NCBI GenBank assembly: GCA_026770705.1
Contig: JANJGN010000028.1
Location: 11,284,001 to 11,348,000, forward strand
Origin: Isurus oxyrinchus
Taxonomy: Eukaryota
DNA: 64,000 nt
Reading direction: 5' to 3'
A model generated the notes under the pieces. That model was given only the letters and a program-made list of their open reading frames with translations. It had not been told where the DNA came from and made no database searches. Position numbers and translations under genes: made by a program. This document shows, piece by piece, positions 1 to 64,000 of this stretch (its first letter is position 1; each line of letters opens with the position of its first letter).

Positions 1-331
1 AAAAATATAGTCTGAGGTCTTAGCTTCGTCACAGCCAACATGGCAGGAATATATTCGATTCAGTTTATTGTATTTTTTAGAAAATAAATCAGTAAGAAAA
101 TGATCAATCCACTTTAATAGTTACAAATCATTAAACTGTTCAGTTTTAAAAAACTTTCTGCTATGCCATGCTGAGATATGGATCTAACAAGTACTGTGGT
201 ACATGTGTGCCTCATAACCAAAGAGCAGGCATTAAAAAAAGACTCTTTACTTCTCTATATATTTTTAAATAAATTGAAGGAAACTATTGTTAACAGATCA
301 TTTTACAAATTAAGAAATAGTTCCATAATAC

Positions 332-457
332 CTTCACAGCTGATCAGTTGATCATTATATTGAAACCCCATGGGACATTCACATCGGAAGCTTCCAAGTT
401 GATTAATGCATACACCATTAGCACAAATACCAGGAATCCAACGGCATTCGTCAATGT
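332..457 (-). CDS. FBN1: Fibrillin exon, cbEGF25 ([42 protein letters not shown])
   Basis: 126 bp, AG/GT, cbEGF consensus. Confidence 0.9.
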
Positions 458-579
458 CTGCAAGGAAGTATATGTACAGATTAAATTTGCAAACACGTTT
501 ATATATAACATGTCTAGCTATATTTTTCTCTGTTCGCTAACATTAGCAAAATGTTGGTGCAACTTTGTACATGACTTTC

Positions 580-3500
580 ACTCCAGGGTGAGTTAGAATG
601 CTTTGAATATTCCAGTACCAGCTTCAATGGAGATGACGACAGATTTAGAAAATGAATTGGAAATTTTTCCAGTCACAATGGCAGAATTATGAAATTGCCA
701 CAGAGTTAAACAAGAATCCTGAACAAATAAGAGTAGCAACTCTGTTATTAGCGCTGGGGAAATACAGCTACAAGCTGCATTGCACCCTAGACCTCAATGA
801 GGAGCAGAAAAGGCAGTCTTGTGAAATTTTTGAGGTTTTGAAGACTCACTTTTAACCCTCTACTAATGTTATTTATGAACATTACATGTTCAACACTGGA
901 ATTCAGGAAGGGGGGAGAATATTGATCAGTACGTGACTGTACTAATCTAGCTGAATCTTGTGAGTTTAAGCAACTGAACCATGATCTGATTAGAGATAGG
1001 ATTGTCTTAGGAACAAGAGATCTTGCTGCGAGAGCATGTCTGCGAAAGCATGTCTGTTGAGAAAAGAGAAACTGACTCTTAAGAAAGTTACTGACATGCA
1101 GAAACTCTGAAGAGGTCAATTATCAACTGAAGAGTGCTAATGGGAGAACTGATGAGGGCTTTGCACAATGCTGAAAGGCAGTTCAGGCCATCTAAGCACT
1201 AGAAAATGTAGAAAAGGAAGAACTATTTACAGAATGCCAGTAGAAAGGTCAAAGCCAGAGAGTACTGCATGTAAATGTTGCAGAGGACACTACAAAAGAG
1301 AAAAGGAAGCATGTCCAGCATGGGGAAAGCAGTGCTCTAACTGCAAGAAGCTGAATCACCTTGCATGCAAGTGCTGGAAAGAATAAAAGCAAGCCTGTAA
1401 AGATGGTTGTTGGAGAGATGTTGGACGATGATTCTGATGAATCATTCCACATCCTAGAACAGGTTGGCACCATCAAATATCAAAGTAAAAAAGTGTTTGT
1501 GGCTATTGGAATGATGACTGAAGGAGAGCATCAAGTTAATGTGAAATGTCAGATAGACACCGGTGCTACATGGAACATTATGGAACATTTGCAGACCTGT
1601 GTGACGATGTTCAAGATGGTGACCTGAAAATGAAGTCCTCGAAGGTAAAGTTGAGGCTTTATAATGAAATGATGCTCACCCAAGAGAACAAACTAAGCTC
1701 ACAGTCCAATGCAATAAGAACGAAGATGAACTACAGTTCCAGACAGTAGACAATAAACAAAAGCCCCTCATCTCAGCTGAAACAAGTCAAGAGCCTGGGC
1801 TGGTAACCCTGCATGTACCAGAAGAGATTTGCAGTATTTCGCATGACGCAAAGCCATTGACTGCTGAACAGTCCTTGACAAATTAAAATATGTTTTCAGA
1901 AGTTTTGGATGTCTTTCTGACGAATGTCATCTTGAAGTAGGTGGGAGTATGAGAACAACGCAGTATCTTCCAAGGAGAGTTCCAGCTGTCCTAAAGTCCA
2001 GCCTTAAAGACAAGATAGAGGAGCTTGAATAGATGGGAGTAAATTGTCTTATGAGGAAAGGCTACACAGATTGGACTGGTTTCCAATGGAGTTTAGAAGT
2101 GTGTGGGGTGACTTAATTGAAGTATATAAGATCCTGAAAGGTATTGACAAGGTGGATGTGGAAAGGATGTTTCCTCTGATGTCCAGAACTAGGGGGCACT
2201 GTTTTAAAATTAGGGGTTGCCCTTTTAGGACAGATGTGGGGAGAATTTTTTTCTCTCAGAGGGTTGTGCAACTTTAGAACTCTCTGCCTTTGAAGGCACT
2301 GGAGGCAAGGTCATTGAATTTTTTTAAGGCACAGGTAGATAGATTCTTGTTAGGCAAGGGAATCAAACGTTATCGGGGTAGATGGGAATGTGGAATTCAA
2401 AATACAAACAGATCAGCCATAATCTTATTTGAATGGCGGAGCAGGCTTAAGGGGCTGAATGGCCTACTTCGACTCCTATTTTGTATGTTCATAAGAAAGT
2501 GACAACTCCTACATACTGGATTAGCAGCATGTTAAGCTGAGAGTGTGCATATATCCAAAAGACCTTAATAAAGCTTTGAAGAGAACTCACTACCACATGT
2601 CAGTCATTGAAGAAACGTTGCTGCAACTTACCAAGAAAAAGATCTTTACCACCCTAGATGAGAAGAATGGATACTGGCAAGTGAAGTTGGATGAAAGCAG
2701 CAGATTTCTGACTACGTGCTGGATGGCATCTGGGAGTACAGGTGGTGCATGCCATTCAGCATTTCTACAGTTCCAGAAGAGTGTCAACACAGACAGCATG
2801 AGATAGTCAACGATCTTCCAGGAATGGAAGCAATCATGCATGATCTGCTAGTTTATGGATGTGGGGATAGGATGGAAGAAGCCATTGCAGACCATATTCA
2901 GAATCTAGTGAGACTGCTAGACAGAGCTTGACAGTTGAATCTGAAGCTGAACAAGAAAAAACTGCAACTGAAGATCACTTAAATCAAGTACAAAGGTCAT
3001 GTACTGACAGTGAAAGGGCTTCGCCATAATCCTGATAATGTGTGAGTTGTAGCAGCGATGCAGCAATCAAGAGACATGAAGGCAGTAGACAATGATTTGT
3101 TGGATTTGTGAACTGCTTAGCAAAATTCTTGCCCAATTTGCCATCAGGATGTGAACTTCTATGCAAGTTCACTGCAAAGGATGTTCAGTGGTATTGGCGC
3201 ACAGAAGCAGCAGCAGCCTTCACTCACTTCAAACATCTAGTGAATACAATGCCAGTGCTGAGGTATTGAAACGCCAGGGAAACAGGACTTGGAGCCGTAT
3301 ACCGCAAGGACAATCAGCTGCATTTACATCCAGAGTGTTAACAAAAACCGAATGATGCTTCACACAGATTGAGAAAGAGTGCCTGTCTGCTCGTGAACAT
3401 TTTCATCAGTACATGTTTGGGAGACAAAAAGTGATGGTAGAGTCTGACCACAAGCCACTTCAAAGCAGTTTCTCAAACCGCTTCTATATTCTCCGAAGCA

Positions 3501-3630
3501 CCTGTAAAGGATGTTACTTAATTTGCAGAGATATCATTTGGAAGTGAAATACAAGCAAGGAAAGCAGATGTACATCACTGGCATGCTGTCAAGAGCTGCA
3601 CTCCCTTTGAAGGAAATTGATGATGCTACT
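580..3630 (+). mobile_element. Decayed Ty3/Gypsy LTR retrotransposon gag-pol; resumes at 7787-7872
   Basis: Gag N-terminus (NWKFFQSQWQNYEIAT), zinc knuckle (CPAWGKQCSNCKKLNH), protease (CQIDTGAT), RT (DLNKALKRTHY, GYWQVKLD, MPFSIS..PE) and RNase H fragments, with many stops and frameshifts. No LTRs recognised. Confidence 0.85.
2043..2490 (+). mobile_element. 5'-truncated CR1 LINE 3' end inserted in Gypsy RT
   Basis: SYEERL..L...EFR...GDLIEVYKILKG C-terminal motif and a 3' tail ending gtatgttc. The Gypsy reading (..GV|IRKV..) resumes after it. Confidence 0.85.
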
Positions 3631-6600
3631 TGTCAGGAAGATGTACTTTATGCCAAATAATGTTTTTGAATTCACTGGCTGGAAAGCTGAATTGAACTTT
3701 TAAACAGACTTTTAAAAACAAAGACACTAAAGTGATCTGAGCTCAGTTCAAAATGGCTAATTCCAATTTGCATTACTATACGTTCCACATTCCAATTCAC
3801 TGGAATGGAGTCAGTCTGTCTGTAAAAAACCATCAAAGACTCATGTGAAGGACTCGCAACTCTTGTTTCATTAGCAACACGTCAATAGCAATCATCTGAG
3901 GTATTCAACTTCTGGAAACCAACATTAAGACTAATCGCTTGGACAATGGGACCTGGGCTAAATCAGCTTCCAGACATGAACTAATCAAGTCCCCTTTGGA
4001 ATACATGGACAATGTCTTTTCTTTGAATCATCCCGGCAACTGGAGAAGGAAGGTCAAATGACAAATCAACTCTTTGGATGTTTTAAGCACATGTTTTCTC
4101 AGCAGAACTGATGTCAAGCAGTTTAGGGAGAAGACCCAAGGGGGGTCCCTGCTGGCTCCTTTTTCACTAATCCACCTGGTAAGCTTCAAGTCCTGTTTGC
4201 TGACTGATCATCCAGGGATGCCTTGCTACAGACAGAGATTCCTTAAAAGAATCCAACTAAGCACTACCATCTCCCGAAGAACAACCAACTCAGTCACCTA
4301 CATCTTAAATTGAAATCCTCAAGACCATCGATTTCAATCTGAAGCCAGCCAAACTACAGACTGTATACTCTTTCACATTTTTATAGGCTCTAATTTGGCC
4401 AACCTATCCTTCCCCACCCTGTAATCTTTATGCATATGGACTTAAAAGTATGCGAGAGCTGGGGAAAAGAGGTCCTGGAGGCAGTGACCACCATCTAGAA
4501 CAGTGGGCGAAAAGAGGACCAGGAGGCATTCAACAGCACCTAGAAGAGCAGGCAAAAAGAGGACCCAGAGCAGTAATCATCACCTAGAAGAGCTATCCAA
4601 TCCATTGCAGTCTGTGGCTTGAGAGTGGAGTGGCCATGTTCAGACAGAAAGCAAAGTGTGACATCACAAGAAAACAGATAAGGGATTGGTTGGTGAACAT
4701 TTTGCACGTTGATCTTCAAAACTCACGTAATTTATAAGTAATTGCATGGTTTTATTAGTTGTAACATTTACTAGCCATAGTAAAGATTATTGGGAGTAGC
4801 AGTGATTATTAATTATAAATTAATTATGAATACACTAATTAACACATAATAAAGATGGCAGGGCAGGTGATGTGTTATGACTGCAGAATGTGAGAGTTCC
4901 TGGACACTGGGGTGATCCAGCGCAAACAGGTCTGCAGTAAGTCTCTGTGGTTGAGGTGCTTCAACTCAGAGTCATTGAGCTGGAGGCTGAGCTGCAGACA
5001 CTATGATGCATCAGGGAGGGGGAAAGTTACCTGGATATTTTGTACCAGGAGGCAGTCACATTCCTTATGATAGGGCCTTCTGAATTGGTCAGTAGTCGGG
5101 GAAAGGAGGGTGTGATTGTGAGTGAGACAGGTATGTGACCCAGAATATAGAAGTGGAGGAGTCTCAGCCCTTGCAATTGTCCAACAGGTTCGAGATTCTT
5201 GCACTTTTATGAATGAAAGTGGCAGCTATAGGGTGGATAAGCAAACTGACCATGGAACTATGGAATAAGAAGCGATTCAAACAGGGGGAGTTAATAGGAA
5301 TGTAGTCATATTTGGGGAGAGTGTAGTCAGAGGAATAAACACAGTTTTCTGTAGCCGAAGCAGGAGTCCAGATGGCTGTGTTGCCTGCCCAGTGCCAGGG
5401 TTTGGGACATCTGCTCTGGGCTGGATAGGAACTTGCAGTGGGAGGGGGAGGATCCAGTGATCGTGGTTCATGCAGGTATCAACACATAGGCAGAACTAGG
5501 AAAGAGATTCTGCTGAGTATGAGCATCTAGAGGTTAAATTAAATAGCAGAACCTCAAAGGTAATAATCTCTGGATTACTACCTGAGCCACGAGCAAATTG
5601 GCGTAAGGTACATCCGATTAGAGAGTTAAATGAGTGGCTCAAAGATTGGTGTGGAAGAAGTGGGTTTCGACTCTAGGGAAAGGACACACCATTTGTGGCT
5701 AACTAGAGAAATTAAAAATAATTGAAACAAAAAGCGTATAATTCTGCAAGTATGATTGGCAGGTCAGAAGATTAGACAGAATATAAAGTACAGCAAAGAA
5801 TGGCTAAAAGATTAATAAGGAGGGAGAAATTAGAGTATATGAGAAAGCTAGCTAGAAATTATGGGCAGAAAGTAAGAGTTTCTTAAGGTATTTAAAAAGG
5901 GAAAGTGTAAGGAAAGTGAGCATTGGGCCTCTTGAGAGTGAGAATAGGGAATTAATAATGGAAAATAAGGAAATGGCAAATGAATTGAAAAGATATTTTG
6001 AGTCTGTCTTCACTGCAGAGGATACAAATAACATCCCAGAAATAATTGTAAATCAGGAGGTGAAAGGTAGAGAGGATATTAAAACCATTAAAATCAACAG
6101 GGAAAGGGTACTGATAAAATTATTAGAGCTAAAAGCTAACATGTCCTGATGGACTTCATCCTAGAGTCTTAAAAGTGGTTTTAATTTGCCAAAATTCCCT
6201 AGATTCGGAAAGGTTCCATCAGATTGGAAAATAGCGAATGTGATTCCTCTATTCAAGAAAGGAATGAGACAGAAAGCAGGAAACTTCAGGCCAATTGGCT
6301 TAACATCTGTCATAGGAAATCACTAAGGAGGTTATAGTGGCTCACTTAGAAAATCTCAATGTAATCAAGTAAAGTCAATGAATTAGAGTGGTTTTGTGAA
6401 AAGGAAATCATGTTTGACTAATTTTTGGAATTCCTTGAGGAAGTAACAAGAAATGTGGATAAAGGGGAACCTCTGGATGTGCTTAGATTTCCAGAAGGCA
6501 TTTGACAAGGCTCCACATCAAAGTTTACTGTGCAAAATAAAAGTTCATGGTCTCGGTGGTAACACAATAGCAGGGATAGAGGATTGATTAGCGAACAGGA

Positions 6601-7786
6601 AGCAGAGAATCTTTTTAAATGCATCTTTTTTGGGTTGGCAAGATGTGATGAGTGGAGTGCCACAGATTTGGTGCTGGGCCTTCAACTATTTACAATTTAT
6701 ATTAATGACTTAGATGAAGGGACCGAATGTATGGTTGCTAAATATGCCGATGACATAAAGCTAGTAGGAAAGTAAGTTGTGAAGGGGACATAAGGATTCT
6801 GCAAAGGGACATTGATAGGTTAAGTGAGTGGTAAAGAAAAAAATGATCAGATGGAGTATAATGTGGGAAAATGTGAACTTTCCCACTTTGGCAGGAAGAA
6901 TAGAAAAGCAGGAAATTATTTAAATGGAGACAGATTGCCGAACTCTGAGGTACAGGGGGATCACAGAAAGTCAGCAAGTGATTAGGAAGGCAAATGGAAT
7001 GTTGTCGTTTATTGCAAAGGGAATGGAATATAAAAGGATACAAATACGTTAGAAGCAGTTCAGAGAAGGTTCATTCAACTGATATTTGGTATGGGGAAGT
7101 TATCTTATGAAGAAAGATTGGACAGGCTGGGCCTGTATCCTTTGGAGTTTAGAAGACTAAGAGGTGATCTCACTGAAACATACAATATCTTGAAAGGGGG
7201 GATGCCGAAAGGCTGCTTCCCCTTGTGGGAAAGGATAGAACCAGGGGACACAGTTTAAAAATAAGGGGTCTCCCATTTAGTTCAGAGATGAGAAGAATTT
7301 TTTCTCTCAGTGGTCCGTGATTCTTTGGAACTCTCTTCCCCAGAGAGCAGTGGAGGAAAGGTCAATGAATATTTTTAAGGCAGAGGTAGATAGATTCTTG
7401 ACTAACAAGGGAATCAAAGATTATCGGGGATAGGCAGAATGTGGGGTTGAGGCCACAATCAGATCAGCCATGATAATACTGGATGGCAGAATAGGCTTGA
7501 TGGGCCAAATGGCTTACTTCTGCTTCTAATTCGTATGTTTGTATGCAAGTTGGTGCATATTTTATTATTTTACTTAGATTGGTTTAAGTATAATTAACCT
7601 CTTTCTTTGTTAAACTCAAGAAAACCTGCCTTATTGGTTATTTTACGATTGCAGCGCATAAACAATTAAGTACTAACTGAATTGGCAAGTATAGCCTCTC
7701 CAAACCAAAAAAAAAAACCTATTGTGGTCAAAGAAGAAAAGGGCAAAGAGGAGAGCCATTCGACCCCTCCCCACCTGGTCGTAGCA
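3631..7786 (-). mobile_element. Solo LTR (two parts, 3631-~4455 and ~7541-7786) inserted in Gypsy pol and split by a CR1
   Basis: Termini TGTCAGG...GTAGCA, flanked by tact/tagt (4-bp TSD, 1 mismatch). Removing it restores the Gypsy frame (IDDASTVCEIF). Orientation inferred. Confidence 0.6.
4456..7540 (+). mobile_element. Near-full-length CR1 LINE (5'UTR, ORF1 zinc finger plus SGNH esterase, ORF2 RT) with an internal deletion
   Basis: ORF1 MAGQVMCYDC... at 4855 and esterase motifs at ~5300-5670. ORF2 RT fragments (KSCLTN, YINDLDEG, KYADDIKL) and a 3' tail. Candidate TSD gtatgcga / gtatgcaa. Confidence 0.85.
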
Positions 7787-7872
7787 TAGTACAGTATGTG
7801 AAATCTTCTAGATTCAACGAGAAGGAATAGCACGATATGCTCTGGAAGTCACCAATCCAGCAGAGACACATT

Positions 7873-10800
7873 AGGCGGAATTTTCCTATCGCACCCGCGG
7901 CGGGTTTTGTGGTGGCTGGAGCAGAGAATCCAGGGTAGGCAAAAAGTCGGAAATCCATCAGTGTAAAAACAGTTTGTAATTCTCCAGATGGCGGGTTGGT
8001 TATCCCGCTGGCCAGTGATGTGAATGCATTTACATTCATTAAAATCTCATGAATGCTTATTAAAACAGCTGGTAACAGGAATCTTGTCAAGCCTTCTAAT
8101 CTTGCTTCAAGCTAGCGGGAAATTACGTCAGCCTCAAACCCGTTTGAAAAGGAGGGTATGCACAAGTCGGGCTTCAGTTTGCCTGTAACTTTGAGGTGAG
8201 TACAACATACATAGCCTATCTGCCATAGCGCTGCACCGGTCTTGTTGAGATGAATGCCAGAAAGCTGGGGCTTTAGGGTTAGTCTGTCCTGCTCTTTGGC
8301 TATGTTGTCCCAGAGAACACGACTGTGCTGTGGTACTCATGCAGGCCTCTATTTTCAGACAGTGGTCAGTACTGCGGTGGGGTTGGACAGTGCAAGGGTC
8401 TTCTACTCCGGTGGCTGAGACTGTTGTCCACAAGGGCATCACCGTGTAGTGGTAGTCAGGCAGAACTGCACTTTCATCCAGGGGTGGGCTGTGAGGCAAG
8501 GGTGGGGATGAGGAACACAAGGTGGGCAATGGAGAAGGAAGGCTGTGGAATGGCAGTGAGGTGGGGGGAAGGGTGAACATGAGTGGGCCTTTCTGGGGTC
8601 ACTCTCTAACTTGTTGCTGCAAAAGTGAACAGGAGTCTGCCCAGAAAGGAGGAAGACCTCCTTGCGATGAAAGCCACTGAAAAAGGCCAACGGCTTCGTT
8701 TACATCACAGTTGCTGCATCTCAAGAGTAATGCGTAGGAATTTAGAATTTGGGAATGCAGCAGTAGTGAAGGAGGCATAGCTGCATCATATATGGCATTC
8801 CATCAATGAAGGCCTGTCACGTGTTCACCAGATTTGATGTTCCTAATGGGCCAAAGAGCATCCACTCATTGACCCTGAGTATCTGATTGGTCATTAATAC
8901 GTCATATTGGAGATTGGAGCACAGAGCTAAGTTGGGTCACTCATCATAATTAAATCTTAGCATCCCATGCAGGGATCAAGACGTTACATATCTGTGATAC
9001 CATCTCAGCCACCTCGATGTGTGTGCTAGTGTCTCAGGGACAATGCAGCATCAGCCACCATGCAAGTAGAGCAGGAAAAACTATGGACCCTTACAGTTTC
9101 CACACATTTCATCTTCTGAGCTTCATTTTCTTTCCCCTTGAATCATTAATCCCTTCAATGTTTTCTTTCAGAGAGGAGGCCAAAGCACATATGGGTCCAG
9201 GGCTCAATGTTGCCTTTGTCAGGGTCCTAAATGCAATGGTGGAGATGAAGGAGACAAAGGAGATGCTGCACTCAGCTCCAGCAGGAGGCCACACTTGACG
9301 GACACAGTCAAGCAGAGCCAGAGCATGAACAGGAATATCAGGAGAAGCCCAGGCAACGGAGGTGAATCGCCAGACTTATGGTTTATTGTGGAAGAGTATC
9401 CTATTTACAAATGAGTAAGAGGCAATGCCATGCACATCTGCACTTGTCCCGAGCTCTGGTACAACACATATGCCACATTCTTCGTGAAGACCTGATGCCA
9501 CGTAGAATTGGAGGGCATCCCCTGCCAGTGGCCTTGAAGGTGACTGCAGCGCTCAATTTCTTTGCCTCTGGGTCTATCCATGGATCAACAGGGGACATGT
9601 GCGGCATCTCTCAGTCTGCAACACATGATGCATAAAGGAAGTCACAGATGTCCTTGACAAGAAGGTCCATCATTATGTCAGGTATTCTCTGGACAGAGGT
9701 AGCCAGGCTGCGAGATTCACTGGCTTTGCTGCCATCTCAGGCTTTCTAAGGGTACAGGGTGCAATAGACTGCACCCATGTGGCTATAACAGGCTCAATGG
9801 CAGCAGCCCCTAATGTTCATAAACTGCAAAGGCCACCATTCCATCGATGTACAACTGGTGTGTGATCATCAGAAGCGCATATTGCATGTTTGTGCATGAT
9901 ACCCAGGGAGCTGCTGTGACTCCTACATCTTGAGTCACCCCCTGGTACCTGAGATTTTCAAGGAGTCATTACCTCTGCAGGGGTGGATGTTTGGGGATAA
10001 GGGGTACCCACTGAAACGTTGGCTGATGACAGTGGTGCATGCCCTCAGAATTGTTCTGAGGACAGGTAGAACACTGTTCACTGCTCCACATGCTCCATTA
10101 TAGAGCGGACCATAGGGCTTCTGAAGATGTGCTTCAGATACTTGGACTGCTCTGGTGGCTCACTACAATACACTCCTGATAGGGTTTCCCACATCATCGC
10201 AGTGTGTAGTGCCTTTCGCAATCCAGAAATGCAAAGGGGTGAACCCCTGGCAGAGGATGAACTGGGGGAGGATGAGAGCTCATCGGAGAATGAAAAGCCA
10301 GAGGCCCAGGAACCTCAGGAGGCTGCTGAGGGTCGGTATGAGCACGATGATGCCATGGAGGAAGGAAGATGTGGGAGACATGTCCATGATACATTAATTG
10401 CTGACAGGTTCCAGGAAGAGTAAAGTTAAGTAGCCACATCTCTGCTAGCCCTCAATGTCATTCCCTTTCATCTCAGCCACTTGCAAACGAGAATGAGTCC
10501 TGCATCCACACTTGTGCATTCTGGCCTCATGAATCGCCAACCATGATCTCTGCTTTGGTCAGTGATGCCCTGTGAGTGAGCACATTCTGAGAACTGAAAG
10601 TAAACAGAGGAACAAGAGTGATGTGGGAGAAGACTTTGCCGCCATCTAATGATGCAAACACTTATGCGATTCAAGTGTGGATATGCCTGGGAATTTCCTC
10701 CCCAGTGCATGTCTTGTCTTCTGCCACTACCACTGAGGAGACACAAATGTTGCTAGAATATCAATGCTGATAAGCTGCCCTCACTCAAAGCTGTTCCTTG

Positions 10801-11727
10801 AGGAAAAAAAGGTTAGAAACGCTTATATTACACACTACAAATAAAGATTTAAACACATCACCTTGACATCACACAAAGGTGTGGAGACGAGTTATATTGA
10901 GGTTGACATCACAGGAATGTTAATCTCACAGTGGGACACTATCACTGAGTGGCAGGATGGCTAAACCTCAAAATAAGAAGATGCCAAAGTACAAACTAAC
11001 AATGTCTTCAGTTGTCCAAAACATTCACATAAACATCAAATATATTCACAAAAGTGCAATTTCTTTACATGTATAGCACACCTGTGACCCAAAAGTAACG
11101 TCAATTTTCCTAACCCTACCACTATGCCTGGGTGCAGCCCTGACATCAGCAGTAGAGGTGGAGGCAGCCTGCTGACTGCTAGGACCTGATGTCTGCGATG
11201 ACCTTGGCAGACGTTCTCTGGTGGCCCAAGGCCTGGAGGGCCCCAGCCTGATAAGGGTCACCTGCTCAAGGGCAGAAGCGCCCTCGGTGGCCTGAGAAGC
11301 TGGAGTGGAATGGAGGTTTCCTAAAGCAAATAAACATTAAATAAAAACTTTATTTTGGAATTAAAACATATCTCATCTCATGTGACAGAGTCACATGAGA
11401 TGGGACATGTTTTTAAATTTTTTTTTATTGTCTTTATTAATTTTTTTCAAAAAGCGCTTCAATCTCCCTGAGGCAGCTTGGTGCCTCAGAGAGATCGAAG
11501 TGCTCTTTTGCGCACATGCTCGAACTGTGCGCCAGGTCCATTCTCCCTCCTCCCCCTGCCCGCACAGGTAGTGCTGGGCGCTGCCGCTCGCAGTCCACGC
11601 AGGGCGGGCCTTAATTGGCCTATCTGCGTGAAATTGCGGTTTGGAGCCGACTGCGGGTGGCAGTCGGCTTCCCGACAGCCTCCGCCTGCTCCCGCCGAGA
11701 CTGCCTGATGAGGGAAAAATTCTGGCC
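7873..11727 (+). mobile_element. PIF/Harbinger DNA transposon, decayed and probably chimeric
   Basis: TIR-like ends aggcggaattttcc / ggaaaaattctggcc, with ATT on both flanks. Contains a HARBI1-type transposase remnant. Confidence 0.75.
9378..10423 (+). pseudogene. Harbinger (HARBI1-like, DDE_Tnp_4) transposase remnant
   Basis: KVTAALNFFASGS, GAIDCTHV, KGHHSIDVQLVCD, GDKGYPL and IERTIGLLKMCFR motifs, interrupted by frameshifts and stops. Confidence 0.88.
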
Positions 11728-11854
11728 ATTATTTTTGCTGGAAGCAGTGAACTCAGGAAATTTTGCTATGTTTATTCTGTCACCGATACCAATTAAATCT
11801 TTCAATGTAACTCATTATAAACTTCTGAATTTCAAACACAAAAAAATCTCTTAC

Positions 11855-11923
11855 CAACTGGTTGTCCACTTATGTCAATAATATAGCCAGGGGTCCGACT
11901 CCCGCAGAGAAACATAAATTCAT
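11855..11923 (-). CDS. FBN1: Fibrillin exon, TB5 C-terminal part (DEFMFLCGSRTPGYIIDISGQPV)
   Basis: 69 bp, CAG acceptor, GTAAGA donor, frame preserved. Confidence 0.85.
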
Positions 11924-12021
11924 CTGAAACATGATTCAGCATAGATATTGTCAATATACTATACACATCATGAATTCTAATTCTAGTTGTAAATGCCTTA
12001 ACTTGATACATACAACCATAC

Positions 12022-12180
12022 CTGTGACAGGAAGAGGACACTGTTCACATGGCCTGTTCCAAGCTTTCCCAATCATGTATGAACAGCAGCACAGCTTCTT
12101 TGTCATATTAAAGGCCAGCTCGCCATCACATGTACCATTTTTAGTGTCAAAATACTTGAAGCAGAAGCTCTTTCTATTAT
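12022..12180 (-). CDS. FBN1: Fibrillin exon, TB5 N-terminal part ([53 protein letters not shown])
   Basis: 159 bp, AG/GT, TB motif. TCDGEL.FNMTKK is FBN1-like. Confidence 0.9.
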
Positions 12181-12308
12181 CTGTAGATTAAAAGGATAAA
12201 ACTTGTCACAAAGCTAAAAGGTTATAGTTAAACACAACTGAACTCAGTTGACTGAAAAAAATGTTTGCAGCTTCTTAATATCCTCCTGACTGGTTGATGA
12301 ATGCTTAC

Positions 12309-12434
12309 CCATACAGTTGTTTCCACCATTAACCTGCATATAATCTGGTGGACAAATGCAGGTATAATTTCCTACCGTGTTGAAACAAGTACCAGGACCA
12401 CAAATGCCGGGTGAAGTACTGCACTCATTAAGAT
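12309..12434 (-). CDS. FBN1: Fibrillin exon, cbEGF24 ([42 protein letters not shown])
   Basis: 126 bp, [30 protein letters not shown] is FBN1-like. Confidence 0.92.
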
Positions 12435-13256
12435 CTGGAACAAAGCAGATAAACAAAAGTTTTGGAAGATAACAGTAAGATTTTCTTTCTTGAAAAAATA
12501 ACAAATTGAGATCAGTGCTATAGATTTTCTCATTCCTAGCATTTCATTTTATTTAACATTACAAATACTAAAATGCGAATGGAATACAAATACCCTGATC
12601 TCAATGGAAAGGTTATATCTGGGCAGCGTATACCATGGATCAACTGCTGAAAGATCCATCCCCAGTGTCAAAATTAATTGCTCAGATCAGAATAAACCTT
12701 GTGCTACTCCGACCTTAACTCCAACTTCTGTCGGGTCAGTGTAAATTTTTCCACTCCCAAAGCAAAATTGATAGTTTGGCGGCAGTTATGAGAAGTCATG
12801 TGAGAGCAGCTTACACACATAGTGGGTTTACAGTATCCAATTTCATTTCATGAAGGGTCCTTACATGTTGTTGAAAGTGAGTTTATCCATGTTATTGTGT
12901 AAAGAAGGGTTTCTTAAAGGGGCAGGTCAAGCACTTACCTGAACATAATTTGGATAAATGCCTGACACAGTAATATTCCTGGCTACATGAGTATTTGAAA
13001 TTAGCAATAATCAGCATCCTCTTGTTCTGGCTCTGATGTTGACACGGGATGGATTTTTCAATGGTTCTCCACTAAGAGTAGTTATCTTTGCAAAGTGTCA
13101 ATAGTCATGGCAGAAGAGAGTTGTCCCGGTCCCTGGGAAGCCATCCTTCTAGTCACCAGGTGTCTTCAAATATGCCTGGCACTGGTTGATATGTGTTTCT
13201 GCCTGAAAGTAGCCACTTGACCGCATGATGTGCTCATCGCAGTCACACATTATATA

Positions 13257-13390
13257 TTCTGAAGAAGTCATACAGACTCGAAAGGTTAATTCTGTTTCTA
13301 TCTCCACATATGCTGCCAGACCTGCTGAGTTTTTCCAGCATTTTCTGTTTTTATTTCAGATGTTCAACATCTGCAATATTTTGCTTTTAC
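13257..13390 (+). mobile_element. Penelope-like terminal repeat fragment with a degenerate hammerhead motif
   Basis: ctgaaga-agtc..gact-cgaaag-gtt followed by gctgccagacctgctgag...ttccagcattttctg; the same family recurs elsewhere in the window. Confidence 0.6.
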
Positions 13391-13740
13391 ATTATGTGTA
13401 TATTTGTGGTAGAACCCTGTAACTATTCATGTGACCCACTGCATTATGGCTGATCCACATGTGTGTGTCAATCAATTCTAATGCTTTAGGAAAGTCAATT
13501 GTCCGCAGAATTGCACACGCTTGTCGTGTTGCTGATCAGTGGGAAAGGAAATCAAGGTGTTGGTCTTCCTGATGAAGGTAGCAGTCACTTTTTCAGGCAA
13601 CTATAGCTAGTAAACTGGCTGAACTGGTAGCCATACTCTGCTTCCTCTTAAATGACATGACAGCAGTGTATTTGCTATGTGCTGTGTTTGCTGTCAGCAG
13701 CAGTTTTCCTTTGGATTTTAAGGTGTAAGATTAGCCTGTG

Positions 13741-14145
13741 TTTTTTTTTATTCTTCATGGTAAGTGGGTGTTGTTGGCAAGGCCAGCATTTGTTGCCCAT
13801 CCCTAATTGCCCTTGAACTGAGTAGTTTGCCAGGCAGTTTCAGAGGCCAGTTAAGAGTCAACCACATTGCTGTGGCATCTGCCATACGTAGGCCAGACCA
13901 TGTAAGGATGGCTGATTTCCTTCCCTAAAGGGCATTAGTGAACCAGGTGGATTTTTACAACAATTGTTAGTTTTAGATGATTGATAATTTCATGGTCACC
14001 ATCACTGAGGCTAGCATTCAATTCCAAATTTATTAACTGAATTTAAATTCCACCAGATGACATGGTGCGATTTGAACCTATGTTCCTGTTAGCCTGTGAT
14101 TCTGGATTACTATTCGAATAAGATTATCATGAGACCACTGTCTCC
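13741..14145 (-). mobile_element. tRNA-derived SINE, copy 1
   Basis: B-box-like ggttcaaatc on the minus strand, core shared with three other copies, A-rich tail. Confidence 0.75.
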
Positions 14146-15073
14146 CCATCTATTTCATGTGGGTGCTAGGAATGCACTGCCTGTGTGATATGTGGAGATT
14201 GAAAATTTGAGAGCTTTCCTCAATATAATGGCCCATGTATTACTGGCCAACCACTGATATTTGTTATAATGCCAATAGCAATTTCCACACTGTGAATATC
14301 TCCTTAAAAACTAAATAAAGCATATTAAGGATATAGTAAAATCTTCTCAGCAATTTTAACTTTTAACACCCTACCATTTTTCTTTTGGTCATAGGAACTC
14401 TCAACATTCACTTCAGTGTGGAGACCAACTGTGACCTACCTGTTTCCAGGAATCTGCCATTGTCAACATTAAGTTGTCAACCTTTGCTTGAAAGCAAACT
14501 TTCTTTGGCTTACCCCACTCTGCCACTGAAATATACAATGCTGTATTCAATGATCTTCTGCTTCCAGTGCTGAGCCTTGCTGCATAGGGTGCAGCTAGAG
14601 ACAGTGCTTGCAATTTTCCAATCCGTGCGACTATCTGGAAAACCGCTGGGTTGGGAGTGTTGGAATGCAGAAATTACCTTATGGCCTCAATTTAAAAGGT
14701 TCTTGCAGCTGCACAGCTGAGATCAGGAGCTCAGTGCAGCTGGGCACACCGAACCAGCTATTGGCAATGCATGCTGATGTTCCAGTGTAGTGCATTATCA
14801 CGTTGTCAGTCATTTCCATCTACAAGATCCTACATCAGCCTCTTAACTTTGAAGAACAGCCAGTTGGAATGCATTAACCAAGCACTATTTATTCTACATC
14901 TATTCCTACAACTTCTTCTCAAGGTTCAGATTCTGTTTGTGATCTATTTCATCCGAGAAGCGTCAAACAGAAAATGGATTTATGTGATCCACAAGTACAC
15001 TACCAAAGATTGTTTATAAATAAAGAATAATGAACCATAAGGAAAACATTAAAAATTATAAGTATGAATGTCA

Positions 15074-15250
<177 letters not shown>

Positions 15251-15323
15251 TTAACAACACCAAGAGACTGTTCACATTATGTAATATTCAAAATGTCAGT
15301 TACAAAAAGGCATGAGTAGTTAC

Positions 15324-15392
15324 CTTCCAATATAACTGTGATTGGGTTAGGACGAAAGCCTTCTCCTCCAGGACAAAGAGTTCTGTACTCAG
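15324..15392 (-). CDS. FBN1: Fibrillin exon, TB4 C-terminal part ([23 protein letters not shown])
   Basis: 69 bp, [22 protein letters not shown] matches FBN1 as recalled. Confidence 0.92.
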
Positions 15393-15855
15393 CTGTTGAA
15401 AAAAGGGTTCAATGTGTTATAACAATTCAAACATAAATAGAAACTATCCTTTATAAAGCTAAAGTTAACAACATGCATTAAATTGGGAGCAAATAAAACA
15501 ATTTATACAAGTGGGCGAATAATTTGAATCCTGGTCACCTATCTTAAGCTTTGAACTATTACTATCAGGTTCAGGAAAATTTCTGTCTCTGAAAAAGATA
15601 CTAATTATATTACAATGAAGTTATGTAACCATAGATGGCTTCACTACTGATCACATACTATGCTTTCATCCACCATTCTATATTTGCTTCTATGCTCTCA
15701 ATTCTTTGCTGATAAATATATTCTATTGTATTTACTCTGTCTTGAGTTTAAAAGTATGCTTTTGTTTTAATTCTGCTTTCATGCTTCTACTGTCTATTTC
15801 TGGGGCGGAAATGGGATATTCCACCAATTGGAAGCCTACATTTTTTAGACACTGA

Positions 15856-16632
15856 GGGCAAAATCACCCGTGCCTGCGGGAGTAGGGCGTGCTTGGTTCC
15901 ATGCTGGACAATATGGCAAGAAGGCCAAAAAGTGGTTTCACGACGTCATGAAACCAGTTTGCGATCGTCTGCTCAGCCTGTTGATGGCGGGCCATGTTTC
16001 CCGCCATCGGATATTGGGAACCTCATTGTAATATATCTGCATATCATTATAAGGTTAGCCCACTGGACTCATACCCCCCATGCTGGATCGTCCGCCCACA
16101 TTGTTTCACAACTGCACATAAGTGACGTGCACCTGGCGAGCTGCACCTGGCTTGGGCCTTCAAGGTTTGTTTGCCTATCTTGCTTCGGGCAGCACTCGCA
16201 GTCATCAGCACCAGGCTTTGCAGACAACACCACAGCATTTTTAGGGGGGCTCATGGGCAAGTCTCTACCTACCAGACCAGCTATAAGGTGGGAGTGGATT
16301 TGTACAGCTCTCCCCCTTCCCCAAGCAAGCCCAAGCCCTTTTCTTTCAGTGCCATGTCTTATTTGCAGCAGCCGTGGGCTGGAAGCACTTAGAGGTGTGC
16401 GCTCGGCTGTACTTTAAATGTGGCACCCATGGTGATGAAGCAGCGAGGTGATGATGTGGCAGGTGACTCCAAACCTGCCCGCCATGGAAACGACATGTTT
16501 TCCGGTAATGCATAATTAATGAGGTGGGCTTGGGATCATACGGCGTGATAAACTGCCACTGTGGCCAGCAGGCAAAACGTTGTTTTACCTGCCTGCCACC
16601 GTACTTAGTGCAAATCTGGGATGATTCTACCC
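15856..16632. mobile_element. Harbinger-type MITE
   Basis: TIRs gggcaaaatcaccc / ggatgattctaccc; 3-bp TSD TGA/TGA. Confidence 0.7.
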
Positions 16633-17019
16633 TGACGTTTTTATATCTAGATCATGAACGTGTAAAAACAAACTAAAAGGAATTTTATTATGGGTCATTG
16701 TGATCATCTCTGGATGAGTAAACACATTTGTAGGACTCAATCCTTGTAGCTTGATCTTTTAAAAATGTAATTATGTTCTAAAGATTGGGTTCATAAAGCT
16801 TGTCACTATTTGGAACCCCAACAAGGAAATTAAATCTCATGGATACTGTCCATTACATAAGTCCTTGCAATTATAATGAGAAAACTTATACATCAAAACG
16901 GTGAAAGATTTTAAAAATTATCTCAATAAAATTATACCATATTAATATTAAATCCAATAATGACATTTCTCAAATAAAGTAGATAGAAAATAGCTTTAAA
17001 GCATTTTCTGAACTCTTAC

Positions 17020-17181
17020 ATGAATTGATAGAGGGACACAGTTCACATGGAAAGCCCCAGGCTCTGCCCAAAGAACAGCAACAAGATGCTCTTGAAACTC
17101 CTACACCAATCTCATTGCTGCAAGAAAGGGTGTTATCTCCACGCAATGAATATTCCAAGAAGCACTTGCCCAAGCGAGGAT
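17020..17181 (-). CDS. FBN1: Fibrillin exon, TB4 N-terminal part with RGD ([54 protein letters not shown])
   Basis: 162 bp, AG/GT, 8-Cys TB motif with CCC. RGD codons at 17135-17143. Confidence 0.92.
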
Positions 17182-17417
17182 CTATGTAATAAAATGCATA
17201 ATTTACAAACATTAATCGATTCTGCTACTGAAAACATTAAGTAGTTTTATAAGGGAAATGCCTTTGAAACACATTCTGCATATTTCTCCATAGGCATTTC
17301 TAAGGTTAGCTGTGGTCCTTGAACATTATATTAGAATTGTGTTAGTTAATTGAATTACCTGGCTAATTGGTTCTTTTAGAATTGTATTTATAAATCTAAT
17401 TGGGGAAATCTAATTTG

Positions 17418-17532
17418 AGGACTCAAAACGTCAACTCTTTTCTTCTCTGCCGATGCTGCCAGACCTGCTGAGTTTTTCCAGGTAATTCTGTTTTTGTTTT
17501 GGATTTCCAACATCCGCAGTTTTTTGTTTTTA
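17418..17532 (+). mobile_element. Penelope-like terminal repeat fragment
   Basis: gaggactcaaaacgtcaactc...gatgctgccagacctgctgag; near-identical to 53981-54060. Confidence 0.6.
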
Positions 17533-17801
17533 TATATGATAAATAAGTACATAGCTTTAACTTCTCTTTTTCAATTTTATATTCTCTATGCCATGAAAAT
17601 GGCTTTTGGGGTCTAAAGATGCACCCCAGGATCTCAATCTATGACAAGCTATATTGTTCCCAAATAAGTGACCTGAAAAATATATTTTTCACTTATTCTA
17701 TTATCTTGGTTCTATATGTAGTGTATTATTCCTGGCTGAGAGCTTGGGTTAATTGCCTGCTCCCAGGCTAATGGTAGCGTTGCTATGAAATCTGTGTAAT
17801 A

Positions 17802-19585
17802 CCCTACCTGAAGGGTTTAACATAATTTGTGTTCAACAGCATTCATTTGCACTCATTTTACATCAATTGTGCTCAAAAGCGATTGTTTAGCCATCATTTA
17901 ACACAATAGCACTCAAAACCAATCATTTAAACATTATTTGGCATCAATTGCACTCAAAACCAATTATTTAGCTATCATTTAATATTACATGTACCAAAAC
18001 TGACAATGTCATTAATTTCCCCAAACCACAGCACTCAAACATTTGCGATTAATAACATTACTTATGCCGACACCAAAAATGATCAGAGTTTATTTTCCAT
18101 TTTTCTGAATTACGATAGCTTTAAACATCATAAAACTGAGCTAACTTTAGAAAAAGCAGACCCTATTTTGATTAGGTACTTTTATGTTTTTCTTTATAAC
18201 CTATAACTCGTGCAGCACAACCCTGCCCACAACCCCCGCCACACCACCCACCATCTTTCCCCTCCACCCCCCACCATGCTGACCCACCACCCTCACCCCC
18301 ACAACACTGCCCCACAACCTTTCCCCTCCACCACCACCCCAAACCCACCAACACCCCCCAGCCCTACCAACACCTCCCCATCACCCACCCCCCATATTGC
18401 CCCCATCCTCCCCACCCCCTCTTATTCCCCTTCCCCCTTCTCCTCTTTCCCCTCTCTCTTCTAACCCCCTCTCCCCCTCCTTCTTCTCCCCATACCCCCT
18501 CCCCTTTCTCCCATTCCCCTATTCCACCCCTCTCCTCTTCTGCGCCCCTTTCTCCCCCACTTCCGTCCCTTTGCCCTCTTTCCCCTACCCTCTTCTATCG
18601 CCCTTCCCCCCTCCCCACTCCAGTCTTCCTTCCCCCTCCCCTCTTCAATCCCTCTTACTCCTCCCCTCTTGAGTTCTTCCCCTCCCTCCCCTCCTCTTCC
18701 CACTCCCTTTTTGCACCCAAGGCCTCTCCCCTCTTTTGCCTCCCACTTCTTCCCTTCCTTACCACCCCACCGTGGAGTTTTCTGTTCACAAGGATGGTTG
18801 GAAACTGGAAGTGATGCTTTCTGGCCAGCCCTGGTGCAGATTTGAAGTTGGAGCGGGAACAGTGAGGACTGTGACAATAGGGTAACTATTCGGAGTCGTG
18901 GGAGATTGAGAGAGGTTGGTGGGGGGTTGGGGGGGTTTGGAAGGCCCGTGGCCCGGAAGGTTGGCGAGGCCTGAGACCTGGAGATTGGTGGATGGGGAGG
19001 GGCTGGATTTGAGGGTTGAGTTTGGACACAAGAAGGATAGAGGGGAGAGTTTAGAATCTGTAGGGAGGAGAGAGAGTTTGGAGGCTGGAGGGATGGGAGG
19101 AAGAGTTTGGAGGCTGGAGGGAAGGGGGGAGAGTTTAGACCCTGAGATTTTGGAGAGTTTGGACCCTGAGACCTGGGGGTGGGGGGGGTGGTGGTGAATG
19201 GGTATAAATTACAGACCCTGAGATTAAAATGAATTAAGAACTGTTGGAAATCAGGTGGTACTCTCAAACATGTATAGTGGAACCAATTTTTGGACAAAAT
19301 GAAAAACTGAATGAATTCAGTTGTTATTTAAATAATTAATTTCCTTATATTTTTCAGTGCAGATTGTTGAGCGCATTTGATAGCTTTGAGCATGCTGGAC
19401 AATTTTTAGCACACTGGGCAGCTTTGAGCACATTGGATACAGGTTTGAGTGCACTGGATATCCTTGAATGCACTATCTAATTTGATGTCAAATTCATTCC
19501 AAGTTAGAACTTTTGATGTCAAATTGTAATTGAGAGCATTGAATACACTTGAAAGCAAAATTTATGTTAAAATTTTCAGGTAGGG
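17802..19585. mobile_element. Non-autonomous TIR DNA element (possibly CMC/EnSpm-like) with a low-complexity core
   Basis: Imperfect ~45-bp TIRs CCCTACCTGAA...TTCAGGTAGGG and subterminal gcactcaaa repeats. No clean TSD, so the superfamily is uncertain. Confidence 0.6.
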
Positions 19586-19853
19586 AAGTGTGTCTCAGTC
19601 TAACTCTCCCTCCCTGTGGGTGTGAATCCATCTTTGCTTGAAATGTCCTAAAAACATGCAAGAAATTAGTAACTATTAACTACACATACATTTAAATCCA
19701 CATTCAATGCTCTGAAGTATTAAAGTTTGCTGATAATTTTCTTGTAGTGAACAGCTTTCCCATGTTTATTTTAGGTAACTTTGGGGTTATTGCTAAACTA
19801 TCATCACAATCCAACCATTTAATGCAATCTGTTTAACATGAATTGTAACGTAC

Positions 19854-19976
19854 CAACACAGCCCACACCAGTTGGGTTCAACTCAAATTCAGATGGGCAA
19901 TTGCAAACGTAGCTTCCAGGGGTGTTAACACAAATTCCATTGATACAATTAACTGGATCTGCACACTCATTGACAT
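19854..19976 (-). CDS. FBN1: Fibrillin exon, cbEGF22 ([41 protein letters not shown])
   Basis: 123 bp, AG/GT, cbEGF consensus. Confidence 0.9.
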
Positions 19977-20115
19977 CTGTTAAAAAATTTCCAAAATATA
20001 TTAGATAATGCTTTTTAGTCATGCTCTAAATCATTTTGAAACTTTAATTGCTTGCTCTAAATATCTGAGAAATAATATGACTGATGTTATTGACCAAAAG
20101 AAAGCAACATGTTAC

Positions 20116-20238
20116 CTGTGCAGTTGCCGCCACTCCTATCTAGCTCGTAACCCAAATCACATTCGCATCTGAAGAGTCCTGGAAGATTCTGGCACCTTCC
20201 AAACACACAAATGTCAGCGAATGAGCATTCGTCAATAT
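20116..20238 (-). CDS. FBN1: Fibrillin exon, cbEGF21 ([41 protein letters not shown])
   Basis: 123 bp, [13 protein letters not shown] and DRSGGNCT are FBN1-like. Confidence 0.9.
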
Positions 20239-20513
20239 CTGGAAAAGAATTATAAAGAGCTCACTGAAAACAACCTTTTAAAACATATTCAAGTGTTCAT
20301 TGTAGTTTTAAACGCACAAACTCCATTTATGCTATCATAAAAAACTTTTGAGAGATACAGAGAGGACACTTTGGAAAATCTTTTACTTAATTTGCATTAA
20401 CGGGGTAGGGCAAAACAGGCTTTAACACCATAGCTGTAAAACCTTTATTTCAGGTATGATCAATATATTAGACAGAAGAGAATCACAATCATAAATAGAT
20501 AGGTGACCCGTAC

Positions 20514-20639
20514 CTTGACATGCCCTGCCATCTACAGTCGGTGTGAAGCCCATATCACATTCACAACGGTAACCTCCAGGTGCATTTAAGCAATGGCCAT
20601 TCTCACAAAAGTTTACATTTTCAGCACATTCGTCAATAT
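20514..20639 (-). CDS. FBN1: Fibrillin exon, cbEGF20 ([42 protein letters not shown])
   Basis: 126 bp, [18 protein letters not shown] is FBN1-like. Confidence 0.9.
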
Positions 20640-21319
20640 CTAGTACATAGGGGAAAAATGAAAACACACTGAAAACAATGAATTCCTATATCGTATAAAA
20701 AAGTTTGAAGATTACATTTTATTCTGATAGAGATGGAGGGAAATAAAAACAGCACCCACAGGTCGATCACTTTTTACACACAAATTAGGGCTTTTTGGAG
20801 GTGCTGCTTATTGTTCAGCTTCATCTATTTTAAGCACATGTTGCGGGTAGTCATCAGGACTGGGAACATGTACAATTTTCTCCTTGCACTGAGGCCAATT
20901 TTAGTGTCCTTAATGCTTTCCAGTTAGATCAGATTATTCAGCACAGATCATGGATCAAGCTGAAACGTTCCTGGTCTCTGCATAACAGCTATTCACTGAG
21001 GGAATAGGGAGTCAATGGTGAATTAAAAAAAAGATGTCAATACACAATAAATATCAACCATGTTTTCAAGTTGTGCCCCAAGGCTTTCAGCACAACTTTT
21101 CAGGGTCAATAATTTGTCCGAGTACTGGAATTTTAAGAATAACAATGATAGAGATTATGAAAAGATTCAAGAATGGTTCTATAGATTGAGCATTTTAACA
21201 GCCGGCACTAAGAAGAAATCAAATAATCTATTATAATTTATTGATCCTAATATTGACTCTGATGAGGAAATGAATGGTCATCAGTCAACATTAATGTTCA
21301 TTTTTATGACAAAGAAAAA

Positions 21320-21880
21320 TCACACCTACTGCAACATCACTTGCTTCTGCCCTACAATAACTCCTACCACTGTTGGCAAAGCTCTTATCAATAGGACTGT
21401 TACTTCCAGGCTCAGCCATTCGAACTTTGCTGCCCTTACGAGATCAATCTTACATAATCCATAATACATCCAAAACTACAACTACACTGTATTCTGCCAT
21501 CTCATCATCCTTGCCTTTGTGAATATCCTTGGTCCCACAACACACCAAATTCATATTTCTTGTACATATCTACATAGTCATATCTCTAACTGCATCTCCA
21601 ACCTTCTATCACTCTGTGTATTTCTATGAGTTTGGAGTTTTCTGCTTTTGTTTCATCACTGAGTTTTTAAACTACCGCGAACCACATTCTGAACCCACCC
21701 CACCCCAAGCCCTCCACTTTGTTAACTCTTTTATTTTGTTTAAACATCTCCTCGAACTTGAATCTTTAACTACATTTTTGATCACTTTCCTTCAAATTTC
21801 CTCCCACCACTGTTTGGTTTCAGGTCTGTGACATGCTTTCAATCAATTATCACACTAAAGGTGCTATTTAAGTGAAAGTG
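21320..21880 (+). mobile_element. Old L2-like LINE 3' fragment
   Basis: Resembles the L2 region at 54350-54680 and ends in an aaaggtgctatttaagtgaaag-type tail. Heavily decayed. Confidence 0.4.
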
Positions 21881-22068
21881 ACTGCATTAATAACTCTGAT
21901 GGACAAGAAACCTTCATTTGTCTACTTTAATGTTAAGTCTTAAGAAATAATAAAACTTCCATCTTGATTATTAAGGGATAAACACATGAATGCCTTGTGT
22001 AAATAAATGTTGAAATCATGCATGATAATGAGTAAAAAATAAAAGAAGTATTTCATCTTTGGACTTAC

Positions 22069-22191
22069 CGGTACAAAACAAGCCATCACCTTTGTAACCC
22101 TCTTTACAAGTACATCGGTACGATCCATCTGTATTCATGCATTCAGCACTGGGGCTGCAGTTATGGGTTCCATTTGAACACTCATCTACAT
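22069..22191 (-). CDS. FBN1: Fibrillin exon, cbEGF19 ([41 protein letters not shown])
   Basis: 123 bp, AAG acceptor, GTAAGT donor; lies inside ORF 22016..22231. Confidence 0.9.
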
Positions 22192-22912
22192 CTTTGAAAA
22201 TAAAATGATACATAATCAGTGCAAAGAGCATTCACAACAATGAAACTGTTTAAGAATTCCTCGAATTATGTGCAACATTCATTCTGATATAATTCAGTTT
22301 AGATAATATTCAGCTCCATTTGTCATCAAATGTAAAATTAATCTTTGGAGAGATCTGACCTCATTTGGAATTGAGTTGAGCATTGAAGTTGTCTGGAGTT
22401 TCACAATAGTTTAAAGATAAGGATCAAGGCCAATAATGATACTACACCCTTGTGTGACATATGAAAAATATTCACGCTCTATGCTGCATGTTGATACTAT
22501 TAAAGTATAACTGATCCATGATTGTAATGATACCATAAATATTGTACAAATAAGATACTATTTGAGGGAAGATGCATGACTACTCCATGAAGGGAAGCTT
22601 TCAATACAAAATATTTCCTTTGAGTTAGAAATACCTCTGGTGGGAATAACTAGAATCTTGGCCTCATATGATGAGGCACCAGTTGCATGATTCTTTATTC
22701 ACTTCTGGTAGGGTTGGGATAATGGCCTTTATATATAAGTGAGCAGTAGCTCTTGGAAATATTCAAATGCATTTTTTTAAAAACAAGGCCAATTGTTAAA
22801 AAATTGAAAATCTGAAAGTAAATCATCAAGAGTTTGTATTCTTCCCACCCCCACCCGGCCCTCCACTTGTTCATAATTAAAACTTACTTGTCCTTCAACA
22901 AAACATTCTTAC

Positions 22913-23035
22913 CAGAACACTTGATGCCATTTCCTGACCAGCCATCTGCACAGGCACACTTGAAGCTTCCTGGAGTATTTGTACATATGGCATATTTGTC
23001 ACAATTATGTGCACTGATCTCACATTCATTAATAT
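22913..23035 (-). CDS. FBN1: Fibrillin exon, cbEGF18 ([41 protein letters not shown])
   Basis: 123 bp, AG/GT. It is the next domain in fibrillin order, after a 35.5 kb intron. Confidence 0.9.
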
Positions 23036-23767
23036 CTATAACAGAAAAAAAGTTCATTTAAAATAAAAGGATAAGGCAACGGGTTGTGTTAAAGCCTTCT
23101 CATTTAGTGGAATGCAACCTTATACATAGTCCTAGATCATTCGTAATTAAAGAGGTGCTGCTTTATGAAATCATTTTTACTTTTTGAAAAGGAAACAACT
23201 TGAGCTGATTTTTGTTAAGCCGTCATACCCAAAAGAAATGATAAATTGTTTCGAAAGATTTGTCACTGTTCTGGTAAATAAGTGCCCATAAATAAATGCT
23301 AAAAAGCTTGCCAAACACTTTTCATAATGGTGATACCCTTCTAAAATAAGTTAGATTACATTTTTAAATGTATTGTAATAAACCAATAATGACGTTAATA
23401 CATACAGTAACAAATTTCTTCAATGTTATTTTTAAGCATAATTTTATCACTATTACTGACTGACTCTTACTCAGTTGCTATATATTCAGTAGTTTTACTA
23501 CACTTCAGTATTAGTATTTTACTTTTGACTTGCTCTTGTTTAAATATCAACTTGCCTCCATGCAAGGAAAGATAAATAGGTCTCACAGTATTCTTGTACT
23601 TTCAGGTACATGACACGTATAATCAGTTTAAGAACAGGCAAAAGACCACTTTTTCATCTTCCAAATCTGTCCACTATTGTTAGTTGCTAGAGTAAGCAAT
23701 TTTATCCTTCACATATTTACCATTTGTGCTATTCCGCACTTAAGGTCTTATATCTGCTGATCTCATG

Positions 23768-26543
23768 GGAAGAATTTTCTGGTCAGCGAGCAGGGGTAGG
23801 CCCCCTCGATGACACGTAAAATGACGTTACCGTGCGTCATTTAGATTTTCAGGTCAATGGGGGCACAGCCGAGTTGGCTGCACACCCGCCGAACTGTCAA
23901 AGGCCTATTAAGGCCAGTTAAAAACTAGTTAAACAGTTAAGTGAGCTGCTCTTCCAACCTTAAGGTTGGTGGGCAGGCGAAGAGGCCAGGTGGCCTTCGC
24001 ATTTTTCATAATATGATAGAATTCTTCATCAAGATGGAGAGTGACGTAGTTGATTCTGAGACTTGGGTCCTGAATCTTAATAAAGGAAACTACGATGGTA
24101 TGAGGCGCGTGTTGGCTATGATGGATTGGGAAACATTACTTAAAGGGATGATGGTGGATAGGCAATGGCAAATATTCAAAGAGTGCACGGGTGAACTGTG
24201 ACAATTGTTTATTCCTGTCTGGCGCAAAAATAAAACAGGAAAGGTGGCCAAACCATGGCTTACAAGGGAAATTAGAGATAGTATTAGAGCCAAGGAAGAG
24301 GCATATAAATTGGCCAGAAAAAACAACAGACCTGAGGATTGGAAGCAGTTTATAATTCAGCAAAGGAGGACCAAGGGATTGATTAAGAAGGGGAAATTGA
24401 GTACAAGAGTAAGCTTGCAGGGAACATAAAAACTAACTGTAAAAGTTTCTGTAGGTATGTGAAGAGAAAAAGATTGGCGAAGACAAATGTAGGTCCCTTA
24501 CAGTCAGAAACAGGGGAATTTATAATGGGGAATAAAGAAATGACTAACCAACTAAATGCATACTTTGGTTCTGTCTTCACAGAGGAGGACACAAATAACA
24601 TACCAGAGATGTTGGGGAACACAGGGTTTAGTGAGAGGGAGGAACTGAAAGAAATCAGTATTAGTAGGGAAATGGTGTTGGGGAAATTGATGGGATTGAA
24701 GGCCGATAAATTCCCAGGGCCTGATAATCTACATCACTGAGTACTTAAGGAAGTGACCCTAGAAATAGTGGATGCATTGGTGGTCATCTTCCGAGATGCT
24801 ATAGACTCAGGAACAGTTCCTACAAATTGGAGGGTAGCTAATCTAAGCCCACTATTTAAAAAGGGAGGTAGAGAGAAAACAGAGAATTGTAGACCAGTCA
24901 GCCTGGCGTCTGTAGTGGGGAAAACTCTAGAGTCCATTATAAAAGATTTAATAGCTGGGAACGTGGAAAACAGTAGCAGAATCGGCCAGAGTCACTTGGA
25001 TTTATGAAAGGGAAATCATGCTTGACAAATCTACTGGAATTTTTCGAAGATGTAACTAGTAGAGTTGATGAGGGGGAGCCAGTGGATGTGGTTTATATGG
25101 ACTTTCAGAATGCTTTCAACAATGTCCCACATAAGAGATTGGCGTGTAAAATTAAAGCGCATGGGATTGGGTGTAGTGTATTGAGCTCATTAGAAAACTG
25201 GTTGGCAGACAGGAAACAAAGAGTAGGAATAAACGGGTCTTTTTCTGAATGGCAGGCAGTGACTAGTGGGGTACCGCAGGGATCAGTGCTGGGACCCCAA
25301 TTATTTAACAATATATATTAATGATTTAGATGAGGGAATTAAATGTAATATCTCCAAATTTGCAGACGACACAAAGTTGGGTGGGAGGATGAGCTGTGAG
25401 GAGGATGCAGAGATGCTTCAGTGTGATTTGGACAAGCTGAGTGAGTGGGCAAATGCATGGCAGATGCAGTATAATGTGAATAAATGTGAGGTTATCCATT
25501 TTGGTAGCAAAAACAGGAAGGCAGATTATTATCTGAATGGCTATAAATTGAAAGAGGGGAATGTGCGACGAGACCTGGGTGTCCTTGTACACCAGTTGCT
25601 GAAGGTAAGCATGCAGGTGCAACAGGCGGTAAAGAAGGCAAATAGTATGTTGGCCTTCATAGCCAGAGGATTCGAGTACAGGAACAGGGATGTCTTGCTG
25701 CAATTGTACAGGGCCTTGGTGAGACCACACCTGGAATATTGTGTGCAGTTTTGATCTCTTTATCTAAGGAAGGATGTACTTGCTATAGAGGGAGTGCAGT
25801 GAAGGCTTACCCGTCTGATTCCTGGGATGGTGGGACTGACATATGAGGAGAGATTGAGTCGATTAGGATTATATTTGCTGGAGTTCAGAAGAATGAGGAG
25901 GGATCTCTTGGAAACCTATAAAATTCTAACAGAACTAGACAGGGTGGATGCAGGAAGGACGTTCCCAATGGTGGAGGGGTCCAGAACCAGGGGTCACAGT
26001 CTGAGGATACAGGGTAGACCATTTAGGACTGAGATGAGGAGAAATTTCTTCACCCAGAGAGTGGTGTGCCTGTGGAATTCATTACCACAGAAGGTAGTTG
26101 AGACCAAAACATTGTATGTTTTCAAGAAGGAGTTAGATATAGTTCTTGGGGCGAAAGGAATCAAAGGATATGGGGAGAAAGCAGGAGCAGACTATTGAGT
26201 TGGATGATCATAATGAATAGCAGAGCAGGTTCGAAGGGCCGAATGGCTTACCTCTGCTCCTAGTTTCTATGAAACCTCATTCATGGGTGGGATGAGGTTT
26301 CATGAACTATTTTAAAATCTAATAAACATTTATACATTTATTCTTTGACACTTCCCAGCTCATGTGATAGTGTCACATGAGGCGACATGTTTTATAAGCT
26401 GAAAAATTCTTTATTTAAAAGTTGAAGACTGAAACAAATCTCCCCTGACACACCTCCATGCCTCAGGGAGATCTCTGCGCTCTTTCGCGCACATGCACGA
26501 TAGAGCGCAGGGAACCACTCAGGGAATCTGTCCCCTGCCCACA
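23768..26543. mobile_element. Harbinger-type MITE split by a CR1 insertion (parts 23768-24006 and 26271-26543)
   Basis: Both parts are collinear with the intact copy at 37785-38459. Left TIR ggaagaatttt; right end truncated. Confidence 0.7.
24007..26271 (+). mobile_element. 5'-truncated CR1 LINE (ORF2 RT), relatively young
   Basis: Long RT ORF fragments: KGKSCLTNLLEFFE, GVPQGSVLGP, KFADDTKL, VRPHLEYCVQF. Tail ...tagtttctatg. Confidence 0.92.
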
Positions 26544-27279
26544 AAACCCAAGAGTTAAAATTACAGTTTGAAATGGATCAAACACAGCGAGTTCCAGTAG
26601 TCAATATCACTTTAATTGTAATATTTTCTTGCTGTCAGTAGGTTTTGACAAGCATATATCAATACTTAATTTCAAACAATGCAGCAGTTGCTCTGAAGCG
26701 GGTCTAAAGTTCCTTTGGGACTAAAAGTGTTAAATGGTGCACTAAGAATCCAAAATTCTAGCATCTGTGGTAGCAAACACAAAAAAACTCCATGTTTCTT
26801 TTTTGATTGAAACCTTATCTTAAAAAATATAATTTTATTTTGTATCATTTAGTGAAATAAAGGTACATTTCGAGAAAGTTTTAGAATTTACAGCTCTGAC
26901 CATGTTCTGTTTAAATGCATTCTGGAACCAAGTTAATATCTTCTATCCTATATCATTGTTTAAAATTTCAAAAGCATCAATATGTTAAAGGAACTATTTT
27001 AAACAGAGACTTGCTCTCCGTTTTAGATTACAAACAGCAAAAACTTGTAAGTGAACCTAAAGCACTTTTGTCATCTCAATATTCAATGTTGAATCTCCAA
27101 GGCAGTATTTACAGTGTCACTACTGAAGCTCACTGATTTCAATTCACTTGCATCAATGATTTTGGGTGTGTCCTTGGATAGTAATAACAAGTCTGTGCAT
27201 TAACACATGGTTCAAATCTACAATCTTCCATTAATGCCACAACTCTCACAAGTGATTGTTTCACAATTAAGAAATGCCA

Positions 27280-27378
27280 TTCTGATGAAAGGTCATCAGC
27301 TTGAAACGTTAACTCGGTTTTTCTTTCCACCAATACAGCCTGACCTTTTGAGTATTGCCAACATTTTCTGTTTCACTT
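27280..27378 (+). mobile_element. Penelope-like terminal repeat fragment with a hammerhead core
   Basis: CTGATGA...GAAACGTT followed by the family tail. Confidence 0.55.
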
Positions 27379-27907
27379 AAGAATTACAGTCTTCAATCTA
27401 TTCAATGTTATTGTGTTCTAGTGTGCAGGGAACTTCTGAGGTTACACAAGCAGCAGAACTGTGACACAAACATGAAAGTCATAGGTGTTAACAGGCTGAA
27501 ACTGCTTAATTGCTTGGGGACACACAACAGGGTGCAGCTTCAGCACAGACTGATATTACAACACTGTAATGAGAGAGTAATTCACCCTGAGAAGCTTCAA
27601 ACTGCAGATACTGGAATTTGACACAGAAACATTAACACAGCAACTAATAGTTTCAGCATTTGTAATCAAATTTTAAAGTGGCAAGAAGCAGAGTTTTGGT
27701 ATTATATAAACTTTGCAATTTGCCACAGCAGATCAGCAGGGGCACCATACTAACAGACTATGATGATGAAGTTGCGAGGTATCACAAGAGTGACTAGGCA
27801 CAAAGGTGTGTAGAAATTTAAGCATCTGGTTTGACTAAATCTAAAATTACGCAAAATGCGGTGAAACTGAGAAGTAGCAAACAGCAACAAGGTTTAAGAT
27901 AATTGCA

Positions 27908-28795
27908 TGGCATGGAGTCCAACCTGTGGTCCGTGGGCTGGATTGTGGCCCCCAGAGCCACTGTTCAAAATGCCAGTAAGTGAAACTGAATATTCTGCAA
28001 GCGGCGGCTCCCCCAATCACAGGCAATTCCGCTCCTGCATTTGCTGGTGAGTCTATCAGCAGCAAAGGTGGCAGGGAACAGGCTGTGATTTGAGGAGTGG
28101 TCAATACTAGCAACTGTGAATATGTAGAGGGAAAAGGATACAATTTCAGGAGGGGGAGAGACAGAGACACTGCGGCGCACGTGGGGCGCAACAGACTGTT
28201 CGGGGGGGGGGGGGGGCATTGGGGAGGAGAGACAGGCTGCCAAGGCTCATGGGAAAAGAGGGTCTGCCCAGGAATGTGGGGAGACAGAGAAGCTGCCAGG
28301 GCACGCGGAGAGTGGTAGAGACTGCTGGAGTCCGAGTGGGGGTGGGGTGACAAGACTCATTGCCGCAGTCTGTGTGTGTGTGAGAGAGACAGGGAGAGAG
28401 AGAATGAGAGTGTGTGTGTTTGTGTGCGAGTGAANNNNNNNNNNNNNNNNNNNNNNNNNNNNNNNNNNNNNNNNNNNNNNNNNNNNNNNNNNNNNNNNNN
28501 NNNNNNNNNNNNNNNNNNNNNNNNNNNNNNNNNNNNNNNNNNNNNNNNNNNNNNNNNNNNNNNNNNTGCATGTGTAAGGGACAGGGGGAGGAGGTGGGAG
28601 AGAGAGAGAGACTGTGGGCGTGCGTGTGTGTTAGAGAGAGGGGGCACGTGTGTATGTGTGAGAGAGAGAAAAAGAATGTGTGTGTGAGAGTGTGTATGTG
28701 AGAGAGGGAGTGTGTGTGTGTTTGAGTGTGTGTGTGATAGTGTGTGTGTCTGGCTCACTCCAAGTCTCAGGATTCTCGATCACTTGCACCCCCAC
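27908..28795. mobile_element. Possible hAT-type MITE containing (GA)n/(GT)n low-complexity sequence
   Basis: Left end ...gtccaacctgtggtccgtgggc resembles hAT MITE termini; the right end is degenerate. Confidence 0.3.
28435..28566. other. Assembly gap (132 N) inside a GA/GT microsatellite tract
   Basis: Run of n characters flanked by (gt)n/(ga)n. Confidence 0.99.
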
Positions 28796-29464
28796 TCACC
28801 AACACATACGGTCACACACTCTCACCTTCTCACATTCTAATGGTCATCTTCACCAATTATTTTTTTTTAAATTGTCAATGTATTGGTTTGGCATTGCTTT
28901 ATTTTTGCTCAGCAAGTTGTTTTTTGTTCACGCCTCCACATTTCTTTTTTAGAAATTCATGTTTAATGTTGTGCTAAACCCTTACCTTTCTGAAATTTGC
29001 TCATCAGTCCCTTGAGTGAAAAAATGGAAATGTGACCTGCAGTTTCCACATTGAAATTGATACAAATCCAGACATCATCCTCTTCTCAGACAAGGGTTGA
29101 TGCCCATCAGGCTTTTCTTGAGAGAGATGGCCAGAGGAGAGGGTAAAAATGTACTATTTCAGCCAGCTGCAGGACAACTCACTGCAAACCCTATGCATAT
29201 GACTGTAAGTAAATCAGCAAGCTTATGTTGAAAGGGCAGGCATTCAGTAAAGAAGAAATACTACATTTTAAGAAATTAGACTTGTGCAGAAAACATGTTC
29301 CAATTTAAAATATTTGTTCACGAAATGTTCTACTTACATTTTGTCTTTTGAATAACATTTTAAGTTCCTCTTCGAATTTGTATGAATTTTGATATAATAC
29401 AGAGCTGTGTGGCTTATAGCAATCTATGGTGAGTCCTTAATTGCTGTAATGATGCTCTTTTTAA

Positions 29465-30835
29465 CATAGAAACTAGGAGCAGGAGTAGGCCATTCGGCCC
29501 TTTGAGCCTGCTCCGCCATTCATTATGATCTTGGCGGATCATCCAACTCAATAGCCTGCTCCCGCTTTCTCCCCATACCCTTTGATCCCTTTTGCCCCAA
29601 GAGCTATATTTAACTCCTTCTTGAAAGCATACAATGTTTTAGTTTCAGCTACTTTCTGTGGGAATGAATTCCACAGGCTCACCACTCTCTGGGTGAAGAA
29701 ATTTCTCCTCATCTCAGTCCTAAATGGTCTACCCCATATCCTCAGACTGACCCCTGGTTCTGGACTCCCTCACCATTGGGAACATCTTTCGTGCATCTAC
29801 CCTGTCTAGTTCTGTTAGAATTTTACAGGTTTCCAAGAGATCCCTCCTCATTCTTCTGAACTCCAGCAAATATAATCCTAATCGACTCAATCTCTCCTCA
29901 TATGTCAATCCCGCCATCCCAGGAATCAGTCGGGTAAACCTTTGCTGCACTCCCTCTATAGCAAGTACATCCTTCCTTAGATAAGGAGACCAAAACTGCA
30001 CACAATATTCCAGGTGTGGTCTCACCAAGGCCCTGTGCAATTGTAGCAAGACATCCCTGCTCCTGTACTCGAATCCTCTGGCTATGAAGGCCAACATACC
30101 ATTTGCCTTCTTTACCGCCTGCTGTACTAGCATGCTTACCTTCAGCAACTGGTGTACAAGGACACCCAGGTCTCGTTGCACATTCCCCACTCTCAATTTA
30201 TAGCCATTCAGATAATAATCTGCCTTCCTGTTTTCTTGCTACCAAAATGGATAACCTCACATTTATCCACATTATACTGCATCTGCTATGCATTTGCCTA
30301 CTCACTCAGCTTGTCCAAATCACACTGAAGCATCTCTGCATCCTCCTCATAGCTCACCCTCCCACCCAGCTTTGTATCATCTGCAAATTTGGAGATATTA
30401 CATTTAATTCCCTCATCTAAATCATTGATATATATTGTGAATAACTGGGGTCTCAGCATCGATCCCTGCGGTCCCCACTAGTCACTGCCTGCCAGTCGGA
30501 AAAGACCCGTTTATTCATACTCTTTGTTTCCTGTCTGCCAACCAGTTTCCTATCCACTACACTACAAACACTACCCCCAATCCCATGCGCTTTAATTTTA
30601 CACGCCAATCTCTCATGTGGGACTTTGTTGAAAGCCTTCTGAAAGTCCAAATAAACCACATCCACTGGCTCCCCCTCTTCAACTCTACTAGTTACATCCT
30701 CGAAAAATTCCAGTAGATTTGTCAAGCATGATTTCCCTTTCATAAATCCAAGCTGACTCTGTCCAATTCTGCCACTGTTTTCCACGTGCTCAGTTATTAA
30801 ATCTTTTATAATGGACTCTAGAATTTTCCCCACTA
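29465..30835 (-). mobile_element. 5'-truncated CR1 LINE, same subfamily as 24007-26271, inverted
   Basis: ORFs 29729..30196 and 30453..30845 encode near-identical RT segments. Confidence 0.92.
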
Positions 30836-30963
30836 ATATTCCCAATATATTGCTTTTGTTGACTTGGAAGTGGTAGAGAGGTGCAAGAATTCAGAAAGGA
30901 AACAAAGGCTTTTATCCAGACATAGTGAGTCAACTATGGTTGACTGGTTCTTGTGAAATAGTG

Positions 30964-31831
30964 CAGCAAATCCTGGAGGGAGCTGCAGAAGCCATGCTCC
31001 TGTTTTACAACACAAGTGGCTGTATTCTGGTAAGATGAGTTTAAATGTCCCAAAGCTTTGAAAAGCCATGGAGAGAAGGTATGCATGTAAGGTAAGGGGG
31101 TAGGGTGCATAAGGGAGGGTAGGGTACGTGAGGAGAGTAGAGTGTGTGAGGCGAGTGGGGTGCGTGACGGGGCTAAGATGGGTGAGGGGGGGGTAGGGTG
31201 CGTGAGGGGTAAGGGTACGTGAGGGGGTAAGGGTGCGTAAGGGGGTTAAGGTGCATGGGGGTAGGGCATGTGAGGGGTATTGGGCGCATGAGGGGGGTAG
31301 GGTGCGTGGAGGGGTAGGGTAATGGGCGGGAATAGGATGCGTAAAGGTGTAGGGTGCGTAAAGGGGTATGGTGCCTAAGGGGATAGGGCATCTAAAGGAG
31401 TAGGGTGCTTAAGGGAGGTAGGGTGCTTGAGTTAAGGTGTTAGGGTGGAAAATGGGTGAGGTGGGTAGGGGGCTAGGCTGATCGGGTTGGGGAATAGTCG
31501 AGTTGGGAAGGGTTGTTGGGTTGGGGGCTAGTCAGGTCGGGTTGGGCGAGTGATTGGGGGATCAATTGTATAGTTATCCAGGATTTAGACTTTTTTTTCC
31601 CTGTCAAATATTTCCATAATTATTATCCAGGCAATTGAGACAGAGCTGTCTGAAGTTGGAGATTTCGGACATTTGTGGGGAGCCTGCGAATTGACTATGG
31701 AGGTTCAAATTTCCCAGACAATTCCCTCAGAGTCCTAGAGTTGGGAATTCCAAGGGGTCCCGTGGCGCACTTCTGGGATATGTCTGGTCTCTGAGCATCC
31801 AGAGACAAACTCCTCTCTCCACGATTTACTG
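30964..31831. mobile_element. Tc1/mariner-type MITE with a G-rich minisatellite core
   Basis: TIRs cagcaaatcctggagggag / ctctctccacgatttactg (16/19 match). The TA TSD is not preserved. Confidence 0.5.
31090..31430 (+). repeat. G-rich ~19-20 bp minisatellite (gggtagggtgcgtgagg-like)
   Basis: Directly visible tandem units. Confidence 0.8.
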
Positions 31832-32059
31832 TTCGGGTTAAAATATTAAACAGTTGAATGCCTCTTTTTAAATAGCGGAGGGAAAATTGAAAGAATGATA
31901 AAGCATATAGTTCGCAGTCATTTTCAAATGTTTGCAACTGTTCCAAAATAAAGAACTAGATATTGTTTCTGAACCCTGATCACCTCAAGCATGTCTTTCT
32001 GTAGAGTCAAGTAATTAGATCATTAACAACAAATTACATTGGAAGTGTGGCATCATTAA

Positions 32060-32715
32060 CTTTTTTTTAATTGTTCATGGGATGTGGGCGTCACTAGCTA
32101 GGCCAGCATTTACTGTCTATACCTAACTATCCTTGAGAAGGTGATGATGTGCTGCCTTCTTGAACTGCTGCAGTCCATGTGTTGTCGGAACACCCACAGT
32201 GCTGTTAGGAAGAGCACTCCAGGATTTTGACTCAGCCGCAGTGAAGGAACACTCAATAAGAAAAAACAGTTCGGACCAGCACTCTTATTTCCCAATTTTT
32301 GCTGGCATATAAGACCAGTTCGGATTAGCATTCTTATTTCCCAGTTGTTACTGTTTTTTCTTTCTGGGCAGTGATATAGTTCCAAGTCAGATGGTGTGTG
32401 GCTTGGAGGGGAACTTGAAGGTGGTGATGTTCCCATACATCTACTATCTTTGTCCTTCTAGGTGGTAGAGGTCATAGGTTTCAAAGGTGCTTTCGAAGCA
32501 GCCTTGATGTGTTGCTGCAGTGTATCTTGTAGATGGTACACACTGTTGCCACCGAATGTTGGTGGTGAAGGGAGTGAATGCTGAAGGTGAATGGGGTGCC
32601 AATCAAGAGGGCTGCTTTGCCTTGGATGGTGTCTTTGGCCTGTTGTTGTAGCCACAGTATTTATATGGCTGGGATCAGTTCAGTTTCTGGTCAATGGTAA
32701 CTCCCAGGATGTTGA
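32060..32715 (-). mobile_element. LINE 3' fragment (same family as 36680-37650)
   Basis: Reverse complement matches the 3' part of the LINE at 37200-37650. Confidence 0.75.
32250..32370. mobile_element. ~120-bp inverted-repeat mini-element inserted in the LINE
   Basis: agaaaaaacagt ... actgttttttct inverted repeat plus an internal ~28-bp direct repeat. Confidence 0.55.
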
Positions 32716-33530
32716 TAGTGAAATTTAATTCAGTGAAGTGTGAAGTGATATATTTTGGCAGGAAGAGCATGGAGAAGCAATATAATTTAAATGGTACAAT
32801 TTTAAAGGAGATGCAGGAACAGAGACACCTGGAAGTATATGTGCAGAAATCGTTAAATGTTGGAGGACAGGTTAGAAAGTGGTTAAAAAGGCAAATTGGA
32901 TCCTAGGCTTTAAAAATTGATACATAGAGTACAAAAGCAAGGAAGTTATGATGAACCTTTATTTTATAAAACATTGGTTTGACTTTATTGGAGTATTGTG
33001 TCTAATTCTGGGTACTGCACTTTAGGAAGGATATGAAGGCTTTAGAGGGGGAGCAGAAAAGGTTTATGAGAATGGTTCCAGGGATAAAAGTTCAGTTATC
33101 AGAGTAGACTGGAGAGGCTGGGCTTGTTCTATTTGTGAACAGAAGGTTGAGAGGAGATTTGATAGAAGTGTTCAAAATAATGAGGGGTCTAAACAGGGTA
33201 TAGGGAGAACCATTCCTGTTGGCAGAAGGGCTGAGAACCAGAGGGCACCAATTTAAGGAAATTGGCAAAAGAAGCAAAGGTAACATGAGGAAAAACTTTT
33301 TTATGCAGCATGTGGTTAGGATCTGGAATGCACTGACTGAGAGTGCGTTAGAGGCAGCTTCAATTGTGGCTTTCAAAATAAAATTGGATAAACACCTGAA
33401 GAGAAGAAAATTGCTGGGCTGTGGAGAAAGGTTGGGGGAACTTGAACTAGCTAACTTGCTCTTACAGAGAGTCAGCAGAGACACAATAGGCTTATGATCT
33501 CCTTCTGTGCTGCAAGCGCACTATAATTCT
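32716..33530 (+). mobile_element. Old CR1 LINE 3' fragment
   Basis: VKFNSVKCEVIYFGRK, LRTRGHQFK..., FFMQHVVRIWNAL. Confidence 0.8.
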
Positions 33531-34269
33531 ATTAGCCCAGCCTGGGGTGCAGGATGAGTTGTTATCTAATTTTCATGCCCTAGAAATAGACCTCTAACTG
33601 TCATAGGTTGATAAAAATCAGAAAGGGTGATGTCCTAAAGCCACAAGAGCAAATGGGAAAAGAGAGGAGCAGATGTACACCAGTGGAACAATTTTAAGCG
33701 AGAGCTTCAACTACCAATTTATATCAGTGTCAGCAAGAAAGCCCCAGAGCATTAGATTTTAAATCTGGTTAAGATGACATTCATTATGAGATACATTTTT
33801 AGCCCTGGACTGTTGGTGGCCTGCTTTACTTTAGGCTGTGCTTAAAACTAATAAGATAATTACATATTTAAAATGTAATGATGAGGAGGAGAGCTCTGTA
33901 CATGCCTGTTAGAAGTTTAGGGTCTTGCTTTAGATATTCTCTCTGGTACAATGGTGCTAGTCACTTCCTTAAGTGATCTAAGTGTAGGGATGTGTCCATA
34001 CTGCCCAATGCCTGATTATTCAATAGCAAACCCTAGGATTGTAAGAATAGTTTTCCTATGTGATTTGAATTAGATATTCAAATCTTTTGGATGTATGTTT
34101 CTTCAATGCCTTCAAAGGTGGACCATGACACTTGAAAATATGAGACTGGAAATGAATTGTTGCTCAAATTTTAGAGATAGCTTAAATTTCCCGGGGTATT
34201 TTGAGGTAGATTGGGCAGCTTACAGGTGTTGAAGTGGTGGCCTTAGGCTCATTCGCAAGCATGTGCAAT

Positions 34270-34940
34270 GTACAGTGAGCAACGGGCAACTGGTGAAGCT
34301 AGCTGTTTCACTCTGGTGCTATGCAGCAGCAACACAAGTGGTGTTTTCCACTAACAAGATACTGCCAACAAGCCAAAAAGACATTCTGTTTACCACACAA
34401 ATGAGTAATGTGGTATATGAATTTCAGTACCAGTGCTATGCCAGGTACATAGGCCATATGTTCCAATGACTGTTGGAGCTTATCAAACTGCATGTCCCTT
34501 CGGCTGCTCGAATAGGCAGAGTACTGGCTGTACTCAACTAGCCCGTGCTTGCAAAACTCAAAAAATAATGTCCAACATTAGATATGATTCCATGACTGAA
34601 CAGCACTTGCTGAATAGTCTTGGGTAGACTAAGAATGACACTAACAAACAATTTAAGATTATCAGATAGTTCCCAATGTTCCCATTTACGCTTGCAGGCA
34701 AAAGGAACATGTTCAGGCATTGTGCCATTTTTGAATTAAACAAGATCATGGGGGACAATAGTTCCCTGATGCATTCTCCATGGCAATACCTTGACTAAAG
34801 AGCTGACTTGCCAGCATTCTTTTCTCATGCAGTATAAATTGTCGCTCCCTTTAAATTTTGGAGTTCTTTCGTTTGTCCTGAGGAGTGCAAGATGACAATC
34901 TTCGGCAGCATGTCTGTTTGCTCAGCAATACTCAAATTAT
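34270..34940 (+). mobile_element. Penelope-like element 3' fragment (GIY-YIG endonuclease plus 3' UTR)
   Basis: NVVYEFQ.QC.ARYIG GIY-YIG motif; degenerate hammerhead at 34875-34906. Confidence 0.65.
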
Positions 34941-35834
34941 TAAAGGATTTATACGGAAAATAATTCTGTGTAACTTAACTCACTTAAGTAATTTTAGATT
35001 TCTATGGCTGTGACATTTTCAATAGGAGAGAGCTCTTTCCAAGAATGAGCAGCTGTTTCCTTCTCATTGTGACTCGCTATAATACAATCTTGAATGTTGT
35101 AAAAATGTTGCTGGAAAAATACTCTGGAAACTGTTGAGTTGATGTCAGCTAATAGTATGCTAATTTCTACTGCATGGTAATTGGACAGTAGTGTGACAGT
35201 CAGGAAAAATTGAACAGGTAGATTAAAGTCAAACTTTTAAGCTATTCTTTAAACAAATCCTGATTGGCAATTGTCATACTTTCCATAATTGAGACGGTGT
35301 TATTAGATATTGTGATTCTGAAGTATTTGGTTAGTAAAAAGATTTTGCTTTATGACAAGTGGCAAGAAGCGCATATCTTGAAGACAAGAGCTCCTTCTAC
35401 AACGACCCTTGTGAAAGATGTTTCAAATCATATACCTTTAATTCAAGCAAGGCATGTTTAATGAAGTGTCTTAACAGGTAAGGCAAGAGCCTAAATCATA
35501 ACTGTGATCATAATGACTTATGGGACTTCAAAAGTTTAAAATTAAATCTAAAAGACTCAATGGGACTTCTCACAGTACCCTACTCAGAATATGAAAACAT
35601 TATTATATGAATGCTTTTTAAGGTGCCTTTGTCAAGTAATCAGCATTGGCTATTAAAAATATTTCATTAATAATTGTAAGAAACTGGCTAGTAAACAATG
35701 AATTTTGCATTTTGCTTTTGGCATTAAGTTTCTATTGAACCAATGACCAACTCTAATGATTACTGAAAGACATATTAAGAGCTAGTTATGCTCATTATAA
35801 AAGGGAATAACTGCAGGAAGCATGCCCAGTTTAA

Positions 35835-36215
35835 AAAAAAATCATTCATGGGACGTGGGCATCGCTGGCTAGGCCAGCATTTATTGTGCATCCCTAATTG
35901 CCCTTGAGAAGGTGGTGGTGAGCTGCAGTAGCAGTTTGAAATAACTAAGTGGCAGTTAAGAGTAAACCACATTGCTGTGGGTCTTGTGTCACATGTAGGT
36001 CAAACCAGGCAAGGACAGCAAATTTCCTTCCCTAAAGGACATGAGTGAACCAGAAGAGTTTTTAACAATAATCAACATTAGACTTTTAATTCCAGATTTT
36101 TATTGAATTCAAGTTCCATCATTTGCCGTGGCAGGATTCGAAACCGGATACCCAGAGCATTACCCTGGGTTTCTAGATTACTAGTCCAGTGACAATACTG
36201 CTACGCCACTGCCTC
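35835..36215 (-). mobile_element. tRNA-derived SINE, copy 2
   Basis: Minus strand has an A-box-like (gtggcgtagcag) and a B-box-like (ttcgaatcc) motif; same core and tail as the other copies. Confidence 0.8.
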
Positions 36216-36679
36216 CTCAATTTGCAATGTTAAGTTAAACATTTAATTGTGGCATTATTCAATCCAGTTTAAAACTGACAATAAAGGAGTAATATGCCAT
36301 AATTAAAACAACTAAGTATTTAAATAATTTGATAACCCCCTGTTTGTACAGGTCTTACAAATACATTTTTACTTCAACTTGCTATTTTCAAAAGTTGCTT
36401 TTATTGATCTTGCCTGACCCAAACATTGGAATCCTGATTCTAATGTGGTAGCCCCTGGTAACTAGTTAATTAATTCCATTATACATATATTTCACTCATA
36501 GCACTAAGTAACCTTTATTTTTGTTTTTTAAAAGTATTTTACAAGGTTGTTGAAAAAATAGATCCTGGTCTACAAAATACCACAGTATACATTTCTGACA
36601 ATATACTGAATTTAAAAAGACAATCAGATTACATTTACAACAAATTACTACAGAACATTATTACCTAGCACAATGGAAA

Positions 36680-37650
36680 ATGGTTGTTGTTGCTGAAGGT
36701 CAATCACCTCAGTCCCAAGATATCGCTGCAGGAGTTCCTCAGGGTAGTGTCCTCGGCCCAATCATCTTCAGCTATTTCATCAATGAACTTCCCTCAATCA
36801 TAAGATCAGAAGTGGGGATGTTCGTGGATGATTTCATAATGTTCAGATGCTGAAGCAGTCTGTAATCATGTGCAGCAAGACCTGGATAATATTCAGGCTT
36901 GGGCTGATAATTGGCAAGTAACATTCGTGTCACACATGTGCCAGGCAATAACCAGCTCCAACAAGAGAGAATCAAACCATCTCCCCTTGACATTTAATGG
37001 CATTATCATCACTGAATGCTCCACTATCAACATCCTGGGGTTACCTCTGACCGGAAACTGAACTGGACCAGTTTTATAAATACTGTGGCTACAAGAACAG
37101 GTCAGAGGCTAGGAATTCTGCAGCAAGTAACTCACCTCCTGACTCCCCAAAGCCTGTCCACCATCTACAAGGCACAAGTCAGAAGTGTGATGGAATACTC
37201 TCCACTTGCATGGATGAGTGCAGCTCCAACATCACTCAAAAAGCTCAACACCATCCAGGACAAAGCAGCCTGCTTGATTGGCATACCATCCACTACTTTA
37301 AACAATCACTCCCTCCATCATCGGCACAGTGGCAGCATTGTGCACCATCTACAAGATGCATTGCCTCGTCAAGGTTCTTTCCACAGCACCTTCCAAACCC
37401 GCAAACTCTACCACTGAGAAGGGCAGGGAAGCAGATGCATGGAAATACCACTATCTGCAAGTTCTTCTCCAGGCTACACACCATCCTGAGTTGGAATTAT
37501 GTCACCATTCCTTCACTGTCACTGGATCAAAATGCTGGAACTCTCTGTAGTGGTTCAAGAAGGTGGCTCACCATGACCTTCTCAAGGGTTGGGCAATAAA
37601 TGCTGGCCTAGCCAGTGGTGTCCGCATCCCGTGAACAAATAAAAAAGAAA
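36680..37650 (+). mobile_element. CR1/L2-clade LINE 3' portion (probable partner LINE of the SINEs)
   Basis: GVPQGSVLGP, MFVDD, YKAQVRSVMEYSPLAW. The 3' tail gggcaataaatgctggcc...catccc is shared with the SINEs. Confidence 0.85.
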
Positions 37651-37784
37651 CAAAGTTGCCACATGACTGCCCGTTCCATCAGACTGTGTTGAATCTATCA
37701 CTATCCTTCTTATAATTGACAATACTTCTATATTTTGTGTTCTCTGAAAACTTTGAAATTGTGCCCCTGTACACGCAAGTCTAG

Positions 37785-38459
37785 GGTCAGAATCTCCTGG
37801 CTGGCATGTGGGTGGCGGAGCCCGCACGCCAGCGCTTAAAATGTCGTGCGAGCGACCTGACGTCAGCGCATGGCATCGCGATATTTCGGTCGGCGGGTGC
37901 TATGCAGTGGCCGCACGCCCGCCATTAATTAAAGGCCTCGTTAAGGCCCTTAACTTGCCAATCATCAACGATTTTGAGGGGCCCGTGCGAACTTCGGCTC
38001 GGCGCACAGGCCCAATGGACAGGCGGGTAGGTGTTTTTTTTTTACAAACCTCATCCAGTGGCGGGATGAGGTTTGATAGCGGTTTTAAAAACGTTTAATA
38101 AAGTTTTTGTTTAGTTCATTAACATGTCCCATCTCGTGTGACATTTTCACATGAGGGGGATGTGTTAATGAATTTTTTAATTCTATTTTTTATATTTGCC
38201 AGCCTTTCAGCGAGCTCCCTGAGACAGCACTTTGCCTCAGGGAGATGTACGCTCCTTCACGCGAAAGAGTGCACTCTGACAGTTGGGGAATCCCCCCTCC
38301 CTCCCACACAGGAAACTCTATGTGCTTCCTGTTGGGCGGGCCTTAATTGGCCCACCCACTTAAAATGGCGGCGGGGCCCATTTCAGCGGCGGGGATCGGC
38401 TGCCTGCCCGCTGCCGAGCCATTGGGGCCTGCCCACTCATCAAGGGCAAAATTCTGCCC
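37785..38459. mobile_element. Harbinger-type MITE, complete copy
   Basis: TIRs ggtcagaat / attctgccc; TSD tag/cag (1 mismatch). Homologous to 11345-11727, 23768-26543 and 55206-55749. Confidence 0.75.
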
Positions 38460-38460
38460 C

Positions 38461-39350
38461 AGTTCATTTATATATATTATGAACAGCAGTGATCCTTGTA
38501 CCGACCCCTGGGGACCTCCATTGTATACCTTCCCTTGGTTTGAAAACCATCATTCACCATTATTACGCATTCCCTGTCACTCAGCCAATGTCATATCCAA
38601 CCTGCCACTGTACCTTTTATTCCGTGGGCCTAAACTTTGCTGACATGTCTATTATGTGGCACTCTATCAACAGCCATTCAGAAGTCCATGTAACCACATC
38701 GACTGCATTACCCTCATCAACCTTCTCTGTAATCTCATCAAAAGATTTAATCAAGTAAATACGGTTTGCCTTTAACAAATCTGTGCTGGCCTTCTCTAAT
38801 TGATATTTGTCCAAGTGACTATTAGTTTTGCCCCGGATTATTGTTTCTAAAAGTTTTCCCACCACCACTACTGGTCTGTAGTTGCTGGATTTATTCTTAG
38901 AACCTTTTTGAACAAGGGTGTAACATTTGCAATTCTCTAATCCTTTGACACTACCCCTGTAACTAAGGAGGATTGGAAGATTATGGCCAGTACCTCCACA
39001 AGAGTTAATGTTACATCCCACAGAATCCACATATGCATCCCATTGGGTCCTGGTGACTTATCAATTTTAAGTATAGCTAGCCTTTCTAATATGTACTCTT
39101 TATCAATTGTTAGCCCATCCAGTATCTCAATTACTTCCCCTTTCATTATGACTTTGGCAGTACTTCCTTCCTTGACAAAGATAAATGCAAAGTACTCATT
39201 TATGCAAAGTCTCACTTTTTGCCTCCATGCATATGCCCTCTTTTTGGTCCCTTATTGAACCTATTCTTCCCCTTGCTACTCTTTTACTATTTATATTCCT
39301 ATAGAAGACTTTTGGATTTCCTTTTATATTAGCTGTCTGTCTCTTCTCAA
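38461..39350 (-). mobile_element. Old CR1 LINE ORF2 fragment
   Basis: KIDKSPGPNG, NYRPV..GKLLETII, KVDEGNAVDVV. Confidence 0.8.
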
Positions 39351-41171
39351 ACCCCCCAAAGCCTCTCTTTTTTTAACATATGTCTGCTGAATCCAGAAAC
39401 AACTTATTTGAAGGAACACAGTGGTGGAACACAGTGAGCTCACTCAAGAGCCACCAACAACCAGTTTTTTTTAGTAAATACAATTCAGTCCCTCACTCCA
39501 TGTTGTGATTTTAACCATCTGAAAGGAGTATTGTTTCCTATTCCTGGGCACACCATACATAAACACAATTTTTGGCTCACAATGCTATTTCTTCAGTCTC
39601 CTGACCATCCATGACATCATCTGCTAATATCCCTCTGTTAGTTTGATAATGCTTTCAACATGTAGTTGGAATTTATCCATATGACAAATAACTCCAAAAC
39701 TGCACAAAGTCTCAGTCAGTTAATAATTCTAGATCCTTCACTATAATTATATTCATATGAATTATATTGTTGACTACTCTGTGTGTATGTGTTCAACTAA
39801 TTAATGCAGAATAGAGTGTAGACTATTCCACTTTTGAACAGGAAGGTGCCAGGATGACAGATTGGATTTGAAATTACTTAGAATGGTACATCTAAAATAA
39901 AAAAGTGCTGGCAGGGCCCAGGAGAGGGGTATACACATGGAGCTAATTACTGGTGCCCATGCCTTCGTGGGAGCTGGAGGCGGTGAGCCGGGCTTGTGCA
40001 GCATCGCATCTTCTCTCAAGTGGCTGCCTCACCCTACAATGTACTTGCATATAAGCCTGTTGTGGGCGTTCTGCTCTGGGACAAAGTTCCAGTGTTCGAG
40101 ATCCAATTGTCCTGGAGTGAAAGCCTGAGTCCATGTGGCCATTTGTTTTGACAGCCAGAGTGCATTCTGGGTGATGTAGCCCGCATTTGCCCTTGGCTGC
40201 ACTCTTGCCATCCCACATAGTCACCAGCCCACTAAAGGACCCCACGTGATATTTTCAGAGCAAGTTCTACCCCCATGGGTAATTCAAATGTCTTCACCAG
40301 AGCTTGGTAGAGCGAAGATGCAGGTGCTTCCTGTACAATTTCCTCCAATTTATTATAATGGTGTTAGCATTGTTCTAGTTGTTTATTCATACATGACAGG
40401 TTACACATAACTAGTAGATCATTACCATTGGATCATTACTCTTATTTCTTTCCTGCTCTCACTTTATTATTTCTTTGATTAACTGCTGATTGGCTAATAC
40501 CTTAATTACTACCATGAGTCATTTTAATAATCCATTCTTCATTAGCTTTATATTTCTTAACTACTAGCTTTCTTTATAATTTATAAAATCATTTTCCCTG
40601 TTTTGACTACTAAAGTTAAATGCCATTGCCATATATCTGTGATATACACGGAATGTTCTTTGCAACTGCATTTCCAGTTCAATTATCTAACTCCTTTCTA
40701 AATTACTTTTTCATTTGAAATGGTCATATGCACACTATTTCAAAACAAAATAAGACCAAAATCAAAAATAAATCTTGATGGTGTGTAGCACTGGGCTTGG
40801 CCACCTACTTCTCGATGCTGTGGTGTGAGTGTGAATGAGTGCATGTGTGGTCGATGTTAGTTAAATCCAACTTCTTAGTTTGGCTCCGGTCCCTCCCCTT
40901 ACCTGGTGACCAGGACTTAGGGCCTAGTCTGTTTCTCTCTAGCGCTGCTTCTTAAGCAAAAAGACAAAGAAGGTTTTATTCATTAGTTCTGCTACTTGGC
41001 ACCATTTAATCATTACTTTTATTAATTACTCACCTTTTTTATTTATCAATTTATTGCTTTGACATTGTTTTTTTTTGGTCAGCAAGTTGCTTATGTCTTC
41101 TTCATATCTTAACGAGAGGCTCAAAAGGCCCATGTTTTTTGGAGGGTTGGCAAAAAGGGTTATTTTTGCTC

Positions 41172-41390
41172 CAAAATAAATGGAAAGTATTGGAAATGCT
41201 CACTACATCAGGCAGCATCTGTGCAGAGAGAAACAGAGGTCAATGATCCTTCTGCAAAATTAGAGAAGGTTGTGGACCCAAAGGACTGACTCTGTTTCTC
41301 CCTTCACAGATGCTGTGTGGCCTGCTGAGTATTTCCAGCATTTTCCGTTTATATTTCAGATCCCCAGCGTCTGTAGTACTTTGCTCTCTT
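41172..41390. repeat. Foldback of two inverted Penelope-type terminal repeats
   Basis: gcagcatctgtgcagagagaaacagag ... ctctgtttctcccttcacagatgctg inverted arms. Confidence 0.6.
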
Positions 41391-42605
41391 ATTGTGTGCT
41401 CCACACTGGGCATTTATAAGAGTGGTTAGTTTCAATTTAAAATGAAAAAATATTTATCACTCAATGCAAAGTGCATTTTTTCTGTTAACAAAGTCCACTT
41501 GTGTGGATAGAAATAGTACATTATTGCAGGTGAATTTATTACTAATTTACTGAAAGGTTTTGCCATTTTTACACTTGAAAATGAAATCAGGGGTCATGCA
41601 CCAATAGAATGTGTCACTGTTAGGTCAAGACGTTCTCATTTGTAGATAGGATTGTTGTTTGCCATGCTTGTGAGGTTCAGATCTTTTGGATGATGCAGTC
41701 CAGATATTGTATAGGGTCGGATTCAACGAAGATAAGCTGGCTGCGTAATATGGATGACCAAGTTGTATGCAATTGTCAATGCCATGATTGTCAAGTGCAT
41801 CATACTGAAACTTGAGCTTTCGATGGGATTTATAAATTGATGCATAGAGTAGAAAAGTCAAGAAGTTTTGCTAAACCTATATAAAACAGTTCAACCCTAC
41901 CTAAAACTATGGTTCCCAATTTTGAGAGATGAGAAGGAGAGGGTTTGGTTCAGGGTGTGGGCGTGAAAATAAGAGGCTTGGACAGAGACACAAAGGATTG
42001 AATTTGACATCTGCCTTATATGCAGTATCACTGAGTTCAATGAACTGAATATCGATAGGGCGCATAACAGGCGGCAGACAGTATCACCTCATCCTAGTCA
42101 ATTTCACCCCCAAGTCACCTTCAGGCAAAGAAAAGATATGGTACAGCAAGTCACAGTTTCTTAACAGACTGTAGACATACAAATTACTCTGCTATCATTA
42201 ACTGTTGAATTATTTCATGCTATATCCACTGGCAATATACAATAATTAGATTCAAGTCAGTTTTTGATTTCTTTATATAAATCCCCTTTACACTTTTGCT
42301 AGACTTACTCTGGGATGTGTATGTGGTAGACCTTCAACTGGGTCTTTCCAATGTCGCATATATCAGTAACTAGAAGGCACAAGACCATCCCAGGATGATT
42401 CGCCCTCAGAGATTAGTGCACCTTTTATGAAGAAGCAATTACTCATCATTTTTTTAACACAATGCCATTGTAACATTGAAACGAATGGCTTACTGTTGAC
42501 AATACAATGGAGAATCTTAAGCTCTAAACACTTTTCAGTAATTCCCCACATTGATACTGTTGTGATTGGTAACTTAGTAGCATGGGAATTGACATGTAGC
42601 ACATG

Positions 42606-43878
42606 GGCCTGGATTTTCATTGATTTGAGTTGACTCAGGAGCCCTTTAAAAATGGTGGGTGGGTCCTGATTCTTGGATTTCAACCCCATTATTGAGCTGT
42701 CAAATTTTCAGGAGTGCCTTTAAAGGATTTGGTCTAGTTCCTGTCAAAAGTCTGCATCCAGCATTCTTGACCTGGCCAGGTGCATTGCAGGGATAGGCAT
42801 CTCTTACTCCTCCGTAATTTTCATGGAGTCTGGCCAGGTTTTTAAATAGTTGTGGTTCACAGCCCTTCAGAGGAGTCGTGAACCCAAGTCTGCATGAGGG
42901 GACCTTTTAAAAGGTAAGTTCAAAACGTCCCCATCATTCCCCTTATGCCAAGCTATGGCAGGTTGATGCCCAATGAGCCACTGCACACTTTCTAGAAACA
43001 GTGAACACTACATGTCCCCTACGCCAAATGCTGAGAGCCCAGATAGTTATTAAAATACCAGAACATCTACTTCCCAGAGCAAACATTGTTTGATTGATAG
43101 CTCAGGCTCTCTGATCTCTGCTGTCAATTTCACAATGTTTGGTTACACTAGCTAAGTGGTTTCAAGGGTTTGTGGTTTTTGTAGCTTTAAAAGGGCCTGG
43201 ATGATTCGCACTTCTATTAGCTTGTAGTGCAGACTCTTTTTTTCAAACATAGGAGAAAGTTATCAATGGATTACTTTCTTTCAAAGATTTTTTTTACACA
43301 TTCACTATACCTTTCATTGGTTCTAGAAAGTATACAGTGGGTCAATGAGCATTGAAGTGCCACAGCTTGGCATAGGGAGAATGAGAGGCCATAGGGGGTG
43401 GATGGAAGGGCAGAGCTTGACATAGGGGGCATGAGGGGCCATAGGAGGTGGGTGTAAAGGCAGAGCTTAGCAAATGGGGGCTTGAGGAGACTTGGGGTTG
43501 GGTGAAGGGTAGATCTTGGCATAGGTGGTGAGAGGAGTCATAGGGTGGGTGGGGGGCATGAGATGAGATCGATAGGGCAAGGTAGTATTTTGAGGGTGAA
43601 GGGGGTGTGAGGAGTGAAGGTTGGAGAGCCTCTGTGTTTTCATTTTAACTAGGACAAAGTCCCACAGCATCGAGGTGGGTCTTTTAAATAGGCCACCTCC
43701 ATAACTGGCAACCACTGTGGCTCCCTCTGCACTTCTTCCTAGGTTGGTTGGTCTGGCTCCAGCTAGCCCCCCAATCCCTAGCAATGAAGATCCTGCCTTT
43801 GTGGGCACATTCTCCTGAGGCGGGTGGGCCGAGCCGGGAATTTTCCCAACTCCCACCACAAGGAAGAAAATCCAGGCC
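42606..43878. mobile_element. Harbinger-type MITE
   Basis: Perfect 13-bp TIR ggcctggattttc / gaaaatccaggcc; TSD ATG/ATG. Confidence 0.75.
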
Positions 43879-45694
43879 ATGGTGTCAGTGCTTCAATATA
43901 ATTTCTCACTCTGTTGCCTGGTATTTTTTAAACTCTTCCTATATATCTTGACAAAAATTATTGCCACAAGTGGTCATTACCTTGTTAAATGGCCTTGTTT
44001 AGTGCCTGAAATTTTGATCAAATGAGAAAAGTTGTTTAACTAGAAGTCACTAATATGTAACAAATACTAAGAAGGGGTAATTGATAATACAACACAAAAT
44101 TGTCGTAGTGGAAAGGTATTTCTGTGTGCCTTGTTAATTGAAGTTAAATGTTTGCCATGTACTAAGCCAAGCTTTGCTTAAACTTTAATGGTTTAACACA
44201 GGATGAATGGCAAATTACCATTCACATGGTTTATAGCCTCCACTAAGATTTCTATATGATCTCCCTGTTATTATGATGCAAGTTTGCACAGTTCACCAGA
44301 GATTGTTAAGGCTATTCATTTCAAAACAGTTACATACAGCAATTAAAAATACATAAGTGAAAACTGTAGTAATGATACTCTCACTCTTCACAGGAAACAA
44401 TATTTAGATCTTCTGAGAGATCAAGAGGGCCAGCTTTGGCCCAAAGTTAGAGAGTGATTAACAGAAATTGAGTGAGGTCATGTTTACTCAGCTTAAAGTG
44501 GAAAACAAAGAAGGAAATGCAAATAGGACAATTTCTTAAAACATCAAGAAAGTATTTAAGATACCAGAAATATAAACCATGATCTGTGTTTAACTGAATA
44601 ATATATGGGAAACATTTATGTTCTCATATTTCCTTTATTGTTTTTATGAAAACAAAACAGCACAAAATCCAATTGATGCCAATAACTAAATGCCAAAACT
44701 TCCTAAACCAGAAATAAAGTGCAGACATGAAGTCCCTGTATCCAATGCTTATTGAATGAGTCACTGAAGTTTATGACTGTGCCATATTTACAATTAAATA
44801 AATACAGCATGCAACAAAAATGTAACACAAGTACGTTTTGAAGGAAAGTGTGTCTGCATTTAATTACGTCCAATAAACTACTTGGGAATGAAATAATCTA
44901 TAAGAACCCAGAAATTCTTTGAATTTATATTTTGTTTACTGCTTGAATGAAGGTGTACTTGGACTGAAATAAGCTGCATGTGCAATTTTGAAATGTGAAC
45001 GAGTGTACCTTGGTGTTGCTCAAGTCATTAGGAGACCATGTTCTCAAACAATTCATTGGTCCCATGCTCTCAGTGAGGTGTTGTGCTTGAATAATGCAAA
45101 TTGAAGGCTCTATGATGCTTGCCTTAAGTCCAACTAACGTTCCCTTGATTGTGCTTCCTTGTTGGGAGTACAGGATTGGTGGATATATTCTATAAAGAAC
45201 TATGCAATATGGCAACAAACACTGAATAGCAGGCCTCAATAACCAATAATTCTTAAATGCAAAGGCAGCTCAAATGTTTATATTCCTGAATCTCCCGCAG
45301 GTGTGCATGGGTTGGAGTCCCAGACCTACTGGTCTGTAAACCTGTTTTGTCCTACTTGAGTTTTGCCAGTTTTCAACCGGGAAGAGCAAGCCATTATTTT
45401 CAATAGAGAGAATAAGGAACACAATTTAATTTACCTCTCTAGAACTATATCTCTTAGTTGCCCATCACAGAGCATCACTTCTGGCACCTTTACACAGATC
45501 CCCACTCTGATCAGACTACCCTTCATTCAGAAAATATATATTTGCAAGCATTCTACAATGCTACACAACAAAAAGAAAATTCCAGAATACAGAAATGTCA
45601 AAATGTTCTATTTGTATTAATTGTTACTTGTATCAATTAAGGTTAAGTACATACAGGTGGAGGGCATTGATTGGCTGGTTACTTGAGTTCACAT

Positions 45695-47475
45695 ACACAT
45701 ATAAAGAGGCTTGGCTTAAATAGCCAAGTGGTTATGGTACTGGGTTTGTAACCCTAAGATCAAGAGCTCAAATCTCACAATGGCAAACTATGAAACAATG
45801 TAACTTCATCTGAAACAGATGGAAATGGGTTTGTGCTCAAAAGAGTATCACAAGTTCAAATCTCACAATGGCAAACTATGAAACAATGGGCTTGGCCTAA
45901 ATAGCCAAGTGGTTACGGTACTGGGTTTGTAACCCCAAGATCGAGAGTTCAAACTCACAATGGCAAACTATGAAACAATGTAACTTCATCTGAAACAGAT
46001 GGAAACGGGTTTGTGCTCGAAAGAGTATCAAGAGTTCAAATCTCACAACGGCAAAACTATGAAACAATGTAACTTCATCTGAGACAGATGGAAACGGGTT
46101 TGTGCTCGAAAGAGTATCAAGAGTTCAAATCTCACAACGGCAAAACTATGAAACAATGTAACTTCATCTGAGACAGATGGAAACGGGTTTGTGCTCGAAA
46201 GAGTATCAAGAGATCAGATCTCACACTGGCCAACTATGAAACAATGTAACTTCATCTGAATAGGAACAGATGGAAACGGGTTTGTACTCGAAAGAAAATC
46301 AAGAGTTCAAAAGGCTTGGCCTAAATAGCCAAGTGGTTATGGTACTGGGTTTGTAACCCCAAGATCAAGAGTTCAACTCTCACAATGGCAAACTATGAAA
46401 CAATTTAGGGCTTAGGCTTGGCCTAAATAGCCAAGTGGTTATGGTACTGGGTTTGTAACCCCAAGATCAAGAGTTCAAATCTCACAATGGCAAACTATGA
46501 AACAATGTAACTTCATCTGAAACAGATGGAAACAGGTTTGTACTCAAAAGAGTTACACATATAAAGAGGCTTGGCCTAAATAGCCAAGTGGTTATGGTAC
46601 TGGATTTGTAACCCCAAGATCAAGAGATCAAATCTCACACTGGCCAACTATGAAACAATGTAACTTCATCTGAATAGGAACAGATGGAAACGGGTTTGTA
46701 CTCGAAAGGAAATCAAGAGTTCAAAAGGCTTGGCCTAAATAGCCAAGTGGTTATGGTACTGGGTTTGTAACCCCAAGATCAAGAGTTCAAATCTCACAAT
46801 GGCAAACTATGAAACAATGTAACTTCATCTGAAACAGATGGAAACGGGTTTGTACTCGAAAGAAATCAAGAGTTCAAATCTCACAATGGCAAACTATGAA
46901 ACAATTTAGGGCTTGACCTAAATAGCCAAGTGGTTATGGTACTGGGTTTGTAACCCTAAGATCAAGAGTTCAAATCTCACAATGGCAAACTATGAAACAA
47001 TGTAACTTCATCTGAAACAGATGGAAACATATTTGTACTCAAAAGAGTTACACATATTAAGGCTCTGTTCCTGCACCTATTTGCTTGGCCTAAATAGCCA
47101 AGTGGTTATGGTACTGGGTTTGTAACCCCAAGATCAAGAGTTCAAATCTCACAATGGCAAACTATGAAACAAGGTAACTTCATCTGAATAGGAACAGATG
47201 GAAACGTGTTTGTACTCGAAAGAGTTACATACTCGAAAGAGTTACACATATAAAGAGGCTTGGCCTAAATAGCCAAGTGGTTATGGTACGGGGTTTGTAA
47301 CCCCAAGATCAAGAGTTCAAAAGGCTTGGCCTAAATGGCCAAGTGGTTATGGTACTGGGTTTGTAACCCTAAGATCAAGAGTTCAAATCTCACAATGGCA
47401 AACTATGAAACAATGTAACTTCATCTGAAACAGATGGAAACGGGTTTGTACTCGAAAGAGTTACACATATAAAGA
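45695..47475 (+). repeat. Tandem array of tRNA-Thr(UGU)-derived SINE-like units
   Basis: 10 heads ggcttggcctaaatagccaagtggttatggtactgggtttgtaaccccaagatcaagagttcaaatctc, with A box, TGT anticodon loop and B box, plus a modular 3' domain. Flanked by acacatataaaga direct repeats. Confidence 0.85.
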
Positions 47476-47659
47476 ATAATTGGTTTAACTCCAAAAGAGT
47501 ATAAAGACCAACTGACATGAGTTAGTGGAGTCAGGAAATCTATACCTGCAATGTTTCACTCTGTGAAAAAATCTATTCTGTGTAAAAACTGGCTTTGGTT
47601 TCTTCCATCACCAACTGAATATCTGGAGTATAACATTCATTTCCATTTTATTATTACTT

Positions 47660-48360
47660 TTATTTTTAAACCACTATCTTTGGATCATTCTGGATTGCAA
47701 AGATAACGCCTGTCTTCATTTCTCTACTGCAAACCAGCTTCTTTAATCTCTCTCCACGGTCTTCTGCACCCTCATCTCCAACAAGAATTATGAGATGCTC
47801 ATGGAATTCTTTGCAACATGGGATGAAACAATCCATTCAGCTGCCTCTGCCACTTTCCTCCCTTCCCCTATCCCACTAGGCCAAAATCTCTCTAGAGTTC
47901 CACCTTGCCCTAACACTAACTCACATTTTTTGCTAGTTTTTCCCTACTTCTCCTCATGCCTTCTCCAAGTTCATTTTGTCCATAAGACCTATTCCCTGCT
48001 CCCTTGACCCTACTCCTACTAAAATACTGACCACACAACTATCCTTCATAATTCCCATGTTAGATGATGGTGTTAACAATTCTCTTTCTTCAGGTATTAT
48101 TCCTCTGTCCTTCATGCCTGTTGTCATAACACCTCTTATGAACAAAACAGAGTCCACTGTCTTTGCAAACTACCACCTCATCTCCAAGCTCCGTTTCCTC
48201 TCCTTGAATGCATTACCAGCTACCAATCAGTGTTCATCTTTCCTGGAACGTCATGTTTGAATCCATCTTAATAAGTTTTTATCGCTGCCACAGTACCGAA
48301 AATGGCTCTTATCAAAAAACACTAGGCTAGATCCTATGTTACTGTGACAAAAATGAACTA
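47660..48360 (+). mobile_element. L2 LINE fragment, left part (interrupted by Copia)
   Basis: CSLDPTPTKIL, VITPLMNK, ANYHLISKLRFLS motifs. Confidence 0.75.
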
Positions 48361-51300
48361 TATCAATGTATAAATAATTACACGGCATGGCAATCACCTT
48401 GTTAAAGACAATTTCTAGTTAAACAAGTGATGGACATTGATTATCCCATCTAAACAGAATAAAAAGATACGGTTGGAACACTTTGTGTGGAAGCTACTTG
48501 GAAGTCAGTAGCACTAAGGAGCTGTCTTGAAAATAAATCAGCTTGAACAAAAAGAACAGCCTGGGTTAATTCTTCTACAACCACTTATTGACAGAAACAC
48601 AGTGGAAGAGGATGAACTTTTAGCTTTGCTGATTGATTGCTGTACATGAAGTTTTTTGTCTCAATCCTCTGAGGGAAAAGAAGTGTAATGTTGCTGACAA
48701 TTTAAGTTACGGAATGGCGGTGCAAAATTGCAAGCTTTGACTATCCACCATTTTTTTCTGACTCTGAACCTTATCAGCAATAGAATCCTGAAGTTGAAAT
48801 GTGGTCCCGGGTTTCTTCTATACCCTGGGAGAAGCAAGGTTTGGCTTTGGTGTTATCATTACCAGCCAAAACAAAAATAAAGAGTAAGGTATTTTCAGAC
48901 TGAAAAGCGGATGATTTGGATCATGAAGAGGGATTGAACATTCTGTTACAATTTTTGGATAAGTTTTACTAAAAGGTGAGCTATTGGAAGCATATGACGC
49001 TTGGACGATCTTTGATAGGTTTAGGAAATCAGATGATGAGTCCATGGAAGAATATATCATGGATTTTGATAAATGGTACAGGAGACTAGAGAGATTTGAA
49101 CTTGAAATTCCAGAATCCGTATTGGTGCTTAAATTACTGGACTGTACTCTCATTTCCCATGTTGATTGTCTTTTAGTACTAACAGGGGTTCAATTCCAGG
49201 GGAAAGAATCTCTCCTATGAGAGATATGGCTGCTGCCCTAAAAAAAAAAACGGGTAAACATTCATTCCCTGCCACTTTCTCAGCAAATGCGAACAACTAT
49301 GCTATGAAGCGAAGGATAGAGGATTCAATGGTGGCTGAATTTCAAGGTCGACCAAATATTAGATGAAGATTCCAATACAAAATTGGGGTAAATGACAAGA
49401 GGTCTGAAAATGGTCGTAATCCTAGCCAGTTTGAGAGTCGGGACAAAAAGTGTGTCAGGGATGGTGACCGTAGGCATTTAAACCCAAAAAATGCATGGGG
49501 AATGGGTAATCGAAGTTTTCAGTGTGATTCCCCAGTATCATTACTGGACAACTGCCCATGGTGAAGGAGTCGCGTTTTTGAAGTGACCCACGAGACTGAT
49601 TCATCTGAAATTGAAAATGATGATCGTGACTTCCATGATGGGACTGTATTGATCACTGAGAGTTTGAGACCAGTGATGAGTATCTTGATGGTAGATTCCT
49701 TCAACTGTGCAGTTCTGGACAATGGTTGCACTTCTATGGTGTGTGGCATGGACTGGCTTGGCTGCTTTCTGGAGTCTCTCAATGAGGCAGACTAACGAAA
49801 GGTCAAGGAGTATGGACGCTCTACCTGCTTCAGGTTCGGAGATGACAATACATCAACATCCTCCAAACTGGTGGTCCTCCCTTGTAAGATAGCAGGGATC
49901 AATCTGTTTATCAGTACTAGCGAGATATCGCTACTGTTAAGTTGATCTGCGATGAAGGCGGCTCAGATGGCACTAGATATGAAGAATGATAGAGCAGTCG
50001 TGTTTGGAAAAAATGTGGATCTACATTTTACTCAGTGAGGCCATTACTCCTTGCCACTAAGGAAGCCAGAGATTTCTTATCAAAAAGTTCATGAAGTTTT
50101 GTTAACTGCTGAGAAAAATTTGGTGGACGAAAAGAAGATCAATTGGAAATTACACAGACAGTTTGCACATCCGGCACCACAGAAATGGAAGAAACTACTT
50201 CAAGACGCAGGAATGGTCGATAAAGGATACGATGACCATAATGAACAAATCACTGCTCAGTGTGAAATTTGTCTTAAATATCGCAAGACACTACCACATC
50301 CTGTTGTGAGTTGCCACTAGTCAGGGAGTTTAGATGCAGTGGCAATGGACTTGAAAGTTTGAGGCAAGAATAAGGGTGTTTTTTTTACTACACTTCATAG
50401 ATATGGCAACTAGATTTAGCCTATCCACTGTGATACACAGTAAAGACAAAGGGACCATTGTCGATAAGGTCATAGAGAAATGGGTAGGAACAGGATTAGG
50501 AACACCAATGAAGTTCCTCACAGATAATGGTGGGGAATTCGCCAATGAGAAATTTCGAGATATGTATAAAAATTTAAACATCATAGTTATGCACACTGCA
50601 GCTGAGAGCCCATTTAGTAATGGTCTTTGTGAAAGAAGTCATGTTGTAATAGACAACATTACATAAAATATTGGCTGATCAACCAGATTGTAGATTGCAA
50701 ACGATGCTAGCCTGAATGGTGCATGCAAAGAGCTCTTTGCAAATGGTTGGGGGGTGCAGTCTGTACCAGTTGGCGTATGGAAGAAATCTGAAGATGCCTT
50801 CGGTGTTATTGGATGCTGCCCCTACTTTGGAAGGCACTAGCATTAGCTCCACATTTTCTGCTCATCTGAACGCTTTGCATGTGGGCAGAAAAGCTTTCAT
50901 TAAAGTAGAAGTTTCAGAGAAAATTCGGTAAGCCCTACAGCACTGCATAAGACCATCAGGAATTCAGTTTAGACAAGGAGATATGGTATATTATAAAAGG
51001 GAAGGCTGGAAAGAGTGAAAAGTACCTGGCAAGGTAATAGAGAGTGATGGGAAAGTAGTAATTGTGCAACACAGCAATCAAACTGTTAGGGTACATTCTT
51101 TGCGGTTAATTGGTACTGACTATACCTTTACAGGTTCTGAACAGACATAGAATGTGAGGAGGCACCATGCACTTCACATACACACACATTGGGTAGTTAT
51201 AAGGAGCAGATGATGGCTGACACAGGATTAACTGACTATGAACAAAGTAACACTGAGGTACAGGATAACGCTATTCGTGCAAAAGGGCAGCTACCCAAAG

Positions 51301-53595
51301 TAGGAACAAAGGTAACACACATGCCAGAAAGGACCAGTGTGTGGAGGGGTGCCACTATCATTGGGAGAGTAGGAAAGGCCACTGGTAAATACAAACATTG
51401 GCTAAATGTGCAGGGTGAAGGATAGGAGACAAGACCCATGGATTGGCAAACTGAGGTAAAGACATGGAAACCCAGAAAGTGCACTATGAATTCTGACAAT
51501 AGACCAGAAGGTGGTTGTGACCCTAGAACAAAATCACGCACTTGTGAACAGGGTTCTGCTCACATGGGAGAAAGATCCTATAGTAGTAGTCCAGAAGGGG
51601 AGGGGTATGTGAGTAGAGGCCATACCTTAAGAATGACTAGCGAGCAAGCTAGGAATCTCAATAGAAGTAGAAGTCGTTATGGCTGAGAGATTTTAGTAGC
51701 TGCTAATAAATTAGAAAATAAGCTGATAAAGGAAGCCAAGCAGAAAGAGTTGGAAAGTTGGAAGGAATTTGGGGTATATTCTGAAATACCTGACAGAGGA
51801 CAGCCAGCTTTATCTCACAGATGGATCTGTACAGAAAAGGTACTCCCAGATGGCACATATAAGGCCAAAGCGAGGTTAGTAGCCTGAGGCTTTGAAAGGA
51901 GACTACGAGATCAGGATGTCCAAGTGGACTTGCCTACTGCGGGGAAAGTGAGTTTGAAAGTTAGTTTTTTTTTTAAGCTATTCTGGCATCCTATTCCTGA
52001 GAGGGCAAATTGATTGATATAAAGGCTGCATTTTACAGGGAGAGAAGTTTCAAAGGGAAGTTTTTTGAAACTGCCCAAAGAAACCGGTGATGTAGAAGGA
52101 AAGCTATGGAAATTGGGCGTGTGCTTATGGACTGAATGATGCGTCAAGAGTATGGTATTTTTCTGTGAGGTCTGTCCAGTTGAAAGCAGGTTGCATTCAG
52201 TTAAAGGCAGACCCTGCGATGTTCTACTGGTACCATAAGGAGAAACTAGCTGGAATATTTATCATGCATGTTGATGATTTCTTGTAGAGAAGCTCTGTAG
52301 AATTGAACGATGGGTAATCGAGAAGATAAAGAAGGAATTCAAGGTTGGAAGTCAGGCTTCAGGGGCCTTTAAATACATAGGTCTAGACAATAAGCAGAGC
52401 AAGTTAGGAGTGATACTGAATCAACAATCTTATCTAGAATATGTAAATCATATCCCAATAACTTGGGTTAGATCCTCATAAAAAGAGGATCCTGCTATCA
52501 AGGAAGAAACGGAACAGTTAAGAAGCTTGATTGGGCAGTATGCACTCAGACTAGGCCTGACGCTAGTTATGATGTGTTGGAGCTGTGTACCATGATGAAA
52601 CATGCTACAGTTGAGGAAGTTCTGAGAGCAAATAAAACACTACAAAAATTAAATTTGGAGAGGTGTGTGCTCAAGTTTCTAGCCATGGGTGATCCAGGAG
52701 ATATGAAGTTGGTCATTTTTAGCGATGCTTCACATGCCAATCTTCCAGATGGGTACTCTAGCACAGCAGAGTTTATAATATTCTTGGTGGGAAAGAATGA
52801 TGGATGTTGCCCGCTGGCTTGGGAAGCTAAGAAAATAAAAAGGGTGGTGAAAAGCACCTTAACTGCTGAAATGCTGGCCTTAGTAGAAGTGCTAGATATG
52901 GGGGTTTACTTATCCAATATACTGACAGAAATATTATATAAGGGGCAATATGAGAAAAGTTTACCCATAGAATGTTATGTTAATAACTGGTCCCTTTGGG
53001 ATAATGTTCATTTGATGAAAAGTGTCACTGAAAAAAGACTAAGAATAGACCTAGCCAGCATAAAAATGTTAGAGAGAAGAGAGATCTCTAAGATACAATG
53101 GGTTGACATAAGACACCAACTATCAGACATTTACAAAAAGAAGTGCCTGCTCTAAGAAATTATTAAACATATTGGAAGAGGGGTGTATTATGTTATAATG
53201 ATGAAATGGGGAAAAAATGTTTTGTAATTGTTTATATATATTTGGTAAAGGAAATAAGGATATAAATGTGGAAATACATACATTATTCCCTTCTGTTTGT
53301 TTCAAAAAGAATTTTCTTTAATTTTTTTTCAATTTAAACAAGAAAAGAGAGGAATCTGTCAATGTATAAATAATCACACTGCATGGCAATCACCTTGCTG
53401 AAGACAATTACTAGTTAAACAGGTGATGGGCACTGATTATCCCATCTAAACAGAATAAAAAGATAAAGCTGGAACACTTTGTGTGGAAGCTACTTGGAAG
53501 TCAGTAGCACTGAGGAGCTGTCATGAAAATGAACCAGCTTGAACCAAAATACCAGCCTGGATTAATTCTTCTACAACCACTTATTGAGAGTAACA
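48361..53595 (+). mobile_element. Full-length decayed Ty1/Copia LTR retrotransposon (GalEa-like)
   Basis: 239-bp LTRs at 48361-48599 and 53357-53595, 5-bp TSD aacta/agcta, degenerate iMet PBS and a PPT. Order is gag - PR (AVLDNGC) - IN (LHRQFAH..CEIC, FLTDNGGEF) - RT (KARLVA, MHVDDF) - RH (FSDASHAN). Confidence 0.9.
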
Positions 53596-54680
53596 AGCTA
53601 TCGTTCCTTGTCCTTCTCAACCTGTATACAGTCTTTGACACGGTTGGCAACACCATCCCCCTCCAAAGAATTGCCATTATTAGCCATCTGAGTAGGGCTG
53701 CACTTGCTTGGTTCCATTCTTATCTATCTAATCATAACTGGAGAATCACCTGTAATAGTTTCTCCTCCCACTCTTGCCCCATATTTCTGCAAAAGATCTA
53801 TCCTTGACTCCTGCCTATTTCTCATCTATACTCTAACTTTGAAGACATAGCCCGAAAACACAGCATTACATTTCACAAAGATAAAAACCTCTCTCTCCCC
53901 CGCACCCCCCACACACCTTAAACCAGCTTATATTTCAACTCTTTCTTGGACTCGAACTCAAGTTCTGTCGAAGGGTCATGAGGACTCGAAACATCAACTC
54001 TTTTCTTCTCCGCTGATGCTGCCAGACCTGCTGGTTTTTCCAGGTAATTCTGTTTTTGTATTACATTTCACAAGTTCACTGATGATTCCAGCTCTACCTC
54101 CCCAACACCATGCTCAACTTCTCCAGTGTTCTCCAAATTCTCAGACTGCTTGTCTGACTTCCAGTACTGACTAAGCAGAAATTTCCTCTAATTAAATTTT
54201 GGTAAGACCAAAACTATTATATTTGATCCCCACTATAAACTCTTTTCTCTAGCCATCAAATCCATCCCTCTCCCTGGCAACTGACTAAAGCTGAGCCAGG
54301 CTGTTAGCAACTTTGGTGTCATATTTGATGCAGATATGAGCTTCTGATCACATATCCATACCATCGCTAAGAATGCCTATTTCTACTTCTGTAACTTGCC
54401 TGACTTCACCCCTGCCTCAACTCATCTGTTACTGAAACCCTTATTCATGCCTTTGTTACTTTTAGTCTTGACTGTTCAATGATCTCCTGGCTGGCCTCCC
54501 ACATTCGACCCTCCATAAACTTGAGGTAATCTAAAATGCTGCTGCTTGTGTCTACCCATCAGTATTGTGCTCATTGACCTGCATTGATTCCCAGTCAAGC
54601 AACATCTCGATGTTAAAATTCTCAGCCTTGTTTTCAATCCTTCCATGGCTTTGACCCTCCTCATCTTTGTCACTCTGAGA
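53596..54680 (+). mobile_element. L2 LINE fragment, right part (contains a Penelope insert at ~53880-54060)
   Basis: LVLLNLYTVFDTV, ALAWFHSYLSN, ...DDSQLY RT motifs continuing from 48360. Confidence 0.75.
53880..54060 (+). mobile_element. Penelope-like terminal repeat with a minimal hammerhead motif (53961-53999)
   Basis: AGTT-CTGTCGA-A-GGGTC-ATGAG-GACTC-GAAAC-ATC-AACT. Confidence 0.65.
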
Positions 54681-54818
54681 TTAGCTAACAGATCGAGGAT
54701 CAAACTGAGGATCTTCCTCAGCTGCTTATCTCAACTATTAACTCAAAGACTTACTCAGTCTTCAGAGTGACTCACTGATTTTAATTCCATCTACAAACAC
54801 TTGTAAGACAATTGGCTA

Positions 54819-55205
54819 GAACAACAAAGAAAAGCACAGCACAGGAACAGGCCCTTCGGCCCTCCAAGCCTGCACCGATCATACTGCCTGTCAAACTAAA
54901 ACATTTTGCAATTCCAGGGTCCGTTTCCCTCTATTCCCATCCTATTCATGTATTTGTCAAGCTGCCTCTTAAACACCACTATCGTACCTGCTTCCACTAC
55001 CTCCTCTGGTAGTGAGTTCCAGACACTCACTACCCTCTGCATAAAGAACTTCCCCGCACATCTCCTCTAACGTTTTCTCCTCTCACCTTAAATCTATGTC
55101 CCCTAGTAATTGACTCTTCCACCCAGACTCTTCCAGAAAAAGCTTCTATCTACTCTGTCCATGCCACTCATAATTTTGTAAACTTCTATCAAGCTGCCCT
55201 TCAAT
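54819..55205 (-). mobile_element. CR1 LINE 3' fragment
   Basis: acagcacaggaacaggcccttcggccc tail in reverse orientation, followed by typical CR1 3' sequence. Confidence 0.75.
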
Positions 55206-55749
55206 CTCCGCCCGCCGACCTGTCAATGGCCAATTGAGACCATTGACAGGATAATTAAGATCATTAAAGACCCTGCTCGTCCAACCTTAAGGCTGGTGGG
55301 CAGGCCAAGAGCCCCAGCGGGCTTCTGTTAAACATGAAACCTCATCCACTGGCGGGATGATGTTTCATGTTTATGTTTAAAAACTTTAATAAAACTTCAG
55401 TGCTTCTTATTAACATGTCCCATCTCATGTGACATTGTCAGATGAGGGGGACATGTTAATAATGTTTTTATTTTTCTATTTTTAGTGTTTTTTTTAACCT
55501 GTCACTAATCTCCCTGAGAAAGCACTTAGTCTCAGGGAGAAGTGCGCTCTTTTGCATGCATGCGTGAAAGAACACACTTTGACAGTTGGGGATTCCCTCC
55601 CCCCCGCCTCACAGGAAGCGCAAAGTGCTTCCTGTCGGGCAGGCCGCTGGGTGGGCCTTAAATGGCCTACCCACTCAAAATGGTGGCAGGCCCTGTTTCG
55701 ATGGCAGGAGTTGGCTGCCCGCCCGCCCACCAAGGGCAAAATTCTGCCC
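55206..55749. mobile_element. Harbinger-type MITE, left-truncated
   Basis: Homologous to 37785-38459; right TIR aaaattctgccc. Confidence 0.7.
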
Positions 55750-55759
55750 AAAGTAATTT

Positions 55760-56105
55760 TTTAAAAATTCATTCATGGGATGTGGGCATCACTGGCTAGG
55801 GCAGCATTTAGTGCCCATCCCTAATTACCCTTTTTCAGAGGACATTTAAGAGTCAACCATACTGCTGTGAGTCTGGAGTCACATGTAGGCCAGACCAGGT
55901 AAGGGTGGCAGATTTCCTTCACTAAAGGACATTAGTGAACCAGATGGGTTTTTACAACAATTGACAATGATTTTGTGGTCATCATCAGACTTTTAATTCC
56001 AGATTTTTATTGAATTCAAATTTCACCATCTGCTGTGGTGGGATTCGAACCAGGGTCCCCAGAGCGTTACCCTGGGTCTCTGGAATACCAGTCCAGTGAC
56101 AATAT
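55760..56105 (-). mobile_element. tRNA-derived SINE, copy 3
   Basis: B box ggttcgaatccc on the minus strand; shared core and tail. Confidence 0.8.
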
Positions 56106-57651
56106 CACAATAATATCCATCAAGAATATGAGGCCAGATACAAACAATGCTGATTGTATGTAGTCAATCTAAGTTTAGATGGCCAAGATTGCCCATTGTA
56201 AAAATAGGGTATATCTGTACAGAAAACTCAATTTTTTTTGTCAGAAAAAAGCTATATCAAAATATTCAGAAGCATGACAAATAGGGAGCAGAAGTGGTTG
56301 CCAGAATTACAGAAATTTCAGGTTGAAGCTGGCAAATCCTTTCACAAAATAAGCCATGCCAAGTAATACACATTATGGCAAGAGAAATTGGCAGCAGTAA
56401 TTTATACATTTTTGCAACAGTTGGTCAATAATTGCCTGTAGTTACATATTTACACAATGATAGCAGTTACATTTTTCATTTATGTTCATAAGTAAATGTG
56501 GAATTCTGCTTGTCAGCTCATTTTATGCATACACTGGCTTATGTGGATATTAAAAAATATTCTTGCAGATCTTACGGAAATTGCATTTTTATACATATCC
56601 ATGGAATTTACTTAATTGAAGTAAAAAGGAAGTTGGAATTTTGTAAGTTGTAGTGCACTATAAAATAGCTGCCAAATCAATCAAGGTGGCCATTTAACCT
56701 GTGTGCATAAATCAAAATTGAGAATAAAGTTCTACTAAGTCTCCTGATCATCTCTGCAGTACCACAGATATTATATCCCTCACAACAGGTTTGAACACAA
56801 TAGGCCAGTGGCATCAATCGTATTGGGCAGAGAATTTATAGGTGTAGTTTTGTCACTATATTGTAATCTTAACACCGATGATTAGAATCCACGCGAGTCA
56901 AACACCACCTGATCGAAAAATAACATTCAGCCCAATTTACCCCAACATTTCAATCATTATGCAGCCAGATCAAGGGTAAATCAACAGAAAGTACTTTGAT
57001 AACTCCTGAAAGCAGTAACACTTAACACAAGTCCTAATTGCCTCATGAGTGTCCATTTGCTTTGGAAAACTGCCTTTGGATTTCAGGCTGATAGAAGATG
57101 GGTGAATTTGTGACAGATTTCATAAAATACTCCCTCTTCAAAGTTTTACAGATTACGATTGACATTGGAATAACTAAAATCATTTAAAACTATCAGATTA
57201 ATTTGAGGTAAGCAGATACTAATATCAATTTCATGAAAATTAATTTATCTCCATCATGAATTAAAGATCCAAAGATCAAAGTCAAAACAAACTTTATTTA
57301 TTAATTATGTAACTTGACTGGGAAGGAATTCTATAAAAGAGACCACCATAAAAGTTTACAGATTGCCATTATGTTCTGATCTTTAATTAAATTGAGAGCA
57401 GGATCTGATGAATTTTATAGGTCACATAAACTGTAACACAACCTGAAAGATGCCCTGTCTCTTGTTTCTTCATCATATCATGAAACATTCGTTACAAGTT
57501 CAGATTTAATCTTACAATAACTGAGGAAATGACAGCATTTACACATTGCATTGATATATTTTATATATAATTTTTGCTGTATTGTATTACAATTGTTCTT
57601 TGATAACAAAATTTGTTTAGAATGTACAAGGTATGGTATACCTGAAACACT

Positions 57652-58331
57652 GGGGTAGATTTTAAGGGGAGGCAGTAGGGGGAAGGGGGGTGGAGGGGAG
57701 GACTGGGGTTGGTGGGTCTATTCCCTGCCCCACCAACAGAAAGGTCTCTGGTCAGGCTGCTCACCTGAAACCCAGCTTCCTCTGGGATATTACGCGTGGG
57801 AAGCATTAATTGAGTCAGAGTGGAACTTCTGCCTCTATCTGGCCAATCTGGCTGCCAGCTCTGTAGTCCAGGTAATACCAAGATTGAGTAGTGGCCACTG
57901 CTGGGGCTAAAAGCAGTCCCTGAAGAAGACGACTGATGGATTCTGGACTTCAGTTAGTCTGGGGAATTAGGACCTAAGTGATGTGGTGGGGTAAGCAGGG
58001 GGAGGGGCCATGTTTTAGAGGTTGGGGAGGCTTAAAAGTGGAGTACAATCTTGGGGGATGCCTTTTATGAGCTCAGGGGACACCACAAAGAATGTTCCCC
58101 CTATTTCTGCAGTAAAAGCTGCTGTGACATTCACCTTGCTTCTGCCTTCCCCTGCCGCACGTATTGTAGCAGTAGAAGCGGAAAGGGCCTCAATAGGCCC
58201 AAGGCAGGTAGGTGGGCTAACTGTAATATAGGAGAAGGCCTGAAGTGGATGGGAAAGCAGTGGGCAGGACACCTGTTTTATTTTACTTCCCTCTTCAAAT
58301 ATGCTGGCAGGGAGGCGATAAAATTCAGCCC
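57652..58331. mobile_element. Old Harbinger-type MITE
   Basis: Degenerate TIRs ggggtagattt / aaattcagccc; TSD ACT/ACT. Confidence 0.5.
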
Positions 58332-58526
58332 ACTGTGGCGATGTGTGGGCTTTGCTAATTTATTTTCCACTTGACTGATTCTAGAGAATGGAGGCCATTT
58401 TTTAAATGATTTAAAAAAAATACTGTGCAAATGAATGTTCACAAAGGGGTAATTCTTGTAACAATTATACATTTAAATGCCAGATTTAAATGGAGAATAT
58501 ACTGTGCTCGTGAAAGATTTGTTTAC

Positions 58527-58652
58527 CTGTACAACCAGTTGTTCCTTTCTTAACAGAGTAGCCCAGTTCACAGTGACAAATGAATGATCCTTTAGTGTTC
58601 TCGCAGGAGCCACTGAGACATATATTTGGATTAAGTTCACATTCATTGACAT
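58527..58652 (-). CDS. FBN1: Fibrillin exon, cbEGF17 ([42 protein letters not shown])
   Basis: 126 bp, AG/GT, cbEGF consensus. NPNICLSG is FBN1-like; YSVKKGTTG is FBN2-like. Confidence 0.9.
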
Positions 58653-58871
58653 CTGTGGATCAAGGTTAAAACTAAGTTACAGCATCCACTGCTCCAGTAT
58701 ATTGTGCAATTGCGAATTGTTTAAGTAGGTTCTATACAGCTCGAGTGATGCTCTTCTAAACATTACACAATTCTTGACATTGTTTTTAATATATTCTCAT
58801 GTTATATACTCAGCTTAACACTTGAACAATAATACTTGAATATTAGCAAGACAACTACAAACAAGTCTAAC

Positions 58872-58997
58872 CTAGACAAGTCCTCATGTCCTCAGAAGCC
58901 ATAAATCCATCATAACATAGACATCGATATTCTCCAGGTACATTGGCACATTGCCCTCCATCACAAATGTCAGGATTGTCCTCACATTCATCAATAT
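58872..58997 (-). CDS. FBN1: Fibrillin exon, cbEGF16-equivalent ([42 protein letters not shown])
   Basis: 126 bp, AG/GT flanks on the minus strand, phase 1-1, six-Cys cbEGF consensus. EDNP and ASEDM match FBN1 as recalled. The exon is secure; the paralog identity is less so. Confidence 0.9.
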
Positions 58998-59111
58998 CTG
59001 GAAGAAAAAGATTAGTTTATATGATCATTAAATTTTAATCTACATAGCAATATACACTGAAAGTATTATTTTGTAAAGTATGCTAACAGAGTTATTACTT
59101 AATACACACTG

Positions 59112-59920
59112 GGGACACGGTGGCAGAGTGGTAATGTCAAGAGACCAGTAATCCAGAGGCCTAGGCTAAATACCGTGGGGACACAGATTTATATCCTATC
59201 ATGGCAGCCGGAAGAATTTAAATTCAATTAATAAAATCTGGAACTGAAAGTTAATCTCAGTAAGAGTGACCACAAAACTGTCATCGAGTGTCGTAAAAAG
59301 CTTCTGGTTCACTCATTTATTTATTATCCTTTTCCCCCAAACTCCCTGCCCCCCCTCAACAGGACCATCTGTCACTTGTTTTTATGTTTTGTTTTCACAA
59401 AGCGCTGACCCTTGTTCTGCTATTAACACATTCTGCTATCTTACCTTTATGCCACCAACAGCACCTTCTTTTGTGTTTAACACTACCGTTAACACTCCCT
59501 TCGTTCTGTGTCCATGATATCTTTGTCAAATTTCTCCTTAGCTCCCATCTTCTATTCTGTTCCACCTGCTCCACCCCTATATAAAATCCTTCACATTTGT
59601 ACTTCTCTTTAGCTTTGAAGAAGAGTCATATTGACTCAAAACATTAACGCTTGTTTCTCTTTCACAGATGCTGTCAGACCTGCTGAGTCTTTCCAGCATT
59701 TTCTGTTATTTCTGGTTCACTCATTTTCTTTAGGGGAGGAAATCTGCCATTCTTACCCAGTCTGACCTACATGTGACTCCAGACCCACAGCAATGTGGTT
59801 GACTCTTTAATTGCCTTTTGAAATAGCCTAGCAAGCCACTCAGTTTAACAGCAATTAGGGATGGGCAACAAATGTTAGCCTTGCCAGCAACACCCACATC
59901 CAATGGAAGAATAAAAGCAA
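59112..59920 (+). mobile_element. tRNA-derived SINE, copy 4, split by a Penelope-like insert (~59315-59710)
   Basis: A box ggtggcagagtgg. The sequence tctggttcactcattt is duplicated on both sides of the insert. Confidence 0.7.
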
Positions 59921-60205
59921 AACTATTAGAGATGTCATGTTTCAGGTAAGATGTGAAATTGAGGTTACTTTCACCTGTTCAGGAAAAACTTAAAGAACCC
60001 ATGGAACTATTCAAGCGCATCATCATTTCTCCTCATGCCAACATCACTAAAAATAGGAAGGGGTTTGAGACAATTCTCAGGTGTAAGAAGCCAGCATATA
60101 AATGACATTCTCATTTAGTATATATAGATGATTGGGGCACAGCAATAAAAACAGCTCTTTCCAAAACTCTAGGTCAACTAAACTTAAAATAGAAATAGAA
60201 ATGTA

Positions 60206-61632
60206 GGGTGGAATTTTCCACCCCCGCCAGTGGCGGGAATCGTGGTAAACTGGGACACTTAATTTGGCAGGAGGCAAAAAATGTTTCCCAATGGCGGGAT
60301 AAACTGCAAGTTTTATTCTCCCGATTTTCAAGGTGGGTTAAAGGTGGGTCAAGTTTCCAAACGAACAATGTCAGGAATCTTATTGGCATTCATTAGTATC
60401 TCATGCAAGCTAATTAAAAGGCCACCTCACTGGAATTAGTGCCCCCTCCAAATTAAGTTCCTCACCAATGAGAATTTCGAACGTTCAGTTTTATGACTAC
60501 ATTTAAGTAGCACGCACCTGATGAGCTTCACAACTTTGAGGTCAGTAGATGTTGCTTTCTCCTTCCTAGGGACCTCGCATAAATTCATTTGAGAGCCTGT
60601 GCCAAGGCAGGATGGAAGGGTGGAGCGCAGGCTGGATCGGGGAGGCTGGCCTACTGAAAGGGTGGGGGAGTGTATCCGGGACAGGGTGGGAAGGTGGGGA
60701 GAGTGTCTGGGGAATTACAGGGGAGAGTGTGTGTAGGGAAGGGTGGGGAATGCCTGGGAAATGGGGATGGCAGAGTGTCTGGGGAAGAGGGAGTGAGGAG
60801 AGACTGCCCAGGTGAGGATCTGGGAATGGTGTTGTGTGTTTGGGGGAGATGCCCGAGGGAGGAATGTGTCTTAGAGGGTGTGGTCAGTGGTGGGTGCACT
60901 CAGGATTCTGGTGACAGGAGGAAACAATCACAGTCAGAGGGCAGAGTGGAATGCAGTCGGGTGGCAGGTACAGGGTGAAAGTCTGGAGGTGAAGGTCTCA
61001 TCGTGGGGGTGGGTCACAGAGGAGGGCAAGAGAGGTGGCTCAGATAACGGGAGAGAGCAGAGAGCACAGGGATCACTCAATAGCGGGTGTCAGCTCTGAG
61101 GGGAGGGAAGGCATGTCGAGGCTAATTATGATCAGGTCCAGGTTACCAGGGAGGGGTTCAAGGTGACAGAGCGGAGAGGATTGGTGTTTTCTCTTTAGTT
61201 TAGATACCTCTTTGCAGAGGATGTGGAGCAAGCTTGAAAGGTAAAGTGCACTTAAAAAAAATCAAATCTGAAGTTGACCACGCAGTTCGTCAGTCAGCGA
61301 GATCCCTCAAGCTGGGAGGAGGATCTTTTCGGGTGATGAAGTTCAAGGTCAGCACAACTAGCTGACTAAAGTAACACCCTAATAATTAAGGCAACTGGAT
61401 GTCAACCATGCTCAGCTGTGCTCTCCTCTCTGTGGTGAAGCCTGTATTGCAGCAGGTTTGTTCCCAACACATGGGTCTCATAACATTGAGATTCTAGCAA
61501 GGTCTGGAGCTGCCATTTTTGTGCCATTTGCCATCAGCTGCAATCAAAGGCAGGGATGAAGGGAGGGAGGGAGGTGGAAGTCTCCAAGGGGCTTGACTGG
61601 TGGAGGGCAGCCAACTCACAACTCCAAACTAT
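60206..61632. mobile_element. Left part of a Harbinger-type element, interrupted by an LTR element
   Basis: Left TIR gggtggaattttcc resembles the one at 7873; no right TIR in the window. Confidence 0.45.
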
Positions 61633-64000
61633 TGTGAGGATTTGTTCAGTAGAACTCACTAAGAGGTTCAGAGGCTTGTAAGGTTGAATAGGGGTGTTTA
61701 TTGGTAACACAATTAATTACGTATGTACAAAGTACAACCCAAACTAGGAGCTAACTCCATGCTGGTTTTTGCTAGACTGCTATTGTACTCAGTCCACTAT
61801 CATATGACTCTCTATATCATATTGTGGGTGGTACTGTTTCTCCAATCCCACATTAAGCCTTGCCATGCCAAACACCATTATACTACACCTCCCTCCAAGT
61901 CTTTTTACCCAAACATATTTATAATATAATCTTCCTTCATGTGCTACCCATTCTCCCCTCTCTCAAGTCTCTGGCTTTTTAAATTCAGGCAGTGTGGAGA
62001 CTTGACAATTCTTCCAGATCTCATTCTGGTCACATCTGGAGGCGTGCTAGGCTCATTGCTTTGGGAAAGCTTTTTTGGCTTGGAGTTGAAATCGTAGTAC
62101 TCTGCTGTTTCAGGCACTTGACTGTCTCCATCTGATTCGCTTTTTGCGCTCCTTGGAGGTGAATTTCTCCTTATTAACAATCCATCCTATTTGTTTAGAC
62201 TCCGTAGGTTTGTTCCAATCTTTCCAAAGGGAATGTTCACTCCATTCATTCATAGAGTGGAATCAGGTTTGATTTTCTTGTGGGGTCCGCCATGTTCTTC
62301 TTAGAAGTTGACATTTCATAAATGGAACCTCCACTGCCACTTGTTTTGCAATTTCACGAAAATAGTTGTTTATAATTTGTTTTAAAGGTTATTAATCTTT
62401 TCATCCAGCTCAGCAACGACTCTGGATGAATTCAGTTGTCTTTGTTCCAGAGTTATTTGCAGAATCCTTACACAAGCTTAACAACTGCACCTGGGCATTC
62501 AACTCCTATCGGAATCTTTCTTCCATGGTCACTGACTGCTCTGTAGTTTCATTTAATTCACTCATTAGATCCTCAAAACGTTTCTTAGAATTTTTCTTTT
62601 CTGCTTTTAAAGTCTGGATTTGCTCTTTCATGACGCACATCTCATCTTTCACATTCTTCAGATTGGATCAAAGTTCAGGAATTTAATCAGTTTTGGCTGT
62701 TAATTCCACATTCAACCAACTGTTCTGATTTATCAGCAATTCCATCTAGCTCACGTCTGTAATTTTACTTCTCCTAATTGTTCCTGAGACTCTTCATACT
62801 CCTTCGTGAGAACTTTTACTTTCTCGTGCACCTGTTCAACCTTTGCTTGACATTCTACGTTCTTGATTTTCATTTCAGCCATTTCATCCTTCAGCAACCC
62901 AATGGTTCTCAGTAAGTTTGAGGCATCCAGTGCTTACTCTTCTTGTTCTTTGATCTTCAGCTTTAGATTTATATTTTCTGATTTATTTCTGCCTTTTCTT
63001 TCTCCACCTGCTGCAGAGCTTTGACCTTGTCTTTCATTTTAGTTTAATTGTTAGGCAGGTCTGTCTCCGGCAAAGCCTTAATTTGTTTCAGTTCTGCAAC
63101 TGTGCTATTTGTGACTTTATTATCTGCTTGCAGCTTGGAATGCTCTGCGGCTTTCCCTTCAATCAGAGTCATCTGGCTCAGCACTTACACCTGCTGTTGC
63201 AGTTTGGGTAACGTTTTCAGTAATATCTTTTCAAAAAAATCTATGTTTAAGCCTTCTGGCTGGTTCTCAGCCTCCTCTTTCTTCTGCATTAAACTCTTCA
63301 GCTCATGCAATTCATTGCGGTGACATGGTATGCCACTGTCATGTGGTTTGCTTGGATATTGTCTTTTGCCTTTTTGTTGCTTTATTGGGGTTGTTCTGTC
63401 CCCCTTCGCAAGCTTTGTGTGCTCCACAACTTGAAGATTAAATTATTTGTCAAAGGGTTTTGATATCGCATCAAAGCGAGCTGAGGATTCATCAATGCAT
63501 TACATTAGAATCACTTAATCCACAAATACTCCAAACAGGTATAAAGGCATATTGATCCGGTCTTTGCCTGATTTCCTACTTAACCCTGATGTACTCAGTC
63601 ACTTAAAAATTTTCTTCCCCAACTTTGCATCTGGTTTGGCCTGATATCAGCCCAAATTCATCTGGTGGAGTTGATTTACTATCTACCTGTTTTTCAGCTC
63701 AGCAAAGTACAGCTTTAAATCTTGTTTCTCTTTTAAGGATGGTGCTGCAGTAACGTTTTCTCAATGCTTATTCCTGCACTTATCAGGTTTTGGTGAGCTT
63801 CCACAGTAATCATGGACCCCACTTCAAAGGGATTGATTTCTCGCAGTGAATTTTTTGATCAAGGATTTGGGCCCTTCAGAACACTTTTGGAGTATGTTAG
63901 GCATGATTAAAAGACAATTCTTGGTTTTGGCTGAGTTTTTAAAAAGTACTTTTTCTTACAATGGAGCTCAGCCATTGCATAGTATGGCAGTCTCTGTACC
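61633..64000 (-). mobile_element. Gypsy-like LTR element: 3' LTR at 61633-61887 plus decayed internal region, continuing past the window
   Basis: Minus strand reads PPT (ggagggagg), then TGTAG...CACA with AATAAA inside. Upstream ORF ends RSGRIVKSPHCLNL, an integrase-tail-like motif. Confidence 0.65.

Follow-up and report, generated by a model that had tools for sequence, protein, structure and literature searches.

The closest described system to the array reported here is that of the SINEU elements of crocodilians, which are moved by the Tx1 LINE Tx1-Mar and, like the present elements, are described as forming tandem copies around a target duplication in the sections of that report available to us (PMC4494074). 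Composite insertions are known from other lineages: 33 bipartite chimeras and one tripartite chimera are recorded for Magnaporthe, and a handful of tripartite ones for mammals, in the available text of the two reports concerned (PMC2104539, PMC4476161). According to the accessible part of its description, about half of the copies of the Dip/B2 SINEs lie in head-to-tail multimers of up to eight units (PMC8466645), and squamate sSat, as far as its available account goes, likewise forms long tandem arrays of SINE sequence (PMC10702118). Purified LINE ORF2p is described, in the portion of the report at hand, as jumping between templates in vitro and so forming concatemers (PMC10830420). While such end-to-end jumps are well established for the test tube, the genomic products described so far are rare two- and three-part chimeras. 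The literature searched, with supplements, most subscription papers and Repbase Reports outside its scope, contained no account of the SINE family described below or of chains with source-locus trailers.

The window analysed here, a stretch of 64,000 nucleotides of Isurus oxyrinchus DNA (contig JANJGN010000028.1, positions 11,284,001 to 11,348,000), contains a chain of SINE units that was likely built on site through jumps of a Tx1 reverse transcriptase from the end of one RNA to that of another. Re-priming at the regenerated target and local re-copying then likely added to its length. The chain is regarded as the output of selfish elements, with no host function implied.

Anatomy of the array

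The ten near-identical tRNA-Thr-like heads listed in the original prediction were all recovered, one of them starting at 46313 rather than 46312, with a mean pairwise identity of 96.8% over 58 nt (Table 1). They carry an A box, a Thr-like anticodon arm and a B box. Nine of the ten were matched by the Rfam tRNA model at 22-27 bits, all under its gathering score of 29, and ARAGORN found no tRNA gene in the 64-kb window. In the tRNA-model alignments the D stem of the heads pairs and about three pairs are left in each of the acceptor and T stems, instead of the cloverleaf with a 7-bp acceptor and a 5-bp T stem that marks a tRNA gene. The sub-gathering scores, the ARAGORN result and the broken stems rule out the heads as tRNA genes, and the earlier view of them as SINE-like heads with poorly paired stems holds. 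The heads of the window array do not derive from U1 or U2 snRNA.

The basic monomer, first put at ~160 bp, measures 142 nt and consists of the tRNA-like head and a tail with two hairpins, whose fold is better than that of shuffled sequences (z -3.5 for 47410-47466). In the complete copy at 47323-47464 the head has both the A and the B box, and the two-hairpin tail is common to the 3' end of a Tx1 LINE. The modules and their scrambled order (head plus tail, head only, extra tails) are as previously described; overlooked were the 13-nt target-site duplication ACACATATAAAGA and a foreign 31-nt spacer. The duplication bounds the array and recurs twice inside it, dividing it into segments of four, four and two heads, and an 18-mer spanning SINE end and target duplication has five genome-wide matches, all of them on contig C5 or in the window array. 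The stretch 46205-46567 aligns with 46619-47060 except for one tail. The feature does not stop at 47475, where its end had been placed, and runs to 47507, taking in a 25-nt LINE end and a short duplication. No run of four or more T occurs within the array, the first one lying at 47646. On neither strand of the array did a ribozyme family match at E<=1, and the other Rfam searches gave none at gathering score; a retrozyme was rejected on the missing Rfam ribozyme match, together with tail hairpins in which no hammerhead core is visible by eye.

Table 1. Coordinates of the array, its host intron and other repeats of the window
Feature	Position	Strand	Basis or remark
DDE_Tnp_4 (Harbinger-type) transposase fragment	10070..10423	+	
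Low-complexity purine/pyrimidine and GT-rich tandem stretches	18200..19330, 28100..28780, 30830..31430, 43340..43650		
Fibrillin-type cbEGF exon after host intron	22914..23036	-	
Decayed LINE fragments	24387..26198, 37016..37599	+	CR1/L2-like by eye
Decayed LINE fragments	29729..30890, 38617..39251	-	CR1/L2-like by eye
RVT_1 match	25263..25751		
N run	28435..28566		
Dispersed repeat that served as target, left part	45622..45700	+	right part about 47508-47635
Target-site duplication, outer 5' copy (ACACATATAAAGA)	45695..45707	+	sequence; motif also at array-free C5 paralog
Segment 1: heads 45708, 45889, 46313, 46415; tails full, truncated, extra	45708..46556	+	
Locus-private junction	46300..46321, also 46714..46735, 47310..47331	+	3/3 genome-wide matches in window array
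Second locus-private junction	46394..46413, also 46895..46914	+	2/2 genome-wide matches in window array
Target-site duplication, internal copy	46555..46567	+	
Segment 2: heads 46568, 46727, 46910, 47083; mostly variant repeat of 46205-46567	46568..47245	+	alignment
Foreign 31-nt spacer, same as 3' flank of solitary C14 SINE, ending in T run	47052..47082	+	putative Pol III read-through trailer
Target-site duplication, second internal copy	47244..47256	+	
Segment 3: head-only unit 47257 and complete 142-nt monomer 47323-47464	47257..47464	+	
Target-site duplication, 3' copy	47463..47475	+	
25-nt 3' stub of second Tx1 subfamily (47476-47500) and short duplication ATAAAGA	47476..47507	+	older insertion, same target
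Integrase core (rve) fragment, broken	50355..50666	+	same intron as array
Frame like LTR-retrotransposon polyprotein end, broken	52472..53155	+	downstream of rve, same intron
Fibrillin-type cbEGF exon before host intron	58534..58653	-	best PDB match fibrillin-1

Host intron and target site

Minus-strand calcium-binding EGF exons flank the array, with fibrillin-1 as best PDB match, and the array thus appears to lie antisense in a fibrillin-type intron, as had been proposed. A motif scan found no exon between the two cbEGF exons, a result that also leans on the usual exon order of fibrillin genes. The dispersed repeat that served as target has a paralog on C5 (L173), to which its two parts are 91% and 81% identical. 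The paralog has the same target motif, is free of a SINE array, and holds the same 25-nt stub between two duplication copies together with a different later insert, so that this site was hit more than once. The stub has 32 matches in the genome; a LINE 3' UTR lies directly upstream at 13 of the 14 loci fetched, the fourteenth being the C5 paralog. In a related organism there are contigs that open with the stub and run on into the same flank, so the stub predates the split; the age of the array is not informed by this. The contigs of that organism break at repeats on either side, and among the joints listed none skips the array, an outcome without weight for or against an empty site. Elsewhere, 11 of 50 C1 loci share one repeat target (L081, L087, L091, L101, L105, L112, L116, L120, L125, L126 and L128) and the remaining targets are varied; L009, L024 and L025 are also listed for repeated SINE and LINE insertion at the shared-repeat site. 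The upstream part of this shared repeat resembles a Harbinger-type transposase end by eye, and the repeat has a weak match at window positions 11107-11235.

The SINE family and its Tx1 partner

A 29-nt word from the head has 15,568 exact matches in the 4.98-Gb genome and its reversed control none, an excess far above chance, giving a copy number of at least 15,568 with exact 29-mer matches alone counted. The best 40 monomer matches are spread over many contigs. Among 52 C1 loci sampled from the first 100 C1 matches, 25 hold two or more heads, up to 32, which is an upper estimate because the choice of loci by an exact word favours those with many heads; the expectation that other loci would be arrays with other module orders was borne out. 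Target-site duplications of 8-16 nt were found at 36 of the 60 loci whose 5' edge is clean (42 come from C1 and 18 were picked by BLAST), the other 24 having none of at least 8 nt. Most of the duplications begin with TAC or TA and overlap the final bases of the element itself. By sequence the head comes nearest to the genome's Thr(CGT) tRNA (45/72 and 44/74 identity), ahead of Thr(AGT) (42/74), Asn (40/74) and Met (36/72), in a comparison with five tRNAs fetched from the genome or its arrays that includes no Thr(TGT) gene. With a boxed, tRNA-derived head, dispersed short non-coding copies, duplications and a 3' end shared with a LINE, the elements have the make-up of a SINE2 family. By these sequence characters the window array is a member of a young tRNA-derived SINE family with a Tx1 partner, a family that may already be catalogued in repeat databases. 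The original reading of a young, amplifying SINE-satellite hybrid stands for the SINE; amplification as a satellite does not, the arrays being dispersed and mostly provided with target-site duplications of their own, and the partner LINE and the signature of template jumping had been overlooked.

The last ~87 nt of the SINE are common to an intact Tx1-clade LINE, which runs directly into the SINE B box and tail at 20 of 25 LINE loci fetched and ends just before the shared tail at the other five; several SINE arrays abut a LINE end. At locus L066 the LINE has an ORF1 of 716 codons from stop to stop, to which no Pfam domain was matched, and an ORF2 of 1287 aa with endonuclease (AP), RT and zf-RVT zinc finger domains. 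The best named match of ORF2 is Xenopus Tx1 ORF2 (48% identical over 1304 columns, 62% in the RT region), and the ESM Atlas returned generic RT clusters. The two ORFs, the ORF2 domains and the similarity to Tx1 point to a Tx1-clade element, the copies of which are 98% alike. A second Tx1 subfamily has the same terminal hairpin without the shared tail. The LINE may have taken its 3' end from the SINE, because the shared part starts in the tRNA-like region and some LINE copies are without it.

Spacers and source copies

The 31-nt spacer of the window array has five genome-wide matches, four of which stop at TTT(T) and are followed by a SINE head, while the fifth (L034/L204, C14) is a single SINE with a duplication of its own and a flank continuing past TTTT. 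Two of the four spacer-bearing arrays carry the diagnostic changes of this C14 source throughout; in the window copy and in one other they are confined to the part near the unit end. The window unit before the trailer differs from the source at several upstream sites, which calls for either an internal switch or an older allele. In the source itself 14 nt over the A box are missing and the B box is changed; two daughters keep both. It appears from these letters to be a master that died after its activity. A second spacer has 12 matches, of which ten join a head, one joins a LINE fragment and the last is a solitary source on C11, followed by T5. Trailers that stop at T runs point, if indirectly, to transcription by Pol III. 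For a third spacer, with 22 matches, no solitary T-ended source was found: 20 are the target duplication of an array on C7. In the remaining two the same end-duplication-head junction lies inside an array on C1 and one on C33, and the array on C1 has a different duplication of its own. The simplest reading, at which these sequences hint, is a read-through multimer of the C7 array inserted elsewhere.

In a count over 77 loci, with exact within-locus repeats dropped, 28 of 69 foreign spacers have a TTT no more than 8 nt from the following head. The outer flanks show this in 8 of 60 cases (Fisher p=7e-4 for foreign spacers versus outer flanks), and the copies of the duplication in 2 of 38. The spacer classes behind these counts are automatic and crude, some being decayed duplications; 41 of the 69 foreign spacers have no TTT near the junction, and an untemplated A on the cDNA would likewise read as T.

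5S and tRNA copies in sister arrays

A full-length 5S rRNA (model positions 1-120) lies between SINE units in L005 and L027, and 5S-like sequence is fused to a head at two further loci, one match in that search not being 5S. The head after the 5S bears the same rare change in L005 and L027, which may mark a re-copied 5S-headed chimera. A tRNA-Asn is present in array L011, a tRNA-Met in array L089, and six longer tRNA matches in array L129 (C1, 18.08-18.09 Mb), which has 32 heads and contains tRNA copies of 82 nt, three in number and every one repeated within a block of 2117 nt. Since the 5S and tRNA sequences are without the LINE tail, they are best explained as acceptors of a jump. The C7 array (G000, C7, about 82.726-82.742 Mb; L134 and L135) spans more than 14 kb and comprises ~70 heads; its target duplication occurs 20 times, and it also includes a 5S rRNA copy and block repeats of higher order. 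Sister arrays also contain LINE ends.

As side observations, inverted SINE tail pieces adjoin the array at L022 and L028, possibly through twin priming, and single insertions at L032/L133, L043, L048, L067, L116, L117 and L118 include 5'-truncated LINE pieces, which all point the same way and take turns with SINE units or with one another.

Junctions and probable local re-copying

When junctions of truncated units were compared over 80 loci, 23 of 108 within-locus pairs proved identical, as did none of 1845 between-locus pairs. Such junctions consequently form on site, and they would then sometimes be copied together with the duplication; the same between-locus result rejects pre-existing master multimers as their source. 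The junctions bear short extra bases (G, A, GG or GGG), and 59 truncation points are spread over 31 positions, three of them at the tRNA 3' end. Nested insertion at the B box, considered as an origin of the head-only units, fits the unit at 46727 and not the other two with the same junction.

Two junctions private to the window array are repeated two and three times across its segments, for which local re-copying also seems to be needed. The route is left undecided among repeated priming or second-strand slippage within one event, a circular intermediate, DNA duplication and assembly error; a circular intermediate carrying target DNA has been proposed for Zorro3, in the available part of that report (PMC3510499). 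With no run of four T before 47646, multimers are possible, and transcription as a multimer is plausible given also that the C7 junction recurs in the C1 and C33 arrays. The contigs of the public runs, one of which may be RNA, show no RNA end and cover intron flank as well, so that they are silent on transcription.

Proposed formation of the array

In the proposed mechanism, Pol III would transcribe a SINE copy through its flank to the first T run, and ORF2p would bind the 3' hairpin, nick at a TAC motif and prime by microhomology. Once at the 5' end of that RNA, the enzyme would add a few untemplated bases and jump to the 3' end of a nearby RNA, which might be a SINE transcript with its trailer, a broken SINE RNA, 5S, a pre-tRNA or LINE RNA. 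Closing on the target would regenerate the primer site, so that further rounds or later insertions could stack up with the duplication between them. Arrays free of internal terminators could then be read through in some cases as multimers and re-inserted.

The main alternative holds that there was no serial jumping, and that single insertions followed one another at a regenerated or preferred target and were multiplied at the DNA level by slippage or unequal exchange. The internal target duplications, the repeated use of one site at the C5 paralog, the repeated private junctions and the block repeat of L129 all agree with it, and tandem SINEU-3 copies around a duplication were so interpreted in the available section of that study (PMC4494074). 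As a complete explanation it is nevertheless unlikely, for it leaves aside trailers from other chromosomes that are cut at a T run and fused to the next head without a duplication, and the 5S and tRNA sequences that lie inside arrays without the LINE tail. Sequential insertion and DNA duplication probably account for part of the array length, the on-site chain of jumps remaining the preferred account of its origin.

The RNAs might instead have been ligated by an RtcB-type activity before reverse transcription and the chimeric RNA inserted in one pass, as has reportedly been suggested for U6/L1 chimeras. Whole RNAs are indeed joined 3' end to 5' end; the downstream partners, however, begin at the first bases of the head, where a 5' triphosphate is expected, and RtcB does not accept a 5' triphosphate. 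The short extra bases and the lack of any junction shared between loci also speak against ligation, which we hold to be quite improbable even though mammalian chimeras favour U-ended Pol III RNAs in the accessible text of the report on them (PMC4476161).

The suggestion of a multimeric Pol III gene, in which the heads of the array would act as RNase P/Z cut points releasing small host RNAs, can draw on the retained A and B boxes, the absence of an internal terminator, the tail fold and the recurrence of the C7 junction, but is highly improbable with about three acceptor pairs, truncation points scattered rather than gathered at the tRNA 3' end, a folded part that is the LINE-shared tail, a structure different at every locus and private junctions of the window array that are found nowhere else in the genome. 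Equally hard to credit is an assembly artefact of a high-copy repeat: no contig of the public runs spans the array and its repeated junctions could be false duplications, yet locus-specific duplications flank and punctuate many arrays, spacers trace to real source loci, and both flanks are identical letter for letter in another run, possibly from the same source sample.

Beyond this locus, we advance tentatively, with doubt slightly the stronger, that serial jumping is the normal insertion mode of this Tx1/SINE pair. Each event would chain several flank-tagged Pol III transcripts, and arrays would be read through and re-inserted, feeding forward from a dispersed SINE to satellite-like blocks of more than 14 kb without unequal crossing-over and leaving, genome-wide, a fossil record both of what Pol III transcribed in the germline and of the master SINE copies. 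That would be a retrotransposition route to the birth of satellites, by which dispersed elements become satellite-like DNA. Because chains make up about half of the sampled loci, natural junctions are available for counting in their thousands, and such counts could teach what rules jumping, the joining of second strands and the regeneration of targets follow in a living germline. Source copies, as a rule very difficult to pick out for SINEs, can be read directly from the trailers that are kept, and the number of active copies becomes testable by pattern search alone. Template jumping, which is made use of in RNA sequencing, may be something at which the Tx1 enzyme is unusually good.

Comparison with known systems

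In the available account of SINEU, recurrent 5' additions are ascribed to template jumping or switching and a preference for DNA-transposon targets is described, which may be set beside the one repeat target shared by 11 of 50 loci here; its heads are given there as U1/U2-derived and not Pol III, with no 3' end in common with the LINE (PMC4494074). The present family differs in its tRNA-like head, in the ~87 nt shared with the LINE, a 3' end going back as far as the tRNA B box, and in its chains of 10-70 heads with trailers, 5S and tRNAs. The U6/L1, MINE and tripartite chimeras likewise join copies of different RNAs, head to tail, inside a single pair of duplications, and chimeric retrogenes also favour U-ended Pol III RNAs, as far as the available text of these reports goes (PMC2104539, PMC4476161); compared with them, the multi-RNA chains described here are routine and longer. 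Jumping in vitro, as related in the accessible part of that work, involves an untemplated addition followed by copying of a new template into concatemers, as proposed here, and was demonstrated with purified enzyme, whereas our case is built from the genomic products of a Tx1 enzyme (PMC10830420). The Dip/B2 elements are poly(A)-tailed SINEs of the L1 type, for which the sections available leave the origin of the multimers open and report neither trailers nor captured RNAs (PMC8466645). In sSat, according to the portion of the report at hand, an internal part of the SINE is repeated and homogenised, which is ascribed to unequal recombination (PMC10702118); the arrays of the present family are not of that construction, consisting of complete units with both target duplications and foreign RNAs in between, and only the extra tails of 87-89 nt resemble sSat units. 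What is new with respect to these precedents is the scale of the chains and the source-locus barcodes that they carry.
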